Notes under the pieces: model-generated
What the model saw: the letters and a program-made list of their open reading frames with translations, nothing else
Told to the model about the DNA's origin: nothing
Database searches by the model: none
Position numbers and translations under genes: made by a program
DNA from: Alphaproteobacteria bacterium
GTDB taxonomy: Bacteria; Pseudomonadota; Alphaproteobacteria; JBFXJJ01
NCBI GenBank assembly: GCA_050175015.1
Contig: JBFXJJ010000008.1
Span: 12,415-76,414 of the forward strand
DNA length: 64,000 nucleotides
Reading direction: 5' to 3'
Shown: positions 1-64,000 of the stretch, piece by piece
How the letters are laid out: every line of letters starts with the position of its first letter
Position numbering within the stretch: the first letter of the stretch is position 1

Positions 1-385
1 GGGTAACGCCGTCTTTTTCTTCGGTTCCAGCAGAGCGAGGTTTAGCAAATTGTCCTGCCATTCTGCCTACTTTAACAACAGGGCAGGAAGCCCCGAAGGT
101 AAGAATAATGGACATCTGCAAAAGAACACGAAAAGTGTTTCTAATATTTCTAGCGTGGAACTCTTCAAAGCTTTCTGCGCAGTCACCGCCTTGCAATAGA
201 AAGGCCTTGCCTTTGGCAACTTCGCCTAAGGCTGTTTTTAAATTTCTAGCTTCGCCAGCAAAGACAAGAGGCGGCAAGTCAGATACAATGTTTTCGACTT
301 TTTTTAATGCTCTCTTATCAGGATATTCTGGTAATTGATAAGCCGTTTTTTTGCGCCAGCTGTCAGGATTCCATTTTTGATTCAT
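1..385 (-). CDS. Class II (plant/actinobacterial-type) 3-deoxy-7-phosphoheptulonate (DAHP) synthase, N-terminal part; the gene continues beyond the window start
   Basis: Reverse-complement translation from the ATG at 383-385 gives [23 protein letters not shown]...[37 protein letters not shown]...[25 protein letters not shown], the conserved N-terminus of type II DAHP synthases. Not in the ORF track because it runs off the edge. Confidence 0.8.
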
Positions 386-399
386 TCTTGCTATAACCT

Positions 400-1179
400 T
401 TAAATATTTGTTTTAATTTCTATGCCTTCTTCTTTAAGAACCAGAAGTAATTCCGATAAAAACTCACGTTCATTATCGTGAATAACACCATCTGACAATA
501 TTAGCTTAATAAAGGTTTCAACAAAATCCGTCAATACCTGCTCGCTTTTATTTAAAAGATCGTCTAAAGCATCATAGAAGCTGTCTTCATCTGGGTAAAT
601 ACGGTTAATGTAATCACTAATTTCGTCTGGATTAAGCTCAACACTTTCTCCACGTTTGATAACATAATCAGTAATAACCTTCTTTTCGATAGGAGAAAAT
701 TCGTTGTCTGTTTGAGCAAGAAAAACTAAGCACGTTAACTCATCAGTTAGATTTCTTATAACCTCTGCGGTTGGAGAGTTGGTGTTTGTGTAAGATGCTG
801 TTTTGGGCGAGTTGTCGTCCTCGCTAGTTTTTATCTGGCTAAAAATAAAAGCTTCTGGGTTAGAGAAGGCACGTTTGTTTTTCAAATCAACAATTTTTTG
901 GATTCTAGATAATAAAAAGATGCGGGGAGCTTGTGTTTCATGGCAGAAAGCATCAATTAGAACTTCATCATTCTGCTGCCAGAGCCTTCTTATGGTAATG
1001 CGCTTTTTTTCAAGTTCGTTATATTCATTTAGATAAAAAACGCCGACGAGTAAAGAGATGCCTCTAGCAAGAGGTTTGGCTTTACTTAACTTAAAGTCGT
1101 TATTCTTGACCTCAGATTCATTGTTTGGTTCTTGCAGCTGCTTTTCGTTTTCAAATTTAGGCAGTGGAGGCGGCATCAT
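400..1179 (-). CDS. Hypothetical protein with TerB-like C-terminal domain
   Basis: 259-aa ORF. The C-terminal segment [18 protein letters not shown] resembles TerB/DjlA-type tellurite-resistance-like domains. Weak. Confidence 0.35.
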
Positions 1180-1417
1180 ATTTTGATTAAAAGCAGGCGT
1201 TCCTGCTTTTGAACGGCTGGTTGGCGTTTCATAATCATTATGAAAATCAGGAAGTTTGGGCGGAGTTAGATTTTATTGATGTTTTTTAAAGTTTCTAAAA
1301 AAAGAAAAAAGTTTGTTTTTTGAATGCATTGCACTAAACTCGCTTGCTTATGAAAAAATATGTTTTATTATCTATATAAAACTTATAAGTCCGATATGAA
1401 ACCTAAAATAATTAAAA

Positions 1418-3085
1418 ATGCAAAAAAATATCAAAATAGCTATAGCTCAAAAGAACTTTCATCTAGGCAATATTAAGAAAAATCTTGCACAGATAAAAGA
1501 TACAAGAAAAATTGCGGTTGAAAAAGGAGCCGATTTAATTGTGTTTCCAGAGCTGGCTTTGTGCGGCTATCCTCCTGAAGATTTAGTCAAAAGACAGTCT
1601 TTTTTAAAACTTATTAATAAAGCTGTTTTGGAACTTGCTGAAATAACTAAAGATGGTAAAACGGCAATCTTAGTAGGCGCACCTCTTCTTAAAGAAGGAA
1701 AATGTTATAATGGCGCTGTGCTGCTTGATGAAGGGCGAATTGTTTCTGAAATTATGAAATACGAGTTGCCTAATTATAGCGTTTTTGATGAAGTCAGAGT
1801 TTTTACCAAAGGCCCGCTGCAGAGAATTCCCGTGTTCCTTCGGGGGGTTCGTCTGGGCATAATGATTTGTGAAGATTTATGGTTCTCGGAAGTTTCAAAA
1901 GTTTTGAAAGAAAACGGATCTGAAATTTTAATTTCTATCAATGGTTCTCCTTTTGAGATGGATAAAATAGCCAAGCGCAAAGAAAAAGCCAAACAAAGAA
2001 TTTTAGAAACAGGGCTTCCTATGATGTATGCTAATCTTGTTGGCGGACAAGATGAGCTAGTCTTTGATGGCGCATCATTTGTTATGAATGCTGACCAAAA
2101 AATAGCGGTTCAACTTTCAGAGTTTGTAGAAGAACTTTATATAACAGATTGGAACTTTGATAATAAAACTAAAAAATGGTTTTGTGAGGAAAGTCGTAGA
2201 TCTAGTCTTTTAGATGATAATGCCAATGTTTATCAGGCAATGATGATGGGGCTTGCAGACTACGTTAATAAAAACGGGTTTAAGGGCGTTGTTATTGGTA
2301 TGTCTGGCGGGATTGACAGTGCTCTTACGGCAGCTGTTGCCGTAGATGCTTTGGGCGCTGACCGTGTTAAACTTGTTATGATGCCTTCTCCTTATACCTC
2401 TCAACAGAGCCTTGATGATGCCGCTTTTGCCAGCAAGCTTTTAGGTACTAAGATTGATACTATTGCGATAACAGATGCCATGAATGTTTTTGAAAAAATG
2501 ATGTCGCCGCTTTTTGGTGATTTACCGCACGATATAACCGAGGAAAATATTCAAGCTCGTTCACGTGGTTTGGTGCTTATGGCGATTTCTAATAAATTCG
2601 GATATATGGTGCTGTCAACAGGTAATAAATCAGAAATGAGTGTTGGTTATGCCACGCTTTATGGTGATATGTGCGGTGGCTATTCGGTTTTAAAAGACGT
2701 TTATAAAACAAAAGTTTTTGAACTGTCAAAATGGCGCAATGAAAATTATATGAGTAATTTTTTAGGTTCAAAAGGCGAAGTTGTTCCTGAAAGTATTATT
2801 GTAAGACCTCCAAGCGCTGAGCTTAGAGACAACCAATTAGATCAAGATAGTCTTCCTCCTTATGAAATTCTTGACGATGTGCTAAATATGCTTATAGAAA
2901 AAGAAATGGGAATATGGCAGATTATTAATTTAGGTTATAAAGAAGAAATGGTAAAAAATATCTGGAAATTACTTAAAAGAGCAGAATATAAAAGAAGACA
3001 GGCGCCACCTGGTGTGAAAATAACTTCTTGCTCTTTTGGTAAAGAAAGAAGATATCCAATAACAAATGCTTTTGAAGGTGATTAA
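1418..3085 (+). CDS. nadE: Glutamine-dependent NAD+ synthetase (N-terminal nitrilase/CN-hydrolase domain plus C-terminal NAD synthetase domain)
   Basis: 555 aa. Nitrilase-fold N-terminus (FPELALCGYPPEDL, ICEDLWF) and the PP-loop ATPase motif GMSGGIDSAL of NAD synthetase. Confidence 0.9.
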   Translation: MQKNIKIAIAQKNFHLGNIKKNLAQIKDTRKIAVEKGADLIVFPELALCGYPPEDLVKRQSFLKLINKAVLELAEITKDGKTAILVGAPLLKEGKCYNGAVLLDEGRIVSEIMKYELPNYSVFDEVRVFTKGPLQRIPVFLRGVRLGIMICEDLWFSEVSKVLKENGSEILISINGSPFEMDKIAKRKEKAKQRILETGLPMMYANLVGGQDELVFDGASFVMNADQKIAVQLSEFVEELYITDWNFDNKTKKWFCEESRRSSLLDDNANVYQAMMMGLADYVNKNGFKGVVIGMSGGIDSALTAAVAVDALGADRVKLVMMPSPYTSQQSLDDAAFASKLLGTKIDTIAITDAMNVFEKMMSPLFGDLPHDITEENIQARSRGLVLMAISNKFGYMVLSTGNKSEMSVGYATLYGDMCGGYSVLKDVYKTKVFELSKWRNENYMSNFLGSKGEVVPESIIVRPPSAELRDNQLDQDSLPPYEILDDVLNMLIEKEMGIWQIINLGYKEEMVKNIWKLLKRAEYKRRQAPPGVKITSCSFGKERRYPITNAFEGD

Positions 3086-4422
3086 TGAAATCGGTTTTAC
3101 GTTTTGCTCCAAGTCCAACAGGTCATTTACATATCGGAAATGTCAGGACGGCTCTTTTTAATTGGCTTTTTGCTGAAAAAACAGGCGGTGAAGTTATTCT
3201 CAGGCTTGATGATACCGATATTGCAAGATGTAAGCAAGAATACGTTGACGGCATTTATGAGGATTTAGAGTGGCTTGGAATAGGCTATTCTAAAGAAGAA
3301 AAGCAGTCAGCAAGAGCTGCTCGTTATGATGAAGTTTTACAAAAGCTTATTAAAGACAGCCGTGTCTATGTTTGTTATGAGACTCCAGAAGAATTGGAAT
3401 ATATGCGTCGTAAGCAAAGGAAAAAAGGGCTTCCTCCTATTTATGACCGTTCGGCTCTTTCTTTAACTGACAACCAGAAAAAAGCTTATGAGAAAGAAGG
3501 ACGCAAACCACATTATCGTTTTATGCTTAATCACGAAGAAATTAAGTGGACAGATTTGGTTCGTGGCGACTGCCATTACCACGGAGCACATCAAAGCGAT
3601 CCCATTATTGTGAGAGAAGACGGGACTCTTTTATATATGCTGCCATCAGTGATTGATGATGCTGATTTTGGCATAACTCACATTATTAGAGGTGAGGATC
3701 ACGTTACAAACAGTGCGGTTCAAATTCAGATGTTTGAAACTTTGGGTGCCAAAGTTCCAGAGTTTGCCCATTTGCCTTTAATTACAGGAATGGACGGCAA
3801 GCTTTCTAAAAGAACAGGCAGTCTTTCCGTTTGTGAAATGAGAGAAGATGGTGTTGAGCCAATGGCAATAAATGGTTTTCTCGCTCATCTTGGAGCAGGG
3901 CGTCCATTTAAACCTTGTTTCGATTTGAAAGAGATGGCAAAAGATTTTGATATTTCATCTTTTGGTCGTTCTCAGCCTAAATTTGATATTAAAGAATTAG
4001 AGCATATCAATGCCCAGTTAGTTCACGATATGCCTTATTCTTATGCGGTTAAAAGGCTGGAATCTTTTAATTCAAAAATGGTTTCTGAAGATTTTTGGGA
4101 AACAGTTAAACCCAACCTCAGCAATATTAAAGAGGTGTCTGACTGGTATCAAATTTGTATGAATGATATTAGCTGTAAAGTTGATGCTCAAGATGCCGAA
4201 TTTTTGAAAAATACAGTTAAATTCTTGCCAAGTGAACCTTGGAATGAAGAAACTTTCAGTATTTGGACTAAAGACGTATCAAATAATTTGGCAAGAAAGG
4301 GCAAAGAACTTTTTATGCCTATTAGACTGGCATTAACAGGGCTGGAACACGGTCCAGAGTTGAAGCATCTTTTACCGTTAATAGGCAAAGATAAAACCAT
4401 AGAAAGACTAAGCAAACAATAA
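3085..4422 (+). CDS. gltX: Glutamyl-tRNA synthetase
   Basis: Class I aaRS motifs PSPTGHLHIGN (HIGH) and KLSKR (KMSKS). Start overlaps the nadE stop (ATGA). Confidence 0.88.
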   Translation: MKSVLRFAPSPTGHLHIGNVRTALFNWLFAEKTGGEVILRLDDTDIARCKQEYVDGIYEDLEWLGIGYSKEEKQSARAARYDEVLQKLIKDSRVYVCYETPEELEYMRRKQRKKGLPPIYDRSALSLTDNQKKAYEKEGRKPHYRFMLNHEEIKWTDLVRGDCHYHGAHQSDPIIVREDGTLLYMLPSVIDDADFGITHIIRGEDHVTNSAVQIQMFETLGAKVPEFAHLPLITGMDGKLSKRTGSLSVCEMREDGVEPMAINGFLAHLGAGRPFKPCFDLKEMAKDFDISSFGRSQPKFDIKELEHINAQLVHDMPYSYAVKRLESFNSKMVSEDFWETVKPNLSNIKEVSDWYQICMNDISCKVDAQDAEFLKNTVKFLPSEPWNEETFSIWTKDVSNNLARKGKELFMPIRLALTGLEHGPELKHLLPLIGKDKTIERLSKQ

Positions 4423-4449
4423 ACAGCGCATAATAGTAGGAGAAAACTT

Positions 4450-5838
4450 GTGGCTTTAACTTTATTTAATACCTTGACCAGAACTAAAGAAGAATTTATC
4501 CCGCTTGATAAAAATAAAGTTGGCATGTATGTTTGCGGTCCTACAGTTTATGATCGGGCACATCTTGGCAATGCCCGTCCAGTTATTGTTTTTGATGTCT
4601 TGTATCGTCTTTTAAAACAGCTTTATCCTGAAGTGATTTACGTTCGTAATATTACTGATGTAGACGATAAAATTATTGAACGTTCAAAACAAAGCGGAGA
4701 ACCTATCTCATCAATCACAGAAAAAACAATTAAATTTTACCATGATGATATGGCAAAACTTAATGCTTTGCCACCAGATATTGAACCTAGAGCAACACTT
4801 CATATCCAAGAAATGATAAATTTAATTGCAATGCTGCTCAAACAAGGTCACGCATATGAAGCCGAAGGACACGTTTTGTTTGATGTTTCTTCAATGCCTA
4901 ATTATGGAGAGTTATCGGGGCGTTCTTTAGATGATATGATTGCGGGTGCTAGAGTTGAGGTTGCTCCATATAAGAAAAATGCGGCAGATTTTGTGCTTTG
5001 GAAACCGTCAACAGGAGACCAGCCAGGTTGGGATAGCCCTTTTGGTTTTGGCCGCCCAGGCTGGCATTCAGAATGTTCGGCAATGAGCAGTAAATATCTT
5101 GGCAATAGCTTTGATATTCACGGCGGAGGTTTAGATTTAATCTTCCCTCATCACGAGAACGAGATTGCGCAGTCTAAATGCTGTTTTAAAGGTGAAAGTT
5201 ATGCTAGGTATTGGGTGCATAACGGACATTTGATGGTAAACGGCGAGAAAATGTCAAAATCTCTCGGCAATTTTTTTACGGTACAAGAGGTTTTAGCAAA
5301 AGCTCACGGCGAAGCTATTAGAACCTGTATGCTTATGACCCATTATCACCAGCCGTTGAATTGGACCGATGCGGGATTAAAGCAGGCTGTTCAAACTATG
5401 AACAAATTTTATACGGCACTGCGTGCGGTTGATGAAATAAAAGCCGATGTTTGTGAGCCTGTTCCCGAAATTGTTAAAGCTTTGAGCGATGATTTGAATA
5501 CGCCTCTTGCTATTTCAGTTCTGCACGATTTAGTTTCCGCTTTGAATAAAGCAGAAACTACAGCTGAAAAAGCAGCTAAAAAAGGTGAGCTTCTAGCTTC
5601 GGCTAATCTCTTGGGTTTGCTTGCAATATCTGCGGAAGAGTGGTTTAAATGGCAGCCTGAGGGCGTAGATAACGCTATTATTTCTGATGATGAAATTGAA
5701 AAACTTATTCAAGAGAGAAAAGATGCAAGAGCATCAAAAAACTTTAAACAAGCAGATGAAATAAGAAAAAAATTAGAAGAAGCCGGAATAATTTTAGAAG
5801 ATTCGCCTAGCCAAACAACTTGGAGGCGAGTAAACTAA
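4450..5838 (+). CDS. cysS: Cysteinyl-tRNA synthetase
   Basis: GTG start with an AGGAG RBS at 4437-4441. HLGNARP (HIGH), KMSKSLGN (KMSKS) and Zn-binding Cys residues typical of CysRS. Confidence 0.9.
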   Translation: MALTLFNTLTRTKEEFIPLDKNKVGMYVCGPTVYDRAHLGNARPVIVFDVLYRLLKQLYPEVIYVRNITDVDDKIIERSKQSGEPISSITEKTIKFYHDDMAKLNALPPDIEPRATLHIQEMINLIAMLLKQGHAYEAEGHVLFDVSSMPNYGELSGRSLDDMIAGARVEVAPYKKNAADFVLWKPSTGDQPGWDSPFGFGRPGWHSECSAMSSKYLGNSFDIHGGGLDLIFPHHENEIAQSKCCFKGESYARYWVHNGHLMVNGEKMSKSLGNFFTVQEVLAKAHGEAIRTCMLMTHYHQPLNWTDAGLKQAVQTMNKFYTALRAVDEIKADVCEPVPEIVKALSDDLNTPLAISVLHDLVSALNKAETTAEKAAKKGELLASANLLGLLAISAEEWFKWQPEGVDNAIISDDEIEKLIQERKDARASKNFKQADEIRKKLEEAGIILEDSPSQTTWRRVN

Positions 5839-5905
5839 AATTATCTATATTTTTTTAGTTGATTTTAAAACTTTTATACAATCGTTTGTTTGGGGTTAGC
5901 TGTGA

Positions 5906-8900
5906 ATGGCGTATTTTGGGCATAAAAATAAAATAATTATAATTAATGATGATGCCGAAATATTATCACTTTTAAAAAAAGAGCTTCCTAAAGATGCCGC
6001 AAGTGTTGCGGTATATAACAGTTTGGCAAAAGCAAAACGCAGCAAAAGTTCTAAAGAGCACAATATCATTTTTTTTAATCCATATTTGGAAAGTAAGAGC
6101 AACTCTGATTTTTTAGGCAGTCTAAAAAAAGTGTTTGTAAACTCTATTTTTGTTGCCGTTTATAATAAGGCGAAAGAAAAAGATATTGCTGAGTGGCTAG
6201 ATGAGGGCGTTGTAAGCTTTGTTGCTAAAGAAGATATCAAAAAAAATGTTCTCACAAATCTTATATATGATTTAAGTTTAAGATTTAATATCTCAGAAAA
6301 GAGAAGTCATAATTATGATATTTTTGATGGCATTCTAGCTTGTCTTCGTGATGCGGTTATGGTTGTCTTGCCGATAAAAAAGCAAAGTCAGATTGTAGAT
6401 TTTAAAATTATCATAAGCAATTTAGAAGCAGGGAAAATCTTTGCAAGAAATGCTAATGAAATTGAAGGTGAAAAGCTTTCAAAAATTATAAATTTTGAGG
6501 AAAACAAAGATTTTTTTGAAAAACTTAAAAATGTTTCATTAAACAACGACGTTCTTGATTTAGAGTTTAAAACTGTTATTGATAACAAGGAAAAGTGGCT
6601 TTATATCAAGGGGCTGAAAACAAAGACAGGGATTATTTTGGCCATAGCCGATATTTCTCTTAGAAGAAGTTTTGTTAAAACTTTACGTGAAACTAAAGAC
6701 CATTCTGAAGAAATAGATTATGTAAAAAATAAAATTTTAGCAGAAGTTGCGGAAGAATATATTTCTGATGTTGAAGAGATAGCTAGTTTATCAGAGTTGA
6801 TAAAAAACAAAGTCCACGGCGATAATATTGACAGTTATGCTAATTATATTTCAGAAATTAATCTAAAGTCGCTAGATTTATCGAAATCGCTTGGAACTGT
6901 TTCTGAAAAAATAAGGATTGCTAAAGAACTGAATTTTGAAGAAGGTTTTATGAATCATATTCCTCATATGGTTTGTTTATGCCGTTGTGATAAAATCGAA
7001 AACATCAATTCAGCAGGATTTAAAAAACTGGGTTTTAATTCTGCAGGTGAAGTTATAGGGCGCAGCTTAACAGAATTTGTAGATGATGATGCTGAGAAAA
7101 AAATCAAGTCAGGTTTAGATGTTTTGGCGTTTAAAAATAAATCAGTTTTTATGACGTTTAAGCCGAAAAATGCCAAAAAATTTGAAACTGAAGTTAGTGT
7201 TATTAGATATCATAGTGAAGATAGCTGTGAGTTAGTTATGGTTTCTGCTAGAGATATTTCTTACCGCAAACAAATAGCTCAAAATATAAAAAGACTTGAA
7301 GAGCGGTTGGCTCTTATTCTCGATAAGTCAAGCGAAGCCATCGTCGTAACTAACGCCTATGGCAAAATTGAAGTTTTTAATCAATCTGCGATTAATATTT
7401 TTGGATACTCGATTAAAGAAATTTATGGACAGCCTCTTTCTGCTTTGTTTAAAGATGGCATAACCGTTTTAAGTACAGTTTTCAGCTATGGTGGCAATAT
7501 TGCGAAAGAGGCTATTTGTTTAAAGAAAAACAAAGAAACTTTCTGGGGTGAGGTAATTTTTTCAGAGGTTACGACTGAAAGTAGTAATCACGTAATTACC
7601 TTAATAAAAGATATATCTAAAAGAAAACAAGATGAGGCTAAACTTAGGTTTTTGGCAACAAGGGACAGTCTTACAGGCCTAGTAAACAGAGAGTTTTTTA
7701 AGGAAAGTTTCAAAAATAGGTTAGATACGGTTAAGGATACTAAGAAAAAATTTGCCGCCATTTTAATTGATATTGACAGATTTAGAAATATTACAGATAC
7801 CTTAGGACAGCTTATTGGAGAAAAAGTCTTAATAAAGGCATCAGAAAGACTGCAGAAAATTGTTTCAAAAAAAGATTTGATTGCAAGGTTTTCAGGTGAC
7901 GAGTTTGTTATTCTTGTAAGCAATGTCAAAAAATTAAAAAAATTGATTGAAGACATTAGTTATGCGATGTCGAGACCTTTTGATATTGAAGGTAAAGAAG
8001 TCTTCACTTCAGCTTCAATGGGAATTCTAAACTGCCCTGACGATGCTTTAAACTTTGATCAAATGATGCGTAATTTAGAAGCATCATTAAGAGTTGCTAA
8101 GGCACGAGGAATTAACAGTTATCAGTTCTATAACATTGAAATGAGCATTAACACTGAACGACGGGCATTGATTGAAAATGAGATAAGAAGGGCTTTAGGA
8201 AAAGGCGAATTTAGTATTGTTTATCAACCTAAGGTTGATATTGCGACGGGAATGGTTAATGGTGCAGAGGCTCTTTTACGCTGGAAGAATGATAAGCTGG
8301 GAATAGTTTCTCCTGTTGAATTTATTCCTGTGGCAGAAGAAAGCGGTTTTATTATAGCAATCGGAGAATGGGTTTTTGCTGAGGTTTGCAGGCAGATAGG
8401 GATATGGCAGAACGAAGGTATTAATTTTGGTCGGATAGCGATTAATCTATCTGGACGTCAATTTATGGATTTAGAACTAATAGCAAAGATTACCAAAATT
8501 ATCAAAGATACTGGGGTTAAAGCCGAGCATATGGAAATAGAGATAACCGAAACAACGCTTGCTAAAAATCCAGAAGAAGCAATAAACATTTTGAACACAT
8601 TGAAAGATATGGGAATTCAAATTGCGATTGATGACTTTGGTATAGGCTACTCTTCTTTAGGATATTTAAAAAAATTCCCAATAGATTGTTTGAAAATAGA
8701 TAGAGAATTTGTTAAAGACCTGCCTAATGATGAAGAAGACGTTGCCATAACTTTAGGAATTATAAGTCTTGCTCAGAATTTAGGAATGAAACTTGTTGCA
8801 GAAGGGGTCGAGACCTTTGAGCAGCTTAAGTTTTTGAAAGATTACAAATGCAATGAAGCTCAAGGATATTATTTAAGTTATCCTATTGACGCTCAATCTG

Positions 8901-8938
8901 TTGCCGCATTATTGGGGCAGAAAATTATCAAAATTTAA
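5906..8938 (+). CDS. Multidomain c-di-GMP signalling protein: degenerate receiver-like N-terminus, PAS domains, GGDEF (SGDEF variant) and EAL domains
   Basis: 1010 aa. RFSGDEF diguanylate-cyclase motif. EAL-domain signatures GAEALLRW and DDFGIGYSSL. Confidence 0.85.
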   Translation: MAYFGHKNKIIIINDDAEILSLLKKELPKDAASVAVYNSLAKAKRSKSSKEHNIIFFNPYLESKSNSDFLGSLKKVFVNSIFVAVYNKAKEKDIAEWLDEGVVSFVAKEDIKKNVLTNLIYDLSLRFNISEKRSHNYDIFDGILACLRDAVMVVLPIKKQSQIVDFKIIISNLEAGKIFARNANEIEGEKLSKIINFEENKDFFEKLKNVSLNNDVLDLEFKTVIDNKEKWLYIKGLKTKTGIILAIADISLRRSFVKTLRETKDHSEEIDYVKNKILAEVAEEYISDVEEIASLSELIKNKVHGDNIDSYANYISEINLKSLDLSKSLGTVSEKIRIAKELNFEEGFMNHIPHMVCLCRCDKIENINSAGFKKLGFNSAGEVIGRSLTEFVDDDAEKKIKSGLDVLAFKNKSVFMTFKPKNAKKFETEVSVIRYHSEDSCELVMVSARDISYRKQIAQNIKRLEERLALILDKSSEAIVVTNAYGKIEVFNQSAINIFGYSIKEIYGQPLSALFKDGITVLSTVFSYGGNIAKEAICLKKNKETFWGEVIFSEVTTESSNHVITLIKDISKRKQDEAKLRFLATRDSLTGLVNREFFKESFKNRLDTVKDTKKKFAAILIDIDRFRNITDTLGQLIGEKVLIKASERLQKIVSKKDLIARFSGDEFVILVSNVKKLKKLIEDISYAMSRPFDIEGKEVFTSASMGILNCPDDALNFDQMMRNLEASLRVAKARGINSYQFYNIEMSINTERRALIENEIRRALGKGEFSIVYQPKVDIATGMVNGAEALLRWKNDKLGIVSPVEFIPVAEESGFIIAIGEWVFAEVCRQIGIWQNEGINFGRIAINLSGRQFMDLELIAKITKIIKDTGVKAEHMEIEITETTLAKNPEEAINILNTLKDMGIQIAIDDFGIGYSSLGYLKKFPIDCLKIDREFVKDLPNDEEDVAITLGIISLAQNLGMKLVAEGVETFEQLKFLKDYKCNEAQGYYLSYPIDAQSVAALLGQKIIKI

Positions 8939-9014
8939 ATTGCTTCATAATTCAGAGCTAGCGGCATTTTGTTGTGCGCAAAATAAAGAAAGTCTTTAGT
9001 TAAATTATATTACT

Positions 9015-10193
9015 TTAGCTCTCATAATCTATGAGTTTTTTTATTAACTCAAAAGCTCTATCGACATCATCTTTGGTATTATAAAGCTGCAAGCTTATTC
9101 TTATGCTTTCTTTGTTTTCTGAAGAATTGTTGCAGTGAAGCCCGTGGCGTACACAAACATTGTTTTGTGATAAGTATTCGCCAACATCGGACGCCTCAAA
9201 ATCATCAAGGGTAAAAGCTAAAATGCCGAAATGTTTTTGAATGTTATAAATTCTTGTGGGATATACGAGATTTATTCTCGGGTGAGATAAGAACTTCTCA
9301 AACATATAAGAGCTTAAATTTAAGATGCTTTGGGATATGGTTTCAATTCCAGTATCAATGATATAAGAAGCCGCTTCTCCTAAAGATATAATGCCGCCGA
9401 TATTAGGGGTGCCGCATTCTATCTTTTCATAAAAATTGGCGCCGTTTTTTTGTTCTCCACCGAAGAGAACAGGGAAAAATTCATTGTGCCTTATGGGGTT
9501 AACCCATAAAGCTCCAATGCCCGTTGTCGCAAACATTTTGTGTCCTGAAAACGATACGAAATCGGCACCAAAAGCTTGAACATCAATTTTAGTATGGCTA
9601 ACACTTTGAGCGGCATCAATATTCAAAGCACAGCCTTGAGGAAGCATAGCCTTAATTGCCGCAAGGTCATTTTCAACCCCTGCAACATTATGGATATGCG
9701 TAACATTAATTAATTTTGTTTGAGGGGTTATTTTTGATTTTATATCACTTAAGTTGATTTTGCCTGAAACATCAAGGTTATAAGGTACAATTTTGATTTT
9801 ATGAGGCAGGTTTTTAAAAGGCAGTACCATAGATTTGTGGTCTTTTTCACAAAGCATAATTTCATCGCCGCTTTTGAGGTTATGAGCCGCCCAGCACAGG
9901 GCAACAAGGTTCAGAGACATTGTTGCTCCAGAGGTAAAGACAATATCATTCGGAGAAGACGCATTGATTAATTTGGCAATATTAATGCGGGATTTCTCTA
10001 TTTCAAAATCTACTTTGCTGCTCCATTCATAGCTGCCACGTTTAGCGTTAGCACAAAAAAACTCTTTATATTGTTCTTCTTTTAAAAGGACGTTTTTGGG
10101 CTTTTGTGATGTGGCTGCGCTGTCTAGATAAATAACATCTGGATTGTTACTGAAAATTGGAAAATCGTCTTTAAAATTATTTTCTGACATCAA
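9015..10193 (-). CDS. Class V aminotransferase / cysteine desulfurase-family PLP enzyme
   Basis: 392 aa. SFSGHKMF region typical of the PLP-lysine loop of NifS/IscS/SufS-like fold-type I enzymes. Confidence 0.65.
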   Translation of the reverse strand: MMSENNFKDDFPIFSNNPDVIYLDSAATSQKPKNVLLKEEQYKEFFCANAKRGSYEWSSKVDFEIEKSRINIAKLINASSPNDIVFTSGATMSLNLVALCWAAHNLKSGDEIMLCEKDHKSMVLPFKNLPHKIKIVPYNLDVSGKINLSDIKSKITPQTKLINVTHIHNVAGVENDLAAIKAMLPQGCALNIDAAQSVSHTKIDVQAFGADFVSFSGHKMFATTGIGALWVNPIRHNEFFPVLFGGEQKNGANFYEKIECGTPNIGGIISLGEAASYIIDTGIETISQSILNLSSYMFEKFLSHPRINLVYPTRIYNIQKHFGILAFTLDDFEASDVGEYLSQNNVCVRHGLHCNNSSENKESIRISLQLYNTKDDVDRAFELIKKLIDYES

Positions 10194-10851
10194 AAATAAT
10201 TACCTCATTATAATTGGTTATATGCTCTAGTTGTCTTTTCTCTAATAAGTTAATCTCTAAACCAGCATCTTTGAAGGCTTTTTTATATGCATCTAAATCA
10301 GGGTTCAGCGTTCCCTCATTGCCGCTTTTGATAAGCTCTAAGGTTCGATCATTTTGCGTTTCATATCTGGTAGATACTCCGAGCAGACGACCATTTTGTT
10401 TTAGCATTTGAGCGCAGTTATGAAAGCTCTTTTGAAAAATATCAAAACTATTAACTGATGCAATACATTCAAAAGCCGTAATAACATCAAAGGTGCGCTC
10501 TAAGGGTTTCTGAGAAAAATCATAGTTTAAAATCTCATTGGTTTTTTCAATGATATGCGCAATGGTTTCCATGCTGTTTAACCCTAAATATTCTAAAAAT
10601 TCGCTATCGGTTTCATTAAGGTCATCGGGATCCAGATAAGAGATTTTATTTTGCAGTACCGCAATAACGTTATCATTCTTATCACTAAAATTAAGCTCAT
10701 CAACTTTAGCGGCATAAGCAAAACTAAAGCCGAAAGGATTCTCGCCTGAACCTAAATCTAAAACTTTTCCACCTTTTATGGTTTCAGCCAGCTCAAGTTT
10801 AATTCTTTTTAAAGCAGTTAATCCTGAGTTCCAGATGCATAAGTTAGCCAT
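10177..10851 (-). CDS. Class I SAM-dependent methyltransferase (probable)
   Basis: 224 aa. Glycine-rich VLDLGSGEN motif I-like segment. Overlaps both neighbours, so likely translationally coupled. Confidence 0.45.
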   Translation of the reverse strand: MANLCIWNSGLTALKRIKLELAETIKGGKVLDLGSGENPFGFSFAYAAKVDELNFSDKNDNVIAVLQNKISYLDPDDLNETDSEFLEYLGLNSMETIAHIIEKTNEILNYDFSQKPLERTFDVITAFECIASVNSFDIFQKSFHNCAQMLKQNGRLLGVSTRYETQNDRTLELIKSGNEGTLNPDLDAYKKAFKDAGLEINLLEKRQLEHITNYNEVIIFDVRK

Positions 10852-12175
10852 GGCTTGCCGATTTTTCTAAATTGCCGCCAAACTTCTTATATGCCTGAAT
10901 CCCGCCTTCTAAAGAATAAGCATTATATCCTTGCATTTTTAAGAAAGCGGCATAACGATTAGAAATATCGCCAACTCGGCAAGTAATTATTATGGTCTTA
11001 TCATCAGGGAAGGCTCTTCCGCTTTCCAGCATAATAGCTAAAGCTTCATCAAGGATATTGATTGAATTGGGAATATGTCCCATTGAATATGCAAAATTAC
11101 CACGAATATCAATGACCAAAGGTTTTTTAGCAAGATAATCATCTAACTCCTCAGCCTTAATGATATTGGCGGTTGCAATTTCTTCTGGATTTAAAGACGT
11201 TACGGTTTTTTTAGTTGTTGTTGCACCCGCAAAAATTTCAGGAGCGTGCTGTTTTAAAAAGCTCATATAAAGCTCAACTCTGTCGCAGGCAATAAAAACG
11301 GCAGTTTTTCTTTCTCCTGATTTTTCTAATTCCTCATCTATTGTTTTTAAATGTTTTACGGTTGCGTAATAAGCGAGACCACCTGTTGGACCGCACATAA
11401 CACCGCACTTGCGATTGAGTGTAAGAAGCCCTTCAACAGCTTGTTTGGTATCTCCAGTTATTAAATCATCATAATGTTCACGGCGGTAAAGACCAACTTC
11501 CCAAAGTTCATTCATATTGCGTCCGCCAGGAATATTATGACCAGCTTCGGCAACAATGCCATATATTTTTAATTGCGGATTATGCTCTCTTAGGTAGCGA
11601 CCTGTACCTAATGTAGAACCGCAAGTTCCAAGAAATGAATAAAAATAATCAACATTTCCTAAATCATCAACAAGTTCTTTACCTGTTGTGCGGTAATGGG
11701 TTGTAGGATTTAGTTCGCTATAATATTGATCGGTGTAATGATATTTTTCTGGTTCAGTTTTTAAAATATTAGCGGTGTATTGCAAGGTATCATTCGGATC
11801 AAATGGATCTGGGCAATCGGAAAGAGATGGCAATTCATCAATATCAGCTCCTAGAGTTTGAAGAATCTGTCTCATTTCAGGGTATTTGATGCGGCTACTG
11901 ATAACACGGCAGCCAATACCATTTACACTGGCGAGCGCCGTTAGAGCTTTTGCAGTATTGCCGCTAGATGCCTCAATAACTCTTTTTCCTGATTTTTTTA
12001 TCTCTTCAATATATGGCTCTAACAAACCTTTAGCAATACGATCTTTAACTGAACCAAAGGGGTTGTAATATTCAAGCTTAGCATAGAGGTCGATATTTTT
12101 TAATCCGTGAATTTCAGGAGAGATTAGCAACACAGGGGTGTTCCCAACCATATCCATAACGCTATTATACTTCAT
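10844..12175 (-). CDS. Cysteine synthase (CysK/CysM)-family PLP beta-replacement enzyme fused to a C-terminal rhodanese domain
   Basis: 443 aa. SVKDR PLP-lysine motif and SSGNTAKAL glycine loop. C-terminal rhodanese with the active-site Cys in ITCRVGDISNR. Confidence 0.7.
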   Translation of the reverse strand: MKYNSVMDMVGNTPVLLISPEIHGLKNIDLYAKLEYYNPFGSVKDRIAKGLLEPYIEEIKKSGKRVIEASSGNTAKALTALASVNGIGCRVISSRIKYPEMRQILQTLGADIDELPSLSDCPDPFDPNDTLQYTANILKTEPEKYHYTDQYYSELNPTTHYRTTGKELVDDLGNVDYFYSFLGTCGSTLGTGRYLREHNPQLKIYGIVAEAGHNIPGGRNMNELWEVGLYRREHYDDLITGDTKQAVEGLLTLNRKCGVMCGPTGGLAYYATVKHLKTIDEELEKSGERKTAVFIACDRVELYMSFLKQHAPEIFAGATTTKKTVTSLNPEEIATANIIKAEELDDYLAKKPLVIDIRGNFAYSMGHIPNSINILDEALAIMLESGRAFPDDKTIIITCRVGDISNRYAAFLKMQGYNAYSLEGGIQAYKKFGGNLEKSASHG

Positions 12176-12182
12176 TGTTTTT

Positions 12183-13628
12183 TTACTCCGTCAGAAATGG
12201 GGAATAGTTATTATCAGATAAAAGCTGCCATTGTTGATTGCTATTTTGGACAGCGGTTAGTTTTGAGCCTAATGAATGTTGATGGGGCGCAGCATCTTGG
12301 AAATCAGAAGAATAGGCAGCGGTATCAAAAAAGCATATTAGGTCTCCTCTCTTTGGTGTTTTAGGAAAACATATTTCTCTTTTCATAATAACATCGTGTT
12401 CACCGCATAGGTTGCCTATAATATAACCAGAACAAGCCTCTAAAGAGGTTTCATCTTTAGATATTAGAATCGGATCGGCTAGATAATCGATGAAGTCGAT
12501 AGAAAGATTATATAAGTTGCCTTCTGTTACAAAAAGATTTTCACCTTTGGCATTTTTCTTGGTTTCGATAACTCGCATAAATGTCAAGCCAGCTAATTGA
12601 TAAATTGATTTTCCAGGTTCAAACATTACTTCAAAGTCATTCTCGGCAATAATATCGCAAAGTCTACGTCCTCTAAGTGAAGAATTAAGGAACATCTTAT
12701 CAAGGGTTTCATCAAAATCCTTAAAGATAAAATGAACCATAAGATTGTTTCTTCCTGTAACTCTGCCTTTGTCGTTTAATTGCATACCATAAGGGAAGCC
12801 TCGCCACGTGTGAGTTTCGGTGCCGTTTATTATAGCTTCTTCTAATGATGTTATGAATTGTTCACATTGAATCGAATCTTCAAAGCGGGGACGCCTAAAG
12901 CCGCCGCCAACATCAATAATAGTAGGCTCTAAACCCATTTTCCAAAAATCTTCCATCATTGTAAGCATAGATTCTAAATATCCAGCTCTGACATCACCAT
13001 TTTGCTCATCAGTATGAAAATGAATCCCCTTAAAATTTAAAGATTTACAGCTTGAGATAAGTTCTAAAGAGGCTTTGATGTCTTCTTTGGTCATTCCAAA
13101 GCGGGAATTTCTTTGCAGCATTTTACGGTCAGCATTTTGAATGCCTGAAAGGCGTAGTAAAATATTGGTTTTGGGAACATCTGTAATATTGCTGCGAATA
13201 GCTATTAGTCTTTTCAATTCCTCAATAGAATCGATACTGATTAAACAGTTGTGTAATATTGCAAGGGTTAAAAAATCGGTATTTTTAACGCCTGTTGTTC
13301 CAATATTGTTTCCTGTAAAACCTGCGCTTAAGGCTGATATAAGTTCGCTTTTTGAGGCAACATCAATCCCTGTTTTCATAAATCTTGCTTGTTTGATTAA
13401 GGTATTCGATTTGGTAGGTTTATGAGAACATAAGATTTTATATTCAAAGCCATACTGGTCTATCTTTGCGCTTAAGTCTTTGATGTTTTTTGCCATAAGC
13501 TCTGGAAAAACAATATGCAAAGGACCGTTGTAAGTTGTATTTACGGCATTGAAAACAAGTTCTTTTTGGCGGATTAAATCACCCATTAGGCTGGGCAAAA
13601 TTGGCTTTAAACAAGGAATGTTTGTCAT
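12183..13628 (-). CDS. Fold-III PLP decarboxylase (Orn/DAP/Arg decarboxylase family 2-like)
   Basis: 481 aa. Alanine-racemase-like TIM barrel N-terminus followed by a C-terminal beta-domain pattern (EPGKSIYQLAGL...). Confidence 0.55.
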   Translation of the reverse strand: MTNIPCLKPILPSLMGDLIRQKELVFNAVNTTYNGPLHIVFPELMAKNIKDLSAKIDQYGFEYKILCSHKPTKSNTLIKQARFMKTGIDVASKSELISALSAGFTGNNIGTTGVKNTDFLTLAILHNCLISIDSIEELKRLIAIRSNITDVPKTNILLRLSGIQNADRKMLQRNSRFGMTKEDIKASLELISSCKSLNFKGIHFHTDEQNGDVRAGYLESMLTMMEDFWKMGLEPTIIDVGGGFRRPRFEDSIQCEQFITSLEEAIINGTETHTWRGFPYGMQLNDKGRVTGRNNLMVHFIFKDFDETLDKMFLNSSLRGRRLCDIIAENDFEVMFEPGKSIYQLAGLTFMRVIETKKNAKGENLFVTEGNLYNLSIDFIDYLADPILISKDETSLEACSGYIIGNLCGEHDVIMKREICFPKTPKRGDLICFFDTAAYSSDFQDAAPHQHSLGSKLTAVQNSNQQWQLLSDNNYSPFLTE

Positions 13629-13692
13629 TTTATTAGCTTTTTTATTAAGTTTTTAAAAAGCCAATTTTGCGCCATTGGGTATTTTTTTTCAA

Positions 13693-15132
13693 CTATATTT
13701 TCTCTTTAGTTTCTCCAACAAGTTTTGTAACGGCTCTTGTAGCAAATTTAGGATTAGCTAAAGCTGAAGGTCCCGCGATACAGCCTCCGTTGCAAGCCAT
13801 AACTTCAACTAAATTGCCAGAGCAGCCTTTGCAGGCAAAACGTTTTAAGAGCTTTATAGCTTCTTTATCTAAACCGTCGATTTTTTCTGGAATTATATTG
13901 GCGTTTTCACCTGCAATAGCTTGAACAGCTGCGGCAACTCCTCCAGAGATAGGGAAGTTTCTAGCATTACCTGAGGCATATTTAGATATTGTTACAGGCT
14001 CACAGGCTGTAACATCAATATTCGATGCCACAAAAATAGCGCCGAGTTCTTCAAAGGTTAAGACGTGGTCAACGTTTTCATCGCTATAAGCTTCAGTTCT
14101 TTTGGCAACGCAAGGACCAATGAAGACAGCAACGCAGTCAGGTTTTTCCTTTTTTACAATTTCAGCCGTATATCTCATTGGTGAGAGCGTGGTTGAAACG
14201 TATTTGCTCAGCTCTGGAATATGTTTTTTTACAGCTTCAACATAGGCAGGACAGCATGAGGTAGTCATAAAGCTTTGACCTTCGCTCATCTTATGCAAAA
14301 ATTCTTTTGCTTCATTTTCGGTTGTTATATCAGCTCCCGTGGCAACTTCAATAACATCTGAAAAACCAGCTTTAAGCAAAGCACCAGCTAATTGCTCTAA
14401 GGTTCCTGGAAACTGTCCAACAATGGCAGGGGCAATCATGGCCACGATGTTTTTCTTGTTTTTTATTTTTCTTAAAACATCAACGATGTGGGATCTCTCC
14501 ATAATCGCCCCAAACGGACACGCAAGTAAACACTTGCCGCAAGAAATGCATTTTTCTTGGTCAATGTGTTCTTTGCCGTTTTCGTCTTTGGTGATAGCCC
14601 CAACAGGGCAAGCTTCTTCGCAAGGTACAGGAATTCTAATAATGGAATGGTAAGGGCAAGCTTCAAAACACCTGCCGCAGTTAACACATAAATCAGGATT
14701 AATTTCAGCTTTTCCTTTTTTAATGGTTATTGCTTCTTTAGGACAGTTAAGAGTACACGGCCTAGCTAAACAACCCTGACAAGCGTTAGTAACCATATAT
14801 TGAGCCTTAATACAGCCTTGGCATGCAGCATCAATAACAGTTAAAATTTCTTTGGCATTTTGAGACCGAAGTAAGGCTTCTTTGGCATATTCTGAAAGTG
14901 GTTTTAATTCGTCTTTTTCGTCTTCGATAGCAAAGCCCATCGAAGCCATACAGGCATATTTAATAATTGCACGGTCTTTGTATATGCAGCATCTTAAGTT
15001 GGCGCTGTCTTTAGGGCGCATCTCAAGAGGGATACGGTCTAGATTATGTTCTAAATCATCTTCTAGAAAGGCTTTTGATAGTTTGATTAAGATTTCTTTT
15101 CTTATTCTTGCGGCATTATTATTAGGTAACAT
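13693..15132 (-). CDS. [FeFe]-hydrogenase catalytic-subunit-like protein (H-cluster domain plus multiple 4Fe-4S ferredoxin motifs)
   Basis: 479 aa. H-cluster signature motifs TSCCPAYV (L1), GPCVAKRTE (L2) and VEVMACNGGCIAGP (L3). Several CxxCxxCxxxCP ferredoxin motifs. Confidence 0.75.
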   Translation of the reverse strand: MLPNNNAARIRKEILIKLSKAFLEDDLEHNLDRIPLEMRPKDSANLRCCIYKDRAIIKYACMASMGFAIEDEKDELKPLSEYAKEALLRSQNAKEILTVIDAACQGCIKAQYMVTNACQGCLARPCTLNCPKEAITIKKGKAEINPDLCVNCGRCFEACPYHSIIRIPVPCEEACPVGAITKDENGKEHIDQEKCISCGKCLLACPFGAIMERSHIVDVLRKIKNKKNIVAMIAPAIVGQFPGTLEQLAGALLKAGFSDVIEVATGADITTENEAKEFLHKMSEGQSFMTTSCCPAYVEAVKKHIPELSKYVSTTLSPMRYTAEIVKKEKPDCVAVFIGPCVAKRTEAYSDENVDHVLTFEELGAIFVASNIDVTACEPVTISKYASGNARNFPISGGVAAAVQAIAGENANIIPEKIDGLDKEAIKLLKRFACKGCSGNLVEVMACNGGCIAGPSALANPKFATRAVTKLVGETKEKI

Positions 15133-15146
15133 TGTCCTCGCCCTCT

Positions 15147-15398
15147 TTATAGCATTTTTTTAAGTTCTTCGATAATTTTATGAATAGTAGCTTCGTCAAT
15201 TACTTTGCCGTCAATTAGAACGAAAGGGCCTTTGTTATAATTGCCATCTTTGCAAAAATCTAAACAACGGACATATTCAATCTCAACTTTATTTCTTAAT
15301 TCTTCAGGAAGCTCTGTTTCTAGTTCTTGAATATTAGATGCTCCCATCACGAAACAGCTCGTTCCGGTACAAATTTTAATATTAATCTTTTTTGCCAT
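15147..15398 (-). CDS. Thioredoxin-like [2Fe-2S] ferredoxin (NuoE/HndA-like small subunit)
   Basis: 83 aa. CTGTSC...C...C cysteine pattern. Confidence 0.5.
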   Translation of the reverse strand: MAKKINIKICTGTSCFVMGASNIQELETELPEELRNKVEIEYVRCLDFCKDGNYNKGPFVLIDGKVIDEATIHKIIEELKKML

Positions 15399-15412
15399 AT
15401 CTCGTATCCTCG

Positions 15413-16588
15413 TTAAATAAATTTAATAGTTGTTTCTTTTAAATATTTTTCAGTAAGTACTTTATTAATACGTTTTATGATGTTGCGTCTTATTTCTAAA
15501 TCTACAGGCAGATTTGGGTCTTGATGCGCATTGTTAATTCTTGTTCCTACCATAAATTCTATAATATCGCTGTCGAGTAAAAGGTCGGCTAGTTTTACTG
15601 CGGCATTTTTTTTCTTCGGCCAAATTTCATCTTCCAATATTTGAGCAACTTTAGTTAAGGTTAAAATTCCTTCTGTTACAAGATCCACTCTTTCCATAAT
15701 TGATGCTGCAGGAATTTCCTTATCAATAGTTGAGGTATCTATTCTGCTTTTAAGTTCAAGTTCTCTTTCAATGATATTAGCGCTGGTTCCGCCGCAAATA
15801 GCCTTTTTCCCTTCATAATTATTGAATGTTTCCGCTATTTCACTGTCTTTGTTTTCATCGAAAGGAGGACCTGATAAAAGAAGCAATTTTCTAGGCTTTC
15901 TAAAATATACGACGGTACAGCTCATATCATCGCCGGCAACTTCTCCAATCTCTTTGGTTTTGGCTTCATCAATAATCATTCTAGCAAGGCTTCGTGCCGA
16001 TATATTCTTGTCATTATTTATAATGTTGAGAACAAATTTTTCACAGCCCTCATTCCTCCAACCAAGAGGGTAGGCTCTATTTCCTAAACCTGCTTGACTT
16101 ATACCGTCAGAAAAAACAATGATTCTATCTTCTGGTTTAGTTTCAAATTCATAAACTCTGATTTTTCTTTTTTCCCATTTAGGAGAAGAGAGTTCTTCAA
16201 ACGGAAGTGGGATTGATTTGCCATCTCTGATAAAAAGCATAGGAGGATTATCCATTTCAAAAACTCTGGTATTTCCACCTGCGGTACAATCAATTATAGT
16301 GAACGTCGCATAGCTTATTTTTCGTACCTGACAAATAGGAAGCGCTTCCATAATAATTTCTGAGGAACGTAAAATTTCCATATTTCCTGCAATGAATTTT
16401 GCTGCCATTCTTGAGGTCATAGATGCCAAAACATTGGCTTTAACACCGCTTCCTAAACCGTCAGACAACACCGAAACAATCCTTTGTTCATTAGGTATTT
16501 TGCAAGAAAAGATAGCATCTCCACAAATAACTTGATTGTGTTTGGTCTCTTGAGCGCTTTCGATTTCGATGTATAACGTATTAAGCAT
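15413..16588 (-). CDS. PP2C/SpoIIE-family serine phosphatase
   Basis: 391 aa. QVICGDAIF ... VLSDGLGSG ... IIVFSDGISQAG phosphatase 2C motifs. Confidence 0.7.
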   Translation of the reverse strand: MLNTLYIEIESAQETKHNQVICGDAIFSCKIPNEQRIVSVLSDGLGSGVKANVLASMTSRMAAKFIAGNMEILRSSEIIMEALPICQVRKISYATFTIIDCTAGGNTRVFEMDNPPMLFIRDGKSIPLPFEELSSPKWEKRKIRVYEFETKPEDRIIVFSDGISQAGLGNRAYPLGWRNEGCEKFVLNIINNDKNISARSLARMIIDEAKTKEIGEVAGDDMSCTVVYFRKPRKLLLLSGPPFDENKDSEIAETFNNYEGKKAICGGTSANIIERELELKSRIDTSTIDKEIPAASIMERVDLVTEGILTLTKVAQILEDEIWPKKKNAAVKLADLLLDSDIIEFMVGTRINNAHQDPNLPVDLEIRRNIIKRINKVLTEKYLKETTIKFI

Positions 16589-16594
16589 TGCAAG

Positions 16595-18349
16595 TTAATC
16601 CTTTGGTGTATTTTTTTTGTTCGGATTAAAAACTTGGACTTGAGACTTTTCATTAGTGCCAAAATCTTCGGCAATAGAGCGAAGAAGCATCTCAGTTTCA
16701 GCCATATGCTCTCCTAAAGTGCAAGCAATATTCTGTACGGTAGATAGGTTTTTAGCAATAACTTCGCTGGCTCTTTTAGCAATTTGGTCTCTGCGCATCT
16801 GCATTCTGGTTACGTCTTGGATAATTCCGCCGATAATCAAATTAGGATTAATTGTAAAAACCGTTATGTCATATAACTTGCCATCAATTCTAAAGTTCTC
16901 TCTCTTCAAATCTTCTCCTGTAGCTAAAACGGTTTTAAACATATCCGTCATAGGAAGAACAGCTTTTAAGTGCATTCCTTCCAAATTAGCAGCAGCATAT
17001 CCTTCGGGCATATTAAGAGGAGGAAACATTTCGGAAAACTTGTGGTTATGTTCGATTATCTGCATAGAGTCATTTATAACAACGATACCAGCAGGAATTG
17101 ATTTAATAATAGCATTAGCTTTTTTCATCGCTTGTTTACGCATAAATGAAACGCACATTTCAGATTCTGCTCTGCCATCAATTAAAGCTTTAGCAAATGA
17201 GCGGCAATTATTGTATCCACAGCCACCACAGTTAAGTTCATCATCTTTGCTATGCTTGCCAATGCTTGCAAGAGCTTCTTTAATTGTTTCTTCATCAGGA
17301 TTCATAAAGCTTAAAGCGCTCGGAGAATACTCTTTAGTAAGGTCGATTTTGCTTTCTCTGGTTTTCATCTTTGCTTTTGATAAAATATCAAGTCTTCCTG
17401 TAATGCCATTGTTGCAGTGAGATGTGCAGGGGCCATTTATACAGCCGCCATAACAAGCTAGTCCTTCAATGAAAGTTGTGGGGCATAAGCTGTTTGTTGC
17501 TTCTTCATATCCTTCTAATTCTCTTCTCAAGGCAAGCGTTCCTGAAACTGGAAACATATAATAGTCAGTTGAAAGATATGACCTGATTGTTTCAATCATT
17601 CCGCCTTCTATTGGGTATACGCCGCCTTCTTCTGATAGTTCTGGAATAAAGTGTTCACAGGCATCAACTTCAATGGTTTTTAAATCAACATTACGTTCTT
17701 CTAAAAGTTCTCTTAAGTCTTCAAAAGTCAAGGCTAGAGATAGAATGTCAGGATTTTCATCTGCTTCTAATTTTTTAGCAATGCAGGGACCGAAAAATAC
17801 GACTGAAATATCTTCGCCATAGAGTGCTTTCAACATTTTGGAATGAGCAAGCAGAGGCGACATAAGCTGTGATATTTTGTTGGTATGCTGGGGCATATAT
17901 TTTTTTATATAGGCGACAATTGATGGACAGGCAGAAGAAACCATAATGCCATTTTTATATTCTGGCAGGATTTTAGCAATCTGTGCCGATACTTCTTGTG
18001 CGCCAAGAGCTGTTTCGCTTACACCAAAGATGCCAAAGCTTTTAAGAGCCTTAATTATCTGGCTTGCATCAATATTTTTAAATTCGCTTTTCCAAGATGG
18101 GGCTAGCGAGATAATTATTTTTTTGTTTGTTTCAATAAGCAATTTAAGGCGCCCTAAATCATCTCTAACCTTTTTTGCTTTTGTGGGGCAGACTTCAACA
18201 CATTTGCCACAATAAATGCACATTTCAGGAATAACCATAGCGTGCCCAGCTTCAATTCTAATCGCCTTTACTGGACAGTTGCGAACGCATTTATAACAAT
18301 CTTGGCAGTTGTTTTTTACGGTATAAATTGGTTCTAAATTATTGCTCAT
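16595..18349 (-). CDS. Sensory-type [FeFe]-hydrogenase-like protein (HydS-like): N-terminal 4Fe-4S ferredoxin domains, H-cluster domain with variant L1 motif, C-terminal PAS domain
   Basis: 584 aa. CxxCxxCxxxCP x2 motifs. SSACPS in place of TSCCP, then FGPCIAKKLE and EGLACYGGCINGP. The C-terminal PAS-like segment begins around AIIKSIPAGIVVIND. Confidence 0.7.
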   Translation of the reverse strand: MSNNLEPIYTVKNNCQDCYKCVRNCPVKAIRIEAGHAMVIPEMCIYCGKCVEVCPTKAKKVRDDLGRLKLLIETNKKIIISLAPSWKSEFKNIDASQIIKALKSFGIFGVSETALGAQEVSAQIAKILPEYKNGIMVSSACPSIVAYIKKYMPQHTNKISQLMSPLLAHSKMLKALYGEDISVVFFGPCIAKKLEADENPDILSLALTFEDLRELLEERNVDLKTIEVDACEHFIPELSEEGGVYPIEGGMIETIRSYLSTDYYMFPVSGTLALRRELEGYEEATNSLCPTTFIEGLACYGGCINGPCTSHCNNGITGRLDILSKAKMKTRESKIDLTKEYSPSALSFMNPDEETIKEALASIGKHSKDDELNCGGCGYNNCRSFAKALIDGRAESEMCVSFMRKQAMKKANAIIKSIPAGIVVINDSMQIIEHNHKFSEMFPPLNMPEGYAAANLEGMHLKAVLPMTDMFKTVLATGEDLKRENFRIDGKLYDITVFTINPNLIIGGIIQDVTRMQMRRDQIAKRASEVIAKNLSTVQNIACTLGEHMAETEMLLRSIAEDFGTNEKSQVQVFNPNKKNTPKD

Positions 18350-18596
18350 TTTCTTCTTCTTTTACTGCTTGTTTAATTATGTCAATAATACTTCCAATAT
18401 CGGCATTGTGATAAATCTTACCGTTGATTCTAATGTTTGGTCCTTTAGAACAAGCATTTTCACAACGACAGCCGACAAGCTCTACTTTACTGCTTAAGTC
18501 ATTCTTTTTGATAAACTCTTCAATAAGTTCAAGATTATCTAAATTGCCTCTTGCAAAGCAGGAACTCCCCATACAAATTGAAACTACGACCGCCAT
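18339..18596 (-). CDS. Thioredoxin-like [2Fe-2S] ferredoxin
   Basis: 85 aa. CMGSSC...CRC...C pattern. Confidence 0.5.
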   Translation of the reverse strand: MAVVVSICMGSSCFARGNLDNLELIEEFIKKNDLSSKVELVGCRCENACSKGPNIRINGKIYHNADIGSIIDIIKQAVKEEENEQ

Positions 18597-18607
18597 TTTA
18601 AAGCTCC

Positions 18608-19255
18608 TTATTTATGATGCAAAACTTTACTTAACTTAACAGAAAGTTCTGCTAAGCCTGATGATAAATCTTCTTTTTGAGTAACGATGGTATCAGGGGT
18701 TTTTAGTTTTACCGGCGTAAAGTTCCAAATAGCCCTTATTCCAGCATCAACTAGTTTGTCAACCACATCTTGAGCAGCTTTTGAAGGAACTGCTAAAATC
18801 GCCATATTAATGTTCATTCTTGGAACTAAATCATAAAGTTTATCTATCGGAAAAATCTCTTTACCATAAATTTTGGTTCCAATCTTTTGAGGGTCGACAT
18901 CAAATCCTGCAACAATATTTAAGCCATTTCCAGTAAAACCTTGGTAACCTAGGATAGCAGAACCCAAATTGCCGACGCCTACTAAAAAGGCATCTGTTGT
19001 GTTATTCCAACCTAAAAAGTTTTCAATATTATCTATGAGTTCTTCAATATCAAAGCCTATACGTGGTTTTCCTAAAGAGCCTGTAGATGCGATGTCTTTG
19101 CGGACAACAATCGAATCTATATCTAAAATTTCTGCAAAGTAAGTTGCTGAAACGGTTTTTTCATTTTTTTGCTGCAAATCTTTAGCCAACCTTAAATATG
19201 CAGGTAGGCGTCTTATTGTTGGAATTCCTATAGTTTTATCGAAAACAGCTACCAT
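18608..19255 (-). CDS. rex: Redox-sensing transcriptional repressor Rex
   Basis: 215 aa. N-terminal winged-helix (IPTIRRLPAYLRL) and Rossmann NADH-binding GVGNLGSA. Confidence 0.85.
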   Translation of the reverse strand: MVAVFDKTIGIPTIRRLPAYLRLAKDLQQKNEKTVSATYFAEILDIDSIVVRKDIASTGSLGKPRIGFDIEELIDNIENFLGWNNTTDAFLVGVGNLGSAILGYQGFTGNGLNIVAGFDVDPQKIGTKIYGKEIFPIDKLYDLVPRMNINMAILAVPSKAAQDVVDKLVDAGIRAIWNFTPVKLKTPDTIVTQKEDLSSGLAELSVKLSKVLHHK

Positions 19256-19266
19256 TATTACACCTT

Positions 19267-19298
19267 ATTATTATCGATAATCTTATATCGATAATAAT
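19267..19298. promoter_or_regulatory. 32-bp palindrome (ATTATTATCGATA-N6-TATCGATAATAAT) immediately upstream of rex; candidate operator
   Basis: Perfect 13-bp inverted arms read directly. Does not match the canonical Rex box TTGTGAA-N4-TTCACAA. Confidence 0.35.
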
Positions 19299-19511
19299 AT
19301 ATCGATTTCTCCTTTTATGCAAGACAAATTTTTAAGTGATATTTATAAAATATTTTATGTTTTACTGTAAAAGTAGGTTTTCAAAGAGTAAGGGCAACGC
19401 TAATATAAAAAGATGTTTATTAAACTCTAATTGTGAATATCGTAAACTGCCGAGAGCCTTAATAAAAAATAATGTGATATTAAAAAATTAATAATTAAGA
19501 CTGAAACTTTT

Positions 19512-21872
19512 ATGAATAATAATACTCAAAGCAACATTGAACTTTTATCTCCTGTTGGCAATCTGGAATCTGCCTATGCTGCATTTTCTAGTGGAGCAGA
19601 TGCCATTTATTTAGGATTAAAGAAGTTTTCAGCGAGGTCAGGAACGCTTAATTTTGCAAAAGAAGAGCTTGAGCAGATAGTTTTTTATGCTCATGGCCAG
19701 CAGCCAAGGAAAAAAGTTTTTGCAGCAGTTAATACCATAGTTAGAGAAGATGAAATACCTGAGCTTGTTGAACTTATATTTACAGCTGAGCAAGCAGGAA
19801 TTGATGCCGTTATTATTCAAGATATTGGCGTTTATTCTCTTATAAAAGAGCATTTTCCAAAACTTGCTCTGCACGCGAGTACCCAAATGGCGGTTCATAG
19901 TAGCGCAGGTTGCAGAGTTTTAAAAAAACTAGGATTCGAGAGAGTTGTTTTAGCTAGAGAGCTTACGATTGATGAAGTAAAAGATGCCTCGAGTCAAGGA
20001 ATAGAGACTGAAGTTTTTATTCACGGAGCTTTATGCTACAGTTATAGCGGTTTATGTCTTTATTCTGCAATGTGTTATGGTCATAGTGCTAATCGTGGCA
20101 GCTGTACCTATCCTTGCCGTGAATTTTTTTCATCTAAAAACAGCCAAGAAGAAGGTTATCTTTTTTCTATGATGGATCTCGCTCTTTTGGACGATGTTAA
20201 GCTTTTAGAAAAAGCTGGAGTGGCATCACTAAAGATTGAAGGCAGGAAGAGAAGTACAGGCTATATAGCCTCTGCTACAGAGCTTTACCGCCGCATTTTA
20301 GATGGAAATATTAACACCGAATTGCGCAATAAATTGATTAATCTTGTTAAGGTTTCTTTTGGTCGGAAATGGACCGAACTTTATTTAAAAAATCCTGAAA
20401 ACAAAGAGGTAATCAATAAAAACACAGTTGGTCATCTTGGAACCCAGATAGGGGTTGTCGGCGCTTTTTTTAAAAAAGGAAAAAGGGGTTTTATAGCATT
20501 TAAAACATCAATAGATTTTGGCAGGCACGATGTTCTGAAAATTGAAAAACCCGATGATTTCCAAGTTTTTGCTTTTCCTGTCGATGAGCTTTTTATAAGA
20601 GATGGGGGGAAAAGTAAAAGGGTTTTTGAAGCTAAAGCAGGGCAGGAAGTAGAGGTTGCTTTACCTGATGACTATCCTTTTATAGCATCTCAATATCCTG
20701 TTTTTTGTGCTTCATCTCAAGCTATTAAAAATGAAGTGGTTTCCAATAGTGTAAAGAAAGAAAATCCTATAGCTCTCGAAATTGAGCTTGTTATCAAAGA
20801 AACAGAAATTATATCTTATGTTAAAGTTAAGCTTTTAAATGACGACAATGTAGAGTTGGCTTTTAAGCATAGTGTTTCTTTGGAAAAAGCTCAAAAAGAT
20901 AATAATGAAGAGCTTGTAAAGGCTTTTAGCAAATTTGGTGATACTTGTTTTTATGTTTCCAATCTAAAACTTAAAAATGATGGCTTTTTTGTACCGTTAT
21001 CACTAATAAAAGATTATCGAAGAAGGCTCGCTTCTGAGATTGAAAGTGCTCTAAATAAAAGAAAAACTTTTAAATTATCTGAAATCGCTAAAAGTTTGAA
21101 AGCACCTGAACATTTTGAAATTCATCAAAATTTAAAAGTCGTTGGAATTTTTGATAACTATAAAAAACTTCTAGATGCCAAAGAGCAGGTGCAGAAGTTA
21201 TATGAAATAATCCTGTCGCTAGAAAATTTTGAAATAACAGAAATATTAGAACTTAATAAAATTTTTGAAAATAAAATTAGGATTCAGTTTCCAACAATAT
21301 GTCGTAATAAGGATTATGAAAACCTAAAAGCTACAGCTAAAAAGCTTTGTTCTTTAGGCTTTGCAAAATGGGAATTTACAGGGTTTTGGGGGTTTGATGC
21401 TTTAGGGATTGAACCAGATAAAGAAAGTTTAACAAAAAGCGGTTTAGATATAACCGCAGCCTGGCCTCTATATGTAATGAATACGCTTGCGGCTAAGGCG
21501 TTGCTTGAAATAGGTTTTTCAAGATTTACACTTTGCTTGGAAGATGATTTTAGCAATAGTGAAAAAATAATTGATAGCTATCCCAAAGCTTCGACTCTCA
21601 CTATTTATCATAATACGCCGCTTTTTATTTCAGCAAACAAGCCATCAAATTATAATAATATGGAAATTATTTCAAAAAAGAAATTTGAGTTTGTGATTAA
21701 AAATCAAAAAGATAGATACGAAATTGTTCCAGTAAAACCTGTTTTTATTCAATCTAGTAAAGATGAAATGTTAAAAAAAGGTATAAATTTTATAAAAATT
21801 GATACAAGTAACAGTTCTTTGAAAATAAAAGATATTTTTTCGATAATTAAAACTAAGGGCTATGATTTATAA
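19512..21872 (+). CDS. Peptidase U32 family protein (collagenase-like), long form with C-terminal extension
   Basis: 786 aa. N-terminal ELLSPVGNLESAYAAFSSGADAIYLG and the conserved ExxxxRELxxxE-like region ARELTIDEV. Confidence 0.85.
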   Translation: MNNNTQSNIELLSPVGNLESAYAAFSSGADAIYLGLKKFSARSGTLNFAKEELEQIVFYAHGQQPRKKVFAAVNTIVREDEIPELVELIFTAEQAGIDAVIIQDIGVYSLIKEHFPKLALHASTQMAVHSSAGCRVLKKLGFERVVLARELTIDEVKDASSQGIETEVFIHGALCYSYSGLCLYSAMCYGHSANRGSCTYPCREFFSSKNSQEEGYLFSMMDLALLDDVKLLEKAGVASLKIEGRKRSTGYIASATELYRRILDGNINTELRNKLINLVKVSFGRKWTELYLKNPENKEVINKNTVGHLGTQIGVVGAFFKKGKRGFIAFKTSIDFGRHDVLKIEKPDDFQVFAFPVDELFIRDGGKSKRVFEAKAGQEVEVALPDDYPFIASQYPVFCASSQAIKNEVVSNSVKKENPIALEIELVIKETEIISYVKVKLLNDDNVELAFKHSVSLEKAQKDNNEELVKAFSKFGDTCFYVSNLKLKNDGFFVPLSLIKDYRRRLASEIESALNKRKTFKLSEIAKSLKAPEHFEIHQNLKVVGIFDNYKKLLDAKEQVQKLYEIILSLENFEITEILELNKIFENKIRIQFPTICRNKDYENLKATAKKLCSLGFAKWEFTGFWGFDALGIEPDKESLTKSGLDITAAWPLYVMNTLAAKALLEIGFSRFTLCLEDDFSNSEKIIDSYPKASTLTIYHNTPLFISANKPSNYNNMEIISKKKFEFVIKNQKDRYEIVPVKPVFIQSSKDEMLKKGINFIKIDTSNSSLKIKDIFSIIKTKGYDL

Positions 21873-21953
21873 CATTTTTGTTATCTTGGTATATATTATT
21901 TTTTTTCATATCATAAAAGGCATAGTTCACAAAATTATAAGGGGGGATGAGCT

Positions 21954-22382
21954 ATGGATTTTAATGATAAAAATTTTCAAGATATTTTGAAACTAGCAGA
22001 AGAAGCTAAAGAAGATCAGATGCTAGATATCAATAATAAAGAAAAAAGATTTGATGTCGTTATATCTCCAAAGGTTATGATTGAGAGAATGGAGATTACT
22101 GCTCAAATTGGTTATCTTATGTCATGGTTTTTTTATCAAAAGGCCGTTGAAAATGGAGAAATATCAGAGTTTGAGGCTCTTAAAATGTATAAACCGCTTT
22201 GCGAAAGCTGCCTTTTTAAAACATGTAATGGCAGAAAATGTATAAGCGAGGAATGTGCATGCAGGAAAGACAATATTGTAACTGAAAGTTTTGCTAAGCT
22301 TAGGGAAAAAACCTCAGAGCTTTATTGCAGAATTTCAAGATTAGATAAAATGTTGAGGGACAAAGAAGCTGCTGCAGTTTAA
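21954..22382 (+). CDS. Hypothetical Cys-rich protein
   Basis: 142-aa ORF with a good RBS (AGGGGGGATGAG). Followed by a terminator. Confidence 0.4.
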   Translation: MDFNDKNFQDILKLAEEAKEDQMLDINNKEKRFDVVISPKVMIERMEITAQIGYLMSWFFYQKAVENGEISEFEALKMYKPLCESCLFKTCNGRKCISEECACRKDNIVTESFAKLREKTSELYCRISRLDKMLRDKEAAAV

Positions 22383-22426
22383 AAGGGTCTAACTCTAATT
22401 ATATCGTTTCTGGAAAATTATCAAAA

Positions 22427-22456
22427 AAACCGTCATATTTTGTATGACGGTTTTTT
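22427..22456 (+). terminator. Rho-independent terminator
   Basis: AACCGTCATA-TTTTG-TATGACGGTT hairpin followed by TTTTT. Confidence 0.55.
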
Positions 22457-22721
22457 ATTTTTATAGTTGATTACTTGAATAAAGTAGTATTTTTCAGTTT
22501 TTCTACGTCTAGACGTATTTAAAAACTTTTGGGAACTAATTAAGATTGCCTTTGTTAAAAGTTGCAACCTATTTGTTTTAGAATATATCCCCAATCGAAA
22601 AATACTTTTTTCACAAGACCATAAAAGGTCAAGTAGTAACTCCTAATTTGTCTAACTTTTCTTGGATTGATTTTTCAATCATAAATTCTACATTAAGAAC
22701 TATCCAATAAGAATTATAAAA

Positions 22722-22928
22722 TTAGTTTTCAAGTTTAAGGTTGCCAGCAGCTTCACGTCCGCGTTCAACGACTTTTTCGAAAACAACTTTATCACCTTCG
22801 TTAAGTGATTTAAGGCCAGAACGTTCAACAGCAGAGATGTGAACAAAAACATCTTTTGAGCCATCTTCAGGCTGAATAAATCCGTAACCTTTGGTTTTGT
22901 TAAACCATTTGACTGTTCCGTTAGTCAT
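22722..22928 (-). CDS. cspA: Cold-shock protein, CspA family
   Basis: 68 aa. [18 protein letters not shown]-1 motif and VFVHISA RNP-2 motif. Confidence 0.92.
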
Positions 22929-23191
22929 TTATAGTCTCCATATAGATAAAAATTTAAAAATATACTCCAGTAATAAAAAGTTAAAACTGGACATCAACCA
23001 TCTTTTGTAAAATCGCTTGAAAATAGTCCGACTGCGTAGTAGCTGTTGCTGGCTAAAAAAAGCTCCTTGCCAAAACAAGATTGTCTATAGATTAGGCTTT
23101 AAAAATTGTCTAAAGTCAATAGTTATTATCAATAAAGTTGTTTACTAATGAATAGTGTTTGAGTATTTTTATATTTCTGAACTTTTAATGC

Positions 23192-23269
23192 GCACTCGTA
23201 GCTCAGTTGGATTAGAGTGTCGGCCTCCGAAGCCGAAGGTCGCAGGTTCGAATCCTGTCGAGTGCGCCA
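23192..23269 (+). tRNA. tRNA-Arg (anticodon CCG)
   Basis: Manual cloverleaf. Acceptor GCACTCG/CGAGTGC, D-arm GCTC..GAGT, anticodon stem TCGGC/GCCGA with loop CTCCGAA, T-arm GCAGG-TTCGAAT-CCTGT, discriminator G and encoded CCA. Confidence 0.85.
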
Positions 23270-23632
23270 CTAATAATTTACTGATTTAATTAATTTATTT
23301 TTGTTTTTCGTTTTCGTGAAACAGCCCACAAAAACCCCTTGCGGGACAGTATGGGGACAAAATTTTTAAAAAATCTTGATAAATACTAATTATCTACAAC
23401 AATTAACAATTAAACCTTCAACGCAAACTTAAGCTTTTCCAAAAGATTTAGATTGTTGTTTTTTGTTGTTTATGGTTATTGATTGTCCCTTAGTTGTCCT
23501 TTTTAATACGTATTGCTAACAATATATCTTTTTAAAACAATATATTAGTGTATAAGATTGTCGGAATTATACTCTAATTGATTTATTTAAAAATATAATC
23601 TATAATGATGTGCGATTTTTAAAGGAGAGGTT

Positions 23633-24697
23633 ATGGCAACGATTGAAAAAAGAGAAACAGGCAAAGGGCTTCAGTATCGAGTTAAAGTTCGCAAAAAAGG
23701 CTTTCCAGCTCAAACCGCAACATTTTCTCGCTTAACAGATGCTAAGAATTGGGCGAATGAAATTGAAAGTTCTATTGTTAATAACCGCTATTTTCCAACC
23801 AATGAGCTTCGCAAAAGAACGATATCCGATTTAATTGAAAGATATATCAAAGAGGTTTTATCTAAAAAACCAAGACGAGCTTATGATGCTGTTCCTAAGC
23901 TTCGTTGGTGGCAGGAAAAAATTGGTTTATACACTTTGGCAGATTTAACAACCTCACTTCTTTTCGAAACAAGACAAAAACTTTTTGATGATGATATTAA
24001 AAACGGTAAGAAAAGAAGCAATACAACAGTTAATAAATATGCAACGGCTTTAAATACGGCTTTAAACATTGCGGTTAATGAATTGCAATGGCTTGAAAAT
24101 AATCCAATGAATAAGATTAAGAAGTTGAAAGAGCCAAGAGGCAGGGTTCGTTATTTATCAGAAGAAGAAAAAAACTCATTATTGAATGCTTGTAAGGAAA
24201 GCAAGAATCCGCATTTATTTAATGTTGTTTATCTGGCTTTAAGCACAGGAGCTAGATATGGCGAAATAATCAACTTAAAATGGGAGCAAATCGATTTTAA
24301 CCGCAAAGTCATCACTTTATACGAAACTAAAAACGGCGAAATAAGACTTTTGCCTCTGGTGGGCAAGTCTTATGAATTAATGAGAGAGCATTCTAAGGTT
24401 AGAAGAATTGATAGTGATTTGGTTTTTCCAAGTGCGATAAAACCTCAAAAGCCGATTGAAATAAGAAAATCTTGGCTTAACGCTCTTGAAAAAGCAGGAA
24501 TTGAAGATTTTAGATTTCACGATTTAAGACATTCAACTGCTTCTTATCTTGCTATGAATGGAGCAACTCTAGCCGAAATTGCAGAGGTTCTAGGGCATAA
24601 GACTTTGGAAATGGTTAAAAGATACTCACATCTATCCGAAGCCCACACCGCAGGCGTTTTAGAACGAATGAATCAAAAGTTTTTAGGTGAAGATTGA
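23633..24697 (+). CDS. int: Tyrosine site-specific integrase
   Basis: 354 aa. Catalytic region HDLRHSTASYLAMNGATLAEIAEVLGHKTLEMVKRYSHL (R..HxxR..Y). Confidence 0.85.
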   Translation: MATIEKRETGKGLQYRVKVRKKGFPAQTATFSRLTDAKNWANEIESSIVNNRYFPTNELRKRTISDLIERYIKEVLSKKPRRAYDAVPKLRWWQEKIGLYTLADLTTSLLFETRQKLFDDDIKNGKKRSNTTVNKYATALNTALNIAVNELQWLENNPMNKIKKLKEPRGRVRYLSEEEKNSLLNACKESKNPHLFNVVYLALSTGARYGEIINLKWEQIDFNRKVITLYETKNGEIRLLPLVGKSYELMREHSKVRRIDSDLVFPSAIKPQKPIEIRKSWLNALEKAGIEDFRFHDLRHSTASYLAMNGATLAEIAEVLGHKTLEMVKRYSHLSEAHTAGVLERMNQKFLGED

Positions 24698-24835
24698 GGC
24701 TTAACTTAAATATAAAAAATTTAATTTTATAGTAAAGTCAGTTAAAAATGATGCTAAAGTTAGGCAAACAAATAACTAAAAACAACAGAAAATTATCTTG
24801 TTTTCATAAGCATTTTATTTTGATTTGACATGTGT

Positions 24836-24881
24836 CTCATAACCTGAAGGTCGTAGGTTCAAATCCTGCCCCCGCAACCAA
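24836..24881 (+). repeat. 3'-half fragment of a tRNA-Met (initiator-like) gene; candidate att site, left end of the inner element
   Basis: CTCATAACCTGAAGGTCGTAGGTTCAAATCCTGCCCCCGCAACCA matches the anticodon loop (CAT) to CCA end of tRNA-fMet. No 5' half upstream. An imperfect copy lies at 53947-53995. Confidence 0.6.
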
Positions 24882-24909
24882 AATTAGATTGTAATATCAA
24901 TAAGTTAGA

Positions 24910-24937
24910 AAAATAAAAAGCCTCGAGAATCACTCGG
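24910..24937. terminator. Hairpin terminator flanked by A- and T-runs (bidirectional)
   Basis: AGCCTCGAG-aatca-CTCGGGGCT then TTTTT, preceded by AAAATAAAAA. Lies between the integrase and the convergent 580-aa gene. Confidence 0.5.
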
Positions 24938-25055
24938 GGCTTTTTGCTGTTGCCGCACCATTGCCGCAACGTGTGTTAATATCCATTAAAAAACTACCCA
25001 CAAGATTTTTGACATGGGATTCTTTTATATTGGAGATAGGGAGTTTTATATGAAA

Positions 25056-26798
25056 TTACATATTACAAAAGCGATACCAGTAATTAGCTGGAACGAGGGT
25101 TCTAAAGTGTCTATAAGCAATAAAATCTATTCCAAAATAACCATAATTATATGTTGGAGATTTTTCAACGCAATCGAAATGATCTAATTCTAAAAATTTT
25201 AGCATTATTTCTTTATAAGAGTTTATATCGACTTCTAATTTAATAGGTGCTTCAGAATGTCCTGCTTTATGGTGCAATGGAGAAAAATATAAATCATTTA
25301 AATCTTTACTTAAAGGATACCAAAGTTGAGCAGTAGTTTCTTTACATACCCCACTCATCATAACATACAAATTTTTGTAAAACTCTTCTTGTTTTAAGTT
25401 TACTGCCCAACCAGCAAAAGTTGGTATAAGCCAAGACATATTAGTTAATTTTTTAAATACGTCTTCATTTAAACTTTCTGTTCTAGACGTAATCAAATCG
25501 TCAAAATTATCAGTTGATATTGGATAAAAATAACGCTTAGACATTGTATAACCAAAAACTTCAACAATATCTATAAGCCATTGTGAAGCTATTTTATTTT
25601 CTCCCATCAACATTAGTAAAGACATAGCAAGTGTTATATCTATACAATTTTCATCAAAGCAAGGAGAATTAGATATTGAGTTGTTTTGTATAATTCCTAC
25701 AAGCAAAGATGTTGCTTTTTGGGCAGTTTTGAATTCTGAATAGGTGTTGTTGTTTGAAAAATAAAAATGAGAAAGTCCAATAGAGGATACTAATCCAATA
25801 ATTTCAAAAACTAATATACTAAACAGGCTACTATCTCTTGTGTATCCAGATAAGCCGTCTCTAACCATACAGTGGCGTTCAATTTTAGTTAGAAACTTTT
25901 TAGAAATATCTGAGTAAGTATTCCAAATGTTTTTAAAAGATGGTAAAAGTTTTTTTCTATCTCTCTCTGAAAGTTGGTTTAATAAGTTCCAAGACCAGAC
26001 AACAGCTCTTTCTGCTCCAATTACAGCTGGTTTTATATTGCCCTCATTCTCTGCCCAGTTAGTTAAAAGCCGAGTTGCTAAGTTTACACGGACAAGAGCT
26101 TTTTGTATTTCTTTTACTTTTTTCTTATCTTTTGTAAAAACACCATTTTTATCAAAATTTAATTGCCTTTGCAGAATATTATAAAAGTGTTTAAGAGAAT
26201 AATCAGGTTCACCAATTAAAGCTAGTGTTCTACGAAGATCATTACGCTCATCTTTGTCAAATAAGTTTTCATTTAAAAGATATTTTTGAATAAAGTTTGA
26301 TATTTCATCAGCACCCCAGAAATCAAACTCTGCATCATCTTTATGATCATTTGTATATCCTGCCCAATTTGGCTGAATTTCTTCTTTTAAGTCCCCAGTT
26401 GTGCCAAGAACAATTTTTTTAGGAAGTCTTTGTGCATTTGAGGGAACGCAACTTCTTAGGTAAACATCAAAAATTTCGTTTAGTGATGGGCGAACATCTT
26501 GTGTTCCTGTGTCCCAATTAGAACGACCAATATCTCCTTGTTTGAGAACGAATAAGAATAATTTCTCTATATTATCTTTGGGGTCAATACCAATGGCAGA
26601 TAAATCAACACCATTTTGCCTAGTCCCTCGTTGCGTTTTAGAGGTTGGTATAATTCCCATAGAATTTAATAAATCTGGAAGCAGCTTATCAAACTCGTCT
26701 CTTTCTTTTAATGTTCTTAAATATGTGGAAATAATTAATTTCATAAGATTTAACCCTGCTTTTCTTTTCTTACATTTATCAAACAAGATCTGCGGCAT
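25056..26798 (-). CDS. Hypothetical large protein; possible N-terminal PD-(D/E)xK nuclease-like motif
   Basis: 580 aa. GVDLSAIGIDPKDNIEKLFLFVLKQ resembles a D...ExK restriction-endonuclease-fold core. The rest is unrecognised. Confidence 0.35.
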   Translation of the reverse strand: MPQILFDKCKKRKAGLNLMKLIISTYLRTLKERDEFDKLLPDLLNSMGIIPTSKTQRGTRQNGVDLSAIGIDPKDNIEKLFLFVLKQGDIGRSNWDTGTQDVRPSLNEIFDVYLRSCVPSNAQRLPKKIVLGTTGDLKEEIQPNWAGYTNDHKDDAEFDFWGADEISNFIQKYLLNENLFDKDERNDLRRTLALIGEPDYSLKHFYNILQRQLNFDKNGVFTKDKKKVKEIQKALVRVNLATRLLTNWAENEGNIKPAVIGAERAVVWSWNLLNQLSERDRKKLLPSFKNIWNTYSDISKKFLTKIERHCMVRDGLSGYTRDSSLFSILVFEIIGLVSSIGLSHFYFSNNNTYSEFKTAQKATSLLVGIIQNNSISNSPCFDENCIDITLAMSLLMLMGENKIASQWLIDIVEVFGYTMSKRYFYPISTDNFDDLITSRTESLNEDVFKKLTNMSWLIPTFAGWAVNLKQEEFYKNLYVMMSGVCKETTAQLWYPLSKDLNDLYFSPLHHKAGHSEAPIKLEVDINSYKEIMLKFLELDHFDCVEKSPTYNYGYFGIDFIAYRHFRTLVPANYWYRFCNM

Positions 26799-28465
26799 TC
26801 ATAATCAGCACTGTTTAAAACAAATCTTCTTGGTAGTGTAAAACCAGATGAAAACTCCATATACCCTGTTGGTTCAGAATAGTTGCCTTCTAAAAGACTA
26901 AAGTTGGCAATACCAGCTTTTATAGGAACGACAGCACAAATTTGCCTAACAATAGATTTTTTTTCTCCTTCTTCCATGCTTTTTTGCATTCTTTTGTTTT
27001 CTGCCTTATGGAAGGCTTCTTTCATATTTTTAGACGGTTTTAACTCTTGTATCTCGGGCAACACGTCTAAAGCACTCATATAATTATTGATAAAGCTTGA
27101 AGCATCTTCACAAAGTTTTTTTATTTTTCCATTTTGTTCTGATAAACTGATATTGTTGAGTTTTTCAATTGTTAAAATAGGATAATCTAGACCAAGTTCC
27201 TCTGTAAAGAGCTCAAACAAAAGACCATATTTGTTATCTATAATTTCTGGAATTAGTAGTGATGAAAATGACGAGATGGCTTGCTCTTCATTTATAATAA
27301 CTCCTAGACATCTTTTTATGAAAAAAAGAAAATCTTTATCATTCATATTTTTGACAATATCTAAATCAAAAATAAGATTGTTTGCTTTAGAAACCGATAA
27401 TTTCTCTAATATTTCTTTTACAAACAAAACATAGCACATACTTTCTTTTGTAAGCCATTTTGTAACAAGATTAGAAATAACGTTAGGGCTTTCAAATAAC
27501 TTATAAAAAACATTATCAAAGCACTCTAATATTTTTATGTTCAATTTTCTTGAATCGTTATTTTTAACCCAATTTTCTATATAAGATATAGCTAATTCAA
27601 TATCACCACCTTCCGCTATTTTCTGTAAAACATAGTCAAAGTTTTGTATCGCACCTTTAGCAGAAGGTTTTATATATAATAAACAATTTAATAATGGCTC
27701 AAATAACCCTTGATGACGAATAGCTTCATCATTTCTAAACAGCAAGTCAGCTATAAAAGCTAAAGCCGTATCATCTTTAGCTTCTCCAAGCTCCAAAAGT
27801 TTTTTTGTTGCATTAATCCACTCTATTGAAGCTTCGGCTAAAGCTTGTATAGTTGCGTTTTTTATAGAAGTATCTTGAGATGATAGCCCTCTATTAAATT
27901 TATCCCATACAGCATCTTTATGTTTATCAGAAACACACTGTAATCTTGCTAGTCTTCCTAAAAGCCAAATATTATTTTGTGCAAGAAAATCACTACCGTT
28001 AAACACCGTTTCTAATATAAGATTTATAACTATATCAGGTTCTTTTTTCGCCCAAGCAATAACAGCTACATTGTATATTGAAGAGGTTTCTTCTGTAAGG
28101 CTTACTTTTAAAAGGTTGATAATATCACTACAGACATTAATGTCATCTCTAAGCCTAACCTCTAGTTTGTTTGGGAAGACGCCAGAGGCATAATCATTGC
28201 AAGTCTTTGGGTGTTGAACTCTGCATAGTTCGATTAAATTTTCTGCATTTAAAGATGTGATGAAAGGTAAAGCATCTCCTACTAAATGCAATACCTGAAA
28301 TAAATCAAAAGTATTCTCATTTATAACATCACAAGCAAGCTTAAAAATATCATTATGGTTATGAACTTTTGCTAAAAAACGACCAACAATATCTTTGTTT
28401 TTTTGTCTCCATAAATTATGGGCATGCTCAAAAATTTTCTCTGGTTTTATAGTTTTATTTTTCAT
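26750..28465 (-). CDS. Hypothetical alpha-helical repeat (HEAT/ARM-like) protein
   Basis: 571 aa, helix-rich with no catalytic motif seen. Overlaps the downstream gene by 49 nt. Confidence 0.35.
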   Translation of the reverse strand: MKNKTIKPEKIFEHAHNLWRQKNKDIVGRFLAKVHNHNDIFKLACDVINENTFDLFQVLHLVGDALPFITSLNAENLIELCRVQHPKTCNDYASGVFPNKLEVRLRDDINVCSDIINLLKVSLTEETSSIYNVAVIAWAKKEPDIVINLILETVFNGSDFLAQNNIWLLGRLARLQCVSDKHKDAVWDKFNRGLSSQDTSIKNATIQALAEASIEWINATKKLLELGEAKDDTALAFIADLLFRNDEAIRHQGLFEPLLNCLLYIKPSAKGAIQNFDYVLQKIAEGGDIELAISYIENWVKNNDSRKLNIKILECFDNVFYKLFESPNVISNLVTKWLTKESMCYVLFVKEILEKLSVSKANNLIFDLDIVKNMNDKDFLFFIKRCLGVIINEEQAISSFSSLLIPEIIDNKYGLLFELFTEELGLDYPILTIEKLNNISLSEQNGKIKKLCEDASSFINNYMSALDVLPEIQELKPSKNMKEAFHKAENKRMQKSMEEGEKKSIVRQICAVVPIKAGIANFSLLEGNYSEPTGYMEFSSGFTLPRRFVLNSADYECRRSCLINVRKEKQG

Positions 28466-28480
28466 TATTTTGTAAACTCT

Positions 28481-28975
28481 TTAAGGATTTCTTTGTTTCA
28501 ATATTGTGCATCGCTTCAAAAAAGATTCTGATAATATTTTTTCCTTGTTTGTTGCAGATTTTTTATATTGTTCATCTGATATTACGAGAACTTTTTTAAG
28601 GTTTTTAACTCCTAACGAAACAAGCCATTCAAAATATGGTTTTAGATGGTTGCTTATTTGCTCAACATTTGTTTGTTGACCGTTTTCCTTCATAACTATT
28701 ATTAATGTTAAATTTAAATTTTGGTAATAAGCATAAAAGAATGCTTTGATTAATGAACCGACAAAAGCTTTTCTATCCGTTTTTCGTTCACTTTCAAGGA
28801 TAATCCAGTTTTTTCCCTCATTATCTTTTATTGAAACATCTGGATAGTAATCATTACTATCTGAAATCTTTTCACCTTTTGTGTTTATGGTATAATTATC
28901 TGGTATTATATGCTCAAAATTTTTAAATTCTTTATCTTTCATAAAAACCCCTAGTTTTTTTAAATAAAATACCAT
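28481..28975 (-). CDS. Hypothetical protein
   Basis: 164-aa ORF, first gene of the three-gene co-directional cassette. Confidence 0.3.
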   Translation of the reverse strand: MVFYLKKLGVFMKDKEFKNFEHIIPDNYTINTKGEKISDSNDYYPDVSIKDNEGKNWIILESERKTDRKAFVGSLIKAFFYAYYQNLNLTLIIVMKENGQQTNVEQISNHLKPYFEWLVSLGVKNLKKVLVISDEQYKKSATNKEKILSESFLKRCTILKQRNP

Positions 28976-29053
28976 GAAAAATGATTTAATTCTATTAATA
29001 ATAGTAATGGTTAAACGTCCTATTTTTTCCTCTTTATATTAGCGGGGGTGATT

Positions 29054-29190
29054 AACCCTCTACGTCTCTACAAGTGTTGATAACTGCGACTTACAGAGAA
29101 AATAACCCGCTACACAAAATTTATGATGTAGAGGGTTCGCTTAGAGCGTTTGTCATTGGTTTTGCTGGCTTGTAGCAAGGTAGAGGGTTG
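29054..29190. repeat. Iteron cluster (CCCTCTAC / GTAGAGGG), copy 1
   Basis: CCCTCTACGTCTCTACAA followed by inverted GTAGAGGG copies at 29127 and 29181, plus a degenerate CCCGCTAC. Homologous to 48711-48845. Confidence 0.5.
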
Positions 29191-29194
29191 AGGT

Positions 29195-29494
29195 TTAAGC
29201 AACCTTGTTGTAAGGAACAATCGCTTCAAGTTCGCTTGCTATCTTTCTTTTGGTTTTGATAAGCTCAAAATCTTCTTGAATGCCTAAAAAATAGCCTTCG
29301 GACAAACCAAAATATTTAGTAAGTCTTAAATCGGTATCTGCGGTTATGCCTCTCTTACCATTGATAATATCGCTAATGCGGTTTTGAGGTATCCCCAGAG
29401 CCTTCGCAAGAGAATTTTGAGATAATCTTAAGGGCTCTATAAACTCTTCCTGTAAGACTTCGCCAATGTGGGGTATGTCGATATATTTTTCCAT
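29195..29494 (-). CDS. higA: HigA-family antitoxin (XRE-type HTH)
   Basis: 99 aa. LAKALGIPQNRISDIINGKRGITADTDLRL HTH. Sits downstream of the toxin, as in higBA. Confidence 0.8.
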   Translation of the reverse strand: MEKYIDIPHIGEVLQEEFIEPLRLSQNSLAKALGIPQNRISDIINGKRGITADTDLRLTKYFGLSEGYFLGIQEDFELIKTKRKIASELEAIVPYNKVA

Positions 29495-29564
29495 TTTGAT
29501 AAACCCTTAAAAATAAAACCTTATTAGTTATATATAATACAGATAACATATAAAGTCAAGATTT

Positions 29565-29846
29565 TTAGTGATAATCAACAATTTCAACATTATGAGCGTC
29601 TTTGTCCTGCCAAACAAAACATATTCGCCATTTGTCGTTTATTCTGATTGAATGTTGCTCTTTTCTATCGCCTTTCAATGCCTCAAGATTGTTAGATGGA
29701 GGGATTTTTAAGTCCTCAATCCTTTTAGCCCTATTTATCATCGCAAGCTTGATTATAGCTCTTCTTTGAATATCAAAAGGAAGCTTTTTTGAGGTTTCTC
29801 CGTGCCAAATCTTGGCTGTTTCTTTGCATTTAAAAGATACTATCAT
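29565..29846 (-). CDS. higB: HigB-family toxin (RelE/ParE superfamily killer protein)
   Basis: 93 aa. ...WRICFVWQDKDAHNVEIVDYH C-terminus typical of HigB. Confidence 0.8.
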   Translation of the reverse strand: MIVSFKCKETAKIWHGETSKKLPFDIQRRAIIKLAMINRAKRIEDLKIPPSNNLEALKGDRKEQHSIRINDKWRICFVWQDKDAHNVEIVDYH

Positions 29847-32800
29847 TTTTTAACATTCTCTACGGCAACAATAACTTCGCTTTTGACTTGTTTTGCGTTT
29901 TGTTCGATTGCATCAAGATAGTTTTCACCTAATTGTCCTTTTATAAACTCAATTTCTTTAATAAAAGCAGTGATTTCTTTTTCGCTACTCTGATTGCCTA
30001 TTTCCTGAGAAGAAAGTCTCCTTAATGAATATTGAGATAAGGTTTTATATTCTCTTAAATCCTTAATCAAAACTCTTATAAATGATGACAAACTGCTAAG
30101 CCTATCCTCATAAAAACGTATAGATGCATTAAGATTATTTATAGCTTTAGTTTCAAGTGAGTTTTCGTTGCTTTTATGATGAAATTTAGGCTTCTTTTCT
30201 TTGATGTTTTCGTATGTATCCCAAAACATATCAGAATGTTTGATTTTAGGTTCAGTTTGTTTGCATTCAATATTAGGCAACAGGCTTTCAATATTTATAT
30301 CAAAAATATCAGGCTTTTTATCTCCTTCAACCTTTGCTAGTTGAACAAAAAACCCTAACGCTTTTTTTCTAACTACAATGACTTGATTTTCTTTAAAGTT
30401 TTTAGCCGTCTTAACTCTGTTAGGCAGATATTTAATCTTTTTAAAAATTTCAGGGTATTCTATCCTAATATCCTCAATTTTATTTCTAATTTTGGTGATG
30501 ATGCTTTCTTCTTCATTATCTTCAGGGTTTGAATTTATGCGTTTAAAAAGCTCTGAAGCAGAAGGAATTTCATCTTGGGTAAAGACTTTTGAATCTTCAC
30601 CAAGCGTATTATGAATAAGAAACATTTTCTGGCTTGCGATTTCTTTACTTTTTATAACATCAGCACCTTTTAGGGTTGGAAAGAAGTTGCAGATATAAAG
30701 CTCATCAAAAACCTTTTTGCCAATACGGTTAATTCTTCCGATCCTTTGAATAACCCTAGTTGGGTTCCAAGGAATATCATAATTTATGATTGTTCCTGCT
30801 CGATTTAGATTGAAGCCTTCAGAAAGCTTATCGCTGGCAATAAGAATGGAGTAATTATCTTCCTGTTTGCTTTTAGCAATGCTTGCATCAAAATTTTTAT
30901 AAAGTGTTTCAGCCGTTTTTTTGTTTAAATCACCAGTAAAGGAAAAAACTTTGTTAGGAAAAGCATTTTCAATCGTTTCCTTAAGGTGAGCAACTGTATC
31001 TAAATACTCGGTAAAAACAATAAGTTTGCGGTTTTGCTCTTTTTTTATACTTTCTTTTAAAAAATCAATTAGCTTTGCCCTTTTAGGATCAGAATTTGCT
31101 AAATCAAGATTATCTATTTCTTTTTTTATTTTAGCAAACAAGGCTAAATCACTATCTATATCTTTTAAGAATTGATTTTTATTATAAAAACTATTGATGT
31201 CATAAATTCGGTTATTTTTTGGAGCTTTCTTATCGAGCAGTTCTTCAGCAAATTTTTCTAAGTGTTCTTCAATAGTATCTTCATCTTCAGAGTAAATTTT
31301 ATTAATCAGCTTTCTATCAAGAATATATTTGCCATTTGAATTTTCGATAAACTCTTTAATTTTGATATGGGCTTTTTCAAAGTTTTCAATACTTTTTTTG
31401 AACGCTCCAAAAGAGCTTTCAAACCGTTTTACAAGGAGTCTTCTCATAAAGTCATATAAGTTTCTTTGTTGTTGATATTCCCTGTTATCATCTTGGTTTA
31501 AGTCTTCAAGATTAAGTTTTTTCTCATAGTTAAATGGCTGATAAATTGCCCCTTTAAATTCCCCCACTTCTGCAAAATACTCTTTAATGACCTTGTCGTA
31601 AAATTCTGATTGCTTTTCGTTTAACTCAAAAAGCAATTCTTGAGGGTCTTTAACCTTTGAAAGTTCTTTAACCTCTGTTCGATATTGATAATCGTTTTTA
31701 AGGTCTATTCGGTTTCTTCTAATTAGAATTGGCTCAATAATCTGCCTGATTTCGTTTGATAGTTCGCTTAAGCGGTTTTTAACTTTTTTAATATCGGCAT
31801 ATTCTTCTTTAAAAAGCTCAAAATATTGCTTTTTAGATTTGGCAAGTTTTTCAATATCGTTAGAGTTATGATACCTAGAAACATAAGCAAGTTTGTTAAA
31901 AAGGTTTTCATAGCTTTTAAATCTAGCTTCAATGTTATCATCAAGTGTTATTAGAGATTTTCCTGGAACGATAAAAAGTTTAAGGAGAGAGAATATATCC
32001 GCAGGGCTGTTATTAAATGGTGTGGCGGTTAGCAAAATCACAATTTTGTTACGACAAATCATGTTTAAATATTCATAATCTTGCGTATCTTGATTGCGGA
32101 AACGATGAGCTTCATCAATAACCACAACTTCAATATCCTTACCTTGATTATTCATATATTCAGCAATTTCTTCAAGCTTGCCTGTTGACCTAACCTCCCA
32201 GTCAAAGAGTTCAAAATCACTTTTGTATTTTTGCCAGCCAGCGTTAGCATTAGCATCGCCAATTAGTCCAGGAGGGCAGATAATCATTCCTCTTTTGCCA
32301 ATATTCTTGGCAATGGCACTTGCTATAATCGATTTTCCAAGCCCCACCACATCGGCAATAATAACGCCATTATAGTTTTCGATAATGGTTAGGGCTTGAT
32401 TGACGGCATCAAGCTGATAGGAATAAGTCTTATAGCCCTTATCTTCTAAAATTCTGATGACTTGAGGTTTTATTTTTCTTTGTTCTTGAAGGTCTAAATA
32501 GGTTTTTAAGATATAAGCATACGCTTCAAAAGGCGTAACATTTGCAACTTGAGATTTATTGTTTAGAAAATCGATTAAAAATTGCTTCCTTGCATTATCT
32601 TCAGTAATTTTAACAGAGGTTTCCCAAAGCTCATCAAAGTAGCTTTCTGCATCTTCGGTGCCATAATCAGAAATTTCAACATTAAACTCGTTTTGTTTTT
32701 CAAGTCCTGCTTTGGTTAGATTGCTAGAGCCCGTAATAAACTTAGTATCAGAAATATGCTTTAACTGGTCATTGATTTTGAAAAGATAAAGTTTTGCATG

Positions 32801-33238
32801 GTTTGGCTCTAGGGTTTTTCTGATATGAAGCTTATCTTCTAAAATAAGTTTTAAGAAAAATTCTGCTTGTTCAAAAAAGTCTCGGTTGTCAAGGTCTTCA
32901 TTGTTAAGGGCTTTGTCTAAAGATGCAAAAAAATCATCAGCTTTTTCGGCATTAGAAACATCAGAATTTGAGCCTGCAAACTCGCATATCTTGCCAAGAA
33001 AACTATCGACTTCAAGTCCAACTAGAATTTTAACTGTAATGTTATCTTGTTCTTTGAGGCTTTCGTATAATTCTTTAAGTCCTGAGAAATAGAAAAAACC
33101 AACTAAAAACTTAAGCTCTTTGCTGGAGGTAACAAGCTGTTTTATTCTTGTTTTAAGATTTTTGGTATTTTTTTGATTGGTGATGAAGTTATTGGTCATT
33201 GTCTTTTGCTCGTTGAATTTTGGGGAAGTGTTTATCAA
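29843..33238 (-). CDS. Fusion protein: N-terminal phospholipase-D-family (HKD) nuclease domain plus SNF2-family helicase (SNF2_N + Helicase_C)
   Basis: 1131 aa. HKD motif HAKLYLFKIND...FITGSSNLT. Helicase motif I VVGLGKS, motif II VVIDEAHRFRN, motif VI RVIQRIGRINRIG. Confidence 0.8.
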   Translation of the reverse strand: MINTSPKFNEQKTMTNNFITNQKNTKNLKTRIKQLVTSSKELKFLVGFFYFSGLKELYESLKEQDNITVKILVGLEVDSFLGKICEFAGSNSDVSNAEKADDFFASLDKALNNEDLDNRDFFEQAEFFLKLILEDKLHIRKTLEPNHAKLYLFKINDQLKHISDTKFITGSSNLTKAGLEKQNEFNVEISDYGTEDAESYFDELWETSVKITEDNARKQFLIDFLNNKSQVANVTPFEAYAYILKTYLDLQEQRKIKPQVIRILEDKGYKTYSYQLDAVNQALTIIENYNGVIIADVVGLGKSIIASAIAKNIGKRGMIICPPGLIGDANANAGWQKYKSDFELFDWEVRSTGKLEEIAEYMNNQGKDIEVVVIDEAHRFRNQDTQDYEYLNMICRNKIVILLTATPFNNSPADIFSLLKLFIVPGKSLITLDDNIEARFKSYENLFNKLAYVSRYHNSNDIEKLAKSKKQYFELFKEEYADIKKVKNRLSELSNEIRQIIEPILIRRNRIDLKNDYQYRTEVKELSKVKDPQELLFELNEKQSEFYDKVIKEYFAEVGEFKGAIYQPFNYEKKLNLEDLNQDDNREYQQQRNLYDFMRRLLVKRFESSFGAFKKSIENFEKAHIKIKEFIENSNGKYILDRKLINKIYSEDEDTIEEHLEKFAEELLDKKAPKNNRIYDINSFYNKNQFLKDIDSDLALFAKIKKEIDNLDLANSDPKRAKLIDFLKESIKKEQNRKLIVFTEYLDTVAHLKETIENAFPNKVFSFTGDLNKKTAETLYKNFDASIAKSKQEDNYSILIASDKLSEGFNLNRAGTIINYDIPWNPTRVIQRIGRINRIGKKVFDELYICNFFPTLKGADVIKSKEIASQKMFLIHNTLGEDSKVFTQDEIPSASELFKRINSNPEDNEEESIITKIRNKIEDIRIEYPEIFKKIKYLPNRVKTAKNFKENQVIVVRKKALGFFVQLAKVEGDKKPDIFDINIESLLPNIECKQTEPKIKHSDMFWDTYENIKEKKPKFHHKSNENSLETKAINNLNASIRFYEDRLSSLSSFIRVLIKDLREYKTLSQYSLRRLSSQEIGNQSSEKEITAFIKEIEFIKGQLGENYLDAIEQNAKQVKSEVIVAVENVKK

Positions 33239-34646
33239 TTCCTAATGTCTGATATATGATTGTTTTTAAAACCAAATCTAATCTGTTTGATAGCATACTT
33301 AAAGCTTCCCAGTTTAATGTTTCATTTTTAAAATAAAAAGTGGTGGATATTTCAGAAGAAGATAACTTTCTAGGTCTACCGTTTTTATATGGGTGCGTGA
33401 TAAGGTTTCTAATAAGAGAAACTTGTTTTTTAATATATTCTTTATAACCATATTCAGGAAATTCTTCAGGATAAAGAGTACGTTTTATCATGCTTTTATG
33501 CCAGTCTCCACATAATCCCCCATAAATAAAAATGGTTTCAAAATTATCATTATTTATAAGCTCTAGCCCATTTTTAACATCAACGCCTGATTTGTTTTTT
33601 TTATGTTCAATGTTGCCGATAACTTCTAAAGCTTGAATTTGTGAAATAAGGTAAGTATCTAAAAAATTGTTTTCTTTGCTTAAAATTGTAACGATTAAAA
33701 ATCTTAACTTATTAAAATTATCAAACCATTTTTGCATAACAGCTTTTAAAGCATTTTTTATATCATCATAAGGAATATCTAAATCTAAATAAACGTAATC
33801 TTTTTCGTTTTTAATATTTGGGTTTATAAAATAATAATCATAGCCATTACAATATTTTTTAATCTCTAAATTTTGATTGCATAACAAGGAGAAAAAAGCA
33901 TTTATCTTAAAAATAGTTTGCTTATAAAAATCTAAAGATTGCTCTTCTTCTGTTTCAACACGAATGTAGGTGTCGTTATAAAAACGGCTTTCAAGAATAT
34001 TTTCATAAGAAATACCACTCTTTGAGAATATTGTTATAAAGCATTTAGCATTATCTATGATAATATCAAATTTATTAACTTCCCTTGGAATATTGATTTT
34101 TAAAAATTCTGCATTATCACTGCTTGTTTTGTTTGATTCAGAATTTAAATATTCTAGTCTAAAATATTTACCAAGCCATAAAAATTTATCAAGATTATCT
34201 ATATAAACATCTAAACTTTTAATTTTATCATCTTTTTTTAAAAACTTATCTTTTTTAGGTTTTTTGTATATTTTTGCTAGTATTTTTTTTTCAGAATCAT
34301 CTTCTATATTTGCTAAAACGCTATCTATTTTAGGGTGATGATATACTTCTTTTAAATAAAATTTTTCAAAATTTATATCTGTTTTTTCCCCACCTGTTGT
34401 TGAGGAATTGATAAAGGTAAAATAAAAAAGCTGGTTTGAATAAGATGCCGAATTATTTCTAAAAACACCAAATAATTCAGCCCCGCCAAAACCATAGCGG
34501 CATAATTTTTTAACATCTGTTTCGTTTAAGGTTAGTCTTGGCTCGCCGTCCTTAAATATCAAGATTGCAGATATTTTCTTTTTTGTTATTTTTTTTGGGA
34601 ATGGTTCATAAACAAAACCTTCGTAAATTCCATTTAAATCAACCAT
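33189..34646 (-). CDS. Hypothetical protein with C-terminal HEPN-type Rx4H motif (Abi-like)
   Basis: 485 aa. SLIRNLITHPYKNGRP near the C-terminus. Overlaps the PLD-SNF2 gene start by 50 nt. Confidence 0.4.
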   Translation of the reverse strand: MVDLNGIYEGFVYEPFPKKITKKKISAILIFKDGEPRLTLNETDVKKLCRYGFGGAELFGVFRNNSASYSNQLFYFTFINSSTTGGEKTDINFEKFYLKEVYHHPKIDSVLANIEDDSEKKILAKIYKKPKKDKFLKKDDKIKSLDVYIDNLDKFLWLGKYFRLEYLNSESNKTSSDNAEFLKINIPREVNKFDIIIDNAKCFITIFSKSGISYENILESRFYNDTYIRVETEEEQSLDFYKQTIFKINAFFSLLCNQNLEIKKYCNGYDYYFINPNIKNEKDYVYLDLDIPYDDIKNALKAVMQKWFDNFNKLRFLIVTILSKENNFLDTYLISQIQALEVIGNIEHKKNKSGVDVKNGLELINNDNFETIFIYGGLCGDWHKSMIKRTLYPEEFPEYGYKEYIKKQVSLIRNLITHPYKNGRPRKLSSSEISTTFYFKNETLNWEALSMLSNRLDLVLKTIIYQTLGIDKHFPKIQRAKDNDQ

Positions 34647-34685
34647 TTTTACACACTTTTGGCATTTTTTTGATTGGTGATGAAG

Positions 34686-36422
34686 TTAGTCATATTTTAA
34701 ATCTATTTTAATTCCTAATAATTTTTCTGTATCGCTATTATCGGTCAGTTTAAGAATTATGTTATCATTAATTAGTTTTTGTTTTTCTCCGTCACTTATT
34801 TCAGTAATGTCATCAATCTGATTTTGGTTAAGAGTAAGTATGTATTGTTTGTTATGAGTATTAAAAAGATTGTTAGCTTCAGATAACATAGAAATTTTTT
34901 GTCTTGGGTCAATATCACTAAAAAGACGATTGTCATGAAATAAAAAATCTATTTTATGCCTGCTTCCCATAAACAATAAGGTTAAATCATAACAAAATAT
35001 TTTAGCACTTCCTATTCCGTCAGAGGAATCACTTTCAATTTTTGCGTCAAAATCATATCTTAATTGATTAGTTCCGCTATTGTTTTTAACAGTAATTCCT
35101 GATGTTGCATCAGGGTATATTTTTTTAGCCAGCCTTCTAAAAAAGCCGTCCATATTTTTATCAGAGTTTTCCTCTGTTGAGTTAAGATAATCAACTGTTT
35201 TCTGTTCTTCTTCAACAAACTGTTTCTTTATATTAAGCTCTTTATTTTCATACTCTTTTAATAAGCTTTCATATTTTAAATAATCATTTTTTTGATTCTT
35301 TTTATCGCTAAGTTTGTTGTTCAGTTTTAAAACCACATCAACCGCATTATGAGCATTAAGATATTGCAATTTCTGGTCTAATTTTTTCTCCCAATCTTTT
35401 TTGTCATTATTAAAAGCTGTCAGATTGTTTTGAATAGCCAGTTTTTGTTCGGCAAGCCTTTTGGCTCTGTTTGATAACAATTGCTTATTAAAAACTTCTA
35501 ACTCATCTAAGGTTTTAGATAAATTGTTACTAAAAATTATCCGAGCTTCTTCATATATTGACGTTATTTTTTCTTTGCTTAAGTCTGGAGTGTTTTTTAG
35601 GCTTTGCTCAATGTTTTTTATTTGATATGAGCTTGTAGCAATTTGATTGTTGATATTATCTAATTGTTGCTTTATTTGATTCGCTTCCTGCTCTGTTTGG
35701 TAATAATCTTCAGCAACTTTTGTTTCATTAAGTTTATGCTCTAACTCTTTTATTTCTTCTTCCAAATTTTTCTTTGCAAGCCCAAGGTCTTTAGAGCCAA
35801 TAAAAAATTCTTTTAATACAGGGTCTTTTTTTATCTGCTTGGTTAAATTGTTTATATTATCTAAATCTTTCTTTAGCATCTTTTTTGTTTGAATAAGTCC
35901 AACATCTAATCCCAACAGAAAAGCATTGTTTAGCAATTTTTGATATTCTGTTCCTTTCTTTCTACCGTCAGGATCAGCAAAATTAGAATACGCACCCTTA
36001 GTTCTTCTTATAAAAAAGGGGATTAAAGTTCTAAAAGTTAGATATTGAATTCCAGATGGAATTTCAAAACAAAGCTTTTGCATTTTTTTATTAAAATTAT
36101 CAACCGACAACTCTTCTTTATTCATAAAAATTTTATTATAGTTATCTATAGCACGTTCAACTTTATAATTTTCTCCAGCTATTTCAAATTCAAGATAAAA
36201 AATCCAATTAACGAGTTTTTCTAGAAAATTACCTTGAGGCGTTGCACCTAAGCAAAAATGAATTATCTCTATCATCAAAGATTTACCAACACCATTATAG
36301 GTTTTATCTTTTGATTCGTTGGAGGTATCTTTTTTGCAGGCAACAATAATATTTAAACCCGTTTTTTTAAACTCAACAGTTTTAAAGGTATCTTTGTTTG
36401 CTGATAACGAAATTAAACGCAT
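34686..36422 (-). CDS. SMC/RecN-like coiled-coil ABC ATPase (Lamassu LmuB-like)
   Basis: 578 aa. N-terminal Walker A NGVGKSLMIEI, long coiled-coil middle, C-terminal FHDNRLFSDIDPRQ signature/D-loop-like segment. Confidence 0.5.
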   Translation of the reverse strand: MRLISLSANKDTFKTVEFKKTGLNIIVACKKDTSNESKDKTYNGVGKSLMIEIIHFCLGATPQGNFLEKLVNWIFYLEFEIAGENYKVERAIDNYNKIFMNKEELSVDNFNKKMQKLCFEIPSGIQYLTFRTLIPFFIRRTKGAYSNFADPDGRKKGTEYQKLLNNAFLLGLDVGLIQTKKMLKKDLDNINNLTKQIKKDPVLKEFFIGSKDLGLAKKNLEEEIKELEHKLNETKVAEDYYQTEQEANQIKQQLDNINNQIATSSYQIKNIEQSLKNTPDLSKEKITSIYEEARIIFSNNLSKTLDELEVFNKQLLSNRAKRLAEQKLAIQNNLTAFNNDKKDWEKKLDQKLQYLNAHNAVDVVLKLNNKLSDKKNQKNDYLKYESLLKEYENKELNIKKQFVEEEQKTVDYLNSTEENSDKNMDGFFRRLAKKIYPDATSGITVKNNSGTNQLRYDFDAKIESDSSDGIGSAKIFCYDLTLLFMGSRHKIDFLFHDNRLFSDIDPRQKISMLSEANNLFNTHNKQYILTLNQNQIDDITEISDGEKQKLINDNIILKLTDNSDTEKLLGIKIDLKYD

Positions 36423-36655
36423 TTGCTTATTATTCCTTGTTTTTCTTCAATAACGCCAATCGAAAAAAGAAAAACTATAGTTAAAATCAAATTGTCGAAA
36501 CTATGCTTGGCGAAGTAGTTTCCGCTTTTAAAATCAAATTGATATTTTTTCCATAAATCGTCAATGGTTTTAGGTGTTTTGAGCTCTTCAATGAGATAAC
36601 TACCTAAACCGAGTAGGGACTGTGAAAAATTCAAATGTTTTTTTGGTATAAGCAT
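36413..36655 (-). CDS. Small hypothetical protein (LmuC-like middle gene?)
   Basis: 80-aa ORF overlapping the ATPase start by 10 nt and abutting the upstream gene. Confidence 0.3.
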   Translation of the reverse strand: MLIPKKHLNFSQSLLGLGSYLIEELKTPKTIDDLWKKYQFDFKSGNYFAKHSFDNLILTIVFLFSIGVIEEKQGIISKCV

Positions 36656-36657
36656 AA

Positions 36658-37593
36658 TTACTCTTCTGGTTCTTCAAAAATATCGCAGCTTTCAAAATAT
36701 TTTGCCATAATTTGAATAGCCGCTGGTTGATATACATTGTTACTTTTAGGACATATATTTTCTAAAATCCCAAAAAATATATTATCACCTATGTTGTTTT
36801 TATCAATCATTTCATTTTCGAATTTAAGTTTGTTTTGTTGATAAATATCGCTTAAGGTTTTTTTTGTTTCTTCCGCTAATATGCTTTCTCTTTCCTCAAA
36901 AAACTTGTCTATTTGACCTATTGCAGAATAGGCGTTATCTAGCAAATTTTTTACGTCTAGGCTGATATTATTAATTTTGATTTTTTTATTCCAATCAGGG
37001 GCGATTAATTTGTCATCTAAAATCGTTTTAACGGGGATTTGTGCGATATGGTTTATTACTTCATCAAGAATAGAGTTATTAAGAATGTGCATTTTTGAAG
37101 GGTCTGGCAAATACCCTACAACATCTAACATTTGTTCTTCTGTTAAATCATTAAAAACCATATTTCCTAAATCTTTTGCTGTTAAAAAGCTACATTCTTT
37201 TAGGTTGTTAGTTGTTTTAATGATTCCAATTTTTATCAAACCGTCAGCATTAACACCCTTATATTTATCATTAACAACAAAAAAGAAATTCTCTATCGGC
37301 GACCAATATTTTTTCAATCCGTCAAAATCTGTTTCTAGTTTATTTATCGCTTCAGGATATGATTTGGTTATGTCTTCAGGAGCATAAACTTGATAATAGG
37401 TTGCTGTTTTTGTGTTGCAACCATCATTCTTTCGGTCTCCAATATTGCCCCAAGGTTTAAGTTGTTGGAAATCAGAATCTCTATAATTCATAATTTTGGT
37501 AAATATTTTTTCAAACTCACTGCCATCAGATTCATAAATTTTGTTTTGAAAAATTTTAATAGCATAAGCTTTTTCTTGAGGAGTCATATTCAT
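36658..37593 (-). CDS. Hypothetical protein (candidate effector partner of the SMC-like ATPase, LmuA-like position)
   Basis: 311-aa ORF, first in the 311-aa / 80-aa / ATPase order that mirrors lmuA-lmuC-lmuB (ddmABC) organisation. Confidence 0.3.
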   Translation of the reverse strand: MNMTPQEKAYAIKIFQNKIYESDGSEFEKIFTKIMNYRDSDFQQLKPWGNIGDRKNDGCNTKTATYYQVYAPEDITKSYPEAINKLETDFDGLKKYWSPIENFFFVVNDKYKGVNADGLIKIGIIKTTNNLKECSFLTAKDLGNMVFNDLTEEQMLDVVGYLPDPSKMHILNNSILDEVINHIAQIPVKTILDDKLIAPDWNKKIKINNISLDVKNLLDNAYSAIGQIDKFFEERESILAEETKKTLSDIYQQNKLKFENEMIDKNNIGDNIFFGILENICPKSNNVYQPAAIQIMAKYFESCDIFEEPEE

Positions 37594-37602
37594 TATTCCT
37601 TA

Positions 37603-40600
37603 CTAAACACTCTTGGCTTTGGAGATGCGGTTATAGACAAGCTGGCAGACGGAGCGGTAAACTTCTTTTCGTTCATCTATAGTTAGCCCTATAGCATCAA
37701 AAACAATGTCATCAAGTTCTTTTCTATCGGCAAGAGGTTTTGGCTCTTGCTCTTCAATTGGAATATCGCTTTTAGGGTCAATCCCACATTCTTCGAAAAT
37801 GTTTTTGATTTCTCGGTTGAATAAATTGTTTGTATTTAATTTAGAAAAATTAACACAATCATCTTTTAGTAAGATAAAATTATTTAAATCGGGCTTTTGA
37901 GTTTTGAGAACTCCTCCACCAAAATTTGACCTTCCATATAGTTCTCTAAATAAGTTGGTTGTTGTGGAATTTAAAAATAAAAGGGTGTTTATTTTGTTAG
38001 TTTTACAAACTGTAATTTCGAAGAAATTATCACCAACCAATCTATCGCTATTTAAAAAAGCAATATTTCTATCATTATGGGCTATAATCCAAAGAATTTC
38101 TGCTTCTTTTCTATCGCCTAAAAAATACCATAACTTACGATTTTTTACGGTTTCAATGTTATGAAATCCTGTTAGCTTTTTCCCTTTATCTTTACCTTGT
38201 TTGATTTCTATTTCTGCGATTTCTCCCCATTTGATATATTTTAAGGCGTTCGTTCCTTGTAGTTCAGTTTTAGATTTATCACATAAAAAAAGAAAACCTT
38301 TTGGTTTGATTTTTGAAACATCAATTTTTTTAAGCTCATTGGTTTTCATTGTTGCGGGTTTTAAAAACTCTTCTTCAATGCCCCATTCTTTGGCTTGGGT
38401 ATCCGTTAAATAGAAAAATTCATTACAGCCTGTTGTTATGCCTCTTCTTACTTCGGCAACATCTTTTAATTTGACTAGCTTATCTTTGCCTTTTTCTAAA
38501 ATGGTAAAGAAAATATCGGGGGCTCTTAAATATTTTCCACCCCATTTATCGCCGATATATTTGTTTTCATCAACGCCTGCTTCATATAATTCATCATAGT
38601 TTATGCTATAAACCCTAAAGGAACCAGTTTTTAAAATGCCGTTAGTGTTTTCAATTTCAAGCAGGTTTTCAGTTACAACCACTTCTTCAAAAGGTTTTTT
38701 AAAGGCAACAAATTTAACTTTTTTATCTTTCTTTTGAAACTTATCTTCTGGGGCAGAAAAAATAGAAATTATGGTATTAACATCAGCGTTGGCAAAGCTT
38801 CGTTTAACCTGATTATCAATAATATAGTGCATCTCTACATTGTTTAGCAAAAACTCCTGAAGCCAAGCACCATAACCGACATCAAGCCAAGAGTTAGAGC
38901 AAACAAAACAATGTATGCCTTTGGGGTTTAAAATTCTTAAAGTATGTAAGTAAAAATAAACATATAAATCAGACTTTTTATCGGTTTTGGTTTTGGCTTT
39001 AAAATAACTTGGGTAATCAACCTTAACCGTTTGTTCCAACAAGTCCTTGTAATCTTTGTTGTCTTTTACCAAGCCATTAGGGTCGCTTATTTCCTCTTGC
39101 CTGACATAAGGCGGGTTGCCGATGATTATATCAAATCCGCCTTTTTCACCAAAAATCTCTGCAAACTCAATGTTCCAGACCAGCGGGTGATTGTCGGTTA
39201 GATTTTTAGCTTCTTCTTGTAATAAGGCTATTTCCTCTCTTAATTGCTCTTTTTCTTTTTCTAGTGAGGCAGAATTTTCTTTTTTTGTTTTTTCCCCAAA
39301 TTCAATTAAACTTCCCTGTTTGGAGTAAGTTTTCATATACTCATTTAGCTTTTCTTTTTTGTTTGTTATTTCATCATGGAGCAAATCTAAAAAAAGGTTT
39401 TTTTCCATATTTCTTATAGAGTGAATATCTACGCCGTTTTTGTTATTAAAAAAATCGATTTTAGCATTTTTCAGCTTGGTAACTTTGGCTTTTATGCTTT
39501 GAGAAATGCTCGCGTGTCCTTGTATTGGAAAAAGCTTGCCTCCAATTCTCTGCACCAATGAATCCCCACATCTAACCTTAAAGTTAAGGCTTGGAAGGAG
39601 CGGTTCAAAAGAAGTGTTTTTATCCTCTGGCATATCAATAAATAATGACAGCCAAAGCCTTAATTGGTTTATCCAAACTGCCCAGCGTTTAACCTCAACG
39701 CCGTATAAGGATTTTGCAATGATTTCCTTTTTGCGGTCAAAGGCGGAATAGTTTTTATATTCATCAGGGCAGTTGTTTCTGGTTTGCAGGCTTCCTAAAA
39801 GCTCATCTAAAACCTGCATCATGCCAACTTCAAAAGCACCCGAGCCTGCGGCTGGGTCGCATATTGTTATATTTTGCAAAAGCTCAATTAGTCCTTTGAT
39901 TTCTTTGGCGGTAAAATCGCCTTGCTTTTGGCATTCGTCAAACTCTTTATCAACACCCATTTCTCTAAAAATAAAATGATATAGGTCTTGTTTCGTGCAA
40001 TTAGAGTTTTTCTCAAGCCATTTAACCAGCGATAACCTGCACATTAAATCAACTTCAGTTCTTGGGGTATAAACCGCACCATCTTTTTTATTAACTAATC
40101 TTTCAAAGATAATTCCTAAAAATTCAGGGTTTAGTTCAAGCTCTTCATCATAATTAGTGTTTTCTTCAATCGTAAAATTATATTGAAACAAAAACTCAAA
40201 AAAGGCTTCAATCTCTTTGTCAGGGATATAAGCCGAAGCTAAATCGACCCCTGTTTTTTGCTTAAATAATTCACCATTTAAAAAAGGTGCCATTTGCAAG
40301 GTTTTCTGCGTTTTTTCAGAAAAATCATTGTTGCGGTATTTAACTTGCGTTCCTGGAGTGCTGTTCAAAGCTTCAAAAAACAATGGTTCTAACCAGTTTT
40401 TATAAAACTTATTATCACCATTAAACTTTGCTTTATATTCTAACCAGAAATTTTGCAAAAATTCTTGGTCTCCGCCAAGCCAGCCTCTTTTCTGCACAAA
40501 GCCGATAAATATGGTTCTAATCACAAAGAGCAGGGCAAAATCTTCTTTAGTTGAGGTATCTTCAATTTCTTTAACGCTTTTGGCAATTTGTTCAAACTTG

Positions 40601-41187
40601 GGCTTAAATTCGTTATAAAACTCGTTGGTTACGGCATCGATTGAAAAGGCTTTTAATATATTGGTTATAGAAGAAAAGTCAGCCTTGCCGATTTGGGTTC
40701 TAAAAGTTTTGTTGGGCTTTTTCGGGTCAATAAAATAGGTGTATCGTTTATAATTGCCAAATTCTCTTTTTTTGCCTGCATAATGAACATTGATAAAGCT
40801 GAATCTTGCTTTGCCCTCGTTATCTGTAAATACAAAGATACCTGCATCATAAAAGCCTTCTTTAATGGCTTTTTTAGCAATGTCATATTGTGCTTTTTTA
40901 CTGCTACGCTCGGAAAGCCCTTTTTCTAATTCTCCAAGCAAAACAATGAGTTTTGAGCCTGTTCCAAATTCTATTTCACCTAACTTTTTTAATGATGAGC
41001 AAAAGGAATCTTCATCAATATGATGCGGAAGGTCTTCTTCTTGCGGTGTAAAAAAATCAGATTTTGAACGCAAAAAAGAAACAATCGTTTCTTTAGACAC
41101 TTGATTTATAAGCTTTTCAATCGGATTTGGGGACATTTGCAAATTGCCTTTATTTCTTTCTAATAGGTTTGAAAGTTTTGTTTTCAT
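37603..41187 (-). CDS. Type IIG-like restriction-modification / PglX-like N6-adenine DNA methyltransferase
   Basis: 1194 aa. SAM motif I ICDPAAGSGAFEV and motif IV IIGNPPYVRQ (gamma-class N6-adenine MTase). N-terminal YD...FTDNEGK could be a PD-ExK nuclease core. Confidence 0.72.
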   Translation of the reverse strand: MKTKLSNLLERNKGNLQMSPNPIEKLINQVSKETIVSFLRSKSDFFTPQEEDLPHHIDEDSFCSSLKKLGEIEFGTGSKLIVLLGELEKGLSERSSKKAQYDIAKKAIKEGFYDAGIFVFTDNEGKARFSFINVHYAGKKREFGNYKRYTYFIDPKKPNKTFRTQIGKADFSSITNILKAFSIDAVTNEFYNEFKPKFEQIAKSVKEIEDTSTKEDFALLFVIRTIFIGFVQKRGWLGGDQEFLQNFWLEYKAKFNGDNKFYKNWLEPLFFEALNSTPGTQVKYRNNDFSEKTQKTLQMAPFLNGELFKQKTGVDLASAYIPDKEIEAFFEFLFQYNFTIEENTNYDEELELNPEFLGIIFERLVNKKDGAVYTPRTEVDLMCRLSLVKWLEKNSNCTKQDLYHFIFREMGVDKEFDECQKQGDFTAKEIKGLIELLQNITICDPAAGSGAFEVGMMQVLDELLGSLQTRNNCPDEYKNYSAFDRKKEIIAKSLYGVEVKRWAVWINQLRLWLSLFIDMPEDKNTSFEPLLPSLNFKVRCGDSLVQRIGGKLFPIQGHASISQSIKAKVTKLKNAKIDFFNNKNGVDIHSIRNMEKNLFLDLLHDEITNKKEKLNEYMKTYSKQGSLIEFGEKTKKENSASLEKEKEQLREEIALLQEEAKNLTDNHPLVWNIEFAEIFGEKGGFDIIIGNPPYVRQEEISDPNGLVKDNKDYKDLLEQTVKVDYPSYFKAKTKTDKKSDLYVYFYLHTLRILNPKGIHCFVCSNSWLDVGYGAWLQEFLLNNVEMHYIIDNQVKRSFANADVNTIISIFSAPEDKFQKKDKKVKFVAFKKPFEEVVVTENLLEIENTNGILKTGSFRVYSINYDELYEAGVDENKYIGDKWGGKYLRAPDIFFTILEKGKDKLVKLKDVAEVRRGITTGCNEFFYLTDTQAKEWGIEEEFLKPATMKTNELKKIDVSKIKPKGFLFLCDKSKTELQGTNALKYIKWGEIAEIEIKQGKDKGKKLTGFHNIETVKNRKLWYFLGDRKEAEILWIIAHNDRNIAFLNSDRLVGDNFFEITVCKTNKINTLLFLNSTTTNLFRELYGRSNFGGGVLKTQKPDLNNFILLKDDCVNFSKLNTNNLFNREIKNIFEECGIDPKSDIPIEEQEPKPLADRKELDDIVFDAIGLTIDERKEVYRSVCQLVYNRISKAKSV

Positions 41188-42172
41188 TAATTAGGGCTAT
41201 AATTTCATCAATGTTTTTAATGCTATTAATTGTAAGTTCACAACATTCAACACCATAAAATTTTTGCACGCTTTCTGAAAGGTCTTCAACCTCATGCTGT
41301 TTTATTTTTTGTTTTGCCTGACCCGACGGCATAGTAATAACTAACCTGACCTTTTTCTTTCTCATATAAAGATAAGCAAAATTCTTTTTGTTATGTTGAA
41401 TTGAAACATAATATTTTTGAGGATTAATTTTTATATCGGTTATTGAATTTTTAATGGTTTCATAAATTTCTTTAACCTGATTTTCAACCCCTTCTAAATG
41501 AAATTCTTCGGTATAAGTTTTTTTAAGGTTGTTTGGCTCATCATCTTCAGCTTCTTCAATGTTTGTTTCAACCATTTCTATGACTTCAAAGTCTGGCTCT
41601 GATGTAAAAATAACTTCGCCGTTGTTATGAAATTCTTTGATTATCATAATTTTAACCATTTTATCCCAAGTGTCGGTATAGGTCGCCATTATTTCGGGAA
41701 GCTCTGGTTTTTTCTCATCTATAACAAGCAAAATATTCTGGGAATCTTCAACAATGTCCTTTATGCCTTTATAAAGTTCGTTGGTGCCAATATATTCAAT
41801 GAATTCGCTCTTCAATTCTGAATCTGTATTTACAATAATAAATATTTTCTCTATTAAATCTGTTCTACTTGAAGAGTTTTTGAAAAAAGCAAAAAACTTA
41901 GTAACTTGAGGAAAGATATGATTAAAAAAAGAGTGTCCTACAAGCTCAAATTCAACCAAATAAAAATCGGGGCTTTCTGGCTTAGTAAAATCGAACAAAA
42001 AACCATCTGGTATTGATTTTCCTAATTCTTGAGTTGCTATTTTCTTTTTTGGTATGTAAACAGTCTTTTCACCAAAAAGAAGTTTGTAATTATCAAGAAG
42101 AGTATTCTCGTAATCACTTTCTTTGCTGTATTTTTTCTCTAAAAACCGCTTTCCCTTATAAAATAAACTCAT
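41150..42172 (-). CDS. Hypothetical protein, possible nuclease-fold accessory
   Basis: 340 aa. GFLFDF...PDFYLVEFELVGH resembles a PD-(D/E)xK-like motif. Overlaps the MTase start by 38 nt. Confidence 0.3.
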   Translation of the reverse strand: MSLFYKGKRFLEKKYSKESDYENTLLDNYKLLFGEKTVYIPKKKIATQELGKSIPDGFLFDFTKPESPDFYLVEFELVGHSFFNHIFPQVTKFFAFFKNSSSRTDLIEKIFIIVNTDSELKSEFIEYIGTNELYKGIKDIVEDSQNILLVIDEKKPELPEIMATYTDTWDKMVKIMIIKEFHNNGEVIFTSEPDFEVIEMVETNIEEAEDDEPNNLKKTYTEEFHLEGVENQVKEIYETIKNSITDIKINPQKYYVSIQHNKKNFAYLYMRKKKVRLVITMPSGQAKQKIKQHEVEDLSESVQKFYGVECCELTINSIKNIDEIIALINENKTFKPIRKK

Positions 42173-42282
42173 TTTTTACCTGTGTTTTAATTGATTGTTT
42201 GAACATTTAATTAGATAGCATAAACTAATATTTATTTCTATAAAAATGGTAATCATTAATTGCTAGTTATTTTTAGTTTTCC

Positions 42283-42455
42283 TCGTTGAGCAATGAAATT
42301 GCGAATAAGATAATCCAAGTTTGTTGGCAGGAGAAAAGTGATATTACTTTTCATGTCCTGCCTTCTTAACCTAATAAGACACATTGCGAAAGATTGCAAA
42401 AGAGGTGGAATAATTGATAAATTTTGCAAAAGATGTGCAAAGCCTTTGTTTGTAA
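42283..42455. repeat. Conserved leader element copy A with hairpin (GGCAGG-N-CCTGCC, 42326-42362), upstream of the 340-aa/MTase operon
   Basis: Homologous to 62617-62760 (TCGTTGAGCAAT.AA.TTGCGAATAA...GGCAGGA..AGT..TATTACTTTT..TCCTGCCTTCT.AA...AATTGATAAATTTT..AAAAG..GCCTTTGTTT). Confidence 0.55.
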
Positions 42456-42689
42456 GGGTTTGATACTGGCTTAATTATGCAAAAATTGAGAAAGAACTGG
42501 ATTTTTTGAGAAAGAATAACAAAAATTGAAAAACTTGGAGAAACTCCTTATTTTTCAACGGTTTTAAGGGGTTAAAATTGATAAAATTTGCAAAAGAAGT
42601 GGACTCTTGTGGAATCTCTTAAATCCTCTTAAACTAGCTGATAAAATGTGATAATTTTTAAGGAAAGCCTTGTTTTTCAGAGCTTTAGC

Positions 42690-42980
42690 TTACAGGTTAA
42701 GATTTTTGCTCATTTTATTATGCAAAACCCTTACTATGAAGATATTGTCCTTTGAGACTTTGTAAAAAACATTATGGCTTTGAATTGTGTGTTGAAAATA
42801 GCCCTGCCTTATATAATCAACGGATACGCCAATATAAGGGTTTTCCTGCAAATTTAAAAAATGCCTTTTTAATTCGTTTATGTAGAGGTTGGCTTGCTCT
42901 TTGCCAAAAACATTAAAGGAATAAAGCCAAATATCTCTAATATCTTTTTCGGCTTTATTTGAAATTGTTAATTTTAACAT
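42690..42980 (-). CDS. parE: ParE-family toxin
   Basis: 96 aa, RelE/ParE fold pattern. Start overlaps the parD stop. Confidence 0.75.
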   Translation of the reverse strand: MLKLTISNKAEKDIRDIWLYSFNVFGKEQANLYINELKRHFLNLQENPYIGVSVDYIRQGYFQHTIQSHNVFYKVSKDNIFIVRVLHNKMSKNLNL

Positions 42981-43207
42981 CAGTTATGTTCTTTGTTTAA
43001 AGCTTCGATAATATCATCAATGCTATTAGGGCTTATTCCGCTTTGTTCTCCTTCAATTAAAGCCTGTCTTAAAACTTCAATTTCTTCGATATTATGGCGG
43101 ATTAAATCTCTAACATAATCGCTGGCGTTTGCATATTTGCCAGTTTCAACTTGAGTTTCGACCCATGATTTCATGGTGTTTGGTAAAGATATATTCATTG
43201 TTGCCAT
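42980..43207 (-). CDS. parD: ParD-family antitoxin (RHH/CopG-like)
   Basis: 75 aa. YANASDYVRDLIRHN motif typical of ParD. Confidence 0.7.
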   Translation of the reverse strand: MATMNISLPNTMKSWVETQVETGKYANASDYVRDLIRHNIEEIEVLRQALIEGEQSGISPNSIDDIIEALNKEHN

Positions 43208-43288
43208 TTTTCTGTCCTCCTAGATTTATAATGGCATAGATTGGCAAAGATTGTCAATATTATGAGGTTTAAAGTTAAAATATTTTTC

Positions 43289-43327
43289 ACATACCCATAC
43301 CGAAGCCGTAGCTTTTGGATTTTATTA
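43289..43327 (-). pseudogene. Remnant of a relaxase gene 3' end
   Basis: TCACATACCCATACCGAAGCC(G/A)TAGCTTTTGGATTTT is shared with 46507-46545, where it encodes the C-terminus ...KSYGFGMGM* of the MobA relaxase. Confidence 0.4.
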
Positions 43328-43453
43328 TTGCCTCAAGCTTGCGGCAACAAGAGGAGTTCCGTTGTTTTCAATTGCTTAAGCTTTAGATTTTTTCAGAAAT
43401 GGAATCTTAAAGACTCACTTAAACACTCCTAGACTCTCAAAGATTGTTTTAAA

Positions 43454-43747
43454 CTAATGCTGTTTAGCAGTAACAGAAAAAGAAAGCCCTAATGCGTTAA
43501 TAACCTGCATAATGGTTGCAAATTCAGGGTTGCCATCTAGTGATAACGCTTTGTAAAGACTGGCTCTACCTAATTTTGACTTCCTAGCAATCTCAGTCAT
43601 ACCTTTTGCTCTGGCAATATCTCCTAAAGCGGCTGTAACTAAAGCAGGATCATCTTCTTCCATTGCGGCAGAAAGATAAGCAATAATATCTTCATCAGTT
43701 TTAAGATGTTCTGCAACATCAAAAGGTCTGGTTTTAGTTTTAGTCAT
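43454..43747 (-). CDS. Addiction-module antidote protein (HTH, TIGR02684-like)
   Basis: 97 aa. ...GMTEIARKSKLGRASLYKALSLDGNPEFATI HTH. Sits downstream of the cognate killer. Confidence 0.7.
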   Translation of the reverse strand: MTKTKTRPFDVAEHLKTDEDIIAYLSAAMEEDDPALVTAALGDIARAKGMTEIARKSKLGRASLYKALSLDGNPEFATIMQVINALGLSFSVTAKQH

Positions 43748-43760
43748 ATTACAAAATCCT

Positions 43761-44084
43761 TTATAAGTTCTCTGCGAGCTTAATTGCTTTTAATATATCT
43801 TTTTCTTGAGTTCTTTTGTCTCCGCCAGCCAGCAAAATAACAATCTCTTCGCCCTTTTTGGTAAAATAAATTCTATAGCCAGCTCCATAATCTATCTTAA
43901 GTTCAGAAACCCCAGAACCTACAGACTTGAAATCGCCAAAATTACCTAAAGAAACACGGCGGATTCTAACATTAATTCTTGCCCTAGCTTCTTTGTTCTT
44001 TAGTTTTGCATACCATTTGGCAAAAACTTCAGTCTGTTCTATTTGTATCATTATAACTGTATCCCACAAAAGACAGTTTTGCAA
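43761..44084 (-). CDS. Addiction-module killer protein (RelE-like, TIGR02683-like)
   Basis: 107 aa. ...GSGVSELKIDYGAGYRIYFTKKGEEIVILLAGGDK pattern. Confidence 0.7.
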   Translation of the reverse strand: MQNCLLWDTVIMIQIEQTEVFAKWYAKLKNKEARARINVRIRRVSLGNFGDFKSVGSGVSELKIDYGAGYRIYFTKKGEEIVILLAGGDKRTQEKDILKAIKLAENL

Positions 44085-44192
44085 TATGATTTTTGTATTG
44101 TAAGTGTTTTTAATATAATAATGAGTTTAAAAAACACCTCAATAAATTTGATTAAAGAGGTGATTTTTTATTTTTAAAATCAACTTTAGTTT

Positions 44193-46355
44193 TTACGTTT
44201 TTCTAATTTTTTCAATGAAGCTTGCAACTTCGTTTTTAAGCTCTGCAGACTTTTCAGATAATTCTTTAGAGGCTGATAAAACTTGATTAGCAGCCGAACC
44301 AGCTTCACCTGCCGCTTGAGTTACACCACTAATATTGCTTGATACTTCTGCTGTTCCTTGTGAGGCTTGCTCAACATTTCTTGAAATCTCCGCAGTTGCC
44401 GCTCCTTGTTCTTCAACTGCACTTGCTATTGCTGTTGAAATCTCATCAATCTTATTAATAACCTCGCCAATTCTAGTTATAGCTTCAACTGCATTATTAG
44501 TCTTTTCTTGAACATCAGAAATTTGATTAGAGATATCTTCAGTTGCTTTAGCTGTTTGATTAGCTAAGTTTTTAACCTCACTTGCAACAACAGCAAAACC
44601 TTTACCAGCATCTCCAGCTCTTGCTGCTTCAATTGTAGCATTAAGAGCAAGTAAATTAGTTTGATTTGCAATATCTGTAATAAGTTCAACCACCTCACTA
44701 ATTCTTTGAGCTGATTCTGCTAAACTTCCAACAATTTCATTTGTTGAATGAATTTCATTAACAGCTTGTTTTGCAATCTCGGATTCTTCAGAAACCTGCC
44801 TTGAAATTTCAGAAATAGAAGCTGATAATTCCTCAGATGCGGCTGCAACTGTTTGAACATTTGCGGCTGCCTGCTCAGAGGCTGCTGCAACGGCTGTTGC
44901 TTGTTGAGCCGTTTCTTCTGATATAGCTGACATACTCTCAGCTGTTGAATTTAATTCTGTTGAAGCACTTGATACCGCATCAACAATACCCATAACTGCC
45001 TTTTCAAAATCATCAGCAAGTTTTTGCATCATTACTTTTTTTTCTTCTTCTTCGGCTTTTTGTTTTAATCTTTCTTGTTCTGCTTCTAGTTCTTTGGTTT
45101 TAACCGCATTTTCTTTGAAAACCTCAACAGATTTTGCCATATCGCCAATTTCATCAAAACGATCTTTTCCTTCAATGATAGTGTTTAAATCACCACCAGA
45201 AATACTAAGCATATTTTCTTGTAATTTAAGCAAGACTGATAATTGCTTTCTAAAAAAGAACGCTAAAATAATTGCAATTAGAATAATGATAGCAATAGAT
45301 GTGTAAGTAATTTCTTTAATAGTATCATTAACAATATTTAAAAATAAAGATTGCTCTAATCCTGTAAAATAAATACCTATTATTTCGCCTTGATTGTTTC
45401 TAATGGGATCATAAGCAGTAAAATAAGAACGTCCTAAAATATCAGCCTCACCAACAAAATATTTTCCTTCAAGCATAGCATCATAAACTGCACCTCTGGC
45501 AAGCAATGTGCCAACAGCTCTTTTACCATCTGCTTGAATAATATTTGTTGAAATGCGTTGAAACTCGGTTTGACCTCCTCTTTCAATTCTTTGAAAAATT
45601 GTTGCAACTCCGCCTGTCATTTCTGCAACCATATCAACAATTTCAAAATTATCATTTACTATATGAGCATCTGCAAAATCACTTTGAGGCAAGCCAACAA
45701 AATAAATGCCTATTACTTCTCCTTGATTATTTCTAATAGGATCATAAGCAGTAAAATAAGAACGACCTAAAATATCAGCTTCGCCAACAAAATATCTGCC
45801 AGCTATCATTGCATCATAAACTGCACCTCTGGCAAGTAATGTGCCAACAGCTCTATTGCCATTATCCATAATAATATTTGTTGAAATACGTTGAAATTCT
45901 GTTTGTCCTCCTCGTTCAATTCTTTGAAAAATTGTTGCAACTCCACCAGATATTTCTTGAACTCTATCCACTATTTCAAAATTATTATTAACAATATGAT
46001 TGCCAACAACAAGATTACCCTCTTCAATTCTTACATTTCTTCCTTTGCTATTGAAAACATCTTTTAAGATATTCATAGACGTTGTTTGATTATCATTAGC
46101 GATTCTTCTTAAAACCGCATTTCCATCAATAACCATTTGCCCGTTTTGAATTGAAACTCTTTCACCTTTACTGTTAAAGGTTGCTTGCAAAACCTGCATT
46201 GCAGTGTTTTGATTGCAGTTTGCCATTTCAAGCATTTGCTCTCTAACACTTCTAGAGGTTTGATAAGTTAATGCCGCCCCTAGAATAATTAAGCTTAAAG
46301 TGGAGCTTAAAACTATTTTGCTTGAAAATTTAAGTTTTTTGATAAAATCTAACAT
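44193..46355 (-). CDS. Methyl-accepting chemotaxis protein with a tandemly duplicated periplasmic sensor module
   Basis: 720 aa. HAMP plus the MCP signalling domain (highly conserved ...[18 protein letters not shown]... region). Two near-identical 111-aa sensor repeats. Confidence 0.85.
45366..46031. repeat. Near-perfect 333-bp tandem duplication inside the MCP sensor-coding region
   Basis: Copy 1 at 45366-45698 and copy 2 at 45699-46031. In frame (111 aa), a few percent divergence. Confidence 0.8.
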
Positions 46356-46425
46356 TTTGATTTCCTTAAAAAAGATTAATATTTTTGTGCCATTTTACCT
46401 TTTTTATTTAATAGTTTTCAAGTTT

Positions 46426-46465
<40 letters not shown>

Positions 46466-46506
46466 GAAAATTCAAGGATTTTTCAATTATTTTTTTTGTA
46501 ATTTAT

Positions 46507-48036
46507 TCACATACCCATACCGAAGCCATAGCTTTTGGATTTTTTTAAGGCAAGTTCTTTTTCTTCTAGGTGTTCTTTATAACTTTTTTGCATTTTTTGA
46601 TAAAACTCATTGTTGGTTTTGAGGGTTTCTTTAATGGCTTTGTAAGTTTCATCATCTTTTTTAAGCTCGGGTTTTAGCTCTTTCATCATTGCATCAATGG
46701 TTTTGCTTTTGGCTCGCTCGGCATTGAGCGTATCAGATATTTTATCATAAACAAAAGAAGGGATAATAACATTGCCGCCAAGTTCTTCAATGGCAACAAC
46801 CTTTGGAACTGCATCTTTGCCATCTTCAAGATAATAGAATTTGTTTTCATTGTCATACTTAGCAAGGCTTTTAATCGCTTCTTGTGCTTCTGGTTTTTGA
46901 GGCATTTCAACATAAAAAATGGCTTTTTGTTTTTCTTCAGGTTTAACTTCGAGTTTTATTTCTGGTTTATGGGGTTCTGTTATGTGTCTGCTGGTTTTGC
47001 CAGTATTAAGAAACAAGGCGTTTATTAGTTTTTTCTGAGCAACAATAATTGCCATTGCAAATGGATCTTTTAAGGCTTCAGCCATTAAAAAATCTTTCCA
47101 AGTGTAAAAGGTTTTTTTGAGCAAGGATTGCTCTTTTGGCTTCTTTTTAACGGCTTGGTATTTCTGCCATAAAATAGGCGTGTTAGGGTGTTTGGTAAGT
47201 GGCTTTTCGGTATAGGTTCTTTTGGGTTCAACAATATTTTTTGATTCCTCAAATTTACCTAATCTTTTTTCCAAGGAGTTTTTAGAAAAACTCCTGTCTA
47301 AATCAGATGCTTTAATTGCAACTTTTTCATCTTTAGAAACTATCGCTAAACCGTTGCCTCTTTTTTTAAGAAGCAAACCAGCTTCTTCAAAAACATTATG
47401 TAAATCTTGCCATTTTTGGGCTTGGTTTAATGCTTTGGTTAAGGGTTCTTTTTGCTCTTTAACATAAGAATAAAAGCTTTGTTGCCAAGTTTTAGCCTCA
47501 AAATCTCTGGCTTTCTCGTGAGGTTTTTCATAATTTGGCTCTTTGGTTTTTTCAATACCGTTATCCGTTTTAAGATTATATTTCTTCTCCATATCTCGGC
47601 ATACTTTTGAGCGTTTGTAATAATCGTTTGATAAGGTCGCAACGTTGAAAGTTTCAGGGTTTATTTTGTTATAGGCAATATGCATATGAAAGTTATCGGT
47701 GTTTTGATGCGTGCCGACAACTCTTTGATGGGTTTCTATCCCTAAGGCTTTGGCAAACTCGCATTCAATTGCTTTTAAGGTTTTTAAATCAGGTTTTTCA
47801 TCTTTAAAAGAAACTAATAAGTGATAGGTTTTATCAACTTTGCATCTGGTGTTTTTGCTTTGAGTGTTTTCAATATCAATAATGGCTAAATCTAAATCAT
47901 CAATGGTTTCGCCAGCAATTGAGTTTACTATCCAAAAATCAGATAGTTTTTCGCCTTCGTCTTCTGCACCTGCAATATATTTAGCAAGCCTTCTAAAACT
48001 GCTCTTTGTTGTTCTTGGAATATGCTTAGAAATCAT
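46507..48036 (-). CDS. MobA/VirD2-family relaxase
   Basis: 509 aa. N-terminal relaxase domain with the HMHIAYNKI His-rich motif (3-His metal site) and ...TYHLLVSF.... Confidence 0.7.
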   Translation of the reverse strand: MISKHIPRTTKSSFRRLAKYIAGAEDEGEKLSDFWIVNSIAGETIDDLDLAIIDIENTQSKNTRCKVDKTYHLLVSFKDEKPDLKTLKAIECEFAKALGIETHQRVVGTHQNTDNFHMHIAYNKINPETFNVATLSNDYYKRSKVCRDMEKKYNLKTDNGIEKTKEPNYEKPHEKARDFEAKTWQQSFYSYVKEQKEPLTKALNQAQKWQDLHNVFEEAGLLLKKRGNGLAIVSKDEKVAIKASDLDRSFSKNSLEKRLGKFEESKNIVEPKRTYTEKPLTKHPNTPILWQKYQAVKKKPKEQSLLKKTFYTWKDFLMAEALKDPFAMAIIVAQKKLINALFLNTGKTSRHITEPHKPEIKLEVKPEEKQKAIFYVEMPQKPEAQEAIKSLAKYDNENKFYYLEDGKDAVPKVVAIEELGGNVIIPSFVYDKISDTLNAERAKSKTIDAMMKELKPELKKDDETYKAIKETLKTNNEFYQKMQKSYKEHLEEKELALKKSKSYGFGMGM

Positions 48037-48353
48037 AGCTCCTCAATCTTAGCCTTTAAAATTGCTCGTAAATCTGCAATAGCGTTAATATGTTTGTTTA
48101 ACTCTTCAGGATAAAAATTTTCATCAAGAGCAAGTTTAAACAGATTACCCAGCCTTGCTAAATCAGCATTGATTTTTAATAAATCAGATATAGCTTGTTG
48201 CTTGCCAATGTTAGGCAAGGGAATATTTAAAACCGCAAATCTTAAAAGCTCTGATTGTGATAAATTATAAGTTTTAGCTAACTCAACCAGTTTATCTTTT
48301 TCTTGCCTATTAAGATAAACAAGGCTTGCTATGTTTCTTTTATCTGGTTTCAT
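48033..48353 (-). CDS. MobC-family mobilisation accessory protein
   Basis: 106 aa. Overlaps the relaxase start. ...LNRQEKDKLVELAKTYNLSQSELLRFAV... and a C-terminal coiled segment typical of MobC. Confidence 0.6.
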   Translation of the reverse strand: MKPDKRNIASLVYLNRQEKDKLVELAKTYNLSQSELLRFAVLNIPLPNIGKQQAISDLLKINADLARLGNLFKLALDENFYPEELNKHINAIADLRAILKAKIEEL

Positions 48354-48355
48354 GG

Positions 48356-48673
48356 CTAAAGCTCTTCATCAGGAATTTTTCTCTTTGGATCAAAATGAAA
48401 CTTTTTAATCTCGTGAGGATTATCAGAGCTTAATCTTTTTTCTTCTGCTTCTTTGCGGGCTAAAAGCCTTAAATCTTCAGGGTGCATAAAATCTTTTAGA
48501 TTGATGTGCTTTTTGATAAATCGATAAAAAGATGCTTTAGAGCAGGTTATTTCTCTTTTTTCCTTTAGCTCGTTATAAATGCTATGCCTTGTATAGCCTT
48601 GTTTAAGCAAAAGCCTGATTTTGGCAGTTTTTGCGATTAGTTCATATCTAACTTGGGCGTAATATTTAGTCAT
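48356..48673 (-). CDS. Small hypothetical DNA-binding protein (HTH-like)
   Basis: 105-aa ORF directly downstream of the iteron cluster. CSKASFYRFIKKH resembles a recognition helix. Confidence 0.3.
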   Translation of the reverse strand: MTKYYAQVRYELIAKTAKIRLLLKQGYTRHSIYNELKEKREITCSKASFYRFIKKHINLKDFMHPEDLRLLARKEAEEKRLSSDNPHEIKKFHFDPKRKIPDEEL

Positions 48674-50624
48674 TTTGGTTTCCTCCTAAATCTTGATGGT
48701 TAAAATTGCTACCCTCTACATATCTACAACTGTTGTTTTCCAATTGTTTGCTAAGATAAATTTTATTATCTGGTAGAGGGTTTGTAGAGGGTTGGTTATG
48801 ATTAAAGTTGTTGTTTTCTCTATGTTGTAGAGGGGTAGAGGGTTTAATCAGGTATCTGGAGAACGCATCTTTAAAATGCTCCTTGTGGTAACATTTTAAA
48901 TTTTTATCATTCATTCTTTTTTGATGAGACTTAATGCCAAAATCTTTTAAGATTGCGGATAATTGAAGCGGGGTTATCGGTTGATTAAATCGCCATTCAT
49001 TCCAAGGGCTTTCATCAATATCGGCAAGTTTTAAGCATAGCTCTTGAGAAGAAATAAAGCTTAATGGGTATTCTTTAAAAATATCTCTTATGTCGTTTAA
49101 CAAAAGGGTTTTAATCGAGCTGTCATCATCAGCATAACCAATACTATCTGTGGTGTTCATCGCTATATTGGCAAGTTCTAGCCAATCCCTCCCTGCAAGT
49201 TCAGCAATCGCTAAAAGAGGTCGCCAATTATCGGCGGTTCTATCATTTATCTGATTAGAGATTGTCGGGTCTGCTTCCTGAAGCTTTAAAAAGTTATCAT
49301 CTGCAAAACGACTGCATTTTTGTTTTATAATGTTAAACAAAGAGCTTTTATCGCCTCTTAAGCGTTCAACAGTTTCTCCAGCAAATTTTCTTCGCATCGT
49401 GATAATAATGCTTCTATCAGCTATGGTATCAGCGAGCTTGCCAATTCCTGCAATTGCACAAGGGCAGAAACAAGAAAAGATTCTAACGCTATAACCTTTG
49501 TGGGCTTCAACATTGCGGATTACTCCGCCGCCTTTAATATGCCCTTCGTTAATAATGCCTCTAAGTTCCTCTTTTTCTTTTAAAAAAGCATCGGCTTCAT
49601 CAATAAGTAAGGTTGGGGCATAAGCCTCAATGGTTCTAAACATTGCCGAAGCTGTAAGACTTGATACTCTTAAAGATTTACAACAAAGAAAATCCAAAAG
49701 CATAAGTAGGGTTGTTTTGCCGCATCTTTTTTCAGGGGAATGAATAAGAAGTCTTGGCGAATGCTCAAAAGCTTCAAAAGAGTAGGTGAACAAAACCCAT
49801 AGAGCTAAAGTGGTTTCGGCATTTTCTGGCAAAACAAGATATTTTTTAAAGATGTCTCGAAGTTCATTTAAAACCTCAGCCCCATTAACGGGTTTTGAAT
49901 ATGGAGCTGGTCTTGGCAAACTAAGCTCTCTTCCTGCTAGAGCTTTGGTTTCTGTATTTTTTGTTTCTAAAAGAGTTCTTAAAAAACTAATGGTTTTATT
50001 GTTGGGGATTTCATCAGCTAAATCCCAGCCTTCAGGAAAATAATCAGGAATTTTAACAATCGCTACTTCATTCTGTTTTTTTAAGATTTTAAAAAGTTTA
50101 AGCATAGCTTGTTTGCCAGCTTCATCATTGTCAGCCCAAAGTTTAATTTTACGGTTTTGTAAAATACTCCAATTAGCTTTTGAGATAGCATTAGCACCGC
50201 CAGCCCAAGTTAAAACAACATAATCAGGAAAAAGAAGCCTTGCACTATCAACAGTTTTTTCTCCTTCAACAATTAAGATGTTATCTTTTGGTCTTGCTTC
50301 CAAAAGTTCTTCGCCATAAAGAGGTCTTGGTTCAGAAAAGCCCTTCATGTGCCAAGCTGTTTTGCCATTTTCTAGTTTGCAATAAATAAAAGGTCTAAAT
50401 GTCTTTTGTTTAGTGCCATTAACTTTTTCATATCTGGCAATATAACCGACAAGCTTATTTTTAGCGTTTTTATAAGCATAAACATTTGTTGGCTCATTCC
50501 ATTCCGCAATTTTAAAAGAAGGCTTTGGAGCATCACTAGGAACAGGAATAATCGATATTACTTCTGGCTCTTTTGTTAAGATGTTTGTTTTAGAAACATC
50601 TATTGGCTTAAAAAAATTAGTCAT
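48666..50624 (-). CDS. Primase/replication protein (Toprim domain plus C-terminal P-loop NTPase, P4 alpha / D5-like)
   Basis: 652 aa. Toprim acidic motifs LIVEGEKTVDSA...LWADNDEAGKQA. Walker A SPEKRCGKTTL and Walker B LLIDEAD. The low-complexity C-terminal tail overlaps the iterons. Confidence 0.7.
   Translation of the reverse strand: MTNFFKPIDVSKTNILTKEPEVISIIPVPSDAPKPSFKIAEWNEPTNVYAYKNAKNKLVGYIARYEKVNGTKQKTFRPFIYCKLENGKTAWHMKGFSEPRPLYGEELLEARPKDNILIVEGEKTVDSARLLFPDYVVLTWAGGANAISKANWSILQNRKIKLWADNDEAGKQAMLKLFKILKKQNEVAIVKIPDYFPEGWDLADEIPNNKTISFLRTLLETKNTETKALAGRELSLPRPAPYSKPVNGAEVLNELRDIFKKYLVLPENAETTLALWVLFTYSFEAFEHSPRLLIHSPEKRCGKTTLLMLLDFLCCKSLRVSSLTASAMFRTIEAYAPTLLIDEADAFLKEKEELRGIINEGHIKGGGVIRNVEAHKGYSVRIFSCFCPCAIAGIGKLADTIADRSIIITMRRKFAGETVERLRGDKSSLFNIIKQKCSRFADDNFLKLQEADPTISNQINDRTADNWRPLLAIAELAGRDWLELANIAMNTTDSIGYADDDSSIKTLLLNDIRDIFKEYPLSFISSQELCLKLADIDESPWNEWRFNQPITPLQLSAILKDFGIKSHQKRMNDKNLKCYHKEHFKDAFSRYLIKPSTPLQHRENNNFNHNQPSTNPLPDNKIYLSKQLENNSCRYVEGSNFNHQDLGGNQND
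48711..48845. repeat. Iteron cluster (CCCTCTAC / GTAGAGGG), copy 2, adjacent to the primase gene; candidate replication origin
   Basis: CCCTCTACATATCTACAA, then GTAGAGGG at 48773, 48784, 48825 and 48834. Same architecture as 29054-29190. Confidence 0.55.
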
Positions 50625-50941
50625 AGTTCTACCCCCAGCATTTGTGCGAGGTTGTGTAAGGCTTCAAGCTGGGTTGAGTTGGTTAAATAAGCAGCTAGTG
50701 AAACAACATCGCTTCCCTTATCGCCAGTGGCAAAGTCTGCCCATTTACCAGTTTGTATATTTACTTTAAAAGAGCCCTTGCTCTTATCGCTTCTGGTAGG
50801 GTTAAGTGCGATCCACTCGCAACCTTGCTTAACGCCACCAGGTAGCCATCTAGCTAAAATTGTAGGTAAAACCGATAAAGCAACATTATTAACCTTTGCA
50901 AAATCCGCTTTACCCAAGTTGGATAAGTAAATTTTACTCAT
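50621..50941 (-). CDS. Hypothetical small protein associated with the primase (possible N-terminal primase module)
   Basis: 106 aa. Stop overlaps the primase start (ATGA). Confidence 0.35.
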   Translation of the reverse strand: MSKIYLSNLGKADFAKVNNVALSVLPTILARWLPGGVKQGCEWIALNPTRSDKSKGSFKVNIQTGKWADFATGDKGSDVVSLAAYLTNSTQLEALHNLAQMLGVEL

Positions 50942-51176
50942 AGGTTTTGCTGGTTTCTATGTCAGAAGTGGTGTTTTCTTCAAGATAAGCTTTTAATCCG
51001 CTTAAAGGATAACGGACTGCATTGCCAATTTTAACGATTTTAAGCTTTACTCTTTTGGTGCAAGCCCAAACTGAAAGACTGCCCTCTGAAACGTTCAGAT
51101 ACTCTGCGGCTTCTTTTCTGGTTAATAAAGGGTCGTCATTTTTATAAGTGGTTTTAGTCTGTTTATTAGCGTTCAT
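50934..51176 (-). CDS. AlpA-family transcriptional regulator / excisionase-like protein
   Basis: 80 aa. LTRKEAAEYLNVSEGSLSVWACTKRV HTH of the phage AlpA / Xis-like family. Confidence 0.65.
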   Translation of the reverse strand: MNANKQTKTTYKNDDPLLTRKEAAEYLNVSEGSLSVWACTKRVKLKIVKIGNAVRYPLSGLKAYLEENTTSDIETSKTYE

Positions 51177-51326
51177 AACGATAAAATCTCCATAAAAAGG
51201 GTTAATGGAGATTATTTTCTGTTATGAATTATGCAGAAGTCTAATAGTTACTTTGCACGTGCAGAAAAAGCATGTAATTGTTTGTTTTATATAGTAAAAA
51301 TAAATGTGCAGCCTGCATGCGTTACG

Positions 51327-52520
51327 TTACACTAACCCCTGTTTTATCCAATTTTTAAGAGTTCTGGTTTCAATAAGTTCTGTGCCTTCAGGAAAGTTAC
51401 CTTTTTTGTGCTCGCTAGATATAGAATCTAAAACCTGCCTGATGTTGTTGGCATTGTTTTTTTCTTCAATTGTTTTCCAGCCCTTTTCTCTGTAAATTTC
51501 TTTAATTCTTCGTTTGATTGCTCCATATTTTTTTTCATTTTTTGAGTCAGCCGCTTTTTGTTTTATAGGGTCTTTTTCTGGTTTTTGAATTTCTTGGTTT
51601 ATTATTGTCTGTTCGTCAAGATTTATAGTTGTCTGCTCTTCTTGTTTTATAAGATTATTAACCACCACAACAACAGAAGTGTCATTGCTTTCTTTTTGTT
51701 GTTCTTTATATACTGCTAATTGTCCTTTAGGAATTGCGTTTTTTAAGCTTTCTATATCAATCAAAACCTTATAAGCCTTTTGGTATGGGTATATAAAAAC
51801 TATAAATGAAAAAATAAAAAGCATTAAAATAGCAAAAATCATTAAAGAGCTGGCATCAGGCAGAAAGCGAACTGATAATATAACCGCTGTTGCAAAAAGA
51901 GCTAAAAATAAAAATCTTTTTATGTAGTGTAAAAGCTCTATTATGTATTGCAATATTCCTGTTGTTTTAAACACTAGATTTCTTGTAATAAATAAATTTT
52001 CTTCCCAATCTATATAAGTGCAGGTATTACCATTTAAGATATTTCTTTTGTGTTTAGGTAATTTTTGCTGTTTTTCTCTTCTTTTAAAAAAGCTGTCGTT
52101 ACTTTCAATTTTATCAATACCATCTTTTTGATAGTATTTTTTATAATTAAAAGGTTTTGAAAGCTGAAAAAGGTTGCCAGTAAACTGCTCCCATATAAAG
52201 CTTCTGGTGTTATATCTTTGTGCTTCAAAGGACATGTTGCCGTGCAAAAGGTTGTTTTTTAAAATTTCTTTTCCGCAAGTTATTTCTTCTGGAGTAAATT
52301 CGCTATAATCAGGTTCTTTATACTCATTAAATGATATTTTAGTTTGCTTTTCGTTAAATTCAATTGGCTCTTCTGCCGTAACTGCCCATTTTAAAGCTTC
52401 AATTAAATCAGTATATTTTGCTGTATCCATTTTATTAGCCTTATTTATTTTCCAGTTGTTCAATAATATTAACCGCATCATCAATCGATTTTCTGATAGT
52501 ATCTTGTTGAAGTCTAGCAT
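51327..52520 (-). CDS. Hypothetical membrane protein
   Basis: 397 aa with two predicted TM helices (FLFLALFATAVILSV..., LMIFAILMLFIFSFIVFIY). Confidence 0.3.
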   Translation of the reverse strand: MLDFNKILSENRLMMRLILLNNWKINKANKMDTAKYTDLIEALKWAVTAEEPIEFNEKQTKISFNEYKEPDYSEFTPEEITCGKEILKNNLLHGNMSFEAQRYNTRSFIWEQFTGNLFQLSKPFNYKKYYQKDGIDKIESNDSFFKRREKQQKLPKHKRNILNGNTCTYIDWEENLFITRNLVFKTTGILQYIIELLHYIKRFLFLALFATAVILSVRFLPDASSLMIFAILMLFIFSFIVFIYPYQKAYKVLIDIESLKNAIPKGQLAVYKEQQKESNDTSVVVVVNNLIKQEEQTTINLDEQTIINQEIQKPEKDPIKQKAADSKNEKKYGAIKRRIKEIYREKGWKTIEEKNNANNIRQVLDSISSEHKKGNFPEGTELIETRTLKNWIKQGLV

Positions 52521-53745
52521 AAACTTGGGTTGCTTGTTGCGACTTATGCCCTAAGGTTTTGCCGATAATTTCTAGGCTAACGCCGTTCATTGCTTGATAG
52601 CTTCCAAAGGTTCTTCTTATGTCGTGAAGTCTAACGTCCATTAAACCTTGCGGAAGAGCAATCTTTCTTTTTTTTGCTTCTCTTTTAACCGCATTAAAAA
52701 TTCTTAAAACCGTGCAGGCATAGTTATCTTGGCTTTTTACTTCGGTTTCAACGTCATCAACTAATTGAGCTAAATTTGGGTCTTGTTTCCAAATAGCTAT
52801 CGTTGCTCTTTTTCTAACTCTTTCCCAAGCCTTTCTTGGATCTTTATAGTAGTCATCAGCTTCATCATTGGCAAATACCCATTCAGAATTAGAGCTAATT
52901 TTGCGTTTTTTTAAAATATCAATAGCTTTTCTGGTTAAGGGTAGGGTGAGCGGGTCTCCGTTCTTGGTTTCTGGAATACGCCATTCTTCACGTTCCCAAT
53001 GGATTTCTTCCCATTTCATAGTTAGAACGTTAGTTTTTCTTGCTCCTGTTAAAAGCGACATAAAAATATAATCTTTAGCGGTTTCGTTTTCTTCTTCTTT
53101 TAGGGCATCAAGCAAAAAGGGCATTTCTTGATGTTCAATAAACCTATCCCTTGATTTTTCTTTAAACTTTTTAATTCCATTTGAAGGGTTTTTGCCGTCC
53201 CAACCCCATTCAATAGCCTTGTTAAAAATAGCTCTTATTCGCTCTAAAATGCGGTTTGCCTGATAAAGCCCGTTTTCGTCTTTAATTTTGTTATGAAGTT
53301 GTTGGATTTCATATTGTGAGATAGTCGAGATTTTGCGATTTAACCAATGAGATAAAAACTTATTAACTTCTCTTTCGTCATATTGCCAAGAGCGTTTATG
53401 TGGTTTGCTATATCGTTCCATATAATCTTTAAAAAGGTCTTTGAAGGTAGCTTCTTTTTGCATTTTGTGTTTATGCTCAAGAGGGTGAGTGCCTTCTGAT
53501 ATTTTAGCTTTAGCAATGGTTGCTTTTTTTCTAGCATTTTCAACCGTCATATCAGGAAAACTGCCAAGAATAACTCTTTCATCTTTGCCATCAATTCTTT
53601 TGCGAACAAAAAAAGATATAACCCCAGTAGAGGTTATATAAAGCTGTAAGCCTTTTTCTTTGGTGTCTTTATAAACCTCAGTTCCTTTTGATGGGGCTTT
53701 TAAACTTTGGATTGATGCTTTGGTAAAATTAAAAACTTTAGTCAT
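52441..53745 (-). CDS. int: P4-type tyrosine integrase
   Basis: 434 aa. N-terminal arm-binding (DUF4102-like) TKASIQSLKAPSKGTEVYKDTKEKGLQLYI. Catalytic R (LLTGARKTN), HDIRRTFGS and Y (VYARL). Confidence 0.85.
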   Translation of the reverse strand: MTKVFNFTKASIQSLKAPSKGTEVYKDTKEKGLQLYITSTGVISFFVRKRIDGKDERVILGSFPDMTVENARKKATIAKAKISEGTHPLEHKHKMQKEATFKDLFKDYMERYSKPHKRSWQYDEREVNKFLSHWLNRKISTISQYEIQQLHNKIKDENGLYQANRILERIRAIFNKAIEWGWDGKNPSNGIKKFKEKSRDRFIEHQEMPFLLDALKEEENETAKDYIFMSLLTGARKTNVLTMKWEEIHWEREEWRIPETKNGDPLTLPLTRKAIDILKKRKISSNSEWVFANDEADDYYKDPRKAWERVRKRATIAIWKQDPNLAQLVDDVETEVKSQDNYACTVLRIFNAVKREAKKRKIALPQGLMDVRLHDIRRTFGSYQAMNGVSLEIIGKTLGHKSQQATQVYARLQQDTIRKSIDDAVNIIEQLENK

Positions 53746-53946
53746 ATTGTCGCACTCGAAAAATAATTGGTTGCAAAAGCTAAGAAATAACAGTATTTTT
53801 TGTTAAATCTCATTGCCGCACCATTGCCGCATTTTGGATTAAAAAAGGGTAATTTTGGTTAATGGCAATTAAGGTTATAATAGGCTGTAAGTGTTGCAGA
53901 GTAAAGGAATATTAACATCTGTTAAAAGTCGTTAAGTACCCTTGTT

Positions 53947-53995
53947 TTTGCCTCATAACCTGAAGGTCGCATGGTTCAAATCCTGCCCCTGCAAC
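53947..53995 (+). repeat. Imperfect tRNA-Met 3'-half fragment; right att of the inner element
   Basis: CTCATAACCTGAAGGTCGCATGGTTCAAATCCTGCCCCTGCAACC. Compare with 24836-24881. Confidence 0.55.
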
Positions 53996-54139
53996 CTAAG
54001 AAGCCCGCAGTCTCAACATCTTACGGGCTTATTTATCTGAAAATTATGTGTAAAAAAATACCAAAACTATGCTAGCGTAGTATGTAAAAGCAAGTTTTAT
54101 CAACTTTGGAAAGTTTCAATCAATGATATTAAGACAAAA

Positions 54140-54973
54140 CTATTGATTTAAATTAGAGATGTTAGATACTAAATTATAAATAAACCAACCATCTCCTGTA
54201 ATAAATGTCTGAGGTTTAGCACTCACGCCATCTTTATGAACACCTAAGCCGTCAGAATAAGGTATAAAAGAAACTATTTTATTGAAATTAATTCTAAAGT
54301 TTTTTCTAGAACCTCCAAAATAAAGATTTTTATTTGTAATAGCTAATATCCCTGTATCGGCATATAAAGATTGCTCCGTTTGGATTCTTTCTCCTTTAAA
54401 GGCTCCTGTTCTATAATAAACACCTTTTGCAATGCGAATACTAAAACCACTGGAGCATCCGACATAATGTGTTTTTGTTTTTTGTTCGATATAATCAACA
54501 TTTTGAAATATCCATATCAAGCTTTCGTTTTTTTGAAAATTAAAAGGTAAATTTCCTTCTATGGTTATTTTGTTAGGGATTTCTCCATTTATGAGAGTTC
54601 TAATTACTGTTCCTTTAATTAGTTTTGTATAGTAACCGTTGTTGTTGACATCATATTGGGTTAAAGAAAATTTTTCTAAAATATCGCATAACAGGTTTTC
54701 TTCTTCTTCCGAAACCAGATCATCTTCAAAGGCAGTATCAATTGATTTTTCCCAACCAGTAGAGATAAAAAGTTTTTTATCAAAGTCTTTAATATAGCTA
54801 GAATCACATATTTCTTTAATATTATTAACCATATTGGTAATGTTTTTTGATATAAATGCGTTATGAATAATATCTATAACAGCATTTTTTCCTTCTAGAT
54901 ATTTTCTTTCACATTCTTTATGTTTTTTTCTAAGAAAACCAGCATCTTCTCCGCAATATTTACAAATGCCCAT
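54140..54973 (-). CDS. Hypothetical protein with N-terminal Cys-rich zinc-ribbon-like motif
   Basis: 277 aa. MGICKYCGEDAGFLRKKHKEC. Confidence 0.3.
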   Translation of the reverse strand: MGICKYCGEDAGFLRKKHKECERKYLEGKNAVIDIIHNAFISKNITNMVNNIKEICDSSYIKDFDKKLFISTGWEKSIDTAFEDDLVSEEEENLLCDILEKFSLTQYDVNNNGYYTKLIKGTVIRTLINGEIPNKITIEGNLPFNFQKNESLIWIFQNVDYIEQKTKTHYVGCSSGFSIRIAKGVYYRTGAFKGERIQTEQSLYADTGILAITNKNLYFGGSRKNFRINFNKIVSFIPYSDGLGVHKDGVSAKPQTFITGDGWFIYNLVSNISNLNQ

Positions 54974-55018
54974 AATGTCTCCATTATTTTATGATGTATC
55001 ACAAAAATTATATTGAGA

Positions 55019-55201
55019 TTATTTGTTTTTTTGATTTATTTCTTTTTCTAACTCTTCAAATTCTTCAGGGTCGGCATAGGCAATCTTGCCGTCTCGCCAG
55101 ACAACAAGTTTTGTGCCAGTTTGTTTGGCAATTTTGATAGCCTCTAAACCGCCAGCTTTTATACCTTCAAGAATTTTATCAGTATTAATTACATCTAACA
55201 T
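55019..55201 (-). CDS. Small hypothetical protein (possible partner of the zeta-like kinase)
   Basis: 60-aa ORF, 3 nt downstream of the P-loop gene. Confidence 0.3.
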   Translation of the reverse strand: MLDVINTDKILEGIKAGGLEAIKIAKQTGTKLVVWRDGKIAYADPEEFEELEKEINQKNK

Positions 55202-55204
55202 AGT

Positions 55205-55792
55205 TTAAATCTCGCTTTCTTTAAGGATATTATCCCATATTTCTTTATTATAAACAATAATTTCGTTCTTTTCCTTCTTTGCTATCAGCTTGCCAGAATG
55301 AGGATCAACATTGTTATAAATTAAAGCCTTATCGGCAATAGGCAGATAATGATTGATAAGGTTTACAAAGCCTCTTTTATATCTGCGGATAATATCTTGT
55401 TTAGGTATATCGTGTCCGCCTTGTGAGACTCTTATTTTTACTCGTTCAATTGCCATATCAGAGGAAGGCAACCATAAAAAGATAAGTCCTATGGTATAAC
55501 CACCTTCTTTAGCTTTTTTTAACTTGTCAAAAAAGGTTAGGCTTGAGCAGGTAGTTTCAAAAGCAAAGCTCTTTTTTGAAGCCATAAGACTGTCTATGCG
55601 GTTTAACATAAGTTTGCCTGCGGTTATGGCTTGCCCTTTGGGGTTAAGGGGATTTAAACCTCTTGCTATTTCATCGGCGTTTATAAATTCATACATCGAT
55701 AAAAACTTGGGAAGAAGAGTCATTGCGGTTGTGGTTTTGCCCGAACCGTTTGCCCCTGAAATCATGTAAATTGTTGGATTTTCATCTTTCAT
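55205..55792 (-). CDS. P-loop kinase of the zeta-toxin / AAA_33 family
   Basis: 195 aa. Walker A ISGANGSGKTTTA. Size and topology resemble zeta/PezT-like UNAG kinases. Confidence 0.5.
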   Translation of the reverse strand: MKDENPTIYMISGANGSGKTTTAMTLLPKFLSMYEFINADEIARGLNPLNPKGQAITAGKLMLNRIDSLMASKKSFAFETTCSSLTFFDKLKKAKEGGYTIGLIFLWLPSSDMAIERVKIRVSQGGHDIPKQDIIRRYKRGFVNLINHYLPIADKALIYNNVDPHSGKLIAKKEKNEIIVYNKEIWDNILKESEI

Positions 55793-55795
55793 AAA

Positions 55796-58700
55796 TTAAA
55801 CCTCACTCTCTTTATCTTTTTCAGTATCTGCTTCAATCACAGCTTTTATGTCTGCAATATGTTTTTTGGTAAAATATATTTTCATATCTTTATCAGCTAA
55901 AACTACTTCAAGTTCATTTCCTTCAATTTCTTTAAACATTTCCAATATCAAATCATCAGAATCGTTTGCATGACAGAACATGGCTGAGTGATTAGGACAA
56001 AGAGCTAAATAATTTTGATAATGTCTTTTTTCTAAATCACTTCTTAAAAATTCGGTGGTCTCAAAATAGTAATTCCCATCTTTTAATTTAAAAGGCAATT
56101 CCTTTTGGCATATTTGACATATCATTTTGCCGTCTGGGTTTGTGTATTGACTGATTAAATAATTTTTTGCTTCTTTTTTTACATCTTCACGGTTTGTTGA
56201 TACTGAGCGAGTTCTTTTTTCGAATGTCCTTTCTGGGGCACTAGAGGCTTGTGCTCTAACTCTTTCTCTTCTTCTTTCTGGGTTTAATGGCTCATCTTCT
56301 GGTAATTCAAAATTATCATCTTCTTCTTTTTCGGCTAAAATTCTTTCTTGTTCTTCTTCAGGTAATTCTGCAAAACGTCTCGCTCTTTCGGCTGAAGCAA
56401 TATCTTTAAAACCTAGTTTTTTGGCGGCTTCTTCTTTCTCCTTTTTTTGTTCTAGTAATTTTAGTTTTTCTTCTATTTGTTTTTTTGATTTTTCTTCTTC
56501 TTCTAATTCTTCTTTTGTCGGCTCTCTTTTTGCGTTAAAGCCAAAATTTATAGCAAGCAAAAAGTTGTCGCCTTTATCATAAGAAAAGCCCTTTGGCAGC
56601 AAATCGCTAAAAGCCTTGTTTGGGGTTACAAAACTTATTTCTTTTGTTTCATTTTCTTGAGGTATCCATTCATTATTTTTAAGCACTTTGATTAGGGTTG
56701 ATTCTGCCATTCTTGGATCTACTGAACCATTGGGCTTATAAGATGCTTCAACTATATTTTGATACCACCAGTAATCTTTAGAAAATGACGAGTCATTATT
56801 TTTAAGCGTATTCCATATTAGTTTAGAAACATTAATCTCTTTTTCTCCTAATACCTTTTCAAGATTGGGAATATGCCAGTCTTGAAAAGATTCATAATCT
56901 GTTACTCGTCCAGAACAAGACCAAACCAAGTTCCGTTGAAGACTTTTATCTTCTTGTTTTTCTATTGCTAGTTCAGTTTTAACACCCACATTTTTAAAAA
57001 AATCAACAAGTTTTTCTTTTTCAATTTTAAGCTTTAAATATTTATTGGATATTTTATGCAAATTATGACCTTCAAATGCAGAATAAAAAGCACTTAAGTT
57101 TGTTTCTTCATACGGGCTATCAATATATAATTGCTCAATTTTTCTCCACTTACCATTTTCACAAAGAATAATATAAGACTCTTCAAATAAATCGGTTTCA
57201 TCAGGATTTTTTTCTAAAAAATCAATAAAAATTTTAATGTCTTCAATTTTGGAAAATCTATTGCCAATCCAATACCGTTCTTTTAAAAAACACTCTATAT
57301 ATTCTTTCTCTCCAAACTCTCTAACGCCCATTTTTTCTAAAAATAATTTGGCATTTTTTTGCTCTGCTTGGTTTTTTCCTAAAGAATATGTTTTAGGTTC
57401 AACTGTTGGGTAAGTATTTTGTTTTCTTTCTTCATTATAAAAAAAGCATTCATTTTCCGAGTTAAAATTACCATCAGTTAATTTTATAATTTTGCATTTT
57501 TTAAGTTGCCATAAACTTGAATAGTCTTTTTCTACTATTTCATATAAAAAAGCATAAAAGTTTTGAAGCCATTCGTTAGTTTTTTTGCTTAGCCATTCTT
57601 TTGAAGTTTCTTCAATTTCATTTTTTGTATACTTTGCAGTCAAAGTTTTTATTAAATCTTCTTTATCCCATTTCTTTATTTGTAAGCTATTAAGAAACTT
57701 ATCAGCATTATCACTTCTCTGCCGTGATGACATAACCCATAAAGGAGGCTGTTCATCATAATCAAAAAGAAATTCCATATCCTCATTGGATAGCAAATCC
57801 TTTAATTTTCGATCTCCTTGCAATAAATATTTAGCAGGATAATGTGTTCGACAAAATGTGGGAGTTAATGCTTCATTGTTCATTTTATCAATTATTTTTT
57901 CTCTGATTACTTCGTATTTATCAGAAATGTCGTCATCTCCATTAGGTAAAACATTTAAGAAATCGGTGTTCAAAAGATTTAAATCTTTGATTCTATGTAA
58001 TGATTGAGCGGTTAAATCAGCTAATTGTTCATATAAGGAATCGTTTGCAGGGGTGTTTTTAATACTTGCTCTGCTTAATTCGGGAACAAATGGTGCGTGG
58101 AGATGGAATCTTAATCCAGATATTTCTTTTTTAGCAGGGAAGAAAACGGAAACATTGGCAGGCTCGGCAACAACAATTTTCACTTGATTTGATAAATCGT
58201 TATTAGCGTTAAATTCTTTTACCCCAGCTAAAAAATCAAGCGGAAAAGCAATGGCAACTTTTTGTTTTTCTAAACCTTTGACTGGAGCATCAAACTTTAG
58301 AAAATGTGAGCTTTCAGTGGTTTTACCATTTATTTGTTTTAGAATTTCAATATGGTTTGGAGAGTGTTTTGTTCTTAAAACTTCACCAGATGTTTCTGAT
58401 AAAATTTTCCAGCTAATTGTTTCAATGTTATTTAAGAATAGCAAAGTTGTTTCTTCAAGCTCGTTTAGCCCATCCTTGATTTCTTCAAAAGCATCTTCTT
58501 GGCTTTTTTTGTGATTATTAAATGGAAATTCAAATTTGGTTTTTTTTGAATTAATAGGACTTAATTCAAAAGGTAAAACCAAATCTGTTATTTTAAAGGA
58601 AAATGTAGGAGACCATATATGAGGTGTTTCAGAGTATGCAAAAACAGCTTTAAATCCTATTCCAAATCTTCCTATTTTGTCGTTGTCATCTGCCTTTGTT

Positions 58701-58993
58701 CCTTCGCCAATATCTGTAATTGCAAGAATATCTTTCTCATCAAAAGGTCTGCCGTTGTGTTCGAATATCAGTTTGTTATTATGTAATGTAAAAGTTACGT
58801 CTTTAGCTTCGGCATCTTCTGCATTTTGCAATAGTTCGTATATAAAATGAGCACTATCTGGGTATAAGTCTTCAACGATTTTTCTTATACCAGTGTGTTT
58901 TTTCAAAACCCGAGCTAATTCGTCTCGTTCCTCAACTCTTATTTTTTCTATGATATTCATTTTACATTTTTCCCGAAACTTCAATAACTCCAA
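55796..58993 (-). CDS. GHKL-superfamily ATPase (HATPase_c, MORC/Hsp90-like) with C-terminal DUF3883-like domain
   Basis: 1065 aa. Bergerat-fold N-box IYELLQNAEDA, G1/G2 boxes DIGEGT...GRFGIGFKAVF. The C-terminal region ...CQICQKELPF...YLALCPNHSAMF is DUF3883-like. Confidence 0.65.
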   Translation of the reverse strand: MELLKFREKCKMNIIEKIRVEERDELARVLKKHTGIRKIVEDLYPDSAHFIYELLQNAEDAEAKDVTFTLHNNKLIFEHNGRPFDEKDILAITDIGEGTKADDNDKIGRFGIGFKAVFAYSETPHIWSPTFSFKITDLVLPFELSPINSKKTKFEFPFNNHKKSQEDAFEEIKDGLNELEETTLLFLNNIETISWKILSETSGEVLRTKHSPNHIEILKQINGKTTESSHFLKFDAPVKGLEKQKVAIAFPLDFLAGVKEFNANNDLSNQVKIVVAEPANVSVFFPAKKEISGLRFHLHAPFVPELSRASIKNTPANDSLYEQLADLTAQSLHRIKDLNLLNTDFLNVLPNGDDDISDKYEVIREKIIDKMNNEALTPTFCRTHYPAKYLLQGDRKLKDLLSNEDMEFLFDYDEQPPLWVMSSRQRSDNADKFLNSLQIKKWDKEDLIKTLTAKYTKNEIEETSKEWLSKKTNEWLQNFYAFLYEIVEKDYSSLWQLKKCKIIKLTDGNFNSENECFFYNEERKQNTYPTVEPKTYSLGKNQAEQKNAKLFLEKMGVREFGEKEYIECFLKERYWIGNRFSKIEDIKIFIDFLEKNPDETDLFEESYIILCENGKWRKIEQLYIDSPYEETNLSAFYSAFEGHNLHKISNKYLKLKIEKEKLVDFFKNVGVKTELAIEKQEDKSLQRNLVWSCSGRVTDYESFQDWHIPNLEKVLGEKEINVSKLIWNTLKNNDSSFSKDYWWYQNIVEASYKPNGSVDPRMAESTLIKVLKNNEWIPQENETKEISFVTPNKAFSDLLPKGFSYDKGDNFLLAINFGFNAKREPTKEELEEEEKSKKQIEEKLKLLEQKKEKEEAAKKLGFKDIASAERARRFAELPEEEQERILAEKEEDDNFELPEDEPLNPERRRERVRAQASSAPERTFEKRTRSVSTNREDVKKEAKNYLISQYTNPDGKMICQICQKELPFKLKDGNYYFETTEFLRSDLEKRHYQNYLALCPNHSAMFCHANDSDDLILEMFKEIEGNELEVVLADKDMKIYFTKKHIADIKAVIEADTEKDKESEV

Positions 58994-61900
58994 AAATTAT
59001 AGGAGTTGCTCTTATGTCCCCGCTATTTGAAGTCTGCTCAAGCTCTTTCATTCTTCTATCAAAATCTGCATTTGCTCGTGCTAACTCTGCTTCTTTCATA
59101 ATCTTAATTTTATCGTTATTTGCCTTTTCTAGCTGGGCTTCTATCGTTTTACATCTTGCCCTGTGGCTAATGGTTAGGCTTTGCATTTTATGTTCAACCA
59201 GCTCTTTGTTTAAAGAAAAATGTTCGTTTTTCTTTTCTAACCATTTTTGATAATGTAGGTCTTCAAGTTTGTTTAAAATGCTCTCGTTCAATTCCAACTT
59301 AATATCAGCATTTCTTGCTTGAGAAATTATGTTTAATAGTCTTTGTTCTAGAGCAATGTCATCGGTAATAGAAACTAGCATTTCTTCGTTTTTAATGCCT
59401 GATTTTAACCATTTGTATATGGCAAAATAGTATGTTCCTGATTTTAAGTCGGCATCTTCTAAAGCTAATTTAGTTTTTTTGATTTCTTTGATTTCAAAGA
59501 ATTTTGCTGATTGTTTTATTAATGGGTGAAAAACTGATAAATAAACAATGTCTGGGTTGTCTTTGGCTATTTCTTGTTCAAATGTTATAGAAAGACTAGG
59601 CTTGTTTCCCTTAAGCCATTTTTCCCATTCTCTATGCTGTGGATCGTTAGAGTTATATATGGCTTTTAAATCACTTAACAATAAATCTCTGGCTTCTTGG
59701 CTTAATTTAAGATTTTTAATATCTTTTTCTCCAGAAATATGATTGTCTTCGTTTTTTAATTTATTGCATAAATAGCTATTCAAACAGTTTTGTAAATAAT
59801 TGGGAGATAAGAAAGAATTTTCAGCATCATCTAAGTCGTTTTGCCAAGAACTTTTAGGGATATTTAAGCCAAAAAACTCTGATTGTTTTTCTTCCAAATT
59901 TTGCTCTTCTTGGATAAGTCTGATCTTATTATCTGCTAGCTGTTGTAACCTGTTTTTTCTTTCCTCATCACTTAAATTAAAGTTTTCTGCAATTTCCTTA
60001 ATTTCTTGGTTTATTTCGCCAAGAATTTCTTCATTACCGCCGACTGTAGATTGAAAAACGCCTATACGCCATAAGCATCTTTCATATATATCACCATCTA
60101 CGGTATTGGGAGTTACTAAATTAATGATGGCAACGGTTTCACTTTTCTGCCCATATCTATCAATACGACCTATTCTTTGTTCTATACGCATAGGATTCCA
60201 AGGCAAGTCATAGTTAATTAGTAAATCACAAAATTGGAAATCTAAACCCTCACAGCCAACCTCAGATGATAACAAAACATCTATGGCATTTTCATTTTCT
60301 TTAGGCATAGAAAACCGTTTTCTTAAGTCTGCTCGGTCTTCGTCTTTTATATCTCCATGAATTAAAGCAACCCTGATATTGGCTTTTTTTGTTTTTTCAT
60401 AAAGATAATTTAATGTGTGCCTGAATGTGCTGAAAACCATAGCCTTGTTGTTTTCAAGGTTGTGTTTATCTAATAGGACTTTTATAAAAGCCTCAGCTTT
60501 TGGATCATAAGGGTCTAATGTTTTGGCATCTTCTATTATTTTTGAAATATCGGTTTTTATCTCATCTATAAAGTCGTTGTTATATAAAAAATCCTCATAT
60601 TCATCGTTGGCATAGTTATCACCGTCTAACAAGCTAAGTCTTTTGTTTAAAATATCCGATAGCGTAGGGACAAGAGCGTAAATACAACTTGAGGCTTGTC
60701 TTCGTATTGTTGTCATTAAAAACTTAACGAAACGTTCTCCGTGATAATAAGCTAAAATCTTTCCAACAATTTCAAGCAATTTATCGTGAAGATATTTTTG
60801 GTCTTTTGTAAACTCAACTATAATAGTTTCAGGTTTTCTTGTGGTGAAATTTCCAATATCCCTTCTTCTTGTTCTGTTTATGATGGAACTGAAAGTGTAA
60901 ATTTCTTCAAGATTCTTAATGGTTTTTATTCGTTCGTTATCAAGTATCTTATGTTCTTTCAAGCCATCATATGTTTTTTGAAACAAAGGGTTCTCTCTTA
61001 TAAACATTCTGCCCCATTCAGTATTAGCAACACTTTCAAGTGCAACAATAGCTTCTTTGTTCCAATCTTTGTTAGCTGTTCTGCAACAGCTTATAGCTTT
61101 GTTAATGAAAATATTGGGGGCTGCCATTTGAGAAAAGCTGTTTTTATCTATAACTAGGTCTGGTCTTAAGACGTTTAGCAAAGTAAAGAGGTCTTCACTG
61201 CCGAGTTGAACAGGGGTTGCAGTTAAAAGTAAAACAGCTTGAGCGTTATCACATAAAAAACGAACGCCATTATGTAGCAAAGTGTTCTGGTTTCTAATAT
61301 GATGAGCTTCATCAACAATTACTAAATCAAATTTAGGTGGAGGATCAAGTTCTAACAAACCATAATCTTTGCTTTTGCCTCGGCCTTGTTTGCCAAACAG
61401 GTTGTCTGAATCAAAAAGAGAGAAAGGCATAATTGCTTTAGAATATTTATGAGGCCATTCGCCTTCTAAATAAGTTTCTTGAATACAGCTTCTTAACAAA
61501 GAACCATCTATAGAAGAAAAATCTTCATTAAAACGCTTCATTTCTATTTGCCACTTTTTCTCTGCCACAAGGGCTTTTGGACACATAACTAAAATAGAAG
61601 ATATATCCATTCTTGCTTGTAATTCTTTGATAATTAAACCAGCCTCAATTGTTTTACCAACACCCACCTCATCAGCAATTAATATGCGAGGTCTATCACT
61701 GCGAATCAACTTCATAACAGGTCTATATTGGTATGGAACAAAATTTACTCTGCCCATTCTAAGAGAAAATAGCTCTTTAAAAGATGGGGATAATATTTGA
61801 GAGCTTGTGAGATATGCCTCTAATTCTTTTTTGTTGATAATTTCAGATTTAATTTCTGGTAAGTTTTTAGATTGAAGTTGGCTTTCATAATATGTTGCTA

Positions 61901-62522
61901 TGGTATTGTTTTGAAAAACCTTATATCGTTTTTCTACGCCATCTATTATTTCTATAATTGGAAAAACTGAATTTTCATCTGAACGCAAACAAACAACATC
62001 ACCCACTCTAAATAAAGAAACTTGTTTTTTTTCAAGATTATTGTTTGTCGGACTATCTTCGGCAGAAACTGAATTTTTCAATTCTTTTTGTTGCATTTCT
62101 GCAAGAGATTTTTGCTTGGTATCATTTATTATTTTTATGGTTTCATTTTTAGAGCCTAACGTTTTTAATAGTCTTTCAAGCGTGTCTGCATCTCTATAAA
62201 GTTCATTGGCAGGAACATCTTCAGATGATAAATGAGCCCACTTGTTTCTGACATTTTGCAACTCTTTTAGCCAATTTCTAGCCTCTCTTGGTAAATTGAT
62301 GATAGATGTAATCTCATACCAGTTTTGATCTAAAATTCTTAACAATGCAGCAAAGTCTAGCTGTTCAAGACTTTTTACATTTTTTTCCCTTATTATTCGT
62401 TGTTGCTGAAAACTAAGTCTTTCGATAACGCTTTTTTCCCACCAGTTAGAATCTGTTTTGGGTAGAATGTCATTTAAAAAAACGGTTAGGTCTTTAGTTG
62501 CTAAAGAAATTAAATCAATCAA
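58962..62522 (-). CDS. SNF2-family helicase with N-terminal Swt1-like HEPN domain
   Basis: 1186 aa. HEPN Rx4H motif LQNVRNKWAHLS (coded about 62237-62254). Helicase motifs ADEVGVGKT (I), VIVDEAHHIRN (II), LLTATP (III), IEQRIGRIDRYGQ (VI). Confidence 0.75.
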   Translation of the reverse strand: MIDLISLATKDLTVFLNDILPKTDSNWWEKSVIERLSFQQQRIIREKNVKSLEQLDFAALLRILDQNWYEITSIINLPREARNWLKELQNVRNKWAHLSSEDVPANELYRDADTLERLLKTLGSKNETIKIINDTKQKSLAEMQQKELKNSVSAEDSPTNNNLEKKQVSLFRVGDVVCLRSDENSVFPIIEIIDGVEKRYKVFQNNTIATYYESQLQSKNLPEIKSEIINKKELEAYLTSSQILSPSFKELFSLRMGRVNFVPYQYRPVMKLIRSDRPRILIADEVGVGKTIEAGLIIKELQARMDISSILVMCPKALVAEKKWQIEMKRFNEDFSSIDGSLLRSCIQETYLEGEWPHKYSKAIMPFSLFDSDNLFGKQGRGKSKDYGLLELDPPPKFDLVIVDEAHHIRNQNTLLHNGVRFLCDNAQAVLLLTATPVQLGSEDLFTLLNVLRPDLVIDKNSFSQMAAPNIFINKAISCCRTANKDWNKEAIVALESVANTEWGRMFIRENPLFQKTYDGLKEHKILDNERIKTIKNLEEIYTFSSIINRTRRRDIGNFTTRKPETIIVEFTKDQKYLHDKLLEIVGKILAYYHGERFVKFLMTTIRRQASSCIYALVPTLSDILNKRLSLLDGDNYANDEYEDFLYNNDFIDEIKTDISKIIEDAKTLDPYDPKAEAFIKVLLDKHNLENNKAMVFSTFRHTLNYLYEKTKKANIRVALIHGDIKDEDRADLRKRFSMPKENENAIDVLLSSEVGCEGLDFQFCDLLINYDLPWNPMRIEQRIGRIDRYGQKSETVAIINLVTPNTVDGDIYERCLWRIGVFQSTVGGNEEILGEINQEIKEIAENFNLSDEERKNRLQQLADNKIRLIQEEQNLEEKQSEFFGLNIPKSSWQNDLDDAENSFLSPNYLQNCLNSYLCNKLKNEDNHISGEKDIKNLKLSQEARDLLLSDLKAIYNSNDPQHREWEKWLKGNKPSLSITFEQEIAKDNPDIVYLSVFHPLIKQSAKFFEIKEIKKTKLALEDADLKSGTYYFAIYKWLKSGIKNEEMLVSITDDIALEQRLLNIISQARNADIKLELNESILNKLEDLHYQKWLEKKNEHFSLNKELVEHKMQSLTISHRARCKTIEAQLEKANNDKIKIMKEAELARANADFDRRMKELEQTSNSGDIRATPIIFGVIEVSGKM

Positions 62523-62616
62523 AAGATTCTCCTTAACTCAACATAAATTTAAAATATCGAACCAAAATTATAATAGTTATATTAAGTTTTAAAGTCGATA
62601 TTTTTACTAAAATAAA

Positions 62617-62760
62617 TCGTTGAGCAATAAAGTTGCGAATAATGATTTTCCCATTAGGGCAGGATTAAAGTAGTATTACTTTTACTATCCTGCCTTCTAA
62701 AAGTGTGAGAAATTTTGAGACATTATAAAAATTGATAAATTTTAAAAAAGCCTTTGTTTT
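62617..62760. repeat. Conserved leader element copy B with hairpin (62658-62694), upstream of the HEPN-SNF2 operon
   Basis: Homologous to 42283-42455 (see that entry). Confidence 0.55.
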
Positions 62761-62810
62761 CTAGGTATTTAAAGCGTTAAATATTCAAAACTGATTAATA
62801 AGGGCATCAA

Positions 62811-62950
62811 AATGTCTCAAGAGTCTTGAAAAGTCTTAATAATTCTTAATTTTTCTTAAAAAATCTTAAAATTTCTTAAAGTGTTTCAAAAAGTCCTAAA
62901 AATTCTTAAAAAATCTCAATTTGTTTCAAATGTCTTAAAGTTTTTGAATT
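62811..62950. repeat. About 14 degenerate tandem repeats of roughly 10 bp (TCTTAAAA / TCTCAA / TTCAAA), phased A/T tracts
   Basis: Read directly: ...GTCTCAAGAGTCTTGAAAAGTCTTAATAATTCTTAATTTTTCTTAAAAAATCTTAAAATTTCTTAAAGTG.... Confidence 0.6.
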
Positions 62951-63177
62951 TTCTCATCAATTTGGAGGGCAGGATAGTATCAGCAATATTGCTGATAAAT
63001 TTTGAGGGCTTATTCGCCTTCAGCTCAACGATAAAAACCTACGGGACACTGTAGGGACACTTTTTTATAAAAACGGGTAAAAATGGGCAAAAAATGACAA
63101 TCTCTCTTTTTTCACAAGAGCTTGGTTTTCTTATTGTTTTTGATTGTAAGCGGTTGATATTATTGTCTTTTTGAGAA

Positions 63178-63224
63178 CTCCGAAGCCGAAGGTCGCAGGT
63201 TCGAATCCTGTCGAGTGCGCCACT
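63178..63224 (+). repeat. attR: 47-bp direct repeat of the tRNA-Arg 3' half
   Basis: Identical to 23225-23271. Confidence 0.85.
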
Positions 63225-63320
63225 TAATATTTGGGGGGTTTAAAGCGAGCAGTTATTTAATATTTTTAAATTGTGAGCTTAGGCAGCGACCAGCTTTAGA
63301 GCAGGCTTAAAATGTTCTAT

Positions 63321-64000
63321 TTAAATGGCAAACGTTTTAAAAACTACTGCAAAACTTTCAGCAACAGCATTCAAGAATTCATCGGTTGAAGCATATTCGT
63401 CACGTTTTGGATTAGAATTGCCTGTAATTGCTATTCTTAAATCCTTAGTCATAGTGCCATCTTCAATGGTTTTTATACAGGTGCTTTCCAGTTTTTCTGC
63501 AAAATTGCATAGTTCTTGATTGCTATCTAATTTTCCTCTATGGCTCAGAGCTGTTGTCCATGCAAAGATGCTTGCTATCGGATTTGTACTTGTTTCTTTG
63601 CCTTTCATATGTTCGCGGTAATGCCTTGTTACAGTTCCGTGAGCGGCTTCGGCTTCAATAGTTTTGCCGTCAGGACAAACTAAAACTGATGTCATTAATC
63701 CTAAAGAACCAAAACCTTGGGCTATGGTGTCAGACTGTACGTCACCGTCATAATTTTTACATGCCCAGATAATACCACCGTCCCATTTTAAAACTTGGGC
63801 AACCATATCATCTATTAAGCGGTGTTCATAGGTTATGCCTGCGGTCTCAAATTTTTTAGAAAATTCCTTTTCATAAATGGAAGCAAAAATATCCTTAAAA
63901 CGGCCATCATAAGTTTTAAGAATGGTGTTTTTAGTGCTTAGATATAAAGGGTATTTAAGCTGCAAGGCATAATTCATACAGCTTCTGGCAAAATCAGCAA
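63321..64000 (-). CDS. icd: NADP-dependent isocitrate dehydrogenase (eukaryotic-type, IDH1/2-like), C-terminal part; the gene continues beyond the window end
   Basis: ...[70 protein letters not shown]...[13 protein letters not shown]... matches type II homodimeric NADP-IDH. Confidence 0.85.

Follow-up and report, generated by a model that had tools for sequence, protein, structure and literature searches.

Tiamat relies on TmtA, an Hsp90-like protein that provides a single-gene defence (Millman et al., 2022; bioRxiv 10.1101/2022.05.11.491447, Table S2). Operons associating a GHKL ATPase with an SF2/SNF2 helicase have been predicted to be restriction-modification (R-M)-like systems (Iyer, Abhiman & Aravind, 2008; PMC2292703), and Hma, a helicase-methylase-ATPase system, is a PADLOC candidate (PMC8565338). 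Swt1-like HEPNs of bacteria have already been described from R-M-like operons that also encode SNF2 helicases (Anantharaman et al., 2013; PMC3710099). Here, we describe a locus where an HEPN domain is fused to the SNF2 protein itself (gene A), followed by a gene for a sacsin-type GHKL ATPase (gene B). The locus was found in a window of 64,000 nucleotides, this term designating the whole stretch of alphaproteobacterial DNA that was analysed.

The minus strand of the window carries five co-directional ORFs (62522-58962, 58960-55796, 55792-55205, 55201-55019 and 54973-54140), separated in this order by 1, 3, 3 and 45 nt. The junctions read TAA-a-ATG between genes A and B, then TAA-ttt-ATG and TAA-act-ATG, before the 45-nt gap. 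The tight packing of co-directional genes reported in the initial annotation is therefore recovered, and the five genes would form one apparent transcription unit. Gene A (58962..62522, minus strand) encodes 1186 aa and has a TTG start and an AGGAG ribosome-binding site. For gene B (55796..58960, minus strand), a length of 1065 aa had first been given. The corresponding ORF is present, but the TTG from which the ORF tool reads it lies 33 nt upstream, within gene A; the retained start is the ATG at 58960, positioned 1 nt past the gene A stop codon, which gives 1054 aa, the length of the database copy of the protein. Next come a zeta-toxin-like P-loop kinase of 195 aa (gene 3; 55205..55792, minus strand), a 60-aa ORF (55019..55201, minus strand) and a 277-aa protein of an uncharacterised family with an N-terminal CxxC (54140..54973, minus strand). 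The last of these had been left unmentioned, although it falls within the coordinates given for the cassette; the other genes of the region had all been correctly listed.

The assignment of gene A as an SNF2 helicase with an N-terminal Swt1-type HEPN is well borne out. Pfam HEPN_Swt1 matches residues 9-122 (E 1.2e-16), and SNF2-rel_dom and Helicase_C are found as well. The HEPN domain, of the Swt1/Abi2 clade (aa 1-125; 62148..62522, minus strand), contains the Rx4H motif as R92-N-K-W-A-H97 (VRNKWAH) and its fold matches those of Swt1 and AbiF. It is followed by an SH3/Tudor/KOW-like beta-barrel (aa ~176-218), by an SNF2 ATPase of the DrmD/RapA-like type (aa ~250-850) and by a helical C-terminal region extending to aa 1186. 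The Rx4H motif is almost invariant among orthologues, which argues for a catalytic HEPN. The HEPN-barrel N-terminus occurs in 913 representative clusters. The same type of HEPN is also found fused to an FGE-sulfatase domain, and at the N-terminus of STAND NACHT-WD40 proteins. In STAND proteins, the N-terminus is the usual position of the effector.

The N-terminal GHKL/Bergerat ATPase first proposed for gene B is confirmed by Pfam SACS (E 5e-22) and HATPase_c_3, by an NCBIfam match to the sacsin N-terminal ATP-binding-like family, and by Foldseek, which retrieves MutL-NTD, sacsin SR1 and Hsp90-NTD with a structure model of medium confidence (pLDDT 69.7). The GHKL motifs are E42/N46, DIGEGTK and GRFGIGFKA. 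From N- to C-terminus, the protein comprises the GHKL ATPase, an invariant FHLHAPFVPELSRASIK segment, a long helical middle part and a McrA-like, HNH-derived zinc module. The protein has 3356 relatives (E<1e-10), and the N-box and G-boxes are conserved in the family. The resemblance of the C-terminus to DUF3883 that had been suggested has to be abandoned: none of 20 family members matches DUF3883 or DUF3684 at E<=0.1, and when the profile of this domain is run against PDB sequences, it matches the McrA HNH of E. coli (6ghc, E 7.5e-6) in an alignment that can be read residue by residue. Foldseek also matches 6ghc to this module (E 7e-3), which spans aa ~940-1000 (55961..56143, minus strand). 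C948, C951, C988 and H991 are invariant. However, where McrA has its catalytic His-His pair and its terminal metal-binding His, the gene B family has no histidines, and the His of an RHYQN motif near the McrA general-base position is not invariant. Because the catalytic histidines are missing, we infer that the HNH-like module is degenerate and non-cutting. An invariant E, an invariant N and a distal His, H1034 (1054-aa numbering), are present in the family and could build an atypical active site.

Linkage of the two genes was evaluated in 80 related species-representative loci carrying a gene B-type GHKL. In 64 of them, the gene immediately preceding the GHKL gene is an orthologous SNF2 gene, with 53-68% identity in the core. 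The usual junction in these relatives is a 4-bp ATGA overlap, where the window has a 1-nt gap. The pair recurs on independent metagenome contigs and in Proteobacteria, Planctomycetes, Acidobacteria and other phyla, with a patchy distribution, both signature motifs being carried by 532 of 185,579 species genomes (~0.3% of species). In addition to the GHKL boxes, the family conserves the HEPN RNxWAH as well as the Walker A/B and arginine motifs of SNF2, so that all three catalytic centres (HEPN, SNF2 and GHKL) are maintained. Judging from the sequences, the HEPN-SNF2 and GHKL genes form a widespread two-gene operon, a conserved, strictly linked and translationally coupled unit. Around it, the flanks vary, and the gene content 3′ of the GHKL gene differs strongly between loci. 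Among the defence genes next to the relatives are type I and type III R-M, GmrSD, HipA, SLFN/AlbA_2, SIR2, PDC-S68 and AAA_13.

Variants of the pair also occur. In ~6 of 60 orthologues another N-terminal domain, for instance DUF2283, replaces the HEPN, and versions on Rhizobiaceae plasmids are devoid of HEPN and have an extra gene for a RecB-like nuclease-SF1 helicase. In ~12 of the 80 loci, the same GHKL is in an operon with a different SNF2 and with Mod and Res, a separate AbiJ-type HEPN being found in 9-10 of these 12 operons. With two further loci (L009 and L011), type III Mod/Res is physically linked to the GHKL gene in 14 of the 80 loci. Hence, the GHKL-SNF2 module might normally co-operate with an R-M system; none adjoins the window pair. 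Such linkage would suit a modification-dependent (type IV-like) or R-M-accessory restriction of DNA, where the McrA-like module, or a hidden nuclease elsewhere in gene B, cuts, SNF2 and GHKL loop or translocate DNA as in the MORC R-M model, and the HEPN is devoted to binding or regulation only. A mechanism of this kind was proposed by Iyer et al. (2008; PMC2292703), and the homology of the gene B C-terminus to the McrA HNH, together with a match of PADLOC mREase_IV to the same region (E 1.3e-5), goes in the same direction. Considering the loss of the McrA histidines, as well as the near-invariance of the HEPN Rx4H motif, this scheme nevertheless seems unlikely.

The other genes of the transcription unit are not part of the conserved pair. 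Gene 3 was correctly recognised as a zeta-toxin-like kinase followed by a 60-aa ORF: it scores 42.9 bits with Pfam Zeta_toxin (E 4.7e-11; cut-off 22.3), its Walker A motif is GANGSGKT, and its family has 5996 relatives. Homologues of the 60-aa ORF are always immediately downstream of zeta-like kinases; those in L086, L087/L088 and L089 have 81%, 21% and 40% identity, and D37, K39 and I40 are invariant. In view of this constant position, the small ORF is a putative antitoxin or regulator. As compared with epsilon/zeta (PezAT), gene 3, a putative toxin, has the Zeta_toxin signature and the Walker A motif, but it is short and its partner is a downstream ORF unrelated to epsilon. The 277-aa protein has no Pfam match, and the same holds for all of its 466 relatives, whose contexts are unrelated to SNF2/GHKL. 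It had been imagined that the kinase and the 60-aa ORF belong to one system with genes A and B. All genes do point the same way, only 1, 3 and 3 nt apart, and are probably co-transcribed in the window, where the zeta module may have a local functional link with the pair. A joint action of HEPN-SNF2, GHKL, kinase and small ORF is nonetheless highly improbable: among the 80 GHKL loci, a zeta-like kinase gives a single weak match, ~8 kb from the pair, neither the 60-aa nor the 277-aa ORF is found at all, and the genes 3′ of the GHKL gene change from one relative to another. Elsewhere, the pair formed by the kinase and the small ORF adjoins TrkH, SAICAR synthase or, in cyanobacteria, housekeeping genes. 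We therefore regard the kinase and its small partner as one independent cargo module and the 277-aa ORF as another, both being packed by chance into the transcription unit of the pair.

The cassette lies on an island linked to a tRNA gene, in agreement with the initial annotation. The 3′ 45 bp of an intact tRNA-Arg(CCG) gene (23192-23269), constituting attL (23225-23269), are exactly repeated as attR (63178..63222, plus strand). The outer element has a tyrosine integrase (23633..24697, plus strand; Pfam Phage_integrase E 1.2e-35), which is separated from the five-gene cassette by an inner element of ~29 kb (24836..53997) flanked by tRNA-Met-like 3′-half repeats (24836-24882 and 53952-53997). 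The cargo of the inner element includes a P4-type integrase, an excisionase, a primase, a relaxase and many defence genes. Without this insertion, the outer element would be ~10.7 kb long and would contain the integrase and the five-gene cassette. The cassette belongs to a tRNA-Arg integrative element into which a 29-kb mobilizable island subsequently inserted. An array of ~9-13 copies of TTAAGAnnnn in 10-bp phase (62814..62943) is located 290-420 nt upstream of gene A, in the interval separating the operon start from attR. A pattern search gave 9 matches (2.7 expected), a count attained in none of 100 shuffles. The array may represent curved DNA, a regulator site or a recombination-arm site.

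As to function, the A-B pair is probably a methyltransferase-independent, two-gene anti-phage or anti-MGE module, with SNF2 and GHKL as sensor/motor and the HEPN RNase as effector. The defence role, already anticipated for this island, is well supported by the domain content and by the defence-island neighbourhoods of the relatives. One might oppose to it a non-immune function of the pair in housekeeping or MGE maintenance, such as RapA-like transcription recycling, DNA repair or island chromatin compaction. The NCBIfam RapA model does match gene A (E 4e-61), and the GHKL proteins MutL, Hsp90 and MORC serve non-immune roles. However, the RapA score of 207 bits is far under the cut-off of 576. 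The patchy distribution, the variable flanks, the location on islands beside defence genes and the fusion to a toxin-type HEPN also present in STAND NTPases make a non-immune role very unlikely.

For the defence module, an activation model may be drawn by analogy. The gene B protein would bind DNA, its degenerate HNH zinc module serving for binding rather than cutting, and would dimerise on ATP in the manner of MutL, MORC or Hsp90. The SNF2 protein would translocate along DNA. HEPN RNases require dimerisation to form the composite Rx4H site. It is therefore tempting to propose that two A subunits come together on a B dimer closed by ATP at foreign DNA, and that this switches on the HEPN RNase. 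Cleavage of transcripts, tRNA or rRNA would then lead to abortive infection or growth arrest. SNF2 and GHKL would constitute a conserved ATP-driven DNA sensor/motor, the effector being swappable.

How does this pair compare with described systems? It had been stated that no named system fits. PADLOC models do match, TmtA for gene B (PDLC03972, E 2e-68, residues 13-783, with eight further TmtA models) and DrmD for gene A (PDLC02623, E 7e-111), yet the defining features of neither system are found. Gene B belongs, by its sequence, to the broad family modelled by PADLOC as Tiamat TmtA, and PADLOC or DefenseFinder would probably label it Tiamat. In both proteins, an Hsp90/sacsin-like GHKL ATPase at the N-terminus precedes a large helical region, and both occur in defence islands. 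It could then be argued that gene B is a plain TmtA beside an orphan DrmD-like helicase, with nothing new. This is improbable. TmtA is annotated with Hsp90, DUF3684 and DUF3883, has 1429-1590 aa and acts alone, whereas gene B is shorter, lacks both DUFs, ends with the degenerate McrA-like HNH and has an obligate HEPN-SNF2 partner gene, to which its type is coupled in most related loci. With the verified B. cereus TmtA, gene B shares just 28% identity, over 90 aa of the ATP-binding core only.

On the side of gene A, the SNF2 core and C-terminal region (residues 251-1066) align with DrmD of DISARM, an SNF2 helicase comparable to BREX BrxHII and Dpd DpdE. However, gene A does not reach the cut-off of the NCBIfam equivalog for DrmD (318 versus 610 bits) and has the additional N-terminal HEPN and barrel; Pfam and PADLOC searches of the window detected no DrmA, DrmB, DrmC, DrmMI, BREX or Dpd partner next to it. 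The HEPN family, Rx4H motif and fold are shared with the Abi RNases of the Abi2/Swt1 clade (AbiF/AbiD, Swt1). In the Swt1-like HEPN operons described in 2013, the HEPN is fused to an AAA+ (DUF499) ATPase and an SNF2-DUF3883 protein is separate, whereas gene A fuses HEPN to SNF2 and has a GHKL ATPase as partner. Animal sacsin also associates a sacsin-type GHKL with an HEPN, in one polypeptide instead of one operon (PMC3710099), but its HEPN is of the HEPN-T type, it has DnaJ and UBL domains and a chaperone role, and the homology observed with gene B is that of the GHKL domain. In the MORC/paraMORC operons and in Hma, too, an SNF2-family helicase accompanies a GHKL+S5-type ATPase, in many cases together with HNH-type modules and R-M genes, DNA looping and translocation being the proposed roles (PMC2292703; PMC8565338). 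PADLOC HmaA matches gene A (E 3e-44), and one gene B-family variant sits inside type III R-M operons. Gene B, however, is of the sacsin clade and not of MORC/paraMORC1-5 as described, the window operon has no methyltransferase, and a helicase-fused HEPN RNase is absent from their descriptions. Altogether, the A-B pair looks like an unnamed module of the GHKL-SNF2 (MORC/Hma/Tiamat) kind.

Five genes follow one another on the minus strand between positions 54140 and 62522 of the window. Gene A (62522-58962), which encodes a HEPN-SNF2 protein of 1186 aa, begins with TTG and has AGGAG ahead of this start. Gene B encodes a sacsin-type GHKL ATPase and ends at 55796. It may be read from an upstream TTG at 58993 (1065 aa) or from an ATG at 58960 (1054 aa), the latter being the start used by the database copy P0001. 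A zeta-like kinase of 195 aa (55792-55205), a 60-aa ORF (55201-55019) and a 277-aa ORF (54973-54140) come next. The successive junctions read TAA-a-ATG, TAA-ttt-ATG and TAA-act-ATG and are followed by a 45-nt gap containing GGAG. These junctions bear out the tight packing described in the initial annotation, which spanned the 277-aa ORF without naming it. A scan of 53.9-63.3 kb for promoters and terminators gave a site count no higher than in shuffled sequence. The cassette was first taken for a single new multi-gene defence system. This view was right in spirit, but it drew the boundaries wrongly, as genes A and B alone are conserved together. The cassette is three modules packed together, independent of one another within one apparent operon, and not one system. 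The boundaries of a system are thus not set by tight packing within an island.

The island itself is well delimited. The 3' 45 bp of tRNA-Arg(CCG) (23192-23269) are repeated exactly at 63178-63222, and a tyrosine integrase is encoded beside the tRNA gene (23633-24697). This exact direct repeat of a tRNA 3' end and the adjacent integrase are the marks of a tRNA-integrated island, and the proposed tRNA linkage of the cassette is therefore sound. In the Rfam search, tRNA was the sole match. On the right the island is flanked by icd; the idea that icd is a truncated remnant of the integration site was discarded, because its reading frame runs off the window. The stretch from the SNF2 gene to attR contains TTAAGAnnnn in some 9-13 copies, phased at exactly 10 bp (62814-62943), an array that may possibly correspond to curved DNA, to regulator sites or to recombination-arm sites. 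A second short 10-bp repeat, TAAAAACGGG, occurs in 2.6 copies at 63068-63093.

Nested inside the tRNA-Arg island is a mobilizable element of about 29 kb, bracketed by repeats resembling the 3' half of a tRNA-Met (24836-24882 and 53952-53997). Since neither copy is an intact tRNA, the insertion target of the inner element seems to have been a tRNA fragment on the outer one. It encodes a P4-type integrase (52441-53745), an excisionase (50934-51176), a DUF3631/Toprim primase (48666-50624) and a MobA/NikA relaxase (46507-48353). Its region 25056-42172 is a dense defence island holding Olokun OloB and OloA (E 7.5e-152 and 2.5e-64), HigBA, a PLD-SNF2 helicase, ApeA-like and ABC-3C/PDC-M68 genes, a 1194-aa type IIG restriction-methylase and PDC-S18/DUF5655; ParE, another toxin-antitoxin pair and a chemoreceptor are also present in the element. 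A 45-nt direct repeat, 93% identical (43283-43327 and 46503-46547), flanks a 3.2-kb segment with a toxin-antitoxin pair (HI1420 antidote and Gp49-like) and the Cache-domain chemoreceptor gene. The 3' end of the relaxase gene extends into the right copy, and the repeat pair has the appearance of a scar left by inserted cargo. Within the methyl-accepting chemotaxis protein gene, a 300-nt tandem duplication (86% identical, 45366-45665 and 45699-45998) corresponds to the two sCache_3 domains of that gene. The cassette lies outside the inner element; once this insertion is subtracted, the outer element measures about 10.7 kb and consists of the integrase and the five cassette genes.

Comparison across genomes separates the modules of the cassette. 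Relatives of gene B number 3356 at E<1e-10. When one genome was scanned for each species, 532 relatives came out, and the loci of 80 of them were fetched and compared. An orthologous SNF2 gene, with 53-68% identity in the core, adjoins the GHKL gene in 64 of these loci. It immediately precedes the GHKL gene, in the same orientation, in 63, and the two usually overlap by 4 bp at the GHKL start codon; in the remaining one (L006) it is on the opposite strand, beside a second GHKL gene. Of the rest, three break off at the 5' end of the GHKL gene, a single one lacks an SNF2 gene over a distance of 10 kb, and the other 12 form a distinct variant operon. The same pair is found on independent metagenome and genome contigs, from Brucella anthropi, Sulfuricaulis limicola and a MAG with two GHKL paralogues. 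From gene order, genes A and B are shown to be obligately linked, and they are probably translationally coupled. The pair, strongly conserved and compact (two genes, about 6.7 kb), extends over hundreds of species and thousands of protein clusters. One partial relative was found in phage genomes and eight in IMG/VR, so that the module is not typically viral.

The genes around the pair are highly variable between loci. Neighbours of the defence-island type include type I and III R-M, GmrSD, HipA, SLFN/AlbA_2, SIR2, AAA_13 and PDC-S68. PDC-S68, an SF1 helicase of 1250-1300 aa listed as a PADLOC candidate (E 0), adjoins the pair in 10 of the 80 loci, on either side and in either orientation (L010:12754-16629, with relatives in L012, L017, L022, L027, L032, L033, L051, L056 and L070). 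It may be a recurrent functional partner or merely a frequent co-resident of the same islands. Two sacsin-type GHKL paralogues per single HEPN-SNF2 gene occur in L005/L006 and in L095. In L095 the first paralogue (1252 aa) differs in its C-terminal third and is followed by an Hma-like C5-methylase and SNF2 pair.

The three other cassette genes do not travel with the pair. The zeta-like kinase reported in the initial annotation is indeed present (Pfam Zeta_toxin at 42.9 bits for a cut-off of 22.3, with the P-loop motif GANGSGKT); searched by tblastn against the 80 loci, it gave one weak, distant match, and the 60-aa and 277-aa ORFs gave none. These results led to the rejection of the three genes as parts of the system, and so did their own genomic contexts. 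The kinase belongs to a family of 5996 matches, with proteins of about 195 aa. Elsewhere a homologous small ORF follows the kinase by TrkH, after SAICAR synthase or on a cyanobacterial chromosome. Paired in such contexts, unrelated to defence, the two thus form a portable two-gene module of their own, plausibly akin to a toxin-antitoxin pair. The kinase domain and the P-loop are shared with epsilon/zeta toxin-antitoxin systems, but the upstream epsilon-type antitoxin is absent here, and the downstream 60-aa ORF has no family match and is unrelated to epsilon. The 277-aa ORF represents a third independent family (466 matches, no Pfam domain, varied contexts). These relatives are 276-aa proteins, about 50% identical across phyla, with an N-terminal CxxC...C motif, and some are carried as mobile-element cargo, for instance in Sedimenticola, where a resolvase and an ion-channel gene are neighbours.

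In gene A, Pfam recognizes HEPN_Swt1 at residues 9-122 (E 1.2e-16), SNF2-rel_dom, Helicase_C and ResIII. The N-terminal domain shows the Rx4-6H motif, the all-alpha HEPN fold and the family HMM match of the Swt1/Abi2 clade of the HEPN superfamily. The RN[KR]WAH motif is kept in 53 of 54 HEPN-bearing orthologues. The Swt1-type HEPN on an SNF2 helicase, first read from the window sequence, is thus confirmed by Pfam, by motif conservation and by fold, the structural comparison having found similarity to HEPN. In an alignment with 60 orthologues from related loci, GVGKT (with the Walker A residue K290), DEAH (D404/E405) and QRIGRIDRYGQ are invariant. Residues 176-218 form a small barrel that matches HspQ, R67 DHFR, Tudor, chromo and KOW domains, including the Tudor domain of ERCC6L2, itself an SNF2 protein. 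Relatives of the HEPN domain, up to 51% identical, occur in other architectures (P0415, P0478 and P0399): STAND NACHT/AAA_16-WD40 proteins about 1320 aa long, Avs-like in their layout, begin with HEPN_Swt1, and another fusion joins it to an FGE-sulfatase domain.

Gene B is confirmed as a GHKL ATPase of the sacsin clade. It matches Pfam SACS (E 5e-22) and HATPase_c_3 as well as the NCBIfam sacsin N-terminal ATP-binding-like domain, and it carries Bergerat-fold motifs I-III (ExxxN, DxGxG, GxxGxG) along with the fold. Among 20 full-length homologues, about 50% identical, E42, N46, G85, G87, G97, G100, G102 and the segment FHLHAPFVPELSRASIK are invariant. All three enzymatic centres of the pair are shown to be under purifying selection. 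The full-length structure model of gene B is of medium quality (pLDDT 69.7). With it, Foldseek retrieves for the N-terminus the MutL NTD, sacsin SR1, the Hsp90 NTD and the topoisomerase II ATPase (E 5e-5 to 1e-3), sacsin SR1 and MutL being matched at about 5e-5.

The Cys/His-rich C-terminus of gene B was initially assigned to DUF3883 (NOV_C, PF13020), a domain with a restriction-endonuclease-like fold. This part of the reading falls: Pfam finds neither DUF3883 nor DUF3684 in the whole protein or, at E<=1, in the C-terminal 234 aa, and none of 20 family members matches either model at E<=0.1. The other elements first recognized, namely the HEPN-SNF2 protein, the GHKL ATPase, the zeta-like kinase and the tRNA-linked island, all stand. 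A profile of the last 150 residues matches instead the HNH domain of E. coli McrA (6ghc, E 7.5e-6), a structure also recovered by Foldseek, and PADLOC mREase_IV matches residues 941-1021. The McrA-type pairs of zinc ligands (CxxC ... CxxC/H) are present, with C948, C951, C988 and H991 invariant, but the McrA EVHHV, which holds the His-His general base, aligns with EKVEF or ETTEF in the gene B family, and CPNCH aligns with CPNH[A/S], in which the terminal metal-binding His is gone. The His of the nearby RHYQN is not invariant. Since the zinc ligands are invariant but the catalytic and metal-binding His positions of McrA are occupied by other residues, this sequence comparison points to an HNH-derived zinc module, not a canonical nuclease, that probably binds DNA. 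The same degenerate module, at 38% identity, lies near the C-terminus of an unrelated 850-aa hypothetical protein, without Pfam match, of the conjugative Proteus mirabilis plasmid pHFK418-NDM (L093:3186-5738). This protein belongs to a defence cluster of Proteus plasmids, with a restriction endonuclease, a GIY-YIG nuclease, a DEAD helicase and a methyltransferase as neighbours.

In the 12-locus variant, the same GHKL gene (about 45% identity, C-terminal module kept) is the fifth gene of an operon ordered HTH-SNF2, AbiJ-like with an Abi_C HEPN, type III Mod, type III Res and GHKL. The HTH-SNF2 protein matches the DrmD model at E 4.5e-190, the AbiJ-like gene occurs in 9-10 of the 12 operons, and an SF1 helicase-nuclease follows the GHKL gene in three (L037, L043 and L052). 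In two Sphingomonadaceae loci, Mod and Res lie directly upstream of the HEPN-SNF2 and GHKL pair. About 6 of 60 SNF2 orthologues carry another N-terminal domain in place of HEPN, such as DUF2283. On Rhizobiaceae plasmids, the SNF2 protein starts at the barrel, without HEPN, and after it come a GHKL of 29% identity and a RecB-like nuclease-SF1 helicase. The two genes are also adjacent on an archaeal plasmid. When a separate small HEPN protein was sought for the HEPN-less loci, a HEPN HMM run over all ORFs of the fetched loci found SNF2 fusions only, and a 184-aa protein encoded upstream on an Ensifer plasmid had no Pfam match. Overall, the SNF2 protein and the sacsin-type GHKL ATPase form a constant core, with HEPN or other nucleases as exchangeable effectors.

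The type III R-M linkage of the module and the McrA homology of the gene B C-terminus would both suit a DNA-targeting machine, either an R-M accessory or type IV-like, as proposed for MORC/paraMORC-helicase operons (PMC2292703). This is the main rival explanation, but the degeneracy of the HNH and the strict conservation of the HEPN motif speak against it.

The explanation that we put forward instead is one of RNA cleavage, in which the pair would act as a methylase-less defence module. Gene B would dimerise on ATP, by analogy with other GHKL proteins, and bind DNA, and gene A would translocate on DNA. Active HEPN RNases are dimeric and have a composite Rx4H site; it is therefore proposed that RNA cleavage by HEPN would be switched on once two copies of A assemble with a closed dimer of B on foreign DNA, and would lead to growth arrest or abortive infection. 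HEPN domains of three families are found with a sacsin-type GHKL: Swt1-like, fused to SNF2, at the window locus; AbiJ-type Abi_C, encoded by a gene of its own, in the operon linked to type III R-M; and HEPN-T in animal sacsin. It may be imagined, as a speculative and rather improbable generalization, that sacsin-type GHKL ATPases and HEPN RNases form an ancient, recurrent partnership, in which ATP-driven GHKL dimerisation, aided by SNF2, gates assembly of the HEPN dimer. If such gating were true, the two-gene module would bring about abortive infection on its own and independently of methylation, the uncharacterised Tiamat family would be given a mechanism, and the combination of GHKL and HEPN in sacsin, a human ataxia protein in which it is unexplained, would gain a prokaryotic model.

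Among named systems, Tiamat shares with gene B an N-terminal Hsp90-like GHKL ATPase, and the PADLOC TmtA model matches gene B at E 2e-68. TmtA is annotated with Hsp90, DUF3684 and DUF3883 (Millman 2022 Table S2). It measures 1429-1590 aa and acts as a single gene, as verified for Bacillus cereus FORC_005. In contrast, gene B lacks the DUF3684 middle and DUF3883 C-terminal domains (0 of 20 members at E<=0.1), and, by genomic inference, it does not stand alone, since an SNF2 gene adjoins it in 64 of 80 loci and the stop of one mostly overlaps the start of the other; its identity with the verified TmtA is only 28%, over a 90-aa ATP-binding core. Because both DUFs are missing and the partner is obligate, gene B is a relative of Tiamat and not a member. 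As concerns gene A, the top PADLOC match is DrmD of DISARM (E 7e-111, residues 251-1066), with weaker matches to BrxHI/BrxHII, DrmA, HmaA and DpdE, and the NCBIfam DrmD and RapA models both match far under their cut-offs. For DrmD (NF038317), the score is 318 bits for a cut-off of 610, despite the PADLOC match, and none of the five cassette genes is DrmA, DrmB (DUF1998), DrmC (PLD) or a DrmMI/MII methylase. Hma is a three-gene operon with an m5C methyltransferase; the cassette has no methyltransferase, though HmaA matches gene A (E 3e-44). Missing partner genes thus rule out DISARM, BREX, Dpd and Hma as the identity of the cassette.

The searched literature gave, for a named defence system joining HEPN-SNF2 and sacsin/GHKL, only two comparative-genomics papers. 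The GHKL and SNF2 theme was predicted in 2008 (PMC2292703), and in 2013 bacterial Swt1-like HEPNs were described in R-M-like operons as HEPN-AAA+ proteins with a separate SNF2-DUF3883 protein (PMC3710099), an architecture that differs from the HEPN-SNF2 fusion of gene A. The pair as a system of its own is absent from the PADLOC-DB v2 models and from the searched literature. The statement that no named system matches is only partly correct: the search turned up no paper or PADLOC model defining the pair, but gene B matches the PADLOC TmtA models and gene A the DrmD model. Current annotation tools would mislabel one half of the pair as Tiamat and the other as an orphan DrmD. Defining the pair as a system would correct such labels, add a candidate defence system with three ATP- or RNA-directed activities, and offer a tractable experimental entry to the GHKL ATPases in immunity, which include Tiamat, Hma, MORC-type R-M and GHKL-Shedu. 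Genes A and B form a conserved, widespread and unnamed two-gene module, a good candidate for a defence system; set beside these known systems, it is no new category but a well-defined, testable variant.
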